A DNA stretch of 64,000 bases from Marsupella aquatica (taxonomy: Eukaryota; Plantae; Marchantiophyta): positions 17,350,357 to 17,414,356 of the forward strand of contig OZ316892.1 of NCBI GenBank assembly GCA_973895155.1, written 5' to 3'. Within the stretch, counting starts at the first letter, position 1; every line of letters starts with the position of its first letter. Shown here piece by piece: positions 1 through 64,000 of the stretch. The notes beneath the pieces were generated by a model. That model was not told where the DNA came from. It saw only the letters and a program-made list of their open reading frames with translations, and searched no databases. Made by a program: the position numbers and the translations under genes.

Positions 1-879
1 TGAGAAATTGGAGGATTGTTGTTTGCTGCCGCAACCTGGATCTCTAGTTGACTGTGGAGGCCGAGAGGACTACTGCTTCCGCGAGATTGATTCTCTTTGA
101 GACAACTAGGAGGACTGCTATTGCCACGAGTTTGGAGGTCGGGAGGACTGCTATTGTCGCGAGTTTGAAGGACTGTTCGGAGGCCGGCCGGAAGGACTGC
201 GCAAGTTCAAGAGCCTGTCAAGACGTTCGCTACTGCTAGTCAACTTTGAGCAGTGAAGGTTAGTGGTCTGTTGCCTATCATTTTCATGCCCTTTGGACAT
301 TGCTCATCGTCCTGTTGTTGACTGTAAGACTAAACAATGTCATAGTACAGGTCAACATTATTGTCTGCAAGGGCTACATTTTAAATCTGGGTTGGCATCC
401 CCCACTCGCATCCGGAAGGACATTTGTCATCTTCATTTTCCCCACATTGTGTATTGCTTGCTATATTCTTGGTCACTAGTGCGGGCATCATCACGCAGCC
501 CCAGACCCTCACTGCTATAGAAGACACTATCTGTGGACTGTGCTTCATCTCTGGTTTCTTACTCAATTGTTTCTCTTGCTCTTTTGTTTCCAATGTCCTT
601 TTATTTGCTACTCAATTTGTTGAATCTTTTGTCCACTATTTATGGAAACGCTGTCAATAGTTGTGTAAACGCCATTTGCCACAGTCAATGTCTTGATGGA
701 GACAGAGTAGCCATTCAATATTCAGACTATCTATGGAATGTGCAGATTCAGTCGATCTTGGGTGCTGAGGAAGGAGTTTGGGCTCTGATCCGACTACAGA
801 AGTTGTTGGGAGGATCCAAGTAAGCTCCACACTGTTGCAGAGGACAACACGGCCTTATAGCTTTAGGGTTTATTGTCCC

Positions 880-1341
880 ATGGGTCGTAGAAATGAGTCT
901 ACACCAAAGCCCTGTTCAGTTTCAAAGCCAATTTTGAAGGGTGTGAATGCCTTCTTAGTTCCGCATGGATTTTCAAGAGCTCGTTTTGAAGTTTTGCGCA
1001 GAAAGCTAATTGAACGTCATGGTCAGCTTTGCCCTATTGCTTCCAGCAACACCACTCACATTGTTGCTGGTTCTTGGGGAGCACTCATGTCCAAGTGGAC
1101 ATGGTCTGATGTAAATTCCCTCATTCAAGAGCATGCATTGAAAGTTGTCTCATTTGAATGGATGTGCGAATCCCTCAAAGTAGGAGTCCTAGTAGACGAA
1201 GGCCCTTTCAACTTAATGTTGACTGAGGTAGAGTCTAAGGCAGACTGTACCAAGAGAGAAGTAGAAAAGATTAAACAAGATAAGGCAGCTGCAGTTTGGA
1301 GAAGTGTAAACTTGATCATGCCAAAACGTAGATGTGTGTAG
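880..1341 (+). CDS. BRCT-domain ORF (resembles the N-terminal BRCT of plant DNA polymerase lambda), probable transposon cargo; may splice to downstream exons
   Basis: LKGVNAFLV...RRKLIERHGQL...TTHIVA...KVVSFEWMCESLKVGVLVDEGPF fits the BRCT pattern (THxV, WxxxS). ATG at 880; polypyrimidine 3' splice site at ~1485-1501. Confidence 0.65.
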   Translation: MGRRNESTPKPCSVSKPILKGVNAFLVPHGFSRARFEVLRRKLIERHGQLCPIASSNTTHIVAGSWGALMSKWTWSDVNSLIQEHALKVVSFEWMCESLKVGVLVDEGPFNLMLTEVESKADCTKREVEKIKQDKAAAVWRSVNLIMPKRRCV

Positions 1342-2237
1342 CTTACTCTAAATGTAACCTCTGCTCTTGAAGCAATTTTATAAAGTGTTACTTGTCTGCT
1401 GCAATTCTTTGCATGTCTGCTGTTTGTGCTCTTCAAGCACTGTGTATAGGACTTTTGGTGTGTAGCTTTTTAAAACTTAGTTGCTTCTCTTTTTTTTGCA
1501 GGGACATTCTAGCACAAGGCAGAAATTGGGGAAGTTTAGGGTCTGAGCAAAGGTCGGCCCCTGTACCTTGTTTGTTGTGAACTTGTCATTTTGTTGGAGT
1601 GAGCACAATCTCAGTCTAGGTGCATTCCTAGGTGCATTGAAGATGGTTGTCACACGCAGTGCTCTATCTGAGTACCATCAGCAGAAGGGTGTGCGATTTC
1701 GTGTGAAGATGATCCACTCTGGGATCGTGCCTACAGACTGTGCTGTAAGCTGGGGCTATCCATCTGTGCCTGGCAACCATTACAACAGGCTGAGTACATC
1801 CCCACCAGTGCCAAATAGTATCCGTCTTGTTAAAGACGTAGATGGAGTGTTGGATGAGAGCTGTGTCTTATTGGAGGCTTGTCTCCATTGTCACACCCAA
1901 ACATGTCATCATTGTAGGGGAGGTGACTCAAACATAGTGCAGACTGAAGCACAGTACATGGCAAGAATGGCATGGGGCGGTTGCCTAGCGTGGAATACTT
2001 GTCATTTCATCAATGATTGTGTCTGTGGTGGGACACGTCCAGGTTCTGCCCATGATGGTGATGCACATTCAAGTTGCTGACTTCTAATTCTACATTGCTC
2101 ACATTGCAGGATGGATCAAAGGAGCCCACAGGGAAGTGATGCCCCTGGTGGAGGCTACTGGCTGTGATTGCTGGTGGACTGTTGCTCCTTCTGGTACATC
2201 ATATGCCTGCCCCTAATTTTTGAAGGTAATTTTGCAG

Positions 2238-2945
2238 ATCTTGTTCAGCATGGCACACATTGCTCGTCAGCTGCTGGATCCAAGATTTGGGCATAGGGAG
2301 CACCTCCGTATGGATCCCCCTTGTTGTTTTCACTATGACGAGGGAGGAACTGTTTTGTTTTGTGATGGCCCTTGTGGTCGCCATTTTCATTATGTAGTTG
2401 ATGGCCACAACCCTGATGAAGAAGATGGCCATGGACCTACATGTCAGCGGATTGTCATTTCCAGAGGTCATGATTGGGCTGTAGCTTGGCTTTGTGACCT
2501 CTGTCAGCAAAACAGAGGAAGATGTTTTGGTTGTGGACTCCTTGGTAGAACCTTGAGACCCACCATAGATGAGCCCCTTGTGATACAGTGTTCTCATGAT
2601 GACTGCTACTCATTTTACCATGTGGGCTGTCTCCGGACACTTCTGCGATTGGGGGAAATGCCTTTCACCCGCCATCCAGATAACCCTGATGCACATCCGG
2701 ATGCTCTTATATGCCCACGACATTACTGTGAGGTCTGTAAGGAGTATCGGGAGGGCATTTGGGATTTTGTCCAATGTCGTAGATGCCCTTGTGCATGGTG
2801 TCGTGATGAAGGACCAACAACAGACAGGCACTTGAGGAGAAGGGTGAGGGGCCGAGACACCTGGGACATTGGACAGTGGCGCATGATTTACTGTACTCGC
2901 CATGTCATCCCTGAGGGTTCTGATATCCCTAGTACCCATGACTAG
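2238..2945 (+). CDS. EDM2/NSD-type tandem PHD zinc-finger exon (chromatin-reader-like), probable transposon cargo
   Basis: DEGGTVLFCDGPCGRHFH...WLCDLC...CFGCGLLG...VIQC...CYSFYHVGC...ICPRHYCEVC...CRRCPCAW...MIYCTRH parallels the Arabidopsis EDM2 PHD region as I recall it (DNGGEILCCEGSCLRSFH...CGYFYHPHC...CPLHKCSVC...CRRCPKSY...LIYCQEH). Acceptor TTTTGCAG ends at 2237; the putative upstream exon (~2110-2193) has an in-frame TGA. Confidence 0.75.
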   Translation: MLFSMAHIARQLLDPRFGHREHLRMDPPCCFHYDEGGTVLFCDGPCGRHFHYVVDGHNPDEEDGHGPTCQRIVISRGHDWAVAWLCDLCQQNRGRCFGCGLLGRTLRPTIDEPLVIQCSHDDCYSFYHVGCLRTLLRLGEMPFTRHPDNPDAHPDALICPRHYCEVCKEYREGIWDFVQCRRCPCAWCRDEGPTTDRHLRRRVRGRDTWDIGQWRMIYCTRHVIPEGSDIPSTHD

Positions 2946-3029
2946 ACCAGCATGACTGCTATTGATTTCACCATCTTATAACTAGAACCTTTTTTGTACG
3001 GGACCCATAAGACAACCTAAATTATATGA

Positions 3030-3172
3030 ACTTAAGTATTTGGTTGAAGGCTATGCCTGGACTTAAGTATTTGGTTGCATGCTATCGACTTAAGTATTTC
3101 GATGAATGAAATGGACTTAAGTATTTGCTTGAACGGAATGGAATTTTGATGAATTGAAATGGACTTAAGTAA
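3030..3172. repeat. Five copies of ACTTAAGTA (palindromic core ACTTAAGT) between the PHD ORF and the transposase
   Basis: Cores start at 3030, 3061, 3088, 3115 and 3163. Confidence 0.85.
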
Positions 3173-3324
3173 GTCTCATTGACTACAATAGATTGAGTGT
3201 TCAGATGACATTGTGAATGGTTGATTTGAGTCCTGATCTTTTTCCATGTCTGTCCATTGTTGTATGACAGGTTCATCTACCTAATCCCTGTCCCTTACTT
3301 TCACAGCCTGTATAACTGTCCATC

Positions 3325-6300
3325 ATGGCACACCTAGGCATGAGCTCTGTCAGATTGGTAGAAAAGGGTGGGGAGGGAGGAAAGCCTGATACGCCAATTT
3401 GTGTCATGTCCTTCAAAGAAGGGCAGACTCTGGCAGATTTCCGTCTGAAATGTGTAGGAGCAGTAGAGTTTGACTTTGATTTTTGGGATGAGAGGTTGCC
3501 TGGTCGAGTCCGGCGCTTTTCAGAGAAGACTGTTGGGGTGACTGAACTTCAAGGGACAATTTACGTGATTGCACAGTTACCCTCAGTTGCCTTGCCTACT
3601 GAGAGGGTCACAATTGGTTTCTCTCATTCATCTGCTGCCACTGTGTCTAATTTGGCAGGCACAATTCCCTTGACTGAAGGACAAACAGAAGGGGTGCCAG
3701 TACAGGCTATTGTACTGCCTGTCACAGGCTCCTTTGAGTCTCACCTCATGTCTGAGGCTGCATCAAAGACCTGGAATGATGAGTGGTTGAAGCTACGATC
3801 CTGGGTAAACCAGAAGGGCTTCAGTGAGCACAAGTGGAGAGTGCGGATGTGGGATGAGGGAGGGGAGTGTCGAGGTCATCTAGAATGCTTAGAGTGTAGG
3901 GAGACTTATGGGAATGCAGCCAATTCACAGGTGCTCAAGTCCATCGCAAATTGCTTTAGCAATTTCAAGACAAAGCACCTGACCAACCCTAAACACAAGG
4001 AGAACTGGTGTAAGCGAAGGGGTATACCTGGAGCTTTGGTGATGGTTGCTGACACTATACAACAACTATTGTTTGATCATAGTATGCAAATAGGGGCTGG
4101 TGTGGAAATAGTGGGAAAGTTGAATGCAGAGGTAGGTGGGTGGTAGAAGTGTTCTCTATCACACCATCTCCCACTGATCCAACATTTGCACATAGGTCAT
4201 TCTTGTTTAAGGTCAGATGTACAGTCTGTGGCAAGCTACATACTGACATGTGCCCTAAGAAATCAAATTTGGAACACAATTTAAGGCAACACCTTGTTAG
4301 TCGGGATCATATGGATGCACTTGAGAACATTGTCACCAGTACCCAGGCTGCACTGAGGGCAGGGAAGAAGGGGAGACCAAGGAAGCCTGATGCTCGTGAT
4401 CTATTTCCATCTCAAAATTCTATTCTTAATTTCTTTAGAGAGGACAGCTCTGCTGCAGGGAGCAGTTCAGGCAGAGGTGGGTTGTATTCCTCCATTGAGC
4501 CAAGTTTAAGTTTGCTTTGTTGGGGCCTGTGGGAGTCAAAGGTGAAGTGGACAGGGGATTCTATGGCTGTGAAAGGCATACTTGATGATCAAGAGGGAGG
4601 AAATATGTGGGATTGTGACCATACAACCTGTGCTGAGGTTTTCAATGTAACTAGTCAGTCAGTTGTTGGTATACAGGGTTGTTTTAGGCACAAGCAATGT
4701 CACAGGGTGTCCATTAATGGAGGTGGTTTTCAAAACCTCACTTGCACTCTATGTGATTCTATAAAACGTGAAGATGATTTTCGTGGCAGGGTGCACAGGG
4801 AAGCGGAAGCATTAGTGCAGAGAGGAGACAGGACTACACAGGGTGGGATGAGGTTGGCATACTTGACCAAAACCAAACTGAGGGAACATGTTGGTAACCT
4901 CACCACTCGCTTTAGGAAACAACGTTGGCTGTTGGCACGACAGGCTCAAAAAATTTGTGCCCTGAGTGTTAGGCGAAAGAAGCTAGAAGATTTATTAGGA
5001 GTAGCCCATGATAGGAAAGATTTAAGACTGTTTCTGAGAAATATTGTGAATGCACATAGATGTGGTGCTTTTGGTGGCAAGGAAGGGTTGTGGGATTTCC
5101 TGACAGATGTAGCTAAGAACTTGCAGAGAGTTGCTAAGGGTTATCGATACAGTAAGAGAACCAAGGCCTTTTCCCAAGCCATGTTTCAGTTTGGAGGCAG
5201 ACAAGTGGCTCGTTGTTTCCAGGCTAACCTAGGTGGTCCAGGTCTAAAGACCTTGAAACGTGATAGAGCAAAACTCCCACCCTTTAGAACTGGCATTCGA
5301 AAAGAGATATTCCAGGAGGTGTGCAGAGTACTGTGTGCATCAAAGCAGTCACTTGGAATTGCAAGAGATGTACCAGTAATGTTTGTTGAGGATGAAACAA
5401 GGATCAAAGAGAGACCCAGGTTTGTGTTTTTGTCTCTGTAGTAAATTAGCTTGTTTTTTTGAATGTGTTGGGTGAGTTTGCGTGTCATGAACTGATGTCT
5501 ATATTCTATTGTGTGTGACAGATGGGAAGCTAAATATGACAACCTCATTGATTTCTGTGGCCCCTTAGAAGAGCACACATGTTCTTTTGGCTTGGAAGTA
5601 CTGGTGGAGCAGGTACAGAAGGATATGACAAGATTGTAAGTACTTTTGAGCAATATGCCAAAGGCATGTATGCTAGAGTAATCATTGTCAATCCTCTGCA
5701 TGCAAAGATGCCTAAATTGGCATTGTGTGTTCTACCAACATGTAACAAGTTTCGAGCTCCCTGGGTAAGAGAGCATTGGGTGCAGCTGAAGTCCATGTGG
5801 GACACACATTGCAGAGACAGTGTTGGTCCTTTGTTGGGCCATGCTAGTGATGGTGATGCTCGTCGTAGGAAATTGATGATGGAAGATTATACTCCTGTGA
5901 ATGGTTCCTTTCCTAGGTATAGTGTAGGATGGGTTGGGTGGCAATACTCAGTGTCCATACTTCCGAATGGAGATCTATATGGTTTTGGAGACCAAGACCC
6001 ACCTCACAATGGCAAGAAGGCAATTAACCCATTGGACCGAGTGTCTGCTATGTTAGTTCTTGGTGATCAGCATGCATCTTTGTCATATGTCACATCTGTT
6101 TATAACCATTATGCAATTCACAAGCATGGTTTGCATTGGGATGATGTGAATAGGACAGATAGACAAAACTGGGCTGGCCCACAACGAATAGCTTCCAGGA
6201 GAGTGCAGGCCTGCCTGCAGCATATGTATGAGCGACGAGATGTTCGTCATGACAGAAGCTTTGGGACCATGATATACTTGGAGGTTTGTGCAGACTACAT

Positions 6301-7921
6301 AGATATTTTCTTCTCTGTTAAGCATGACCTAAGAACCCGTGTTGTCTTGGCATCAAAGGTATCTTGGTTCTTCCGATTGTGGAGGCTATGGTTGAGGTAT
6401 GGTGATCATTCTGTGACATGGAATGCTGGATCTATCACAGAGAAGAACATGATTTTTGTGCAGGCTTTCCATGATATCAACATGTCTTGTCATTTTGTAG
6501 TATTGTTAGTCTGTGCCTTTCGGGACAAGTTCCCATATCTGCAAGCTAGTACCATTTCACTAGCTGGGATCAGATTGTTGTGAGATATTTTTTAGCAAGG
6601 TAGGTGGCATGAGTGGCCATGAGAGAAATTATGACTTTGGATCTCTACTGGACAGTGCAGTGGGACTGAATCGACTAGCTAGATTAGAGTATGGACCAGA
6701 GGGATTGAAGATACGTCGATCACATGATAAACAGGATCATGTTTGGGCAACTTTACATCCTCTGGATGAAGGAGAACAAGCTCCAAATTTATTTGATTAC
6801 TCTGCAGTTCTGACTAATGAGCTGGTTGTTGATGCTCTAAAGGAAGGTTTGCAGGAAGCAAAGGATTTGTTGTGCAAGCTGAACATGTCACCAAGAAGTT
6901 CTTTGCCAGCAGCAAAAAGACGATGGTGGGTTCATCCTTGGGAAGTGGAGGCAGAGACTTGGCCGGATACAAGTGTCATGAAAGAGGCTGTGTTATGTGA
7001 TGATGCTGAAGACACAGTTGAGCATCGATCTACTGTAGGCCCTAGACTTGAGCCCCCAATTGGAGAGTTTCTAGAGTTTGAAGATCCTGAAGAAGATCTC
7101 AATCGGATTGATTCATGGGACACTCTGGACAGTCAGGATTGTATTGAGCCACTAACAGTTGATGATTGTTCGATTGAGGTGGATACTAACCCATTTTGTG
7201 AGATGGAGACACTAGGACATGAAGTAAGGCATGTCTTGGCTGGAGTTCAAGCAGACTTAACTGATGTGCAGACACCCCGGTCAGTAGTGTCTACTGTAAC
7301 TTATGAGGGAAGGACTATCTACAAGTCCACTCTTGTGAGTCAATTGTGCTGCAATCCTTTCATGTCAAAGGATAGGCTAACTAGGATAGCCCAGAAGACC
7401 TATTACACTAATGGTAAGGAGAAAGAAAATGGTGACTCTGTGACTTGTTTGGTTGACATTGGTACTGATATAGCAGTTTTGTTTGAGTCTGCTGCAGAGG
7501 TTGGTCCTTCTACCAGATCATCCAAGTCAAAGAAGAGGAAGGGAATAGATAAAGGGCCTATTGTTGATGCAACATCTGCAAAGAAGGAATATTGGTTGGG
7601 TAGGATTGAGTTTATGATACAGAAGAATGGCTCCCATTGGGTCAGACGTCGGAAAGCAATAGATCTGTTGGACAAGCCTGTACCTGCAGTTGGACAGAGT
7701 GGAAGTGTGTGCCGCTTGCAGTGTAATTGGTACAAATCTACTGTAACAACAAAACTTTGTTCACTTATGATGCAACAGATGGACAATGGATTGATATTGA
7801 GATGGTAATTTCAAATGTGAACTTGACAATGAAGTCTGGGATAGTTGACAGAGTGTATGTACTAGATGCAAGTGACCTACAGGCTTTGACTACATACATT
7901 CAAAGTGTGAGTAAATTGTGA
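3325..7921 (+). pseudogene. P-element-like DDE transposase, disrupted (frameshifts near 4140, 5604, 6545 and 7745; stop at 6561; intron 5420-5521)
   Basis: Two N-terminal C2H2-like fingers (CLEC...KHLTNPKH; CTVC...QHLVSRDH). After splicing: VMFVEDETRIKERPR|WEAKYDNLIDFCG (D at 5391), GHASDGD (D at 5849), QDPPHNGKKAIN (DxxH 5996-6007), DRQNW, GTMIYLEVCADYIDIFFS and GSDCCEIFFSKVGG (E at 6582). The order and spacing match P-superfamily motifs (DEMxI, SDxG, DxxHxxKxxRN, SQDxxExxF). Confidence 0.75.
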
Positions 7922-8010
7922 TATATAATTTACTATTATTAATTAAAAGTAGTTTGTTATGTGTGTATGTGATGCATTTGTAGGGTTAGTGGGAGGGAGT
8001 AGAGTAGGGG

Positions 8011-8069
8011 ATGACGGATTGGCAAATTGAGATTTATGCTCAATCAGGGGTTCAATTCCCCTCCGTCAT
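8011..8069 (+). ncRNA. Putative D-armless tRNA-like (mascRNA-like) structure 3' of the transposase
   Basis: ATGACGG/CCGTCAT 7-bp acceptor-like stem, ATTGGCAA linker, ATTGAG/CTCAAT hairpin, AGGGG-TTCAATT-CCCCT T-arm containing a B-box. The fold is conserved in the second copy at 8961-9019. Expression is unknown. Confidence 0.55.
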
Positions 8070-8960
8070 GTGTACATCATCATGCATGAGTCTGTGAAGG
8101 AAGGTAGATGTGGACATCATCATGCGGGAGTTTGTGAAACAAGGTAGAGTACCGATGCCTTGAATAGGCAACCTATGTTGTTCGGTTACCTATTCATAGT
8201 ATCTGGCACCCACCATGCTTCACTATTCAAGAGTGAAAACTACAAGTTGTTGGATGATATTTACAAGATATTCAGCTTCATGATGTAAATTCATTGAATG
8301 TATCAATTTGCATCAATTGGCTCTACACTATTGAGGTACTTAACTTTCCTTAATAGACATTTTTTAAATCATCATAAAACTTTCCATAAAGTTTTATAGG
8401 GGTAAACAATTCAAAAAATGGTCGCTTTTCAGAAAGTAAGGGAGTGGGGAAAAAAAAAATTCACTTAAAAGTTAGGGGGTCCAGACCCTAAAATGTCGCA
8501 CGTGATGTAGAGCCCTACATACAGTGACCCCCCCGAGCTATATGGAGAACCCCCCATCACCTTTCATATCTAGACCCCCATACTTATTAAGTAAAAATAA
8601 TAATTCCCTCCCCCTTTCTTTCTTCTAATATTCTAAAATCCAATTTGTTTTGCCCCTAAAATTTGTTCAGTAAAGTCTCACATATCAATAAAAAATCCCT
8701 TGAAAGAAAAGTTAAGTGTATGCAAGTACCTTGTCAAGTTGTATGTCAAACATGGTGCCTTTTTCGACCTCAAACTTCTTTCATTTCAATGCATCATTTA
8801 TAGTGTGTACCTAATGGTTATCTCAATATAAACTTTGCGTACATAGGTGGGATAGCCTTTAAGGTCACAACATGAATAATCCATTCCATCAACAATCAAT
8901 TTGAAACCAATCTTACTCCATCCATACTCCATTGCAAACTTCTTTTGAGAGACGTAACAT

Positions 8961-9019
8961 GTGACAGAAGGGAATTGAACCCCTAATTGAGAAAAGATCT
9001 CAAGTTGTCAATCCATCAC
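8961..9019 (-). ncRNA. Second copy of the tRNA-like structure
   Basis: Minus strand reads GTGATGG ATTGACAA CTTGAGA TCTTT TCTCAAT T AGGGG TTCAATT CCCTT CTGTCAC. Same 59-nt length; stems are kept by an A-U to G-C swap and G-U pairs. Confidence 0.5.
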
Positions 9020-9109
9020 CCCTTATCCTATCCCACTACACCCAGTAATATAAATAGAACAACACATATATACTCTCAAAAACCAAATAGTAGCATGACA
9101 TTCATACCA

Positions 9110-10335
9110 TTGTTTGAAGATACTAATCCAATGCACGTCTATCTATTGGATCCAACACATAAATACTATCCACAACCCCTTCTTTCATGGTTAAGCTAAC
9201 ACTAGCAATGACCATCTCAATATCCATCCATTTCAAATCAGTGGTATCATATTTGAATCTACTCTTAGCAATAGTACTATACCAATTTAACAATGTTAGG
9301 TATTGCCTCTACCTTGTACTCGGCTAACTGCAATTAGCATTAGCTCTAGTTAGACACTAGCACAGTTTGTGAAGTGGCTCACTCGAGTGGGCATAATACC
9401 TTTGAGAGTTCCAGTGTGGAACTCATTCTACACAATGAAGTCTTTGGTGAAAGACCTAGAGAGGAGATATGCCTTAGAGCTCCGTGGAGGAGGCTATGGT
9501 GGACCATGTATGATTTGATCATTAATGATTTCCTTGACGATAGTGGACGTAGCCCATCTGAGTGAATCACTTATATGCTGTGTAGTCTCATGGTCGTGCA
9601 TGAGTTGTTGGCGTGCGCATTGTTAATGTGACTCTAGTGTCGATCTTGGTTGACATTTTTCCCAATAAACAAAGTTCATAGATGCTACTTGAGTGCCCTG
9701 TGAGTGGAGTTGGCCTATCCATCAAATCAATTGGTGAATGACAATTGCTCCATCTACTACCATACTTCTGTCTTATTTGGACAATACGACCCAACCAAAA
9801 ATATTTCTTATCTGCTAAGATTGCCTCCACAACAACCTTACTATTTCCTTTCCCTCCCTTCCCTTTTCCTGATCTAGTACTTGGAGTAGGATTATCATCA
9901 GACTCAAATGCAATTGCACAATCAGTGCCAACATCAACAAAACATGAGTTAGGATTGGCTTCTTGCACTTTTCTCTTGCGAGTACTATAGTATAACACTT
10001 GTTTCACCCTTGTCAGCCTATCTTTTGACAAATGTGGATTGCCTACCAGCTGGCTTACTAGAGTGGACTTATAAATCACCTTGCCTTCATAAATAACAGT
10101 CGACACTACCTTGGTACAGCATGGACAACTGATCCAAACACATGCATGCCAAACTTCGTGGCCTAATGTCTCAAGCTCGTCTGAGGGGTCTACACCAAAC
10201 TATAAGTCATCTCTGTGTTCATCATCTGAATGCATCTCAAGAACAACACGGGGAACAACAATGGGATCTATTCAGATCATCCTCAAAATCTTCCAACTCA
10301 TGAAAGTCTCCAGTTGGGTAAGGACCTATGGGATC
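9110..10335 (-). pseudogene. C-terminal remnant of a paralogous P-like transposase, split by a solo LTR
   Basis: GDFHELEDFEDDLNR, ETLGHEV, STVIYEGKVIYKSTLVSQLVGNPHLSKDRLTRVK, VDVGTDCAIAFES, FWLGRI and, past the LTR, NWYS...YDTTDLKWMDIEMVIASVSLTMK all align with the translation of 7060-7921. Confidence 0.85.
9294..9667. mobile_element. Solo LTR (374 bp)
   Basis: TGTTAGG...CCCAATA (terminal CA mutated to TA) with 5-bp TSD AACAA at 9289-9293 and 9668-9672; inverted homolog at 13798-14174. Confidence 0.85.
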
Positions 10336-10431
10336 TGGTGGTTGGTGCTCTACTTGCTAATAGTTATGCACTTGATCTCGGCTGAAACTTGAACTTCAAA
10401 CTCAGCTGCACTCAACTTGGCTTACTAGCTA

Positions 10432-10727
10432 CTCGGGGGTCTCACTATATGGGGACCTCCCCATCGCCTGCGACGTTTTTAGGCCTTGGACCCCCTAAAA
10501 TGTAAGTTTTTTAATAATTTTTTAACCCCTATAAAGTTGGAATATTCTTGGAATATTCTAAAACTTGGATTAAAAAGACCCTAATGTTCTTATAAATCTC
10601 AAAATTGAATTTAAAAGACCCTATTGTTCTTCTACAAAAATTCTTAAGTCTTCCCTTAGAACCAATAAAATGACCTTATCCTTCATCGCACGTGATATGT
10701 CATTTTTGTGGAAGTGAAACCCCCGAG
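10432..10727 (-). mobile_element. MITE copy 1 of the P-like family (296 bp)
   Basis: TIRs CTCGGGGGTCTCACT / AGTGAAACCCCCGAG; perfect 8-bp TSD ACTAGCTA at 10424-10431 and 10728-10735. Confidence 0.93.
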
Positions 10728-10829
10728 ACTAGCTATTGCTGTCCAAGCAAAGGTTCAAAAGCAATACCCGCACAATAACGCCAAGCAATAGTTGCACGAC
10801 AATGTCGATCAAGAGCTTGTTGTCAAACA

Positions 10830-11245
10830 GTAGCAACTGAACTCACTTCAAGCTCAATGTGGAACAGTAGCAGCTCCCTCACAATTGCCAAAACACAATG
10901 TCAAATAACACAACTCAATGTGGAACAGTTCAAGCAACTCACTTCAAGCTCATTGTGGTCCGACATAGCAGCTCGTGCGATCCCTCACAACTGCCACAAC
11001 TCCCACTGACAGCGCGTAGCAACTCCCCGGCCAGCTCAATGTAGCACATTATTTAGCAAATCCCACACGACTCAACAACTCAATTGACAGCCGATAGTCC
11101 ACAACCTCTTGATTGAAAGTCGACAGCAACTCCCCAGCTCAATCTCAAACATCTGCAAACTTCAAGCTCAATGTGGAATGCAACTGCTCCCTCACGACTA
11201 CCACAACTCCCTCAAACATGACTACCACACCTCCCTCACGACTGC
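10830..11245. repeat. Degenerate subterminal repeats inside the deleted element
   Basis: Recurrent CTTCAAGCTCAATGTGG / GCTCCCTCAC[A/G]ACT / CCACAACTCCC units, about 4-5 copies. Confidence 0.6.
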
Positions 11246-12500
11246 CATAGCTCCTGTCTCTCGGTCAATAGCGCGCAACAGCTCTGCTTCACTAGGAGCA
11301 AACACCTGAAAGCATATCTCAAAAGAAATGAGATTGATATGATAGACAAACAAAGGAAGGCCCGCAACAGAGCAACTTGCATACGTATATGATTGTGGGT
11401 GGGGCCGGTCAAATGGATAGTGGAGGGAAACGGCATGGGAGTGGCACGAGAGTGGACTGACAAGAGGCAATGTATGGAGGAAAATGACACACCTAAAATG
11501 GGACAATTTCAAACTAGTGAAACCCAAGTCAAACCCTAAAACATCCCTTCGGGGACATCCGATAAAGTCAAACCCTAAAACATGAGTCCCCCAAAAACTA
11601 GACCGATTTAAACCATTCCCAAATTCTTGCCTCTAACATGTACATGACTTTGGAAAATATATAGGAAATTTATGCATGCCATGTGTACCAATCATATAGT
11701 GACACGTGTACTTAGCATAATTCAACACAAAGATACCCTAACTTCCTTGTATGTCTTCCATTTACATAGTCACAAATACTAATATGCCTACTGTTCTTAA
11801 AAGTAGCCCAAGATATTAAATTGATCCTATTGTTCTTACACAAATCTTCTTAAGTCTTTCTTAGAATCCAATTAACGGACCCTATACTTTGTTGCACGTG
11901 ATGTGCAATTTTTGTGAAGTGAGGCCCCCAAGCCTTCTTGTCAATGACACCAACTGATCTGCATTTGTTGGTACAATCTGAAGCTTAGCAGAATCCACTT
12001 GCTGCTCTTGTTCCTCTAGCATATGAACCAACTCCATGTTTTGAGCACTTTCTTCTCTTTGATCATATACCACATGATCAATCTCCCCCTCAACAAGATT
12101 CAGGATAGGAGATTTTCCTTTGTCAGTGCAAGAGACCTGAGTCCTTTCCCCTCCTTTAATTTAATAATCTGGATTCATTGAAAGAAATATCCCCATTGAT
12201 AACGAGTTTACATGCAATAGGATCTCATAGTTGGTAGGCCTTTACATCACTCTGATACCCAAGAAAAAATATATTTTTTGGATGTAGGATATATGCATCA
12301 CTTCCAAAAACTACCAAGCCATGATAGTTTGTTTGTTGCTTATAATGCATTTCAAATGATATTTTAAAATTGATTGCACTAGAAGGAGAAAATTTACCAA
12401 ATAAGCTGTAGTATTGACAATTTTTGCCCAAAATTCGTGTAGTAAACCTGTTTGACTCAACATAGTTTGTGATTGCTCCAACTACTCCGTGACCGCTCCA

Positions 12501-12782
12501 CTCGGGGGTCTCACTATATGTGGACCTCCCCATCACTTGCAACATTTTTAGGCCTCGAACCCCCTAAAATGTAAGAAAAAAATTTATTTTTTATACCCTA
12601 TAAAGTTGGAATATTCCAATTGGATCAAAAAGACCCTAATGTTCTTAGAAGTCTCAATATTGAATTAAAAAAACCCTATTGTTCTTCTACAAAAATTCTT
12701 AAGTCTTCCCTTAGAACCAATAAAATGACCCTATCCTTCGTCGCATATGATATGTCATTTTTGTGGAAGTGAAACTCCCGAG
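12501..12782 (-). mobile_element. MITE copy 2 (282 bp)
   Basis: CTCGGGGGTCTCACT...AGTGAAACTCCCGAG; TSD CCGCTCCA / TCGCTCCA (one C>T difference). Confidence 0.9.
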
Positions 12783-12954
12783 TCGCTCCAACAATATTTC
12801 ATTGAGCCTCTGAGCAACACCATTCTGCCATGGAATATAAATTGTGTTAAGATGACGAGTTATCCCCTATTTTGCACAATAATCATCAAATTCCACTAAA
12901 GTGTACTCCCCGCCATATATTGTCTAACCTCAAACTCTTCACCCTTGTATCCAA

Positions 12955-13251
12955 CTTGGGGGTTTCACTTCCACAAAAATGGCATATCACGTGCGACGAA
13001 GGATAGGGTCATTTTATTGGTTCTAAGGTAAGACTTAAGAATTTTTGTAGAAGAATAATAGGGTCTTTTAAATTCAATTTTGAGACTTATAAGAACATTA
13101 GGGTCTTTTTAATCCAAATTTTAGAATATTCCAAAAATATTCCAAATTTATAGGGGTTACAATTTTTATTTTTTTTCTTACATTTTAGGGGGTTCGAGGC
13201 CTAAAAACGTCGCAGGCGATGGGGAGGTCCCCATATAGTGAGACCCCCGAG
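12955..13251 (+). mobile_element. MITE copy 3 (297 bp), inverted relative to copies 1 and 2
   Basis: CTTGGGGGTTTCACT...AGTGAGACCCCCGAG; perfect TSD GTATCCAA at 12947-12954 and 13252-13259. Confidence 0.93.
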
Positions 13252-13797
13252 GTATCCAAACACTTAATCGTGTTTCCAGTTTGATATTGTGTGTTCATTT
13301 GAGATCACGGGATTTTAGCTTCCACTCCTACTATTGCTCTTGGATATATTTTTGCCCTTTTTGGATTTCATTTTGAGAGTGCCTCAATGTACATACATTG
13401 AATACACGTTGAAATCTTCACAACTATTGTCACCAAGACAAATTCATATGGTGCCTAAGTCATCTAACATCCCAAGCTTCTGTTTGAGCTTTAATTTGAT
13501 CCAAATATGCAAGAACATGCAACTTCCATTCCTACTGTTGCTCCTTGATAAATTTGTGCCCATTTTGGATTTAAGCTTGCCATTGTAGCCTCAATGTACA
13601 TACACAAAATACATTTCAAAAACCGCATAGCTATTGTCACCAATCTCATCTGGTGCATTTGTTTGACATTCCAAGTTTTTGATTGCGCTTTGATCCAAAC
13701 ATGCACAAACATGCAACTTCCAATCCTGATGGTAAAGTCTTGGATTCCCTTTTTGGGTTTTTAACTCACTCTTGCCCCAACTCTTGCCTCAAATATA

Positions 13798-14174
13798 TGT
13801 TGGGAAAATTGCCAACCAGGATCGACCTAATAGTCACATCAACAATGCGCACGCCAACAACTCATGCACATTCACCATGAGACTACACAACATATAAGTG
13901 GTTCACCCGGATGGGCTTCGTCCACTGTCGTCGAGGACATCACTAATGATCAAATCATACATGGTCCATTGTAGCCTCCTCCGCGGAGCTCTAAGGCGTA
14001 TCTCCTCTCTAGGTCTTTCACCAAAGACCTCACTGTGTAGAATGACTTCCACATTGGAACTCTCTAAGCTATTATGCCTACTCGAGTGAGCCACTCCACA
14101 AACTGTGCTAGTGTCTAACTAGAGCTAATGCTAACCGCAGTTAGCCAAGTACAAGGTAGAGGCAATACCTAACA
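13798..14174. mobile_element. Solo LTR (377 bp), same family as 9294-9667
   Basis: TGTTGGG...CCTAACA with TSD ATATA at 13793-13797 and 14175-14179. Confidence 0.9.
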
Positions 14175-14427
14175 ATATAGGCTGAATTCACTCTGCAAAC
14201 TGCACAACTCCCTTGCATTCCCACTCAGCTCCATTCGTATCCCTTGTGGCAGATTTGCTCCCTAGATTCAACCTGTAGGTATTGAATTTTGAGTTCCTTC
14301 CCCACCTCTGAAATGGAAGCCTGTTGCTCCAACCGTTTCTCACCAGCTTGTGTTGAAATTGTTTCGAGGAACTCACCTTATAGTCCCCCATGCTTATTTT
14401 TCACCCCCACCCCAGATTATGCACCCT

Positions 14428-17106
14428 TAGTCACCGTCTAGGGGCTTCACTCCAGACGGTATGCCTAAACAATAGCTTTTCATTGCGTTTTACTAGACAG
14501 TAAGATTAAGTCCTGTTATCAGAGCATTATGGACAATAAGAAAACCTCAAAACTCAACCTGAAGCTCACTTTTGGGGGCATTATGGCACACAATGCCCTT
14601 TAAACACAACTTTACTATATATGTAAAGACTTGTGTGAGTTTTGACTTTGTAGGTTTTAGCGCATTGTTCCTACAGCACACACCTTGCTTTGAGGAGGAC
14701 ATTATGCAATGAAGCACCAATCTAGGCCTAAGTAACTCAAAGTCCCAAAGTTTACCATGTAAAGCAAAAGGCAAATTTTGCTTATTTTTGCATGGCCTAC
14801 AATCCTGGATTTTTAACGTATTCTTTACACACTATTAATGCATGACCTTAACTTCAGTAATTTTTCTTGTTTTTTTCTGGTTACGTGCGTTGGCCATAAT
14901 ATCTCAATATTGGGCTAAAGCCCTCTAACATGACATAATATCTGGCAATGCCCTCTAACCAGAACATCACCCTTTTCAAACTCAAAAGTTTTTAAAAGCT
15001 TCATCACTCGTACCATCACTTGGAATAAGTTTTAAGATCCGAAGATTTGTGGAGGGATACTCGTAGTTGGGGACTCGGTTGGGGAGAGTGACGTTGAATT
15101 GTACATTATGACTAACCAACATGACTACATGAGCATGTATATCAAGGACAGATACAATTTAAGTTCAAATAACAACATTTGATTATGGTCCATGCAAGTT
15201 TTCTGAGTTTTTTTCAAAAACGAATCTATCTTATATTTGTGAACTTGAGAATAGGGATTGAGACCCAAACATGTCAAATCAATTAGATATACTGTTTGAA
15301 CTCAAACAAACATTCGTTTATGGTCTACCAAGCTCGTGGGAAGCATGGTGATCTATCCGAGATTCTTTTTTGAAAATTCCCCTTTTCCTTATTCTGTGAA
15401 CCTAAAATCAATGCTGTATAATTGTGCCGTTTTGTCTTTTTTGCATAATATGCTACATGTATGCTAGCCTGCTTGTTACAAGACAAAATAATGGCCTCTT
15501 TACTTATTTTGTCTATAACCTCTTACTCCCCACTTACACTTCCATGTCATGGCATAGCATGGTTCTATTAGTATCATCACATTGTAATATTTGTCCAGCC
15601 CAGTATAAATATAGAATGTTTTGTCCATCTCAGTTTCCAGTCCATGCAGGAAGTAACTTCTAGAGAATATTAGCCAAATGAAAAATTACTGTTCCAGTTG
15701 TAGTTTCGTGTATCCAGCTGAGAAAGAACATCGAACGTGTTGTCCATCCCAATTGTAGAGTTTGTCTGTCCAGCGGAGTATAAATGTTTTGTCCATCCCA
15801 CTTTGGACGAGGAAACTTTTAGCGAATATGAGCCAAATAAAGAAATCACTGTTCCAATTGGAAAGAGTATTCGAGCAAAGATGTCACACGTTTTGTCCAT
15901 CTCAGTTTCCGCGCCCAGTCCATAAAAGGAGGTAACTATCCTCATTGTTTTTAGTTAGATCCCACCTCTCTAAAGAGTAATCCCAACTTATGAAAATTAG
16001 CTACTGGTCATCATAACTATTATTAACAAAAAATAGTGTTATTGCAGAAATTAGTGATTTACTAGCACTTTAAAAAAAGTGGAAAAAAACCATTTTGAAA
16101 AGCTGGCAAGCATTATAAGATCACTTAAAACTAATCCTTGCTTGTTTTTCAAAATATATATTTTTCACTAATTTTTCACTCTCGAGTCCAGAATAATTCC
16201 CGCAAAGAAGAATAGTGTTATAACAAAATTTAATGTGAGTAGCACCAATTCAGGAGTAGAGCTTGAAATTCTATGCTCTAAAATTAGTGTAATGCCAGTT
16301 ACAGCAAACAATGATTTGTATCCTCCATTAGCCCATTTTCCAGAGACCCCATTAGCTACAATGGTAGTTTTAAACATGGGAGATCATCGTGATGAAAATT
16401 GATAAGGTACCTTCCTAGTATCTTTTTTTTCACAGAAGGTGACATTTTGCCAGAGAAAACCCTTTTGAATTTATGCTGGTTACTACAAAACTGAAGTTAG
16501 GATAGACCACCATGTTGGACACCCTGCTCCTGATGACCACATTTTGGTGGTCCATTGGGAGTTTGGGGCCATAACTCGAAGATTATGAGTACTAAAATAC
16601 ACAACTGGAGCCCAAATAGAGACATGAAGAAAACACAGCCCAAATATTTTCATGTTAAGACAATGAAAATTAATTGATTGAAATTTCCCTGACTGGCCAA
16701 AAATTCACCATCACTTTAATATAAGTGTAACTTACTTACTCCACTAGAATATACCCCAAAACTAAAAGATTTGAGTTTAACAACATCAAATTATTTTAAT
16801 TAAACTAAAAAAATGGTATATGTTGTCCATGGACCAACATGCCTGGTCCATAGGGCCTTCAAATTCTGGTAACTACAGTTAGGGTCTTTGTAGTTCTGAT
16901 TTGTATTCTGGGCCTGACTGCAAAAAATAGTGACCAAAATTACGGCTGGGACATGGCTTTTCAGGCATGTGTAAGCCAAGGAGGGGGAGGTGGGTTAGCT
17001 GACATAGGAAGGTAACATTGCCACGAGGGCTTATCTTACTTATAAACGAACTATAAGCTAGAGTGGTTGTCTAGGCTTCTAGAGTGAAGCCTCTAGATCA
17101 TAACTC
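14428..17106. mobile_element. Possible old non-autonomous TIR element (unclassified)
   Basis: Imperfect inverted ends TAGTCACCGTCTAGGGGCTTCACTCCAG / CTAGAGTGAAGCCTCTAGATCATAACTC around an AT-rich non-coding interior. The same right terminus recurs at ~36790 and ~60640. No TSD recognisable. Confidence 0.4.
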
Positions 17107-17405
17107 CATGACATTTCTATTTGCATTAAATGAGTTCTATGCCCACACCATAACATAGAGAGATGTGCATAGAAAAATATGGTATGTTATGAATCATTAT
17201 TAAAATGGTGATATGCATGATAAATTTTTTTATCACTCAAAGAATATGAATAAAATATGTATTTTGATGATATTTTTATTGTCCTGAACCCTTTTCACAT
17301 TCAAAAAACATGTAGTTAGGCTAGTAAAGAAAAATCCTGGGAAAAGAAGTGTGATGGCCAACTTCGTGTACTGGACACTTTAAGCCTGCAGCCTCGCCAC
17401 AAACT

Positions 17406-17618
17406 CTTGGCCCGACTACAAGCCCGGTTCTTTGTAAAGTTTGAGACGCCCTACTCTATTAGCCAATATTGAGCCAAATAAAAAATCACTCTTCCCATGT
17501 ACTAAAAAATTCCTTGGCCCGACTACATGCCCGCTTCTTGTACGGTTGCGCCTCCCTACTCTATTAGCCAATATTGAGCCAAATAAAAAATCACTCTTCC
17601 CGTGTACTAAAAAATTCC
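17406..17618. repeat. Tandem duplication, ~107-bp unit x2
   Basis: CTTGGCCCGACTACA...CCCTACTCTATTAGCCAATATTGAGCCAAATAAAAAATCACTCTTCCC[A/G]TGTACTAAAAAATTCC occurs twice. Confidence 0.85.
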
Positions 17619-18303
17619 GTTGCCACAGACACTAAATATAAGACACAAACTGGAAGGGTTTTACGATGTCATGAGGTCCTGCTAAAGTTATTGACCGAGT
17701 TGTTTGAATTCGCTAACATCGTGTTGGTGGTGGTCCATCAGATCTGCCGGCCCGATGCCCTGCGGCAGTAGTGCTGGTCTGCCCCCGCCAATCTGCCATC
17801 GCCATCGCCACTGCCAGGCTGAAAGCTCGAGCTGAAATCCAGCCTGGTCCTGAGGCGCCGCCGGGAACTTCCCAATGCGGTGGTGGGAAAATGCTCTGAC
17901 GGGCCGACCGGATGCTACTCTCACGTTGTCACAATTCGTCGGAGCAGGTGAGAGGTGATGGCCTGACGAGGAGAGGCACATTCATTCTTCGATGGAGTCA
18001 GTTTGGCGCTTTGAAACTCCCTCGTTGTTCTCTGTGTCTCGCTCTCTCTCTCTCTCTCTACTAGTGTGAATCCTTCGGATGCGGATGCGACCTCATTGGC
18101 GCCGAATGGGATTTTTTTCGATTTGAAGCCACTGTACTATTACACGACGAAGAGCCGTGGGAAGAGAGCGGAACGGGCTGATTTGGTGGTGGGCGAGGTC
18201 GCGCGCCACTGATCGAGTTGAGAATCAAAGAATTGGCGCTGGAGGACGGGAAGTGTTCGTCAAGCTGGCAGGCAAGGCGGGACCTCCTTCCAAGAGCTAC
18301 TCG

Positions 18304-18564
18304 ATGGCGATGGAGCGCCACGGGGAGTCGTACTACGGTGGTAATTATGGGGGATCGTTCCAGGAGCCTTACCAAATGAAGCGCAACAAGGCTACGAAAT
18401 CGAAGGTCTGGGATATGAGGATGCAGGATCCAGAAATGCAGCGCAAGAAGCGTGTTGCTTCATACAAAGTGTACACTGTGGAAGGGAAAGTGAAGGCTTC
18501 GGTCAGAAGCGGTTTGCGGTGGATTAAGAATAAGTACATTGACATCCGTTACGGTTGGTGGTAA
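18304..18564 (+). CDS. DUF3511 family small plant protein (86 aa)
   Basis: DPEMQRKKRVASYKVYTVEGKVKASVRSGLRWIK is the DUF3511 signature. ATG at 18304; (CT)n tract upstream at ~18043-18059. Confidence 0.88.
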   Translation: MAMERHGESYYGGNYGGSFQEPYQMKRNKATKSKVWDMRMQDPEMQRKKRVASYKVYTVEGKVKASVRSGLRWIKNKYIDIRYGWW

Positions 18565-21016
18565 TATTCGCACCGCTCATTCTGTCTCGACCTTCACAGC
18601 CAAGTGAAGGATCCTCATAGGGATCGTGACTGTAGTAATTGGAGGATAAGTTCCCCAGTTTCGTAAACGCGGCCAATTTTTTTCTTTCGGATGCTCATTT
18701 TACTGCTGAGCATTCTGATATGGGCGAGTCAAATAAATGTTACCTTGCCGGTGATGACTCGCGCGGGGTCCTCCATTTGGAACGAACGTGAACAAAGTCA
18801 AGGAGCCAGTCATCGTGTTTTAGATCAAGGAGTGCTGAGGTGACGCTCGCCAGGATTGTCACAGCCGATGCTCTGGATGAATCTGAGTGACCAGCCAAAA
18901 CTCTCTCCGTCATGCGCGTTCGCTTGTTATGACGTTGCCGGCAAATGGACTGGATGATCGATTGAAGGCTTTTGGGCCACTTTGTACAGTTTGCACTATT
19001 CTTTCACTTTGTGTTTGTAAGATTCATGGGTTCATTCGTTCGGTATGTCGAGCGACGTCTTTCCCTCTTGTTAATGTGAGGAGGTTTGACACACTGAATC
19101 AGAGCCTGCGGACAGGAAGCTTCCGGCCTCCCTGAAATCTCAGTCGAGGGCTACCGCAGGGAATTAGGGACTCATGCTGTTCATGAGCTGATATGAGAAG
19201 TGGATTAGATATGGAATCCCTTGGATCCACACTGCTGGAATTGGTCAGGCGGCTGATGGTCAAAGACTGTTGACTCACGGAGTCTTATCTTGCCGGCCGA
19301 CACGAGAAGAAACGTTTCCCTGTTTTCAAAATTCCCTGGGTTATAATTTTCTCATAGAAGCAATAAGATTGCCGCCAGGAACACGTTGTTTCCACATTTG
19401 AGCTTCTCTTAATTTTACATTTGAGCTTCTCTACCGAACTCTGCACATTGCTCGTTAGACCGACTCATGCCGAGTGTTGCTTGATCGTTGTTTTCCGGAC
19501 CAGTATCCACGGAAGTCCGTGAATGTCTTGCTGCGCGGCTGGATTTGTGTTATAGAACTTATCACCCGGAATGAAGCTGTCAGCAATGTCCGTTCCATCC
19601 GCACCTTTGTTAGGACTGCTGCTTGTATAAACGGATTCCGATGGCACGTTCCTTTTGATTTTTCTTACCGTTGCAGATTTCTCGAATCTCTGGAAATGTT
19701 CTGAATAAAACGTCGTAGGCAGATTTTGATATGATTTGGCAAAACCTTTCGGTCGAATGGGGATTTGGTTGTTTATGTAATTCACGATTCAGTGCAAGAA
19801 TTTTTCGCATATAGGCCGGTCACGGAATTCCTCCAAGAAGGGGCCAGTCAAAGGGGCCAGTCTAATTTACAGGGTCGGTGAAACGCTACATTATGCTCCA
19901 GGTGCTTTGAATTCGACCTTGACCAGGCGTTTACCATTGCGAGAAATGCCTGTGATTCCTGTTACTGATGTACAATTTTCTTGAGTCCGAATGGCATCCC
20001 TCTCACGTTGAGTCATGCAAACTGTCACTTCCCGGTGCATAATTCAATTCCAGAATCTCCTGTCCCTCGGCACGAATCTCTGACATATTTTCAAATGGTC
20101 ATGAACTTTCTCTTACCGGTTTCAATATTTTGATTATTGAACGCCGAATGTGAAAAACTTATGTTTGAATGACTAGTTTGGTGAAGTTATGGCACCTCTC
20201 TGATGAATCGGCGGATTATTTATCGGGCGAGGTTTGAGTTGCTTCGACGGCAAGGCGATCAAGGGATTGATCCATATCATAATGCCAATCATGTTAGTAG
20301 TTTGTGTTCCGACTCTTAATTAATGCGGACGTTAGTGATCTTCTACCGCATTGGATTCTGTGAATCTCAGTCGATGAAACCCACCAACCTTCTGTACCGT
20401 TATTCCGTCCGAAGGAGTTCATGATTGTAGGGATCGATTCTTCCATATTCCAAGTCACCAACCGCCGCGTGGTGCCGGATCGCAAGTCCAGTACCGCGTA
20501 CTACTGTCCAAACGCTCTAGACAGTCAGCAGGTTCGTGCTCAACTCCACGACTGACATCATGCTGAAGAGAACAAGTTTATTGATCTCCTGTGATGAGTG
20601 GGAAAGGGGAGGCGGGGCCCCCACATAAATACATGCCAGAGATACAGATGGATTTTAATCCATTAGGAGGTAGAACATAGATCTACGGTGAAATGTGATA
20701 CGTACAGGGCACGTCCCTACTAATCATCAAAGCAAGCAAGCGGATAACAAGCCGTAATATCCGGGGGAGTGGACACAGCAGAACAGCCTGATACAATCAT
20801 ACTTCTCACTTAGAAGCGCATGGTACTTTGCTATGAATCATGAAGCAAAGTGACTGTCAACACCCTCCCTCGCTCTAAGTGTATGAGAAAGTAAACAGGA
20901 TGTGACAAGATTACGTAAATCACTTGGATGTACACGGAGTTTGATAGGTCCACCGGAGCAGATCAAACAGGCTACAGACAGATCAAAAGAACTAAACAGA
21001 AATGTGGCGTTGGCTT

Positions 21017-24000
21017 TCAAAGTGGTATAGTATCGGGAATGCAACTCAAGTCCAGAACTCCAATAGCAGATCGATGTCGTTCAAAGTGAGGTCGGGATAA
21101 GGCCTTGGTGAGTACATCAGCAGGTTGAAGATCAGTTGGGATGTACGTGAGGTTTAATTCCCCCTCAAGGACGCGTTCCCGAACGAAGTGGTGATGGACT
21201 TCGATATGTTTGGTGCGAGCATGAAAAACGGGGTTTCGTGCAAGCTTGATGGCACCTTCGTTGTCACAGTGAAGAGTTGGACGAGAAGAGTGAAGAGCAT
21301 CAAGAATGTGATGGTCTTTGCAATTGAGTGTGACCTCAACATGGGGAATGAGTTGAAGTTCCAGCAGCAGTCGGCGGATGTATACAGCTTCTTGTGCCCC
21401 AGATGATAGAGCCATATATTCTGATTCCGTAGAAGATTTACTCACTGTGGCTTGACGTTTGCTGTTCCAAGAAACGGGGCTATCCCCAAGAGTAAGTAAA
21501 TATGCCCCAACAGATCGGCGAGTTGTAGGGCAGGTAGCCCAGTCGGCATCGGTATAAGCAGAAAGAGTGAGTGGAGCATGCCGTTTGTAAAAAATGCCGT
21601 AGTTGAGAGTGTGTCGAAGATATCTGAAGATGTGCTTGGTGGCTTGCATGTGATCTTCATGTGGATCTTGCATAAAACGACTGACTAGGCTGACAGCAAA
21701 GGATATATCAGGGCGAGTGTTGGTAAGGTAAATTAGTTTCCCTACCATCCGACAATAAAGATGAGCGTCGACAGGAGGACTGGCGGAATCAGTAGATAGA
21801 ACGGTACCTGTCGGTAAGGGAGTGAGGGCCGGAGTACAAGAGCCCATATGAAATTCTTGAAGAATTTCATTGCAGTAGTTGTGTTGATGCATTTTGATTC
21901 CGGTAGCAGAAGAATCAAATTCTATCCCTAGATATTTTTGAACATGGCCAAGATCCTTCATGCTGAAGTGCTTACGAAGTTCAGTCTTGTGGGAGCTAAT
22001 AAGAGTATCGTTGCTCCCAGTGAGAAAAAAATCGTCAACATGAGTGAGCAACACAGTAATGTCTGATCCATCAAGAAAATAGTAAAGATTGTTATCAAGT
22101 AAGCTACGAATCCAACCAAGCTTCTGTAATAGTGCATGTAAAGTGTCGTACCAAGCTTTGGAGGATTGTCTAAGGCCGTAGAGTGAATTGTTGAGATGGC
22201 ATACAAGATGCTCCTTACCAGCAATGCGACGTCCAGGAGGCTGATGCATGTAAATATCTTCATGAACTTTGCTGTTTAGAAAAGCCGTGTCGACATCCAT
22301 GTGAGTGATCTGCCAGCCACGGGAAGCACATATGGCAGTGATAGTTCGGAGAGTTGTCCATTTGACCACTGGCGCAAAAGTCTCAAAGTAGTCGATGCCA
22401 TGTTGCTGATAATTGCCCTTGGCAACAAGACGAGCCTTCAGTCGACCATGAGTGGCAGAGATAGGTTTCCGTTTGAAGACCCACATAGATGGAATGGCGC
22501 GCTTGCCAGGGGGTAATTCCATAAGGGTCCAAGTGTTGGTTTTATGGATGGAGTCCATCTCTTCGTCAATAGCTCCAGACCAGTCAGGGTGAGTGAGTGC
22601 TTCACGAAGAGAAATGTTGTCAGTGATAGTTGGATCAGAAGTTTCGATAGCACAAGCCGATAATTCTAAAGGAGGAGGTTCAGCATAAAACCCAAGAAGC
22701 CTAGAATTATGAGAGCGGAGTCTGCCAGAGCGACGATATTCAACTGGAGCTATGGGTGGATCTGCTATAACCGTGTCAGGCGGAGCAGTATCCTTGTGAT
22801 CTCCTAGAGTGGAGTCTGGGTCGGTATTATCATCGGGAGCAGGAACAATGTCTGGTATAGGTGGAGCAATTGAGTCAAAAGGCGATAAATCCCCAAAATC
22901 GATGGAAGTGGGTTCAGGACCAGCAACGGCAAAGATGCCAAGTTCAGACTCATCAAAACGAACATTGCGACTGATAATAATTTTACGTCTACTGGGCGAG
23001 TAACAACGATATCCCTTGGTGTTTTCATCGTAACCAACAAAAATAGCTTTGAGAGATTTTGGTTCAAGCTTAGAGCGTAATGGAGCAGGGATGTGAATAT
23101 ATGCTGAGCAGCCAATGACTCGGAAATGACTAACGTCAGGTTTGATTCCATGAAGATGCTGAAAAGGAGTTGTTTTGTAGAGAGCTCGAGTGGAACATCG
23201 GTTCAGAATATAAGTAGCAGTCCGCACCATCTCTTCCCAAAGAGGTGCCGGAAAATGAGCACCAAAGCAAAGGCTGCGAGCCGCTTCAATGAGAGTTCGA
23301 TTTTTACGCTCAGAGACACCGTTCTGGTGTGGAGTGTAGGCGGCAGTGAGTTGACGAAAAATGCCTCTAGTGGAGCAGAATTGTTGAAAATCATGAGAAA
23401 TGTATTCTCCACCTCGATCGGTTCGCAGGCATCCAACCTGATATCCGAATTGACTCTGGACAGAAGCACAAAAGTCTTTGAAAGTAGAAAAGACTTCGGA
23501 TTTGAAACGAAGGAAGAATGTCCAGGTATACCGTGTGTAGTCGTCGGTAAATGTGAGGACATAGCGAGAGCCTGCTAAGGATGGTACACGGGCTGGGCCC
23601 CAAACGTCAGAGTGAACTAGCTCAAAAGGCCTAGTTGTTTGTGTCAGAGAGTGCTTTGGAATTCTTTCCCGTGTTTGCTTGGCTACCATGCAAGTGCTGC
23701 ATATTGTGTTGACTGGCAAAATATGTGGAATGCCGACAACTAGGTGAGTTGAACTCATGTGTGCTAATTTCTGAAAATGGATATGTCCAAGGCGTTTGTG
23801 CCAAAGTTCAGCATTAGATGAAGAAGTAGTGGCGATGTGACATGAAGCTATCGGTAAGGAGAGTTGCTCAAGCTTAGGTGGAGGCTTGGGAACTAGAGTG
23901 TATAGGCGAGTCACTGGATCACGTGCCCCATGCATGCTAACTTGATTTTCTTGATCTAACACCACACACTGTGAGGAATTGAAACATATAGTTTGTCCTA

Positions 24001-24538
24001 AATCAGCCAGATTTCCAACAGAGATAAGGCTACGACGGGCACGCGGCACATACAAAACGTTCAAAAGTTTATTCTGATCAAGAATGAGGGTGCCCTTACC
24101 CTTGATATCCAAGGCAGCCCCACCAGCGGTTGCCACCGAGGATCCAGGGGCAAGAGCTACAAAATTTGTGAGTCCAGATTTGTCACTAGTGAGGTGGGTG
24201 TTAGCTCCAGAGTCGAAGATCCATTCCGGGTGATCAGGCTGTGCTATCACCTCAGTAAAATTGGCCTCCAGAATCTGGTCAGCTGTAACCGTATCGACAT
24301 TCTCAGGTGCAGCATCAAAATATTCTTCAACGTCGGGATTCGGGTTTGGACCAAAATTTGTCTCCACGAGGTTTGCAGCACGTCCAGCCCCAATGTTCAT
24401 CTGAGTCATACGAGCGGTGAGGCGTTGCAACTCAGTTTCGAGACCACGGAAAGGGCAGTTGCGGGCAACATGGCTGGGGTCGCTGCACGTGAAGCAGGCC
24501 CCACGGTTGTTGTTGTCTCCACGGTTGTTGTTGTTCAA
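21017..24538 (-). CDS. Copia polyprotein, main frame (zinc knuckle, protease, integrase, RT, RNase H); the frame stays open upstream to ~24667
   Basis: CFTCSDPSHVARNC, WIFDSGA, LWHKRLGH, VHSDVWGP, LRTDRGGEY, QNGVSERKNR, KARLVAKG, LYGLRQS, HVDD, DADWA, RTKHIEVHHHFVRE, ADVLTKAL; PR-IN-RT-RH order. Confidence 0.95.
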   Translation of the reverse strand: MNNNNRGDNNNRGACFTCSDPSHVARNCPFRGLETELQRLTARMTQMNIGAGRAANLVETNFGPNPNPDVEEYFDAAPENVDTVTADQILEANFTEVIAQPDHPEWIFDSGANTHLTSDKSGLTNFVALAPGSSVATAGGAALDIKGKGTLILDQNKLLNVLYVPRARRSLISVGNLADLGQTICFNSSQCVVLDQENQVSMHGARDPVTRLYTLVPKPPPKLEQLSLPIASCHIATTSSSNAELWHKRLGHIHFQKLAHMSSTHLVVGIPHILPVNTICSTCMVAKQTRERIPKHSLTQTTRPFELVHSDVWGPARVPSLAGSRYVLTFTDDYTRYTWTFFLRFKSEVFSTFKDFCASVQSQFGYQVGCLRTDRGGEYISHDFQQFCSTRGIFRQLTAAYTPHQNGVSERKNRTLIEAARSLCFGAHFPAPLWEEMVRTATYILNRCSTRALYKTTPFQHLHGIKPDVSHFRVIGCSAYIHIPAPLRSKLEPKSLKAIFVGYDENTKGYRCYSPSRRKIIISRNVRFDESELGIFAVAGPEPTSIDFGDLSPFDSIAPPIPDIVPAPDDNTDPDSTLGDHKDTAPPDTVIADPPIAPVEYRRSGRLRSHNSRLLGFYAEPPPLELSACAIETSDPTITDNISLREALTHPDWSGAIDEEMDSIHKTNTWTLMELPPGKRAIPSMWVFKRKPISATHGRLKARLVAKGNYQQHGIDYFETFAPVVKWTTLRTITAICASRGWQITHMDVDTAFLNSKVHEDIYMHQPPGRRIAGKEHLVCHLNNSLYGLRQSSKAWYDTLHALLQKLGWIRSLLDNNLYYFLDGSDITVLLTHVDDFFLTGSNDTLISSHKTELRKHFSMKDLGHVQKYLGIEFDSSATGIKMHQHNYCNEILQEFHMGSCTPALTPLPTGTVLSTDSASPPVDAHLYCRMVGKLIYLTNTRPDISFAVSLVSRFMQDPHEDHMQATKHIFRYLRHTLNYGIFYKRHAPLTLSAYTDADWATCPTTRRSVGAYLLTLGDSPVSWNSKRQATVSKSSTESEYMALSSGAQEAVYIRRLLLELQLIPHVEVTLNCKDHHILDALHSSRPTLHCDNEGAIKLARNPVFHARTKHIEVHHHFVRERVLEGELNLTYIPTDLQPADVLTKALSRPHFERHRSAIGVLDLSCIPDTIPL

Positions 24539-25275
24539 TGGCGCCGGGAAACGTCCACGGCCCCCTCTTCCTCCAAAATTAGGACCTCCACGACCGCGGG
24601 CACGTCCCCCTGCGTTGTTGAACCGGCCAGTGGGGGGAAAACATGACGGACAAATAGCGCCTCTTCACCAGCATAATTGCGAGCACCACGACGACTCTCT
24701 TCTTCACGAACAATATTCTCCAGTTGGGAGAAGGAAGGCATATTCTCTCGTCCTGCAAGAACAGCTCCGAAGGTCTCCCAACTACGGGGTAGAGCATCAA
24801 TGATTACTCCCTGCAATTCTTCATCAGTAAAAGTGACATCCACAGCAGCAAGATCGTTAAGTAACTCATTGACAGTGCTGAAGTTAGTAGTCATGGTAGC
24901 AGACTCAGGGAATCTGAGACTGAAAAGCTTCCGTTTGAGTACAGCACGGCGAGAAGTGGTGTTGCCTGCACAAGCACGGCGGAGTTCTGCCCAGAGAAAA
25001 GCTGGATCATCAATCCGCACATATCTAGCAAGCATCTTGTCCTCTACTGCTTTAGTCAGCATATATAATGCCTTGTTCTGAGCTGTACGTCGCTCAGCGG
25101 GAGTGGGATTGACAGGATCGTTAGCATCAAAGATCACTCCAAGAAGATTCTCCCGAACTACGTACCAAATCTTCTCCTTGATGAAACTCTGCTTCATCTT
25201 GTAGGACCATAATGGGTAGTTGTTCCCATTAAGTTTCTCGTCCTTGGACATTGAGAAATTCATATCCTGGTTCAT
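24535..25275 (-). CDS. Copia gag (UBN2-type), out of frame with the rest of the polyprotein
   Basis: KLNGNNYPLWSYKM, LWAELRR, IIDALPRSWETF, REEESRR; the last ~35 codons run past the frameshift. Confidence 0.9.
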   Translation of the reverse strand: MNQDMNFSMSKDEKLNGNNYPLWSYKMKQSFIKEKIWYVVRENLLGVIFDANDPVNPTPAERRTAQNKALYMLTKAVEDKMLARYVRIDDPAFLWAELRRACAGNTTSRRAVLKRKLFSLRFPESATMTTNFSTVNELLNDLAAVDVTFTDEELQGVIIDALPRSWETFGAVLAGRENMPSFSQLENIVREEESRRGARNYAGEEALFVRHVFPPLAGSTTQGDVPAVVEVLILEEEGAVDVSRRH

Positions 25276-28200
25276 CGTTCCTGAGTACTATTAAGAAATG
25301 CACAGGGACCTATCACCTATGAAAATAAATTCCTGAGTACTACGGAGAACACGACAGGGATCTATCACCTGCAACGTAAGACTATACAGCTATGACTCCA
25401 AAGCTACGCGAGTGATTCTTACCAACTCGGAACTACAGAAAAATACGGAAGAAAAGACTGAGCCCTCAGGCATTATCCTGGGAAGGCTCTGATACCATGA
25501 AGAGAACAAGTTTATTGATCTCCTGTGATGAGTGGGAAAGGGGAGGCGGGGCCCCCACATAAATACATGCCAGAGATACAGATGGATTTTAATCCATTAG
25601 GAGGTAGAACATAGATCTACGGTGAAATGTGATACGTACAGGGCACGTCCCTACTAATCATCAAAGCAAGCAAGCGGATAACAAGCCGTAATATCCGGGG
25701 GAGTGGACACAGCAGAACAGCCTGATACAATCATACTTCTCACTTAGAAGCGCATGGTACTTTGCTATGAATCATGAAGCAAAGTGACTGTCAACACATG
25801 CTCCTTCGATCCTTCGCACTTTCGCTGGTCAGGTCTCACACCGCTTTCTGCACGACAAAGTGAATCCTATGTTTGCGCTGCGAGCACAGAGCACAGAGCA
25901 CAGTTCTCTGAATCTGTACGCTCCACCGAAGAATTGGTCGCCAAGCGGAATCGAATCAGACCCATCAGCAAGAATGGCGATGAATTTGTGTCCTGCCTGC
26001 ACGTCTCTGGCCTGTGATGATGTCCTCCTGGCTGTGCAAGTGTGCAACCACTCACCCACTGTATCGATTCTCCACGGTAAACAAATAATCTCCAACTACC
26101 AACTCACCTGTAACGATACGTCCATCGTAAGCAATCGAGTACTGCCACAAATGCTCCACATAAGTTGTGAAAGGGAAAAGAAATTAAAGAATTGATTACT
26201 GTAGATGAGTGTTTTTTTACATGTATTTTGTGAGCAAATATAAATTGGGCAGGACGCTGGCTTCAAGGGGGAGGAATATATGTAGGGCCCATCTAATATA
26301 TACTTATAAAAATAAATATTCAAAAGTTGAGGGAAGCCGTTACAACTGGCAAATCAGTCAGATCTGGCGAATCCAACACCTAAAATGCAGGTTTTGGAGA
26401 GTTTCGACGTCCCTTGAATTTTCTATGTATTATTCGCCTGTAATTGAGGGAGGTCAGATTTTGGGGAAAATTAGCCAACTGCTGTACAGATTAAAAAAAT
26501 TGTGGAAGTTGATCTTTTCACGCCCAAGTCATGTCTTGGAAGAGCCCAGAGATGGAGAAGAATCCAACCGAATGCACATTTAGGAGAGTTCGTTTTTTGA
26601 CTTGTTTTTTCCCTTGAATTTTCTATGTATTATTAGCTTGTAATTAGCTGAGGTAAGATTTTGACAAAAACTTAGCCGACTAGATTACTGCTGTAGGTTT
26701 AACGTTTGTGGAAGTTGACCTTGGGACCCCATGACCAAGCACTTTTCACTCCCATCTATTTGTTGGAAAAGGCCAACAGATGGAGAAGACTGTCAGATAG
26801 GGTTGTCATCCTAGCCTGTGCTTTCTTGTACATTCTCTAATGTGGGGAATTCTGCTTGATGACCATATTTACCGGCCTTTGCAGTCTTCTATTTAGTAGG
26901 GCTTTAGTTCCTTTGCCACCGTGAGTGACTTTTCTTGGCTTGTTGGTCTTCTTGGGGTTCCTCTTGTAAGCCCCCTCTATTGAGTCTGCTGCCTTTGGGA
27001 CCCTGACCCGTTTGACACCTTTTGGTCTTTGGCCATTATATATTTTTTCTTTATATTTTGTACCATCGTGGTCCCATACTTCAATTGTACATCCCCAAAT
27101 GTGAATATGTGATCCTATTATGGTTTACCATACAGATAGCACCAAGTTTGGGGATCCCACCACGATTGACTTCACTTTGTTCCAGGTTGCCCTACCCCCT
27201 AGAGACACAGTGTATGCATTGAAGTCCCACTGCTGGACTTCACTTTGTTCAGTCTAAAAGGGTTAAATGAATAGGTTTACAGTTTGTGGAAGTTGACCAT
27301 GGGATCCCATGACCAAGCACTTCTGACACCCAAAACTCTACTTTAGTTAGTCCAAAAGGGAGAAAATGAAAGAGTTTAAAAGTTTGTGGAAGTTGACAAT
27401 GTGACTTCTGACACCCAAAACAGTGAGCATCATAAAAAGAAAACATGCTACCTAAGTAATAAGTAATGTTTGAACCTGGTTCATGTGGGTTGCAATGGTC
27501 CATCAGAGCATTTTGTGAATTATGGTGGTCCATTTCAAGTTGACTTTCAAGTTTGTGGAACTTAGTGGGGCCTGAAAAACAAATTTATTTTGAGTGATTG
27601 GAATAAATTCATATTACTCGATGTCAATGATTGAACACATCATAGATTACCTTTCCTTTCATTTATGGTATCCTTATAATTTCATGAAATTCTTACTATA
27701 CATGATACTATCAAGTGAAACATATGTTTATGGTTGCTAATTTGCAAATGATGTCATCCGAGGTTGTTTGCTGGTTTGCATTAGTGCAGTGCACGGTTTC
27801 TATAAGTAGTCTCAGTGTCTCCTGTCACTACCTGATTGCCCAGGCTTCGGCACAATATAGTTGGAATGATCACCAATACTCGAGTTTCATCCAATTGATC
27901 TTTGTCAAGAAGATTGTTGATTAATTAGGGTGACCTGGATCCACCTGGTTTTGTTTTGGGGACAATGGCACTTGAACCACCTGTCCCTGCTATTGGACCA
28001 AATCGTTCACTTTTTGGTGCTTTGTTAAGGATATTTTTGACTAAGTATGATAACCTAGATACATCAGGTTTTGCTTACAGCAGTTTAGGGTTTAGTGGCA
28101 GGTTAAGTCTAGGTTTGCTTTGTTTAGAAAGTGAAGCCTGGATGGACCGAGGGGTTTGCTGTGAAGCCCTCATGGATCTTCAAAACTGGGACGAACTGAG

Positions 28201-30243
28201 TGAGAACATCAAAATTTGCTTGGAGAGCACTCTCTACAGTTTTGATTCATATGTGACCTGTAAGTTGCGGCTCGCGCAAACTACTCGGGGCATCCTTCAT
28301 AAAAGTGAAATGCCCTTTCCCAAAATGGTAAGTTGGTGCCTGTGCCCAAGCACTGAGGGCGTTCTTCACAGAACTTGTGAAGTGTGCGATGGCGGTTAGT
28401 TTATAATATTTTCCTATCGTTGCACTCATTGGCGATGGACCAAATAGTTTCAGAAAAATTTGAAGCTTGTCAGGTAATAGATTGGACAGCAGAGAACATG
28501 CTGGAAACTTTTGTGATGCTGGAAACTTTTGAGCTACAACAGAGATCCAAAAGTTGTTCAAATAAATGCACAAATTTGCCAAAAACACAGTTGCTTGAGG
28601 CACTTGGAAAAACTATTTGGGGCATCTCTCAAAAATGAAGAGTCCTTCTTAAGATAGCCCAACCATGTGGATGTTGGGTGTAAAGTGACTAAGTGTGTGT
28701 CACAGTTCATGGGAATGGGCAAAACAACCCCTTGTCCATTTGGACTTAACTTTCCTTTGTTTAGAGTTTAGAGATTCATAATATCACAAAAATATATTGG
28801 TGGTGTTCTTCTAATGAATATGAGTAAATACAGTAATTGTGGGCCTGAGAGCCGTCTTTATGATCATGAGGAGGGGGTAGACGGGTAGTGGCATTATGAC
28901 CTTCATTTCATCAAGATAATATACTGAACATTAATATCTAGAATTGACTCGCTTCACTTTACATCACATGCCATTTAGGGGGTCGCTTTTGGGTTGTGAA
29001 AGCCCGGTCCTCCATGGCAGATTGTGGGCCCCAATTAAATCATATACAGCAAGGCTCAGTCTACGATTGATTTTAATGGCCCCTACCCCTCCACCTGTCA
29101 AAAGTTTTATTGAACTCTTCAGGTGAACGTGACAACGCATCAATTGTATTCTAGCATCCATGGAGTAAGAAAGGAGGGGAGGAGGTTCGCAAAGACGACA
29201 AAACCCAAGGTCGAGATAAAAACACCACAGGGCTTAAGAAGTTAGAAAAGGATGACGGGACCTGCAAAAGTCAGGATTACTTTTTCTTCCAACCCCTTCT
29301 TAAGAAAAACAAAAGAATATTATTAGACTGACCACAGCATGAAGACCAGCAGGCCAAAAAGGAAAACACAACTAAGGGCCAGGAGGCCTTCCAACCGACC
29401 CGAAGCGCTGAAAGTCACCCCAACATACCACAAGGTCAACCGCTACAAGACAAGGGCCAAAAGGAGCAGAAACAACGAACAAAAATAGACAGACCAGGAC
29501 CAAAAGCAATCTGAGAGATGGGGAAGTCCCCTTGCCCCAGATAGGCAGAGAACAAGTCAAAACAAGTGGTCAAAGGAGGCCAGAAAAACGCAGGACCAAA
29601 GAACAACACCACTTTTATTTCTATAGTGGAGGGGACCAACAAAGCAGGCAAGATGTCGACAAAAATCCAAGCTAAACAAGTTGATTGCTAGTACAAGCCC
29701 TAGCAGTTATTTCATTTCAATGACTTCAACTAAAGTTTGATTCTCCATAGAACTGCTGTGAACATTTATGTTCAAACGGTTATGTGGAGAATGACTTTTA
29801 ATGGAATCCTGGCAACATTGACATGTAATGACTTGCAAAGGAATCCTGGCAGGATTAGCATGATACATGTGTTGCCAGCACTCTATCCAGATAATGCTAA
29901 GCATCTTGTGGATGAGAAGGAGAAAGCTAGGGTTATGCTTCTAGGACCGAGTTGTTGTGTCAGTCATACAGAAGAAGGAGGAGCCAATAGTCTTGTTCAA
30001 ACTAGTCAAGTTTGAGATGTATGCACCCAACAGGGTCCTTTTTGAGCTTGACACAACACTCATGCTCCAGAAGCAGGCTAGGAAGTGGGCTGGGAGTGGC
30101 ATTTGAGCTGCCCTTCATAGTTGTGCATGAATCACAATTGAGATTTCATCATATGGCTCACAAGCAACAGAGCTGTCCCAACTCCCATTGTTGTCCAATG
30201 CTACCAGGTTCTTGTGTATAATGCTCTAGGGGCTCCATGGAAG

Positions 30244-31007
30244 TGACACAGTCGCAGAACTCGACTACCTTAGCTCCGGCAGCGTTGACTCCGACGCCAA
30301 GCTCCCTTATGGTCCAAGCCCGGATAGGCCGTCCGGGGAGGACTTAGCATGGGGAGACTTGTGGACAATGAGACGTGGCCCTAGCGAAGGGGCAAGGAGC
30401 CAAGCTGGTGATACACATTACGGACTTAGGCTAGCTGAGAGCTGGTCGGGTCAAGGGGAAAAGGGGCCGAGCTCAAGGTCGACCGTCCGGACCCCCAGAC
30501 GGACTTTGAGTTCTGAGGGCTTGAGTGTGAGCTCCTCTTGGGCCCAAAGCCAATGGAGTTGACGCCATGGGCAACGGACGCTTGGGGTGTGAGTTATGGC
30601 CCAATCTGGGTTTGGGCGATCGGGGACCCCGAGCGGCGATGAGACCTGAGGGCCTAGGGATGAGCACCGGATCAGCCCGATCACAACGGGCTAAGGCACT
30701 CCACTTGTGGACGCCTAACGAGAAAGTTATGGGCATTGCCAGTTGGTGGCACGCCCAGTATGCGCGATAGGATCCGGGTTGGAGGCCAAACGTTTAGGGA
30801 CCAAAGTTGGTCCGGGGGTGGCAGGTCTCCAGAAGTATATATGAGGGGAGTGGTGTCTCCCTGGGGGCCAAGGGCGAGCCGAAGTCGCAAGCCACAGTGA
30901 TCGCGACACTAAGGGAAAGCTCCAAACGGAAACGACGATATCTTCCCAACGGGAAGTCCGTTGGAGGACTTCTTGGATGCGTTGGAAATCTCTCAAGGAG
31001 CACTACA
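30244..31007 (-). mobile_element. GC-rich putative LTR remnant
   Basis: Abrupt GC-rich block. On the minus strand it begins TGTAGTG right after the purine run AAGAGGA and contains a CATATATAC TATA-like box (~30835-30843). Left boundary uncertain; no TSD. Confidence 0.3.
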
Positions 31008-33228
31008 TCCTCTTGAGTTCATCTGGGTTTGGGGGCGCCATGGGTTCTTGGGGTTTGCGGGTGTTAGCTCGCCCGCTTGCCAAATCCTGCCGAACAGTAG
31101 CCAAGCCGTGTTTAGTCTCCCAAGGGAGCTTATGTTGGGGAGGCAAGGCCAAGTAGGCATGGAGATTGAGTTCCAAGGGTGCTCGGCCCCTAGACCATCA
31201 GTGGGGCAAGCCGGGAGTTGGTTGCTAGAGTCGGGGCCATTCTGGTCCCGCCGTGTTGGGACAAGCTTTAGGACAACTTACGCTATTTGGGCCATGAGCA
31301 CGTCCTGGGGTCAAGGCAGTCAGTTGGTGATGGATAGGTACAAGGGGAACCTGGGCCGCGCCCAAGGAAGTAGTTGTTCTGGACGAACAATGGGCGTGGG
31401 TTTTGGTTCCGGCTTATGGCATCGGGAGGACCTATTGCTGACCTATTTACCAATGTCTGTTGAGCTTGAGTTATGATGCTAGACTTGGAAAAATATGGAT
31501 CCTGAAGGGTTACTTACCGAGGTGCTTGGTTGCTTGTGCAAGTAGTGAGGACCGTTGAGTAGCGGTCATGTTGGTGAGCAAGTGCGGCTTTGTATGGGAG
31601 GGGCCGTAGGTTGGTGCAAGGGGCACTAGGTTGCTTGCTCAAGGTATTCCGTGGAGGTGTTTGAGCACTATGGGCACTTAGGCGTGGGTACTGGGCTTGG
31701 TGATGGCGCTGGGTGGCAAAGTCCACCACTGACACATTACTTGTGATGAAGTTTAGAGTTTTCAAATCATGTTCAAAAAAACTTTTTGAAATGTTAGTGG
31801 AAAGAAGAATTTTTTTAATGAAAAAGTTCAGTGTTGTCATATGATTAGCTTCATACAACTTTCTTGAAAGTGATTACGGGGGTCATAAAAATCCTACCCA
31901 TCACACATATGGCCCTTCAATATAGTGACCTCCCAGCATAGGAAGAACCCAAACTGGATGCTTGCGTCAAAACAGACTGACAACTTTGGGGAATTGCAAG
32001 TCAGTTCACCAGGCACTGGTGGAAGTGCTCTAAACCAAGGAGGTTTGCTTTGCTTGTGGCTCTTTTCTTTATCAGGTGTTTGTACCTTTGGGTACTGTCC
32101 CTCCTTTTGTTCTTTTGGCATTGTGATATCTATAGGAAGGAAAAACGTAAGTTTAGTAAATTTTGTATTCTCATTGAAGTTTGTGAGCTATAATCCCCTC
32201 ACCAGCTCCACTTCTATGCAGCAACGGCTAGGTTTACAAGTGACTGTCCACATTGTTGCCCAATTTTTGCAAATATATCGAGGCTGACAGTGCAAATGAG
32301 TGCAGGCAGATGCTCTAGACATCCGCGATCAATTGCACATCATGTGGAACTACAAATACAAAAGTCAGCAAGGAATCTAAAAAATGCCCTAGAAATACAA
32401 GAATCAGCAAAAATCACAAGACATTAAAAACCAGTGGTGATTCCTTAACAACACTTGTTTGCTCGGATTTACAATATCTTGTTTACAGTGGCAACTGTGA
32501 GTATCTTATGCGGACGTGGGATGGTTTTCTCCTGTGGCACCTTGTGCCACTTGTGACCATCTGGAACAGGATCGACACAGAAATGAGAAGGCATAAAGGA
32601 TGAGAAGACCTCGCTCCAAATCAGTGAATCAGTTCAACTACCAACGAGCCCTTTGCCCAACTGGAACTAGGATCCAATATATATATTTTGTTGGAACTTT
32701 TCTCGTAAGATCACTTAAGGGGAACCAGCCAACGATCACTAGTTCGGCGCCTCCTCACTACTTTATCTCTACCGCTATCTTAAGCGGTTGATCTTAGGTT
32801 TCTCCCTCTTACCATTGATTCCCCGGTCTCTGCGGGGTCCTCTCTCCGCTACTTATAGTGACTCCTTCCGGGCACTCTATGTAGCAAGCGGAACAATTTG
32901 CTTTTACCAACATGGTATCAAAGTGAGGCTCTGACTAATAGTATCTCTAGGATAGACTAGAATAGTTAGACCTATCTCGTGTGCACAGGTTGAGAATTCC
33001 CTGACACTCACATACTCCTAGATTATTTCTAGTTAAGATATTCGTGTAATCTCAGGTAGAAAGTTCCCTGACACTCACAGGATTAGACATTCTCTCAATA
33101 GACACTCATTCTCAGGTTGAAAACATCCTTGACATAGCAGTATAGTTCTTAGTCATGTTACACAGTCCTTAGCCACGTTTGTGCAGCATGGAACTACTCA
33201 GAGTTTTTCTGATGGCGACAAACTAGAT

Positions 33229-33932
33229 CACTACAACATATTTTGCCCTTTTGCGAAGCTCATTTGAGTAGGCGGGCTCCATTCTAGAGGATGCAGATGT
33301 AGTTCACTCCATATGGCATATGGATTAGTCAAAGGACAGTGTCTTGGTATTTGATACCCCATAGGGTTTTAGAAAACCCTAATTTTTGTACATTCAGGGA
33401 TTTTTGGCATATATAAAGTTTTGCTTTGGTATCTTCATGTGGAGCAATAAGACCCCAACCCAATTATGAACCCAAATATACAAAACCCAGCCCTCAAACT
33501 ATCCTTGCGAAACACATGCGAACGCCATACTATCGCAAACTTGCCATACATTGAGTATTGGAACATTGCGATACTTTTGGTTCCGCAATTGTGCGACACC
33601 CTGACTGACGCAGTTATGCGATACCATATGAATGGCAACAGAATTGTCAAGACAACAGCTTCGCAAATAAGTTATAGTTCAGAGCGCGTCACAAACCGAT
33701 AAAGAGTCTGTCGAGATCGCATAAATGTGATTTATGTGCGATAAAATAAGTTTCGCAGTGTGCGAAGGTGTTGCGAAGGGGTTGCGAAAGTCCGATTGCG
33801 AAGCTGTGGGTTTCAAAGAATGCGAAAGGGTTGCGATGCGTAGCGTTTCACAAACACCGGAATTTCATAATTTGGTCCTTTGTTAGTTGCGATGGGACGG
33901 GGTTCGCAAAAGGGGTCGGTAGTGTTGTAGTG
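33229..33932. mobile_element. Non-autonomous CACTA (En/Spm) element, 704 bp, nested in gag
   Basis: TIRs CACTACAACA / TGTTGTAGTG, 3-bp TSD GAT, subterminal CCCTTTTGCGAA / TTCGCAAAAGGG and many TGCGA/TCGCA repeats. Removing it restores the gag reading SDGDKLD-GSRNHMAW. Confidence 0.9.
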
Positions 33933-34715
33933 GATGGCTCCAGGAATCACATGGCCTGGACCATAGTAGTAAAGAACATTCTCAAACACGAAGATCTGTT
34001 CCATGAGCTCAACTTTGGTGTCAAGCCTGCAACTGACGGTACGTTCACAGATGGCGGGGCACACCTTACCAATCGAGAGAAGCAGAAGAAGAAAGAGAAG
34101 GCTATTGCCATTCTTGCATCAACTGTCAAACCGCATCTCCTACCTACCGTCGACAAATACTCCGACGAACCTCTCTCCAGGGCTTCACCCACACAGACTT
34201 CCTTGGCTGCACCAAGACACAACGCTCGCGCGATGCTTATCTACTCCAACTTGCCAACAACCCTATATCATGGTCTAGTAAACTTCAAACCACCATCTCC
34301 GACAGCACGACCGAAGCTTTGAAGGCGCTAAAGAAGCCATCTATATTCGTCGTCTCCTTGCTGAAATCGACCCTCGCTCCACTCTCCATGTACCTCTTGG
34401 GTCCTCTGACACTCTCCTCCACTCTGATCTCGCTCGTGCCCACAATCCTACTACTACCGATCTCCATCTCCACTATGATAATCAAGGCTCCATCAAATTA
34501 GCTCAAAATCCTGTCTTCCACGCTCGCACCAAACACATTGAAGGCAAGCACCACTTCATTCGTGAATGGGTGCTAGAGGGGGAAATATCATTGTCTTACA
34601 TCAATACCAACAAAAATCCTGCTGACATCCTCACCAAACCACTCCCTCGACAGAAATTTGAAAAACACAGATCCTTTATTGGCATAAAATCCATTTTCGA
34701 AATACAATCTTGTTA
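33933..34715 (+). pseudogene. Copia gag fragment joined to an RNase H fragment
   Basis: NHMAWTIVVKNIL...KAIAILASTV, then NPISWSSKLQTTIS, DNQGSIKLAQNPVFHARTKHIE and NPADILTKPL. Confidence 0.88.
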
Positions 34716-35177
34716 AAATTGTTCCCCACCATATCGCTCTAGAAAATATTCTGCCTCAGCTAGCATCCAAAACCTCTGATAACAGTTTCCTGGATATCCA
34801 TTCACTTCTCTACTAGCATCTGCCCACGATGTATAGATTCCCGGCCTTCTTCCTACTGCTACCGCATAGAAGTGACGTTTATACAGCCGAGATTCCTCTA
34901 TCACTCTATCAATTTTTAGTAACTACGCCTCCGGAGGAGCACTCGGCAGCCGCACAACACCTCCAATTGAAGACATCATCGACTGGGACAATTGCGGCAT
35001 CACATTCTGTGCCTCATCATTCTCCTCGGTCTTCAATTTGATCCTTCTCAATCTGACGTCTTGCTCTCGCACCCACTGGGCCAGCCTACTACACCCAACA
35101 TACAACCAACGAAAGATCTCTGCCAGCACATCGAGGATCCCACTTACAAGCAAGAACAATATCTTGCAGATTGACAT
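34713..35177 (-). pseudogene. Antisense accessory ORF: hydrophobic N-terminus plus RNase H1 N-terminal/caulimovirus viroplasmin hybrid-binding domain; one internal TAG
   Basis: ATG at 35177 gives MSICKILFLLVSGILDVLAEIFRWLYVG...PPEA*LLKIDRVIEESRLYKRHFYAVAVGRRPGIYTSWADASREVNGYPGNCYQRFWMLAEAEYFL. The two listed ORFs are in the same frame across the stop at 34923-34925. Confidence 0.75.
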
Positions 35178-35849
35178 CACGGCTGTCACCACCTCTTTGC
35201 TCCTGGTCTCCCCTTCTCCGCTCACTTTCTCCAGAGGGGGTGTTGGAACTTTTCTTGTAAGATCACTTAAGGGTAACCAGCCAACGATCACTAGTTCGGC
35301 GCCTCCTCACTACTTTATCTCTACCGCTATCTTAAGCGGTTGATCTTAGGTTTCTCCCTCTTACCGTTGATTCCCTGGTCTCTGCGGGGTCCTCTCTCCG
35401 CTACTTATAGTGGCTCCTTCCGGGCAATCTATGTAGCAAGTGGAACAATCTGCTTTTACCAACATATTTTTCACTCTTAGTTTGAATTCAGCTCACAAGG
35501 GATTCACAGAGAATCATCCACCTCCACGCCAGCCACTCGATCCGCAGAGGCATCTGATGATTCAACATCTTGGAGAGTGACATACTCTCTCTAAGGAATC
35601 TTGTGCTTTGGCAAATCCACCAGTTTGACATAAATTCAACTAACACCATATTGTGTTATTTCTTCTACACCACAGTAGCTTCTGAAGGATTGTCAACAAA
35701 TCAAGTTGTGATTCACGCATCCATTTCTTGTGAGTATCAGCCGTTTCCATGTTTTGAGGTATTCCACTTCTCGAAAGGAGAATGAAACTGGATTGTAGCA
35801 GATTCTGAAGCTGGAGACTGTAGAGGAATCCGAGAGTGAGAACTTGGTC

Positions 35850-36730
35850 ATGAAACTCGTCGACAGGGCCAAGGAGACAGTCAAGGACACGGGCCAGGCC
35901 CATTTGGAGGCAGTTGGCTACAAACAGAAACGTGGCCTAACGTGAGTTTTTCCGCAGAATTGCATGTGCTCTTTTTCCAATCCTCCTCCATTCAAGTTGT
36001 GATATGATCGGACTTCCAGTCTGTTCAACATGTACATTGGACATTCCACTACTGAGCTCTGTTTTAATCCACATTATCTGAAGTAAAATGGCAGCCATGA
36101 ATTCATCTGTTTGACTTTACAAACCTTTTGTTTGCCTTGTCTCCTCCAAGGTCAGGCCGGAAAGGCTTACAATTGATTCATTCATTCTTGTTGTATGTAA
36201 ATCGGATAGACATCGTTACTTCATGGAATTTTTGACATTGGTCCAGAAAACAAGAACACTTAGTTCAGTGAGGAAAGTTTGGTGCCCGGTTTGGTGTTCT
36301 GGGTCAGCATACCGTTCAGTGTCTCAAAGTATGTCATGTTTCAGGGAAGTCCAGCATAATTTCCTCTCCTGGGCCAAATTGAAAAAAATATTTCCAGTTC
36401 AGTAGAGGTTTCCCATAGATATTCAAATGGCAAATATGTGGACTATTTGAGAACTGTTGCTTGCAAAACTATCCTGCACAGAACATCATTGAATTTTCTA
36501 CTAAGTTGATGACATGAACATTAGTAAAATTTATAGATGGCTATTGAAAATGAGGAAAAGCTTCCTTCTTTATCTGATACACAGACTTGTGAATCAAAAT
36601 CTCAATGTTCCTCTAACCACCAAGGAACTTCTGTCTTGTTTGGTTCTCTTGCAGGGTGATTTCAAGCTTTGCCTTCTCCTTGGGTATCATCTGCACATTG
36701 ACGGGCATCACCACTCTACTACACACAGGA
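35850..36730 (+). pseudogene. Truncated tandem duplicate of the amino-acid permease (exon 1 and start of exon 2)
   Basis: MKLVDRAKETVKDTGQAHLEAVGYKQK followed by a GTGAG donor; after TTGCAG at ~36654 it reads VISSFAFSLGIICTLTGITTL. The upstream motif CACAGAGAATCATCCA is shared with the intact gene. Confidence 0.8.
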
Positions 36731-38982
36731 TTGATGTACTTAAGTATATAAGTGTGATGTGAACCTACTTTTCAGGGCCACCTAACTTCTAGAGTGAAGG
36801 GTCTAAACAGTGAGTCCAGGGGCGTAACTCGAGTCATCCAATCCCGACATTGGGGGTACGATAGCCATTTGATGTGGAAAAGCTAACCCAGGTTCATTTC
36901 CTTAACCCACAAATGTAAAACAGTGACATTGTGACAAACAGGAAAAATCAGTGGGAAGGTAAGTATTATGGCACAAAAGAGGGACAGTCTCGCCGGAAGC
37001 TAATAAATAGCTTTGGATCAATCAAGGCAATTACCCAAAGACATTGATGATATTGTCTTTAGACTTGTCTTATCCACCATTCTAAGAGAACTGGGCCAAA
37101 CAACAGCACCAGGGTGTGCTACTAAGGAAAAATTATGCTGATCAGACTAATTGAAGACATTTATGATATTGTTGTCTTCAAGTGAATCTCTTGCCTTGTT
37201 TAATTAAACCAACAAATGATCCACAGGTTTACTCAAATTTGCATGTGCACATCCCACTTCAATGGGGCACACTCTAGCAACTTTGTGTGGTAGCCACAAT
37301 AACTTTTGGCCATGCAGTCTACATGTCAAAAGTGATTTAAAATGGCCACTATGGGAACTGTAGCAAACTCTGGTCAGTTACTCTTGAAACTATGGTGCTA
37401 CAAAAATGTACCAGTATTGAGAGAAATGCTTTATAAGAAAAGTGATCAGAATGTTAGTCCCAGTCAGTTGTCCTGCAGGACTCCCTTGACCCTGGTCATA
37501 GAAATGAGTACTTGTTCTCTCTAAGTGCACACTCCTGGGAAGGGTTTGCACTACATGATAAGTGCAAGTGCGGAATTGTGCAGTTATCAACAAGATTGAA
37601 TGGCTTAGAGTTTAGAGAGCATTTGACCATTCTTGCAGCTCCCACCCTAAATTTTACATCTGTGCCCTAAACTTGATCCCCTACCCCATAACTGTAATTT
37701 ACTCTACACAAAAATGCAATGCACTTATCAGTAAGTGTGAGTTGATGAAACTGTGCACTTAGTGATAGTGTACATGAACACTTATCAATATTTTGCACTT
37801 ACCAGGGGTCATTCAAGGTCTTTTGGCCTATTAACTAGTATAGAAATTAAGAAATAAATGGAGAGGAGCAAGGTTGATAACTAAGAAAAACATTGTTAGT
37901 CCACCCATGTGATATTTTTCTGATTGGTTGAGTGGAGAGTGACTATTGTTCATTTCATGATGCTTCACTTATCATGGAAAGAGTCATTTAAGCATCACAT
38001 CTTTCTAGATATAAGGAGTACCTGTAGACCTGGCAGTTACCACAGTTGAGGAGATAGTTTAAAGTTTTGGTGAATTTATTCACAATATTGTTTTTTCTAC
38101 ACATATCTTTGACCCATCAGATCATCATATATTTAAGGAGAACCGTCAGATGTGGAAAATGACCCCATCCAGAATGAGGGCCTCTCTTCTCCACAACCAC
38201 TTCTAAAATACAAAACTCCAGGTGAAAAATTGGAAGAACCTGAGACCTTGCAGTTATCCAGGGTTTGCATTTATGGGAGTGTGCAGTAGGAGAGAGATGA
38301 CTGTAGACCTCATTCAACATTAGTCCACGTAATTCTTGTCCGGAAGAAAGGTTACTGGTGTGTAACCTTTTTTACTAGGTGCCACCATTTCCATAACCCT
38401 GTGCCCAGAAAGTCTTGCCCTGTAATTTTTTTTCCGAGCAGATGTTACCTATGATAATGATTGATTGGGCTGGGGTTAGTATCTGAAACCTGTTCACACA
38501 AAGCTCAGAAAAGCTATGGTCAAGGAGCATTTCCTCACTTTCTGGTCAGAGGGAGTCAGCATTTACTCACTTTTTGGTCAGAGGGTTACAGACTAGTAAC
38601 ATTCATTGAGTAACCCCATACCAATCCTACTAGTAACATTCATGGAGTAACCCCATACCAATCCGTCATTACTCTATACATAAAGCACCCACAGAGAATC
38701 ATCCAACCCCGTGGACCTCCTGGTCATGGATCTGAGTGGAACCCAGGTCAAAAGTTAGTCCACAGGGGAGTCATAAAGAACCATACAATCATTGAAGAGG
38801 GGTAGCTAACGATGCTAGAGACAGAACTGATACTCACGTATAGTAGCACTCGTTTTGCTCACATTGTGGATGGGAATCGTCACAAGACGACAAGCATTGT
38901 AACGGATCGAGCAGATTCCGGAGGTGGGCACTGCAGCTGAGGGAGTTGAATCGGAGAGTACGTACTGGGAGCTTGATCGATC

Positions 38983-41900
38983 ATGGGTTTTGTGGACTCA
39001 GGCCAGGCCCGTCTGGAGGCGCTTGGCTACAAACAAGAGCTTAACCGTGATCTATCGTGAGTATTCATCGGGCTTGCATTTGCCTGTGTTATTTTATGTA
39101 CCAGAACCATCTCTGACTAGTTCTTGTTTTGTAGAAGGACAACTTAGCATTTTTATTCCATCAGCCATTTCATGCTTTGAGTTAAGCCATGAGAAAGGGA
39201 AAACACCCTTGAAACTGGGTCAGGCATCCTCACTCAAGCAATTTTCGGCCTCTGTACGTGAAGTGCAAGTTTTCAGACGTCACACTGATTGCTTATGATC
39301 TACTCTTGGTCTTTGCAGCGTGATTTCCAATTTTGCCTTCTCCTTTTCCATCATCTCAATAGTGACTGGCATCACCACTCTGTACAACACAGGGCTGACT
39401 TATGGGGGAACGATATCAATGGTGTATGGGTGGCTCATTGCCGGGGTGCTCAACATTTTCGTGGGTCTCTCTATGGCTGAGATTTGCTCTGCTTATCCCA
39501 CGTCCGGTGGTCTCTACTACTGGAGTTTCAAGCTCGCTGGGCCATCGTGGGGACCCTTTGCAGCATGGATGACTGGCTGGTAAGTGAGCGTGTGTCTCTT
39601 GGTATGAACCTACCATCACTGCATCGTTAACTCCTAATCTTCTTCTACAGTGTTGGTAGTGTGTGCATCAGTTGTCTGCTAATTCTGATTGAATAGGGAG
39701 AATAATTTAACCCAGCAAGAACTTTCAATTTACGGCTCTGCACTATTTTTGAGAACGAGCGTTTGCATGGCAGTGTTTCCTGAGTGGGCATGCAGAATGC
39801 CTTTGGTATATTATGTGCACACTTCCTTGAGTTCACTCTAACATCTTTGATTGTTCCTTTGAATGTTATGCCTGTAGGTATAACGTGGTTGGCCAGGTTC
39901 GTCAACCCACACTTTCCCATATTAATAAATAAAGAAAGAAGCGAAACTGGAATTAAGCTATTTTCCAAGAAATCCTGGATTGGTCCCTTTTGGACTGATC
40001 TTGTCTGACACATCTCTCCTCGCGAAGGAAACAAGTAGGACCAAATGTATTTTTTCTAGCTCCATGTGAATTGTAGCTCCAAATGTATCTATGACAAAAG
40101 TATTTATGAAAGTTTTGTCCATAAATGACGGGCCAATTTCCAGCTCTAATTTTCCCTGCATGCAACATTTTTCTGAGTGGTACTGAGTATTTTCTCTCTA
40201 GCCAGCGTCCGTATTCTCATCAGAGGGTGGATTGAAATCATGCAGTGGGCTACAACGACAAGTATTGACTTCTCTTTGGCAACTTTGCTACAAGTCATTA
40301 TTTTGCTGGCTACTGGAGGGGGAAATGGAGGTGGTTACTTTGCGTCCAAGTATGTAGTTCTCGCATTTCATGCTGCAATCCTATTCTCCCAAGCTGTGAT
40401 AAATAGCCTGTCCATTTCCCTCCTGGCGTACTTGGGAACCATTGCAGCACTGTGGAATATTCTAGGTACGTTCACACCACGGGTAGGTCGTCAAAATTTC
40501 CCCGTTGTTTGGAAGTTGAATTCGAATGTTCTGCAGGAAGGAGTTTGCAATATGTAGATATCATTTAGGCTTGGCATGGTGTAAGTTCCTCCAGTAGTCA
40601 AATTTGGGCTTGGAAATAATCCTTTCCTGCTTTAAGCTTATAAACATTACAGAGTTTTGTATGTATGCCCGTGTCCAAAAGGTGACCGTTCACTCCATAT
40701 GCAGGTGTATTTGTTCTAATGGTTTTCATACCACTTGTGGCAACGGATCGGCAAAGCGCCAAGTTTGTATTTACATCCTTCAACACAGACAACGGTGTTG
40801 GAATTCATAGTGAACCGTACATTTTTCTTCTGGGTATATTGATGAGCCAATACACACTGACCGGCTATGATGCGTCAGCTCATATGGTACAACTTGTTCT
40901 CTTTCACCCGAAAACTTACTTCGATGATTCTTGAGGCTTGAAATGGTACTTGGGCTGCAGGATGAGCTAGGTAGTTTCTATTCAATCTACGCACAACATC
41001 CCGACACTGACTTAAATAAGCATCGTGCATCATGGTTTTGGATGTGTGCAGTCAGAAGAGACCAAATCATCTGATAAAAATGGAGCTTATGGCATTCTGA
41101 GTTCCGTTATAGTCTCAGTTGTTGTCGGCTGGGCATATATTGTGGGTATCACCTTTGCAGTGGTGGATCCCCAACATTTACTTGATCCAGGAAATGATAC
41201 AAAAGGTTACGCAATAGCCCAGGTGTTTTACGATGTTTTCAACAGCAGGTATGGGAGTGGAATGGGTGGCATTGTATGCCTGGGAGTGGTTGCTGTTACG
41301 ATCTGGTTGTGTGGCATGAGCTCGATCACCAGTAACTCGAGGTATATCTGAACTCATATCGAAGTATCTATTATGAGGTACATGACTTCTCAGATTGAAT
41401 AGAAACTCCCTAGCTCATCTTGTAGCTGTGGCACTTCACAATGTATTAAAATTGATACAAGGATGTTTCAATGTTGGGGCAGGATGGTCTTTGCTTTCTC
41501 CAGAGATGGTGCTATTCCTTTCTCTCCATTATGGCACAAGGTAAATAGAAGAGAAGTCCCACTGAACGCAGTGTGGCTGTCTGCATCCATTGCCTTCGCG
41601 ATGGCTCTCACGGTAAGAATCCACCTCTGCGTTTATAAGTGGTCAATCTTAATTTTTGAACTAGTAGATACCACCAGGAAACCGTGGTAGGACCCAACCT
41701 TCATCCCCAGGTTTCTAAAGATATGTTGTCAGTACTGTTTAGAGTCAAGGACTTTCCATGAGACCTTGAGAAGGGCAGGTCGATGACTGATTGATACACA
41801 CGTAATAAGGCATCTACCTTAAATGGCATATCTTTTGAGCTGGACCTTCGCTAGTCCACGACTCAATGCACTCTTGATGCCCACTATCCAATTCACATAT

Positions 41901-42437
41901 AATCAAATCATTATCCAACTCAACATATATAACCACATCTATCACTTATGAGAATACGTACACTTCGTCTGGAATTCTGATGTGGGATGGTCACGACTGT
42001 TGCTCTATTGTTCTTACGATCAGAACATATTTAAATAGAATCCGCAAACGCTAACATCTTGGCTTGTTTACCACTTGCAGTCATTAGGGAGTTTAGTCGC
42101 ATTTCAAGCAATGGCGTCCATTGCTACTATTGGGCTTTACATCGCATATTCTTTGCCAGTTCTATTCCGAGTCACTCTAGCACGCAAGACATTTGTCCCA
42201 GGTCCCTTTCACCTTGGTCCTTTTAGTCTAATTATTGGCTGGATCACCGTCCTATGGGTGCTGACTATAACAGTGCTGTTCTGCTTACCTGTTGCATATC
42301 CTGTTGACTCACAAACGTTGAATTACACCCCTGTCGCAATCGGGGGAGTCTTTTTGATAGCTGTTGGCTGGTGGTTTGTAAGTGCTCGAAAATGGTTTAC
42401 GGGCCCTGTAGAAACTTTAGTGAAGGTATCTCTATAA
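38983..42437 (+). CDS. BAT1: Amino-acid/GABA permease, APC family, BAT1-like; exons 38983-39056, 39319-39579, 39878-39896, 40246-40465, 40705-40886, 41052-41341, 41483-41612, 42081-42437
   Basis: DSGQARLEALGYKQEL, SNFAFSFSIIS, MAEICSAYPTSGGLYYWS, GYDASAHMSEET, AFSRDGA, LNYTPVA; GT-AG introns with consistent phases. Confidence 0.93.
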
Positions 42438-43839
42438 TGAAATGCTCTTACTACTAAGAAAAAAATCCGAAAGAGGCCTTTCTCAGGGTAGAGGATTGTT
42501 AGACTTCGTTATACAGTAGATTAATTATGGCACTGGAAATTCCCTGTTTGTCAGGTTTTCCCACTTTGAAACTTTCACCAAATTGGTTGAGAACAGGTGT
42601 GGAACAAGGTGTCCTATTTCCATCCTTTCAATCTGTTCTTAATTCTAACTTTCTATACATCAGACCTGGCAGGAAGGACAATGAGGTGTATTGTCTCTCT
42701 TCAAGGTATTTGACCGGCTGGAAGTGGCCTTTCCTTAGCAGTACATTTCACCATCCTGGTTGATCTAAAACAGGGTTAACAAGTATGTCAGCAAATCCCC
42801 CTGCATGTAAACAACCTCAGCAGCATGTTTCCAAGATTCTTGTAAAATGGTTTGCCTTCTTGGCGATGACTTCAGTTGAGGATGGAGACCTGCAAACCAG
42901 TCAGGTGTGGATGAGCGAGTGGATTAACTGAAAGGCATTTCTGCCTCGGAGAAACCACCTGTATCACCTTAGCTTTATATTTTCCGATATGAAACAACCT
43001 TTTTAAGTGCTGAAATTGAATTCTATGGTACAAGTACTTCGCTGACAGTGTTAAAATCATGTCATTGCAATGCATGAGAATGTGTTGATTACCAAGAAGC
43101 AAGCTCAGCAAGAAGCTAGCTCAACAATCCAGAACTGTATGTGAACTTCATACGAAAAACTTTCTTATGTCGGATACTGACTCCAACATGTACAGAATCC
43201 TATGTTTATGTTGTTTATCAAAACTAAGTTAGTCAGTTATTGAAAAACTGCATTCTGCGATCCTTCCTCTTTCATTGATTTAATAGCTCCCATAGAGGTG
43301 ATTAAGATTGACCAAATTATGTCATCTCCCTTTCCCGTTATTTTCATGATGCTGAGGTAATTTGAGCTTCAATCGATGTAGTCAGTAGGTTATTCCTTCA
43401 CCTGACCTAGCCAGCCCATTATATCTGGTTTAATCTGCAATGGAATACCTCATTTGAAAATTGAGAAAATTAAGACTTCCACCAAAAATGATATTATTTG
43501 AAAAAACCGGAAATTGTTGAAATGATATCGTTCAAAAACCTGATCCAGAGAAAGTAGACGTGGAGGAAATATAGGATCAGAAGACTCACAACAGCTCCGC
43601 ATCCAAAATCAATTTGGTGTTTTGTCTCCTCAAGTGAGTTCAGAGGATGTGAATGGGTAGGTGGGGAATGGGCCACACCAGATGTAATGTCCAATAGGAA
43701 ATTCCATCAGACCAAAAATAAAGTTGACGAGCTATGCAGTAAGGTGAGATAAACCTGATCATCCATCTACACTTTCTCAGTCAGTTTGTTGAGAGAGCTC
43801 TACAGTAATTATTCCTTTGTACTTAACTGATGAGAGTAA

Positions 43840-46081
43840 TCAACATGGTGTCTTGCTAATGCAATTATTCCGAAAAAGGATATCATAGTCAAATACAAGG
43901 GACATTGTCTGCCCGTAGAGATCCATGATGTCACCAAGTGACGGCGCCCTTGGAGAATTCATTACTGCAAAGAAATTGTAAAAGTAACACTCAAGCCCTC
44001 TAAAATGTCTTCTAACAACACTTGCTGGGCAGTTCCTAGCAAGATTAATAAGCCATAATTAAGTTGAAATCACTACTACAGGCTAAAAGCAAAACGATCT
44101 AGAGAATGCACCAAACTACAATCATTTTCATCAAATTTCTAAAGTCTAGGTGAGGAGGACGATAGCAACATAGGGCAAAGGACCGAGATATTACTGCTGA
44201 ATAGAAGAGCGGGGTCATATGGCAAAAGGTCTTCAGCTGTTGCACGGAGGGATTCTAGCGCTAAAACTTGTGAATTCTGTAACGAGTGGACAAAATCGGT
44301 TAGAGCAACTTGAAGACAAAATTTGAGGATTCAATGGTCACAGCACAATCCTGCTTCAATGAGTCTCATCCCAGTTGAATTTAACAAGATTTTCTGTCCT
44401 TGATTCATGCATTCAAGAAACGTGTGATTCCTGCATTCTGATCCTGTAAGACGCGCGATGCTATCAACCACTTCCATAGTGTAGGACAAGCGTCAAATGA
44501 GCATCTTTGCACAATCATATCACATTTTTACATCTTTCCGTGATCAGAAGAGAAGATCAGGTTAAACATCTCGAACCTTGTCCATAGTAGAGAGCTGGTG
44601 GCCCCACTTCAGCATGTTGACATTGAGATCTGACAACTAAGCACCCCGGGGATCAACTTGTTACAAGCCTGGTTCTATTTTCCCCAATTTCTGACAATTT
44701 GAGATCACGAACTTGTGTCACTCTCAAGTTTGCTAATGTCTCTATTTCGACACCTTGTGTTATAAGTTTTGAGATTCATGCCATTTTATGTCCTACAAAC
44801 AAAAGTAGAGAAGCAGCAGATTTTTGCATTTACTACTGGAAAGTGAGAGCACATTCACCACGGTGTTATATTTGTCCGGGAAGTCCTCCATCACCATCTC
44901 GTATGGACCTGTGCTAGCATTCACAAAGACGGTCATCCACGATGGAAAAGCCCTAGACTGCACCTGTGTCATTAATCAGCGCACGCCTGCCTTGAATTTA
45001 GGATTCCTGTTTTCTCCAACTTCTCATCACAGGATGATGTTTTTCGTTACTACTCAAGCAGTTTTTCAAGAAGAGCAGGATTCCTGAGAACTAATTGTGG
45101 CAATTAGTAATGGGTAAGACTTTCAAGGATACAGCATGTGAACAGCTGCAGCCAGGAACAGCAACGATGATAGAGTGGAGGTTTTCTAACCTCATCAGTG
45201 AAGCAGAGAACCACAATATTCTCTATAAAACCTGAAGCGGATGCCAAATTTGCCTGGAAGGCCTTCAAAAGCCCCATAATATGTGGAGTTTCTGCCTACG
45301 TGATTCAAAACAAAAGAAAGGGAGAAATTAACATGAAATCACTAGGGAATGATTCCATATTGATAGGTTACATCAATAACACATTTAGGCAAAGACAGAA
45401 ATCACAAATTTACATCAAATAGTAGAGTTGAGAAATACAAACCTCTACCATAACAAGAATGCACGTCGGATAAACCATTAGGAAACCGGTTACTTTGTTA
45501 ATATTTCCGGCCACTTTCTTCAGGATTTCCTCATGCATCGCTGTCAAAAGCCATCCCTGTTAGGCAAGGATCGTCACGCCTTACTCGGCCAGTAATCTCT
45601 TCAGGTTTGGAAGGAAAAACAATTCCATCAAATTCGTCATACTTTTCGATATTGGCGAGAGATAATTTTGAATCATTCTCTCAATTCGATTTTAAAGCTT
45701 CAAGCTTCCTTTTACGACAAGTAGAAAGACAGTGCATGATAAAGTTAAGAGCAATGACTTGAAATCTGAGTCTTGGCAGTCTCTTTCTCCTTCGTCTGGG
45801 CAGTGTAGAACACACGGCTTACGGGTGGGCCTCTCTGCAATTATGTCCAATTCCACCCCAAAGATGCTATCAGCGCATTGATATATAATACTTAAACTTG
45901 CAGATATAAAAGGTTGATCACTAACTTGAACTGTGACACCACCGGGCTTCACATCTTGCTATTGAAACTAAGGTTTGGCTGTAAAATCGGTTCATACCCT
46001 GGCAACGGCATTACTGCTCTCATAGAAACTCTCCAACAATGTCGTCCGTTGCATCTGCATGTTAATCATAAAGTCGTCCAT
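43840..46081 (-). CDS. TEX47/MOT7-like flagellar protein (244 aa); exons 46081-45998, 45834-45759, 45540-45443, 45295-45191, 44963-44859, 44636-44577, 44276-44195, 43964-43840
   Basis: Eight short GT-AG exons join into a 735-nt open frame. Motifs VSRVFYTA, VTGFLMVYPTCILVMVEA, IENIVVLCFTDEVQSRAFPSW, EDLLP and DIMDLYGQTMSLVFDYD resemble TEX47 as I recall it (VTGLLLIYPTSILHILES...RLFxQW). Confidence 0.75.
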
Positions 46082-47709
46082 CTTGTCCAATCGACTCCTG
46101 AATTTAACGTGCGGCTGCAATTAAAGGCACTGGATCTGTGGCAATTGATCGGCTTCTCCCAAAGGTAATCCGCTGGCAAGATAGCACAGGATTCAGATTC
46201 AGTAAAAATTGCAACGAGAGACAGATTCTCTGTTCTGTAGCCTTCCAGCTATAGACCTAGGTGACAGGTACAGGGGCAAAAAGGAAGTGGGATGGTTGTG
46301 CAGATTCAGAATCCCAACAACGAGTTTGAACGTTTAGTCCTTCTGAGTAAATGGTCCAAAAAAAGCCTCCCCTAAGGTCCTTGAAATGTTCCTAAAACAA
46401 AGCTTCCTCGTGGGTCCTTTCTTTGGAACATTCTTAACACCTTCTTAGTACCTCCTTTGTTTTATTTGACAGGTTTTTCGTACTCTGTAACTGATTGATG
46501 TGATTTTCTGGAAAGAGGGCTGAACTGACGAGCTGTTCAAGTTGAATGGCTCCGATTGCATGCAGGACATAGAAAGCACGAGGCAAGCAGGCATTGACAT
46601 GAGAATTGGGCATTAATCTGAAACAAATTGGATTGTCTAATTCAGTGCAAAGAATTCAGTCACCAGCGTTGGAAGAACGTGAAAGGGCCTATTGTAGAGG
46701 AAACATTTTTTCATCCATCATTTCCAGCGACTAACAAGAGCAATCAAGAGGGGGATCGAGTACAAGAAATCAATCCAGCAAGATATCCAGCCCATACCCA
46801 GTCAATTGCCCAGGTCGGATTGAAGAGAGAAGACGCTCCAAGATGTCATCCGAAGCACGAGGCTATCACCTACAAGCTTCGAGATCTGTATTGCAGAATA
46901 GTAATTCAGCCCAACTAAATGAGATTGTGGAAAGGACTTTACTTTCTCTCAGGGAATAGAATTTGAGTCTCATTAACAATCTACTCCAGCACCTTGGGGT
47001 ACAAATGATTAACCTCATTATTTGGTTTAAATTAAAATAATCCAGTATGTCCCTTAGATACCATGATAAGCCTAATTATTTTGTTTAAATCAAAATTATG
47101 GAGAATGTCACTCATACCCTGATAAACCTAATTTGAAACACTGAGTTTTCTTTATAAGTACTAGCCTGACTACCTGTTAATAGAATTAAATTGAAAACAA
47201 AAACTTTAAAAAAAATAAATAAATCTATACTCTTTCCCGTTATCTTTGCATACCATTTTTTTGTGCACCTTTTACATTTACCTTATTCAGAGTCATCTGG
47301 TAACAAAAACAATCCATATACATATTCTGCTTATTAATAGAGGCTAAATGACATGAATCTGTGGGTAGAGGGAGCCCTTCCTAAGCATACCCACCTGTAT
47401 TTGTATTTTGGCAGATAAGGTGCGCTCTAGGCAAACATTGTTCCTCTACTTGTTCATGTACTGCTTTAGGTCGAACTAGATCTAGGTTCACATTAGAACT
47501 CTCAGATTGAAAATGCAAGGATATTCTTAACTGAGGATTTTCAATTACCTGGCTTTACCTGAGCTTGACACATAGACCTCACATAAAAATGGCAGAAAGG
47601 TGCACTCATTTGGCCTGGTTCCTCGCGCAGCCATAGATTAGGCCCGAATGAATTAGGGGTTGCTCCCACGAAATTATTCAGAGTGGCCTCCTTTTGTTCG
47701 AGCTGCTTT

Positions 47710-47962
47710 GATTTGGAGGACGATCAATTTTCTAAAATTTACGCTTTGTTCGATCTGCTTTAATTTGGACTGGGAGGACAATTTTTTTCTTCTAAAATTT
47801 ACGCTTTGTTCGATCTGCTCTAACTTGGATTTGGAGGACGATTTCGTCTCTAAAATTTACACTTTGTTCGATCTGCTCCAATTCGGATTTGGAGGCCGAT
47901 TTTTGTATCTGAAATTCCCGCTTAGTTCGATATGCTCTAATGTGGATTTGGAGGACGATTTT
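47710..47962. repeat. Tandem repeat, ~59-bp unit x~4.3
   Basis: GATTTGGAGGACGAT...TCTAAAATTTAC[G/A]CTTTGTTCGATCTGCT repeated. Confidence 0.85.
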
Positions 47963-49380
47963 GTTTGTAAAAAACTCGCCTGGCATGTGGGAAGTCGGAT
48001 TCTGCCTCGAGATTTTAGCCACTGACCATCCTGGGATGTAAGGAAGGACCTCTGTTAGCCTCTTTCACATTACAAGCCCCATGTCTTTAGAGAATTAATC
48101 ATGAAGGAGGTCAATTTCAATAGAATGGTCTCTCAATCAATTTCCCAGACTACCTGCCAACTGTAATTTGATGAGAGGGTGATTCTCCCCCAGAACAAGC
48201 TCGGAGACCAGTTCGAGAAATGAATTCAGAAGAGTCTCACGTCATGGTTACTGTAAGTTATGCCCCTCTAGTCATCAGAGGCAGTCTTCGGCCTTTCGAA
48301 TTGGATTTACTAACTCGAATGCAATCACCCCGATAATAGGTGGACTTTTACAATTGAGACATGAACCCAAAATCCCAAGACTAAACAAGTTCACGGAACA
48401 TGTGCATTACGTTTATCAACTACTGTAGAAGAGAAGATACCGCCCACGAAGGTTACCGTAGGCTTCATGTCGTCTGGAGAGAGAGCAAGTGTTTTTCCAC
48501 CACAGAAAGACTGATTCTGGACAATAACTTGAAATCTCAATGCTAAGGAGTCTTAACGCAGCGACTAAAACCACAATTACAACTTCTAAGTTACAATCCG
48601 ATTCTTCAGGAAGGAGTAGCCAGCTACGTCCGCCCCAGACAGATTGGGTAGAGGCAGTAGTCTGTATGAGATCCAGCTCTGAACGTCTTTCCCCCAAAAA
48701 TCAGGACCATCAACCCAGGCACAAAAAACGGAATTACGAAATGAGAATCACCAAACCGCCAATGCAAAAATCATGGTGAGGCCTTGTTCTACTCCGACTG
48801 GCCCTCTTTGATTTCAGGTTACTGTAACAGATAGAAACTTCGTAGTAACAATTCAATTTTCATCAACGTCTTGCTGAAAATGACCTTGCACAAGAGGCAT
48901 GGTTGTCCTTAAAAGTTATTCCACAACACCTCTCCAGCTTCAATTTCGGAAACGGAGAGACGAAATTTCTATCTGCAATTTCTAATTGCCAGACTTCACC
49001 TGGGTGGATCCAGAGAATGCTAACTAAAAAAGCAAGAGTCTTCCATCCCACAATAGGTGAGGTAATGTGGATCCAGACAATGCTAACTAAAAAATGGCAG
49101 CCAGACTTGGCATCAAAGTGCACAGTTTGAAGATGTGCAAAGATCGTAATGATGTGACATTCTGTCCACCTGTTCTATCAATAAAACAATGGCACAATTT
49201 CCACACTAGTAGTCGAAACTTTGGCCCTAAGCGAAGGAAGACATTTCAGTTAATGGCAGGAATTCCTCGCAACGATGTTGCTGCAAGAAGTTCAAACGTA
49301 TTTGAAGAAAGTCGACAGGTAATTTGGGACGGAAATAGTAAGAATTCGGAACCTAAGCACGTCTCTGGCGCACCGGATGA

Positions 49381-50424
49381 TTACACCTGAATTGCCTCCC
49401 GAGAAGCTGTCCCGGCCCCAAAATGCTTCCGACTCAAAGAATTTACATCCTGAACTCCAATACCGCTATACATCTGGGGAACATCATCACCGTCCTGGTG
49501 GAGACGAACGTTAACGGCTAATTTACATTTCTTCATACACTTGTTGCAACCAGAGGCATTCACTCCGTTAGCTTGAAATGCTGACAAAACTTCCTCCGCA
49601 CCGGCCTTCTTACACTTGCCGCCCAGACAGACCTCCAGACGGGCAGTTTCAGCGGATGGTGAGCGAGCAAAGGTGGCACCAGCAATCGAGGTTTGATGGA
49701 CATGTGCACTGCTGCTCACACCTGTATGATGACTACCCACGCCGGACGAAATCCTCACTGCCATCAGACCAGCAGAAGAAACGACCTCTGCCTGCTGAGC
49801 ACATGAATTTCCCACAGGACTTGCAAGCTGTTGGGCTGACTGAGGCTGCTCAATCACAAAGCTGGACGAGATTGTTGGGATGGAGTTCATTAGCGGTGAC
49901 TGTGAAATGCAAGCCCAGTCTCTATGCAGCTTCTCCATATCGGCTCTTTTGTTTCGAGCTCCCGCCTTGGTGGTCTCATCTGTCTCTGATTCCGAAGACG
50001 ACGAACTGGACGACGACGATGACAGTCCCGCACGGACCCTTTCAGCCTTCTCCAGCTTCTTCTCCATCTTCTTCTCAATCTTTCTGGCTTTGTTAACCGC
50101 CTTGATACGAACTCGTTCCTCAATCACAGCCTCGTCGAGACCGGCGATTGCCTTCGGCACGACTGAGTTTGTGAGCCTGTCCTTCCTCACGCGGTGCTGG
50201 ACATTGAGGTAATATTGAACGTGGCTTTGATCTTGCAAGGCAGCCGACGAGAACGGAGACCGACGCACCATTCGGACACTACCTCGCCGGCTGCTGAGAT
50301 AATAATTGGTTCCGGGTGACACCAAAGTCCGGCTTCCTGATGCAGAAGGGGTCAAGGATTCTCGATGGGAACAGGAGCATCCGGCTATCCCGCCTCTGTT
50401 CGCCGCTCCAGCAATCGCCTCCAT
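49381..50424 (-). CDS. DGAT3: DGAT3-like protein (soluble diacylglycerol acyltransferase 3 family, C-terminal thioredoxin-like 2Fe-2S domain), intronless, 347 aa
   Basis: LEVCLGGKCKKAG...KCMKKCKLAVNVR matches the DGAT3 motif EVCMGGKCKKSG...KCMGKC..GPNVR. Lys-rich stretch followed by poly-Ser SSSSSESE; transit-peptide-like N-terminus from the ATG at 50424. Confidence 0.82.
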   Translation of the reverse strand: MEAIAGAANRGGIAGCSCSHRESLTPSASGSRTLVSPGTNYYLSSRRGSVRMVRRSPFSSAALQDQSHVQYYLNVQHRVRKDRLTNSVVPKAIAGLDEAVIEERVRIKAVNKARKIEKKMEKKLEKAERVRAGLSSSSSSSSSSESETDETTKAGARNKRADMEKLHRDWACISQSPLMNSIPTISSSFVIEQPQSAQQLASPVGNSCAQQAEVVSSAGLMAVRISSGVGSHHTGVSSSAHVHQTSIAGATFARSPSAETARLEVCLGGKCKKAGAEEVLSAFQANGVNASGCNKCMKKCKLAVNVRLHQDGDDVPQMYSGIGVQDVNSLSRKHFGAGTASREAIQV

Positions 50425-51555
50425 GGCTCTCACCCCGCCCGTCTCCAAAACACAGAACCCTTGATGTAAATCGAACTTACAATTCAATCCTTCACACGCT
50501 CTACACTGCACTGCAACAATTCTAGGCCGAGTTCAAAACCTTCGAATCCTTTCCCGACAGAGGACACAACTCTATTTGTCTCCCGCACAATCAGAAATTT
50601 CGTTCAATCTCCACACAGCCCTATCTCCCTCTGAAGACAAGAAGCGCTACGACGCCAAATTCACGAGCGTCTCGATCCCGAAAAGGTCAAAGCAAACCTA
50701 CGCAAACAGCTTCCAATTAACCAGCGTGTCGGTCCTAACAAGGTCAAATCACAGGCTCCCGAAACCACTTCCAATCCACCAGCGTATCAGTTCCTAACTC
50801 ATCAACTCGATTCACCAGCGTCTCGGTCGTGAAAAGGGCCAATCAAGCTCCCGAAAAATCTTCCAAAAGTCAAATCGGTGCTCCAGGAAAAAACGGTCCG
50901 CCCTAGCAACAACGATCGGTTCGAAAGCCAAAAGTTCAACTCTCACCACATATAGAGGCTCCGGGAACGACTTCCAAATTCACCAGCACCCCGCTGGTGA
51001 GAACGTCAAATCGAAGCTCCAGAAAAAAACGGTCCACCCTACCAAGGATGTTCGGTTCGAGAATCACAAACCCAACTCTCAACACTAAGGTCCAATCAAA
51101 GCTCCCGCAACGCGTCTCGATTCTGATAACGTCGTATCAAACCTCCAGACAAAACAATCCGCCCTCGCAAGAATCTTGGCTTTTGCGAGTCCACCCACAA
51201 CTCTCACGACATGCGTCTCGATTCTGAAAACGTCAAATTAAGCCTCCAGATGAAACAATCCGCCCTCGCAACAACCTCCGCTTGGCGAGTCCACCCTAAC
51301 TCTCACGACATCAGCAGTTATCAAAACATCAAGTTGGCCCTGTTCATTTCCAGACTCAAAAGCTCCAACTCTCACCACATAGATCCAATCAAGGCTCTCG
51401 CAACCCGTCTCGATTCTGAAAACGTCAAATCAAACCTCCAGACGACACCATCCGCCCCCTCGCAAGATTCGTCGTCACGACATCTGCAGGCTATCAAAAC
51501 ATCGAGTAGACTCTGTCCACGCCACGCCACACCACACCACACCACACCAAGACTA

Positions 51556-51810
51556 GATGACGCGGTGAGAGGATTCGAAGAACTCGGACGAACACTCGAA
51601 GACTTTCAGGCCGCAGAGAGAATCGCAGACCAGACCCAGAAGTTCCTCGAAAAACGGATTCGACTCTTCCAGAGTTCCAGATGACGCGGTGAGAGGATTC
51701 GAAGAACTCGGACGAAGACTCGAAGACTTTCAGGCCACAGAGAGAATCGCTGACCAGACCGAAGAAGTTCCTCAAAAAACGGATTCGATTCTTCCAGAGA
51801 CAGAGTTCCA
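51556..51810. repeat. Tandem duplication, ~124-bp unit x2, upstream of DGAT3
   Basis: GATGACGCGGTGAGAGGATTCGAAGAACTCGGACGAA...TTCCAGAG occurs twice. Confidence 0.85.
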
Positions 51811-52742
51811 GAGAAAGAGCTCTAGGGGCGAGGTGGCGAACGAGGCAGAGGTGTGGGCACAGGCACGAGCAGGCATGCGGTCTCGATGCGGTCTCCGGCG
51901 CACTGCACACGCCTGGATCATATCTCGCCGTCGATTGAATTGGAGGACACGTATTTTCCGCCGTGGCAGCGCACGTGGAATTCATAAACTCGCCATGTCC
52001 ATATGTCATAAAAGGAGAATGATGCTAAGAAATTAAATATATAGTTAGCCCTGATTGATTTTTGACGAGGATAACCATAGGATTCTGGACAGGAGGAATG
52101 CTATGAATATTTTCATTATCTGATTTCCACATGTTCATTTTGACCCTCGTAACTCCCTAGATTTCATGATGACCATTGGATTCTGGTTCATGGGGTCTGT
52201 GTTTAGGTGGCATGAAAGACAGAAACTCTAGGGGAGCCTTGCCAAAGACTTTCCAGGGAATTGGAATTTAGCAAGATTTTGCCACTAAAAAATGTTGTGA
52301 TTTTCATTAGCGTGTGCATCGGGGTACTTGCTAGAGGAGTACTTAGGCAAAGGTACTGGGCTTGGTGAATGCGCTGGGTGATTAGGTAAACCACTATGCT
52401 TCAGACAGGCACGCTGTCTACATGTGCTCACAGGCCCACAAGAGAGTTCATATGCAATCATTCCCTACCCCCTTACAGGCAAATGTGACCCTGCGCGGAT
52501 AAATTCTTGTTGTTCCTTGTGAGAGAATTCAGATATTAGTGATATGGTCAATATATATTGATATAGCTACAGAAGTTTTAATAAGATATTTGCTATTTGC
52601 CAGCGTTAATGAAACTATAAAAGGTCAGTTCTGTGAGACAGTGTGGAGACACTTTCTGGTGATTAATTTGTGAAGATGGTGTAGTGGTCTCAATATAGGC
52701 AAGGATTGTTTCTTAGAATACAGTGATTTGGTAGGAAATCAG

Positions 52743-52905
52743 ACCTGATAACACACAACAATGTGTTTTGTTGTATGAGATTAGAAAATGAATAGTCAGA
52801 GTGATGAATTGCAAAGTGACAATAATCAAACCTGATAACACACTGTGTTTGTTGTGTGAGATTTGAAAATGAATAGTCAGAGTGATGGACTGCAAAGTGA
52901 CAATG
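52743..52905. repeat. Tandem duplication, ~87-bp unit x2
   Basis: ACCTGATAACACAC...GAAAATGAATAGTCAGAGTGATG...GCAAAGTGACAAT occurs twice. Confidence 0.8.
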
Positions 52906-53404
52906 ACGTCCTGGCCAGCACAGCTGAATGATCCACAATAGTGCTCCCTTTTGCAAAACATTTGGTAAATGGATCTAAGCGATTTGAACTCATTTGTGGT
53001 CGGACAATAGAACACTTGGAACTTTTTATTTATAAGTAGCCAGGGTCATATATATGAGTTCAACTGGATGATCCTTGCTCAAAATGATCAGAGCTCTAAA
53101 GTGAAAGCTAACTAAGAAAGCTTTCTTATAGAACAATGTAGTCACCATAAATATATATCCACCATCTGATGGTCAGAGGGGGGCCACCACTTTATTTGAC
53201 CCCCAATTTGTACTTGTTTAGTAGGAAAAAAACTTACTTTTCCAAAAGAGCTTTTCTCACCAAAGTTGGGGTCACTGACCAATAAAAGCACTTAACCTCC
53301 CAGTCCCTATTTGTTTCCTTTCACATGTGAATTCAGTAAGAAACAATTGACCCGGCCCTGCAAGCAACTTGACATGAGTCTAATGTGTGCCAATTAGCTT
53401 CATA

Positions 53405-56400
53405 TCATGGTACACACAAGGAAATGGTGGAGTGTCCATGGATCAATGGGCTTGGTGTGAATCCTAGTTGGACTAGACTGAGACCAACAGGCTGGAATAT
53501 GCAACCATCCATTATAGAAGCCCCTCCGCTAATGCCACCTGGGGTTGTGTACTCCCACAAAATTTCCCCTGTCAGTGCATCTAGTGCAACTATTTGGCCT
53601 AATGGCGTGGCAGTACCAATATTGCCCGTTGATCCACCAAAGATGACACCGTTGGCATAAGCAACCTGCGCAGGTTGCATGCATAGTAATCATGTAACAA
53701 TTTAGCAGATTGGGGATCAGATATGAAGCTAGGCTGTAAAGCAAAATATTTTTTGTTCTTTCTTTGGCTTTTTTCATCATCAAATTTCAATCTTTTCTAA
53801 AACATATTGCAGGCTACCCTTTTTCCTGGAGTTATTGTAGAACCTAAGCATTGGACAATAGTAGAACTTGCAAACACAGGCTGATAATTAACTATTAATG
53901 TTAGATAATCAAAATCTGGAATAATGCTCTTGACAAGTGGGCAATTTTTCTGTAATTGACAGTTTGTTGTTTACTTTCTATGATTTTTAACATAAACATG
54001 GATGTGGTGAGATGATTTGATTCCCCTGTAGTTGACAGTAGGGTAAATAATGACTAGCTTAGGGAATCTGACTACTAATTATCATGAAAAGCATTACAAC
54101 TATGGATGGGGCGTAACCATTGGAGGGCCTACGAGGAGCCTTTGCAGGTCGGGCAAAATGGATGTAGCAGCCAACAATCAGCGTAACATATGTATTTGGG
54201 AGAATGAACCTTGGAAGCATGGGTAGTAAGGACTCTTACTTCATGATTGTCCAGCTAAACACAAGCCACCAAATATTTTTGACACCACTAGGGAGTCTCA
54301 ACTCTCTGGATTTTGGCTCCAGTTATGGTCACACGCAATTCCTGGAAGTAAAGTGGCAGGCTCGCAAAAGCTTGTCTTACCACTTGTGACCAACGTCCAT
54401 AACTTGCACTTGTGGGCTGTAGATCTTTCTCTAGCACTTCATATTTAAGACGCCCTACTGGTGCATAATTTCTCAATCTCAAGAGACTTACCGGCGGTTG
54501 AGTACCAAATGGAGCTGGGTTGGCTGTGGACCAGATAACTTTTCCTGTGGTGGCATTCATGGCCACCCAACCTCCCCAAGTGATAACTGTGGACGAAGGC
54601 ACTAAGGTGAAGTTGCTTCTGTTGCTGTTGATGATGCTTGTAAACACCCTCTCGCCATCTGTAGTCATGCCCCACGATGCTCCTCCCCCTAGACCTCCTG
54701 GCCCTGCAGGCTGCATATATGTTTGCATTTCCCACCATACCAGTCTTCCATTTGTTAGACGGGTTAATAGAGAATTCACACACCCTGGCCTGTCAACCTT
54801 GAATTCAGTCAACCTTTCACCACACAAGTTAATTAAGAGTGTTTGAACATTGAGAACTTCCAATCTGGCCAACCTTTGTGACTATTCATTAGTTGAGTCA
54901 TTAATTCAAATAAATTTTCACCTAACTGGATCTAAGAGATGACTATTGGCTGCTTGAATTTCATAGTCCAAATACCTCCCTTCATATTAAACTAGCGCAT
55001 CACCTGTGCCATTGGTATTGGCGTCTCTATGTGTCATCCAAAATATAATGTAGCTACCCATCCTTCATTTCTATGACAGATCTCATCCATTCAAGCTAGA
55101 TAAAAGCCTTCCCAAAAAAATGAACAAATTGAGCTGTTTTGTATGTAAACTTGCAAAAGCTTCCATCACTTATTTTAAGATCATATTTTGACTGTATAGT
55201 TCGAGGACAGGATTCAGAGTAATATCAACTTATTGAAAACCATGATCGGTGTCTTGACACAGATATGACTACGTTATGACTTATGTTTGTCTTGCCATAG
55301 TCAATCTGACCACTCTCATGAGTCATTTCGAAACTAAAAGCTAACTTGTCATACATGTAGACAAAGAATATCCAATTTACAAGAGAAAAGCCTCCAATTC
55401 ACAAACTGAATTTCAATCAGGAATTAAAAGGAAGTGGAAGAAACTCCACCTCGTTCGATTTAAGAACATTGAGCAGAACTTAATATTTCCCTATCTGATC
55501 TCTTACCGTTTGCCATATAATAGCTCCAGTTTGTCGATCAAGAGCATGAACAACGCCACTCTTTTGACCAACAACAACAATGTCTCTCGACTGCCGGAAG
55601 TATGGCCACCCTCTTGGAATCGTGAGGAGTAAAGGAGCTTCTCCGAAATCGTAATCAGGTCCTATGGTGCTGGGGCAATTGGGCAACGGGACTGGAGAAA
55701 ATCCGCAAAGGAACGTCCACACGTCATATCCACCCAGATGCGTAGCCCAAGCGATTACGCCAGTGTCAATGTTGATCGCAAGAATGGATTCCGAGTTGTC
55801 GCCTGGATTGATGCAGGGGTCGGGATGGACCACAGTGGATGAATTCAGGAGAGCATTTTGGCAGGCCTCCACTGCTGGAGGGACGCTGTAAGTGTTCCCT
55901 GTGCCGATGAAGACTAACCTCCTCCCGACGTCAATCGATGGACTGCTCCCCCAGACGGCGGCTCCAGCATACAGCCCAATCACTGCCTTGTTGGAGGGAA
56001 GCATCGACGTACTCCACAAGATCCTGCCCGTACGAGCATCGAGCTTGAAGAACGCACCTTGAAATGTGCAGCAGGTTTGTGTTGGGGCAAACTCTTCCTG
56101 GGAGCTCGTGCCAATGTAGAACGCCCTTCAAAATGCAGCAATAATTATACAACACAGATACCCCCTTCAGCCGAATGATTCACTCCAGATTCAGGGACTA
56201 CAGTAGGCTGCGCGAAGCATATCAGCACAATGATAAATCTAGAAGAGGGGATATGACTTTCGAGTATCGTCCAAAGAATTTCAGAAGATTGAACTACAAC
56301 TTTTTGAACTTACCCTTCGTAGTAAGTCCCGGATTGAGTCAAGGAACAGAACGGATGTGAGTCCAAGCTTCTCCACCACACCACAGCTCCAGTAAATCTG

Positions 56401-57714
56401 TTCAGAGCGAGCACAAAGCATGGATTGAAGATCCCAAATACTAACAGGGGTCCTGCTATCGTCGGTGTTGACCTACTGACAAGATTTGCGAGGTTGGAAG
56501 GTGCTGATGGTTGTCCCCCTAGACGCTTTAGATATGGAATAACTACGATTCCCTCGAGTAGTCCGGGAATAGTGGGCGCAATGTCCGTCAGGTTCACCTT
56601 CCAAATGGTCTGACCATTGTTCTTCTGGACCGCATACTGGCATCCGTCCCAGCTCGAGAAGTACACTGCTCCAATTATGCCGTCGATGGAGGGGGTGGAA
56701 GACACATCGTAGCTTGTGGGGGCGGTCCAACTTAACGACATGCTTCTCACCGTTGCTTTACTGATCTTCGACTCGTCCGGAGCCACGCGAAGATTGCGTA
56801 CTCCCCCTCCATGGTTCTGCCATATTCTCGGCAAATCACCCAAATCCTGCGATTTGCGTATCCATCAAGTTAGTGATTAATCATCGATCTAGCAATGCAA
56901 AGAGTAATGGAAGGTTTATCGGCTGTGAAAAAGTTCTCTATACAAACCTCTTAAAATATCGAGAAAATATATCTATAAAACTTTAAGGATCGATCGATGT
57001 GCTTTTGTTTCTTAGGTGAATTTATGACCTCAACTGCCCGCAAACGCTCTTCAATTAGCGGTCAAATGTGGTATAACGTCAGGGGCAGCAGCATGGTTTG
57101 CATTCCACGCTCGAATTAGTATTATCTTTGTACTCGTTTTGGTAATCGAGCACGCTACCTTCTAGTCAGGCTCAATCAGAAATTCAACTAGATTTACGAC
57201 AATAACACACGATCAGGCTCAAACAGGTTCAATCTGAACTATTACTGTCAAGTTCCGCTGGTCGTAAGTGTAAAAATGTGGAGCTTGCCCAAGATCGATC
57301 TTAGCCGCCGAGCAAAAGTTCTGACAATGAAGTAATACAAACCCTCGTACCAAGCAGTTTTGCAGCCTCAGGATCCGAAAAGTTCCAAAGCGGGATTGAG
57401 ACTTTGTCCCCCGTATATATCCGCGACTGTAAGGGCATTGTCAGATCTATTTACGCCAACTCTAGTTTATATAATTCGCGATGTAATGAAAGAACTTATT
57501 GATTCTCTTTCATCACGGGGACTGCGACTAAGCCTCACGCCACACTGTAATATTCTCTATTTGCAGCATGAGAACCGTTAATAATCGGAACCTTCATAGA
57601 TCTACATGAAATGACTCGTCGATCGAGACTTACATCGCAAAGTACCGGAGTCACAATGAGGGCGCTGAACAGCACGACGATCGCTCCAACTGCTAGGAGC
57701 TTTAGTGATTCCAT
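53405..57714 (-). CDS. Secreted PQQ-type beta-propeller protein, polyvinyl-alcohol-dehydrogenase-like; exons 57714-57634, 56846-56314, 56125-55507, 54710-54492, 53665-53405
   Basis: Signal peptide MESLKLLAVGAIVVLFSALIVTPVLC; WQNHGG, DVSSTP, SRSTP, GTSSQEE...CCTFQG, GAAVWGSSPSID, GPDYDFGEAP, GQKSG; repeated ALDxxTGxxxW tryptophan-docking motifs. Confidence 0.9.
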
Positions 57715-58485
57715 TACTCCAGCTCTTCACAAGAGTGCTCTACGATTACCTTCTTATCTGCACTGAATTAAGCTGGGTAAAGAACCATTTCAGCGCAGCC
57801 ATCCACCGCGTTGCAATAAATTCGGGACTAACGCTCAGATTAACGACTCCCGCCGAAGCTGCAGCATTTTACTCTTTCACAGTTTCCCACCTCAAATCGC
57901 TGGGCTGGCGAATTTCGGAGTTCCTGTAGACTGAGTGATCTTCTCGATGGAACGCATACGTTTTATACTCTGGACCGAGCTCTGGACTGACCAAAGAAAC
58001 AGCCTAACGATCGAGAATGGGTACGTCGCAGCTTTCCCATCGGGAAACTGTAAATTCAAGGTACAGTTCAAGAAGCGGTGACGGTGCCTATGCGTGCAGC
58101 GGAAAATTAAGAGTTCTAATCAACGTGGTAGTGAAGGTGTTCTCCTGAATAAATGCAGCGTGAGTATCTTGAGCTGAGAGTCTTCCATTCAGGTGAGTAT
58201 TTACAACTTTGAGTCGAACCGTAGCGGGCGGGGGATGCACGTCCCCATGTAGAAGATACACTCTGTGGAGCGGGCGAGGCGAGCTGCAGAAGTGATTCTA
58301 CGCAGCACCACAATGCCAGTCCCTTCTAGAGACTTGGCACCAAATCCAGTGCTATGTATACTCCATTTCTTGTCGATCGCATCGTGTGCTGTGTGCTTCA
58401 GGAAATTTCAGGGGCAGATTTGAATAAAATACCAACTCATCCAGTAATTTCTGTAACCAGTTCCTCCTGTTTGTAATCTCAAGAC

Positions 58486-58814
58486 AACCTCAACATTGAT
58501 GGGGTTGAAGTTATTTTGTTCGAGTCTGCAGATGACAGGTCTGTCGTTGGCTGAGGGTATTTCAATCAGGGCTTTGAGTAGTGGCGAAAATTGGTCAAAT
58601 TGCACCACCTCCTGAAGCTTTAGCTAAGTTTGGCTAAAGTTGGCCACATAACCTCAACATTGATGGGGTTGAAGTTATTTGTTCGAATCTGCAGATGACC
58701 TCAAGCCTGTCGTTGGCTGACGGTATTTCAATCAGGGCTTTGAGTAGTGGCGAAAATTGGTCAAATTGCACTTCCTCCTGAAGCTTTAGCTAAAATTGGC
58801 TAAAATTGGCCACA
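58486..58814. repeat. Tandem duplication, ~165-bp unit x2
   Basis: AACCTCAACATTGATGGGGTTGAAGTTATTT...TTGGCCACAT occurs twice. Confidence 0.85.
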
Positions 58815-61289
58815 TTTTCTGGGTTTCTAACGAAAAGCTTATTGGGCCCTGCAGGGTAACAAAAAACTGGACGAGGCCAGCCTTTCAAAAGGATCTTGTT
58901 CGGGCCCATCCCTGCAACACTTATGGAACCCCTGCCGTCACAACCAAGTAGCGTTCTCAGGTTCCACATCAAAATTCGCTCACTGGCCATGCCCACTTAT
59001 GGCCGTCTTGCATGGAGAAGATCCTGAAAAAATTGGCTCTTACCACTTTTACATTCTCTCTGAAAAGTGCATCAAAAATCTCCTCTAGGCAAAATCAGTT
59101 AAGGACGGGGTTAAGGAAAGATGTGTTTCATTTGTTTATTGAGAATTTAAAGGCAGGGACCTGAAGGGCTGGAAACTTGCCCTTGATCTGCTAAAATGCT
59201 ACCATCGGGCCTGCCTGCGGAGGGGGTTGAGACATGAATGTCTTGGGGTTGAGACATGAATGTCTTGCTCACTCATAGAGCGCCATCAGTTAACTTGGGT
59301 TCCTATTTTTTGTAGTACTTCTATATGCAAGACAGCCCTTAGGTTGTCTAGCATCTCCCTTTGCTTCGTAATTGATAGAGGTCCTATTTTTTTAGTACTT
59401 CTACTTGCAAGATTGCCCTTAGGTTGTCTAGCATCTCCCTTTGCTTCAAGAAATGTTCCATTAGGGGGTTTCAAACCTCAAATTTGATGTACCTTAACTA
59501 CTAACAGACCCACAAAATTATGCACTTAGAGGCTAGTGAGAGCCATATGACCCAACATATGCAACCTTAGAGGCTAGTGAGAAAAAACCAAAAAAAATTG
59601 TACTTACCCTGTGAAATAGCATGGTCAAACATGGACAACAACTTTGAAGGTTTGAGACTCCCTATTAATGCCTTTAACTTCACATTGCAACAATCTATAT
59701 GCAAGGTGTGCTTGTAAAGCCTGCCTAGCTTGCACCTCCCCAATCAACCAGCAAAAAACTGTCCCACAAATGAAATCGCATGCAAGATAGTTGCAGAGAG
59801 CCTTTTATAACTACACAAGACTTAACCAAATATGCGGCAAATTGTTTTATGGAAATGGAGGCATTATAGGATATACAACTCCATTTGCCCTGCCACTAAG
59901 ATATCATGTGTTTATGTTAGAATACTAGTCAAGCCTCTCCACCTTATGTTCTACACACACTACTACTACTACTACTTATGATAAGAGAAGCAAGAGATTA
60001 TGAATTTCTTCAGCAAGTTGAGCATATAGGACAAGATTGTTGTTGTGTGTTCATGGAAGGAACTAAAAGAGAAAGGCTTCATGCATAGTACAAAATGTAA
60101 TTGTCTTGAGACTCCTCCATGTTTTGCACACTAGTCAAACTGGGAGAAAATGAGAGACTAATTGTGTGAAAATTCATGTTGTACAATGCGATCATTAGAA
60201 ACCCCTCTATGGTTGTGGTGATTGAGGATACAATGTAATGTGAAATGATACAAGTATGAAAGGTTGTGAGCAAAGAAGAAGCCGAATAAAGGGGACATCC
60301 GACGAATCAGATAGTGAATAGAGATTTTACTTTTATGTTTTCATGGTGGTAGCATGACATACATTTTCTATCCAGTCAACCTTTGCTAAGCCCAGTAAGC
60401 TTGGCCATTTTCCTATATTAAAGAAAGCAATCAGATTGTGGTTAACAAGACAGTGTGGCTTGGTCAGAAACTAGCAAATGAAACCCACTAGTTGCAAATT
60501 TTAATCAAAAGTGGCAAAGTATTTGGATAGCTAGAGGTGGAATTTGGCTTATTGTGCCACTAATAAGAATACTCCTGGGCAAGGGTTACATCTTACTTAT
60601 AAAGTGTGAGAGGAAGCTAGAGTTGGGGTCTAGGTTTCTAGAGTGAAGCCTCTAGACCTGTGACTCTAAGGCCCCCACCATGTGGATGGAACCCTCACTG
60701 TAGTTTGAAACCCCCACTATTCCAAAAGCAAAACCCAGTTGAATTCAGGTCACCATATTCAATCAATAATAAATTATTAGAGAGTCTCAAAATTCAGGTT
60801 TGACAGTCACCATCAGCCAAAATGTGAAAATACATTGATAACACTTATCAACTGCCATTTTAGGCAATCCATAAGTTAAGGTACTTTTCGGGAGAGATTA
60901 CTTCTAAATTATTTTTGAGACACAGTAAAAAAAAGTATGGGGCCAACGGCGGACTAACCCTCAAAGATTAGCCGGCTGATCTCCTCGATGAATCGAGGCC
61001 GTCGAGGCCGTCTAATAAACCCTTGCGATCTTGGACGTCTGCGATCGGGCCGGGACAGTAATCGCAGATCGGGGTGACAGCCCGTTGCACCGTCCGATCT
61101 AGGGCACAGGACCGCGGCAAGGGGAGAGGACGAAGTCGAGCGACGAGCACTCAAGTCCCTCGAAACCTTGTGAGCTTTTCTTTCGGTTCGGTGCCGAGTG
61201 AGGCGTAGCAGAGGCAGACTCGAGATCGAGCAGGCGAGTTCTCCAGTTCGCACGTCGCTGCCGGTTCTCGCGACAGAAGGCGATCCACG

Positions 61290-62609
61290 ATGAGTTTTCG
61301 AGTATGTTGGCGATTCCCTTACCTTCGCATACTTTCCGCTTCGTCTCGGTTTGTGAACATTTCGTGAATTTTTCCATGCTTGTGAAGCTGGGTAGCCCTT
61401 TGAAGACTGTCTGGTGTTCGAACTGATTCTTCCTCTCCTCTGCTTTTTGCTAAGTGATGTCTGTACACTTTGGTGTCCGAGCCGAGCATTGATTCTTCCT
61501 CTCCTCTGCTTTTTGCTAAGTGATGTCTGTACACTTTGGTGTCCTAGCCGAGCACTGATTCTTCCTCTCCTCTGTTTTTTCTTCGTGATATCTGTACACG
61601 TTGGTGTTCGGGCTCTGAGTCTGCCTCTCCTCTGTTTTTGCTTCCTCAGAACTCGAATAGATTGCGTATATGTAACTCCGCAGGGAATAGTTAGAAGATG
61701 TGTTTCAACCTTACTCGACCTCCGTGAGATTTTTACACTTCGAATTCTGACTATGTTGACTCTCTTTTGGTCTTTCAGTTTCACCAATATCAGGTGGTCG
61801 GTCGCGCCCTGCCGACCCCTACTAATGAAACTCCCAAGATTTACCGGATGAAGCTCTTTTCAACGAATGAGGTTCGGGCCAAATCCAAATTTTGGTACGT
61901 TATCCCCAATTCTGTGTTCTTTACTCTGCCTCTCTACACTTTTGTTATGTCACGGCAGGTGTTCTCCCAAAGAGTCCTTCCTGTCCCCCCGTATTGAGTA
62001 CTTCTCCTTCGCTGTTCAGGTACTTTCTGAGAAAGTTGAAGAAGGTGAAGAAGTCTCATGGACAGATCCTCGCCATCAATGAGGTTCGACTTCTTTACTT
62101 TCCAGCACCTTCCAATCACTCATCTCACCGTCTCTCCGAAATGATATTAATCCTACTGCTAGTCGCTTCACTTCGGACCAAAGGAGGATGTTGTGAGTTT
62201 CTCTGTTGTCTAATGTGTTACCCTTCTAGTTTCGAATTTAACAAATGCTGCATAATGTGTCTACCAGATCTTCGAAAAGAAGCCCACCACAATTAAGAAC
62301 TTCGGTATCTGGGTGAGGTATCAGAGTCGTACAGGTTATCACAACATGTACAAGGAATATCGTGATACCACGTTGAACGGAGCTGTAGAGCAGATGTATG
62401 ATGAGATGGCTTCTCGTCATAGAGTTCGGTTCCCTTGTATCCAGATCATCAAGACTGCGACAGTCCCTGTCTCTCTGTGCAAGCGAGAAAATACGAAGCA
62501 GTTCCATGATTCGAAGATCAAGTTCCCCTTGACGTACCGCAAGATTCGACCTCCATCGCGAAAGCTGAAGACGACCTACAAGGCCACCAGGCCCAACACA
62601 TTTGTTTGA
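61290..62609 (+). CDS. RPL18a: 60S ribosomal protein L18a (eL20); exons 61290-61301, 61779-61894, 62020-62083, 62268-62609
   Basis: MSFR|[13 protein letters not shown]...RAKSKFW|[12 protein letters not shown]...INE|[33 protein letters not shown]...RPNTFV. Confidence 0.96.
61414..61640. repeat. Minisatellite, ~63-bp unit x~3.5, in RPL18a intron 1
   Basis: TGATTCTTCCTCTCCTCTGCTTTTTGCTAAGTGATGTCTGTACACTTTGGTGTCC repeated. Confidence 0.88.
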
Positions 62610-63345
62610 GTAGTCAATGCGGGTGCAGGTTCCCAATTTTGAAACAATTTGGCTCAGTTTATGTCCCGAGGGACTCCTGGAGTTTCTGTGTTGAGTTTCT
62701 AGGTCAAGATGCTAAATATAAGGAAATCCAATTTTCACTTCGTTCCCGCTTCTACGTCGTTTGATTGCTCGATCCTTTGCTGTGTGTGCACGAAATCCTT
62801 GGTTGCTTGGTGTTAGATAGTAGGTGATAGTCTCTCACAGTATCCGTCATCCTGAGGAAGGCGATTTTAGCATTTGCACACAAGTCCAGTACACTGCATG
62901 ATAAGACAGTTCGAGACAATCATTATAGAAAAAGTTCTAAAGATGGACATTGATCTCAGTTCAACATGTGAAGAAGACAGTTCCGCGGGTGACAAAATGT
63001 TCGATGTTGCGTCGTTTAGAAAGGTATACTCCAAGCCAGCTTTCAAGCTCAGAATAAAATTGAAAGGGTTTTGGACCAGAAATGTCGCTGGGCATAAGAG
63101 TGCTATAGAAGCCATCTTAACCTGGCAACTTGCTTCGTAGGCATAGTTGGCTGCAACGGATGTTAATCTTTTTTAGTGCACGTCTCACACCGAGCACAGT
63201 GCACCTGATTTTCGAATGTCGAACAAAGTGCTTAAAATTTCGCAAGAACCGGTGACAGAATTAAGACGGGACTGCTGCAATTCAACAGCATTCAGTGGAA
63301 CTCACTTCTACCTACACAAGTTAGTGGAATTTATCCTTCGATCAG

Positions 63346-63550
63346 AGAATGTCAAAACTGAATTAGAGTGGATGTGATATTGTTAACACCATGTTGGAAT
63401 TTTATTGTTCGATTATAGAATGTCAAAACTGAATTAGAATGGATGTGTTACTGTTAAGACCATGTTGATGTACAACCGCTCTTCCTTCGAGCGTCAGAGA
63501 ATGTTGAAACTGAAAGTAGAATGGACGTTATCGTGTTGATGTACAACCTC
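63346..63550. repeat. Degenerate tandem repeat, ~72-80-bp unit x3
   Basis: AGAATGTCAAAACTGAATTAGA[G/A]TGGATGT recurs at ~63346, ~63417 and ~63498. Confidence 0.7.
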
Positions 63551-64000
63551 GCGTCCTTCGAGCAGGAGAAAATGCTTGGTCCTAAAACCTCGCTTCATGA
63601 AATTTTTGATTCATTTCTGGAGCAATTGCTGTTGAATCTACTATGAATTGACAGGTGAGGACTGTCACCACTACACTTGCTCTTGACGACGTCCTCCCCA
63701 ATTCCTCCATGGTGGGGGGATAAGACTTGAGGGTTAAGTGTTGCAAGTTGTCTCTCGGAAGGGTCGAACTCAGCTTTGCGTAGTACATGGACAGTCTGCT
63801 GAATGCTAATCTCGCGCTCTGTTGAAAAATATGAAAAATGCTATTTGTTTTGACGGGTGTGAGTCCTATGGGATCAGCACATTTGTAAGAAAACATAGAG
63901 CCCAATCTTGTTCTTATATTTCTAAGAATAACGGTGCACGATGTAGTGCTCAGTCTGGTCTCATTAAACTTAGTTCTCGGTGTCTGTCTTACTAAACTTA

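Follow-up and report, generated by a model that had tools for sequence, protein, structure and literature searches.

A selected tRNA-shaped unit behind the transposase gene of P-like DNA transposons in Marsupella aquatica, and its possible role in forming the transcript 3' end

Among described systems, the closest to the element reported here are mascRNA of MALAT1 and menRNA of NEAT1 (Rfam RF01684), sense-strand tRNA mimics of about 60 nt that form the 3' part of much longer transcripts and consist of a 7-bp acceptor stem, a short linker, one hairpin and a conserved canonical T-arm. According to a recent paper, no lncRNAs other than MALAT1 and NEAT1 are matured by tRNA-processing enzymes (PMC12941219). 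A unit of the same predicted architecture was found twice in the window, the whole 64-kb stretch of M. aquatica DNA analysed here, each time on the sense strand behind a transposase stop codon. The mascRNA-sized fold announced in a preliminary description of this DNA was thus recovered, with its 7-bp acceptor and canonical T-arm, and the weak Rfam match of the unit spans the full mascRNA-menRNA model. At 17.3 bits (E 3.3, copy 2), however, this match lies below the gathering score of 42.5, and the match to tRNA-Sec (20.3 bits, E 0.68) is likewise sub-threshold; matches to snoR28 and Plastid-ycf2 were at chance level and were discarded. Unlike in mascRNA and menRNA, the U-rich/A-rich triple helix is absent, with no shared U-rich internal loop or A tract in the predicted UTR folds, and the tract upstream of the unit is G-rich, both as originally described. 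The unit further differs in lying behind a protein-coding gene in a plant transposon, in a host whose RNase P is probably protein-only. Probing of mascRNA revealed a D-arm equivalent with a 7-nt loop (10.64898/2026.01.19.700226), whereas no D-stem is predicted for the unit. In NEAT1, the T-arm hairpin is the most conserved part and the middle hairpin is variable (PMC12941219), a distribution shared by the unit. By analogy, the unit would work like mascRNA, without being a member of the mascRNA-menRNA family.

Three other systems invite comparison. Plant organellar t-elements are also tRNA-like structures cut by PRORP (PMC4836652); those described are organellar and lack an anticodon arm, whereas the present unit is nuclear, lies in a mobile element and lacks a D-stem. 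Helenus, Cassandra and Ajax (TRIMp3) are transposable elements that conserve small-RNA-derived sequence, and Helenus, which occurs in plants, keeps the GGTTC motif (PMC10886601). TRIMp3 elements are retroelements using A and B or A and C boxes in their LTRs as a Pol III promoter (PMC10886601), in contrast to the unit, which belongs to a DNA transposon, has no conserved A-box and is positioned behind the transposase stop. Structured RNA at the 3' end of transposase mRNAs is known as ENE and double-ENE elements (e.g., TWIFB1_Osa; PMC7583470); the ENEs of plant and fungal transposon mRNAs have U-rich loops clamping the poly(A) tail, whereas the unit is tRNA-shaped. A DNA transposon with a tRNA-like 3' unit was not found in listings of the open-access literature or in PMC8457004, PMC10946416 and PMC10226581; within that scope, the initial impression that no such feature had been described in DDE transposons holds.

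Copy 1 occupies 8011–8070 on the plus strand (a 59-nt unit at 8011–8069 and a discriminator-like G at 8070), and copy 2 occupies 8960–9019 on the minus strand (a 59-nt unit at 8961–9019 and a discriminator-like A at 8960), in agreement with the positions first assigned to them. The units start 89 nt (copy 1) and 82 nt (copy 2) past the stop codons of element 1 (7919–7921, plus strand) and element 2 (9104–9102, minus strand). In the fold common to both copies, the acceptor stem has 7 bp and is followed by a 9-nt linker, by a hairpin of 5 bp with a loop of 7 nt and, 2 nt further on, by a T-arm in which 5 bp close the loop TTCAATT; in copy 1, these parts correspond to the acceptor at 8011–8017/8063–8069, the D-loop-like linker at 8018–8026, the hairpin at 8027–8043 and the T-arm at 8046–8062, which includes a B-box at 8049–8059. 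An 8-nt linker and a 6-bp hairpin, as proposed earlier, apply to copy 1 but not to copy 2, in which the sixth hairpin pair (8026–8044) is C-T. All 17 base pairs of the common fold are intact in both copies; for copy 2, folding prediction shifts the T-stem in register. In the middle loop, position 32 is A and position 37 is U, and the loop differs between the copies. ARAGORN called no tRNA in the window, and the unit does not have the cloverleaf with D-arm and the canonical anticodon loop of a functional tRNA gene, no D-stem being predicted. A tRNA-like descriptor, composed after the unit had been seen, matched no site in the 64 kb other than these two and had no match in 100 shuffles, and a two-sequence covariance model matched just the two known copies in the window. 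The linker carries TTG in all four available versions (the two window copies and two versions from loose contig ends), with GA in copy 2 where copy 1 has GG. We take this TTG linker to resemble, in terms of tRNA anatomy, a D-loop without its stem.

The two copies of the unit are identical at 48 of 59 positions (81%), compared with 59% in the upstream flank and 50% in the downstream flank (48% for shuffled sequence), so that conservation beyond the flanks, asserted before, was borne out. The coding sequences of the two elements show 58% identity over 216 aligned codons; the first and second codon positions are 62% and 68% identical, below the value of the unit, identity at the third positions is 45%, and the two elements agree at 15 of 39 fourfold sites. 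At the coding rate, the probability of at least 48 identical positions in 59 is 1.7e-4. The two subfamilies in the window are old, as judged from the divergence of their coding and downstream DNA. Because neutral DNA between the copies is near saturation whereas the unit retains 81% identity, selection on the unit is indicated and a neutral relic is disfavoured.

Assembled contigs from four public runs were aligned to 7985–8100. Contigs of other subfamilies in all four runs were observed to match over the unit only and to diverge at its edges. In run X1, 11 of 12 aligned contigs fit only in part, and the summed depth was approximately 1,170–1,200 inside the unit versus 209–279 outside, a difference attributed to cross-matching, not copy number. 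The variant listing covers only the middle of the unit, between the acceptor strands and away from contig ends. Within this range, five variant sites were listed, the three common ones (8035, 8036 and 8038) all lying in the 7-nt loop; stem variants were rare (8031, about 1% or less; 8047, 0–9% of depth), and no variant was listed at the B-box. Low-depth contigs in all four runs have deletions through the unit, with joints 8026–8184 and 8046–8136, and look like dead copies. These deletions would agree with a neutral relic, that is, a tRNA gene or the head of a tRNA-derived SINE that landed in an ancestral element and is now functionless, as would the lineage-restricted occurrence of the unit, the weak covariation in the window and one listed loose end (X2, before 8012) with an unrelated flank. 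The other upstream loose ends among those listed keep the same G-rich leader context, however, and the 64-kb window contains no free copy of the unit, no SINE tail and no duplication around it. Together with the saturation of neutral DNA, these observations make a functionless relic improbable. Comparison of the sequences indicates instead that the tRNA-shaped unit is real and under selection in this P-like transposon lineage.

The evidence for selection on an RNA structure, as distinct from a DNA sequence, comes from base pairing. The terminal acceptor pair changes from A-U in copy 1 to G-C in copy 2, and three further stem changes give G-U pairs. The earlier statement that the stem changes preserve pairing stands in so far as all pairs are kept; the weight given there to the G-U pairs was overstated, since C-to-T transitions arise by decay anyway. 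All five stem changes between the window copies are transitions, and one change is double-sided. Random sets of five transitions were found to keep every pair in 6–10% of cases (0.3–2% at 50–70% transitions), and a shuffle control of pairing was not distinct from chance (253/500). The pair evidence from the two window copies alone is weak. Loose contig ends, read by eye, supplied two further 5' acceptor strands, GTGGCAG and GTCACTG. A loose-end 3' strand, TTGCCAC (also read by eye, and unphased), pairs 7/7 with GTGGCAG, and relative to copy 1 this unphased combination has double changes at pairs 1, 4 and 6. The consensus of the 3' strand blends two contigs, with an agreement of 0.73, and the X1 version of the GTGGCAG strand begins with T and would mispair. 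The cross-subfamily covariation thus appears stronger than the window pair evidence but unphased. Compared with copy 1, 7 of 61 positions are changed in a high-depth sibling contig and about 11 in window copy 2, suggesting that some of the G-U changes in copy 2 are probably decay.

How might such a unit serve a transposon? The explanation we favour, which was among the options of the preliminary description and to which we give roughly an even chance, is that the unit is a sense-strand tRNA mimic at which nuclear RNase P (PRORP) and RNase Z cut the transposase transcript, so that it ends before the terminal inverted repeat (TIR). Pol II would read through the short 3' UTR and the unit, which would fold in vivo with the TTG(G) linker replacing the D-loop at the elbow. 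Nuclear PRORP would then cut at 8010/8011, the 5' edge of the unit, and RNase Z at 8070/8071, after the discriminator base, so as to release an RNA of about 60 nt. More speculatively, the purpose could be a mature, non-polyadenylated 3' end shielded by the G-rich leader, or else a back-up terminator for transcripts that pass a poly(A) site further upstream (for which ATTAAA at −69 in copy 1 is a candidate signal), so that less read-through reaches the TIR and the DNA next to it. Recognition by PRORP involves the acceptor/T stack, the T-loop and the −1 base (PMC4975455), and the unit presents a 12-bp acceptor/T stack, a 7-nt T-loop, a purine as first base and an unpaired G at −1. In the moss Physcomitrella, there are three PRORPs and no RNase P RNA (PMC4836652). 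PRORP1 is known to need the D-arm, cleavage being more than 1000-fold slower without it (PMC4836652), so the missing D-stem counts against processing, and the linker as a D-arm substitute is the weakest step of the model. On stem-loop substrates, the nuclear PRORP2 and PRORP3 are more active than PRORP1 (PMC4836652). Folding in context also counts against processing. The isolated 59-mers gave folding z-scores of −2.71 (copy 1) and −2.30 (copy 2), with 2/200 and 5/200 shuffles as good; once at least 60 nt of flank was included, the acceptor pairing probability was only 0.01–0.30 and the fold was not favoured. The fold of copy 1 returned in two of four flank contexts when a G-quadruplex in the leader was allowed, and not otherwise.

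That quadruplex is predicted for leader 1 only, the G-rich stretch at 7983–8010 (plus strand), which abuts unit 1 and contains four runs of at least 3 G. Leader 2 (9020–9047, minus strand), before unit 2, has G runs of 3, 3, 2 and 4 and no predicted quadruplex. The core common to both leaders is TAGTGGGA...GGGG. The TAGTGGGA motif, at 7987–7994 (plus strand) and 9043–9036 (minus strand), about 20 nt 5' of the unit, is kept in both copies and was also seen in loose ends that belong to another subfamily. On its opposite strand, the leader resembles the plant snRNA USE motif; this candidate was rejected, as no TATA stands at a common spacing in the two copies.

The tRNA-like fold could also stay uncut in the mRNA, as a 3' UTR element that blocks exonucleases, serves as a decoy for a protein or, in the manner of plant tRNA-like structures, marks the RNA for movement between cells. 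Sense orientation and pairing are explained just as well by an uncut fold, poly(A)-like hexamers lie 3' of both units, and plant transposase mRNAs carry 3' stability structures (PMC7583470); the absent D-stem would also suit this possibility if PRORP cannot cut such a substrate (PMC4836652). On the other hand, the 7+5-bp stack, the T-loop consensus, the purine first base and the discriminator position are all determinants of the processing enzymes. In addition, ATTAAA occurs 69 nt upstream of the unit in copy 1, and AATAAA-like text occurs upstream in sibling contigs, so that the unit may fall outside the mature mRNA. We judge retention as an uncut structure to be rather unlikely.

The main rival to processing is a Pol III/TFIIIC element, with the unit acting as a B-box chromatin barrier or as the internal promoter of an RNA of about 300–350 nt that starts at the unit, as in the tRNA-like part of Helenus. 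This is unlikely in our estimate, although ahead of the other alternatives. The B-box GGTTCRANNCC, pointed out in the preliminary description, is indeed perfect in both copies (GGTTCAATTCC; 8049–8059 in copy 1, without a listed variant, and 8981–8971 in copy 2), the linker of copy 1 holds an A-box-like TGGC, and no run of four T occurs within the 290 nt (chance 0.17) and the 250 nt (chance 0.21) that follow the units. Promoters of this kind are carried by plant and fungal retroelements (PMC10886601). A conserved A-box (TRGCY...YGG) is nonetheless missing, TGGCA being present in copy 1 only and without YGG, and the putative A-box begins only about 29 nt before the B-box. There is no nearby terminator, the unit of window copy 2 itself contains a T4 run, and the downstream body lacks conservation. 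Moreover, a barrier at the DNA level needs neither a paired acceptor stem nor a middle hairpin, and an RNA template is unnecessary for a DNA transposon.

The carrier is, on the basis of a structure model and conserved motifs, a DDE cut-and-paste transposon family of P-like type, in accordance with its first classification as DDE. The model of the homologue P0003 (pLDDT 85) matches the Drosophila P transposase 6p5a (E 1.5e-9; TM 0.72 by target), and the two PDB structure matches at E <0.001 are both P transposase; PDB sequence searches gave no match, and Pfam gave none above cut-off for the transposase family. D210, D257 and H260 are invariant in 33 sequences, giving a DDE site with D(2)H, and the motifs next to these residues are invariant as well. 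Homologues of the transposase numbered 33 among the longer proteins searched, including Riccia and Calypogeia proteins, and 871 relatives at E up to 0.001 were found in a representative library; the Atlas neighbours of the transposase carry TNP-like domains. The closest relatives are P0001 (73%) and the Riccia and Calypogeia proteins (45–59%). The family resembles the P superfamily (Drosophila P, THAP9) in fold, in the DDE site with D(2)H, in 8-bp duplications, which are also made by the Drosophila P element (PMC3698922), and in its short TIRs and MITEs. It differs in sequence (12–13% identity), in its CTCGGGG ends and in its bryophyte host. No THAP domain was detected in the window ORFs or in the 33 homologues, and the family is therefore classed as P-like and kept apart from the P family proper.

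Frameshifts have disrupted the P-element-like transposase gene of element 1 (3325–7921, plus strand). It probably contains an intron at about 5422–5521 and shows the motifs EDET (about 5390), SDGD (about 5850), DPPH, corresponding to D(2)H (about 5997), and CCE (about 6580). The right TIR (8490–8537, plus strand) ends in CCCCCCCGAG, and the left end is outside the window. Just 5' of the transposase gene, on the same strand and with no TIR between, are reading frames for a BRCT domain (769–1338) and a PHD finger (2217–2942), which may be cargo genes of element 1; they were not found in related loci. Element 2 (8538–11933, minus strand; probable 5' end near 11933) is an internally deleted copy of a diverged subfamily and retains a C-terminal transposase fragment at about 10190–9102. 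Its 3' TIR is broken at 8538 by element 1, which sits inside that TIR at 8537/8538, about 13 bases from the end and tail to tail, possibly owing to a preference for the family's own ends. Three MITEs of the same family lie at 10432–10727 (perfect 8-bp duplication ACTAGCTA), 12501–12782 (duplication 7/8 identical) and 12955–13251 (perfect 8-bp duplication GTATCCAA), all without the unit. Having moved without it, they show that the unit is tied to the transposase gene and not to the DNA ends.

The descriptor was absent from all 22 related loci (metagenome contigs, distant relatives with 24–50% identity over main segments), which contradicts the presentation of the feature as family-wide. The covariance model was run on 20 of those loci, the near-duplicates L008 and L009 of L007/L010 being left out, and any match had an E-value of 0.38 or worse; as a control, it found two tRNA-Trp genes at 26.6 bits. 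Since L001, L002, L003 and L013 span the region from the stop codon to the right TIR, at least these absences are real. L001 (138–6287 region) is a P-like element of 6.1 kb that is complete, having both TIRs and an 8/8 duplication. The P-like family thus does not require the unit, which, missing from the MITEs and the distant relatives, is specific to its lineage and dispensable in cis for transposition. This bears on a last alternative, namely that the unit acts as DNA, as a subterminal signal recognised by the transposase or by a host factor, and resembles tRNA only by chance. The unit does lie 420–470 nt from the right end, and the leader contains the family's TAGGG subterminal motif. Against such a signal stand the MITEs with intact duplications and the complete element L001, all lacking the unit, its presence at one end only, and the coincidence of four tRNA hallmarks; we consider it very improbable. 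Viral contigs gave no match, either by protein or by DNA pattern. In prokaryote genomes, the DNA pattern matched two ordinary CPR-bacterial tRNA-Trp genes; since the pattern itself selected them, we take these as generic T-arm similarity, not as an origin. The loci L016 and L019–L021 are more distant relatives, some apparently intron-containing, and judging from them the P-like family may reach beyond plants.

In its wider form, the processing explanation holds that a plant DNA transposon evolved a mascRNA-like mimic independently of MALAT1/NEAT1, that the protein-coding transposase mRNA owes its 3' end to RNase P and RNase Z of the host, that the G-rich tract replaces the triple helix and that an abundant 60-nt tRNA-like RNA is released from a repeated family. 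We put this forward tentatively, as somewhat less probable than not. If true, maturation by the tRNA machinery would extend to plants, to mobile DNA and to a coding RNA of the nucleus, and the convergent mimic would provide a natural case in which to ask whether a substrate without a D-stem is accepted by nuclear PRORP. Even as a Pol III element, a selected tRNA-like unit inside a cut-and-paste transposon would be unmatched in the open-access literature searched.

Several other features were observed in the window. A 370-bp repeat is present at 9294–9665 and 13800–14174 in copies that are 90% identical and on opposite strands, one of them within the transposase fragment of element 2. A Copia retrotransposon at 20564–25797 (minus strand) has identical 300-bp LTRs and an open pol frame of 1215 aa, which together indicate a very recent insertion. 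Reading frames of PQQ-type beta-propellers lie at 54291–56864 (minus strand). The host DUF3511 gene at 18310–18561 points to a liverwort as the probable host, the closest sequence being that of Calypogeia fissa (85%), followed by those of Marchantia and Riccia.
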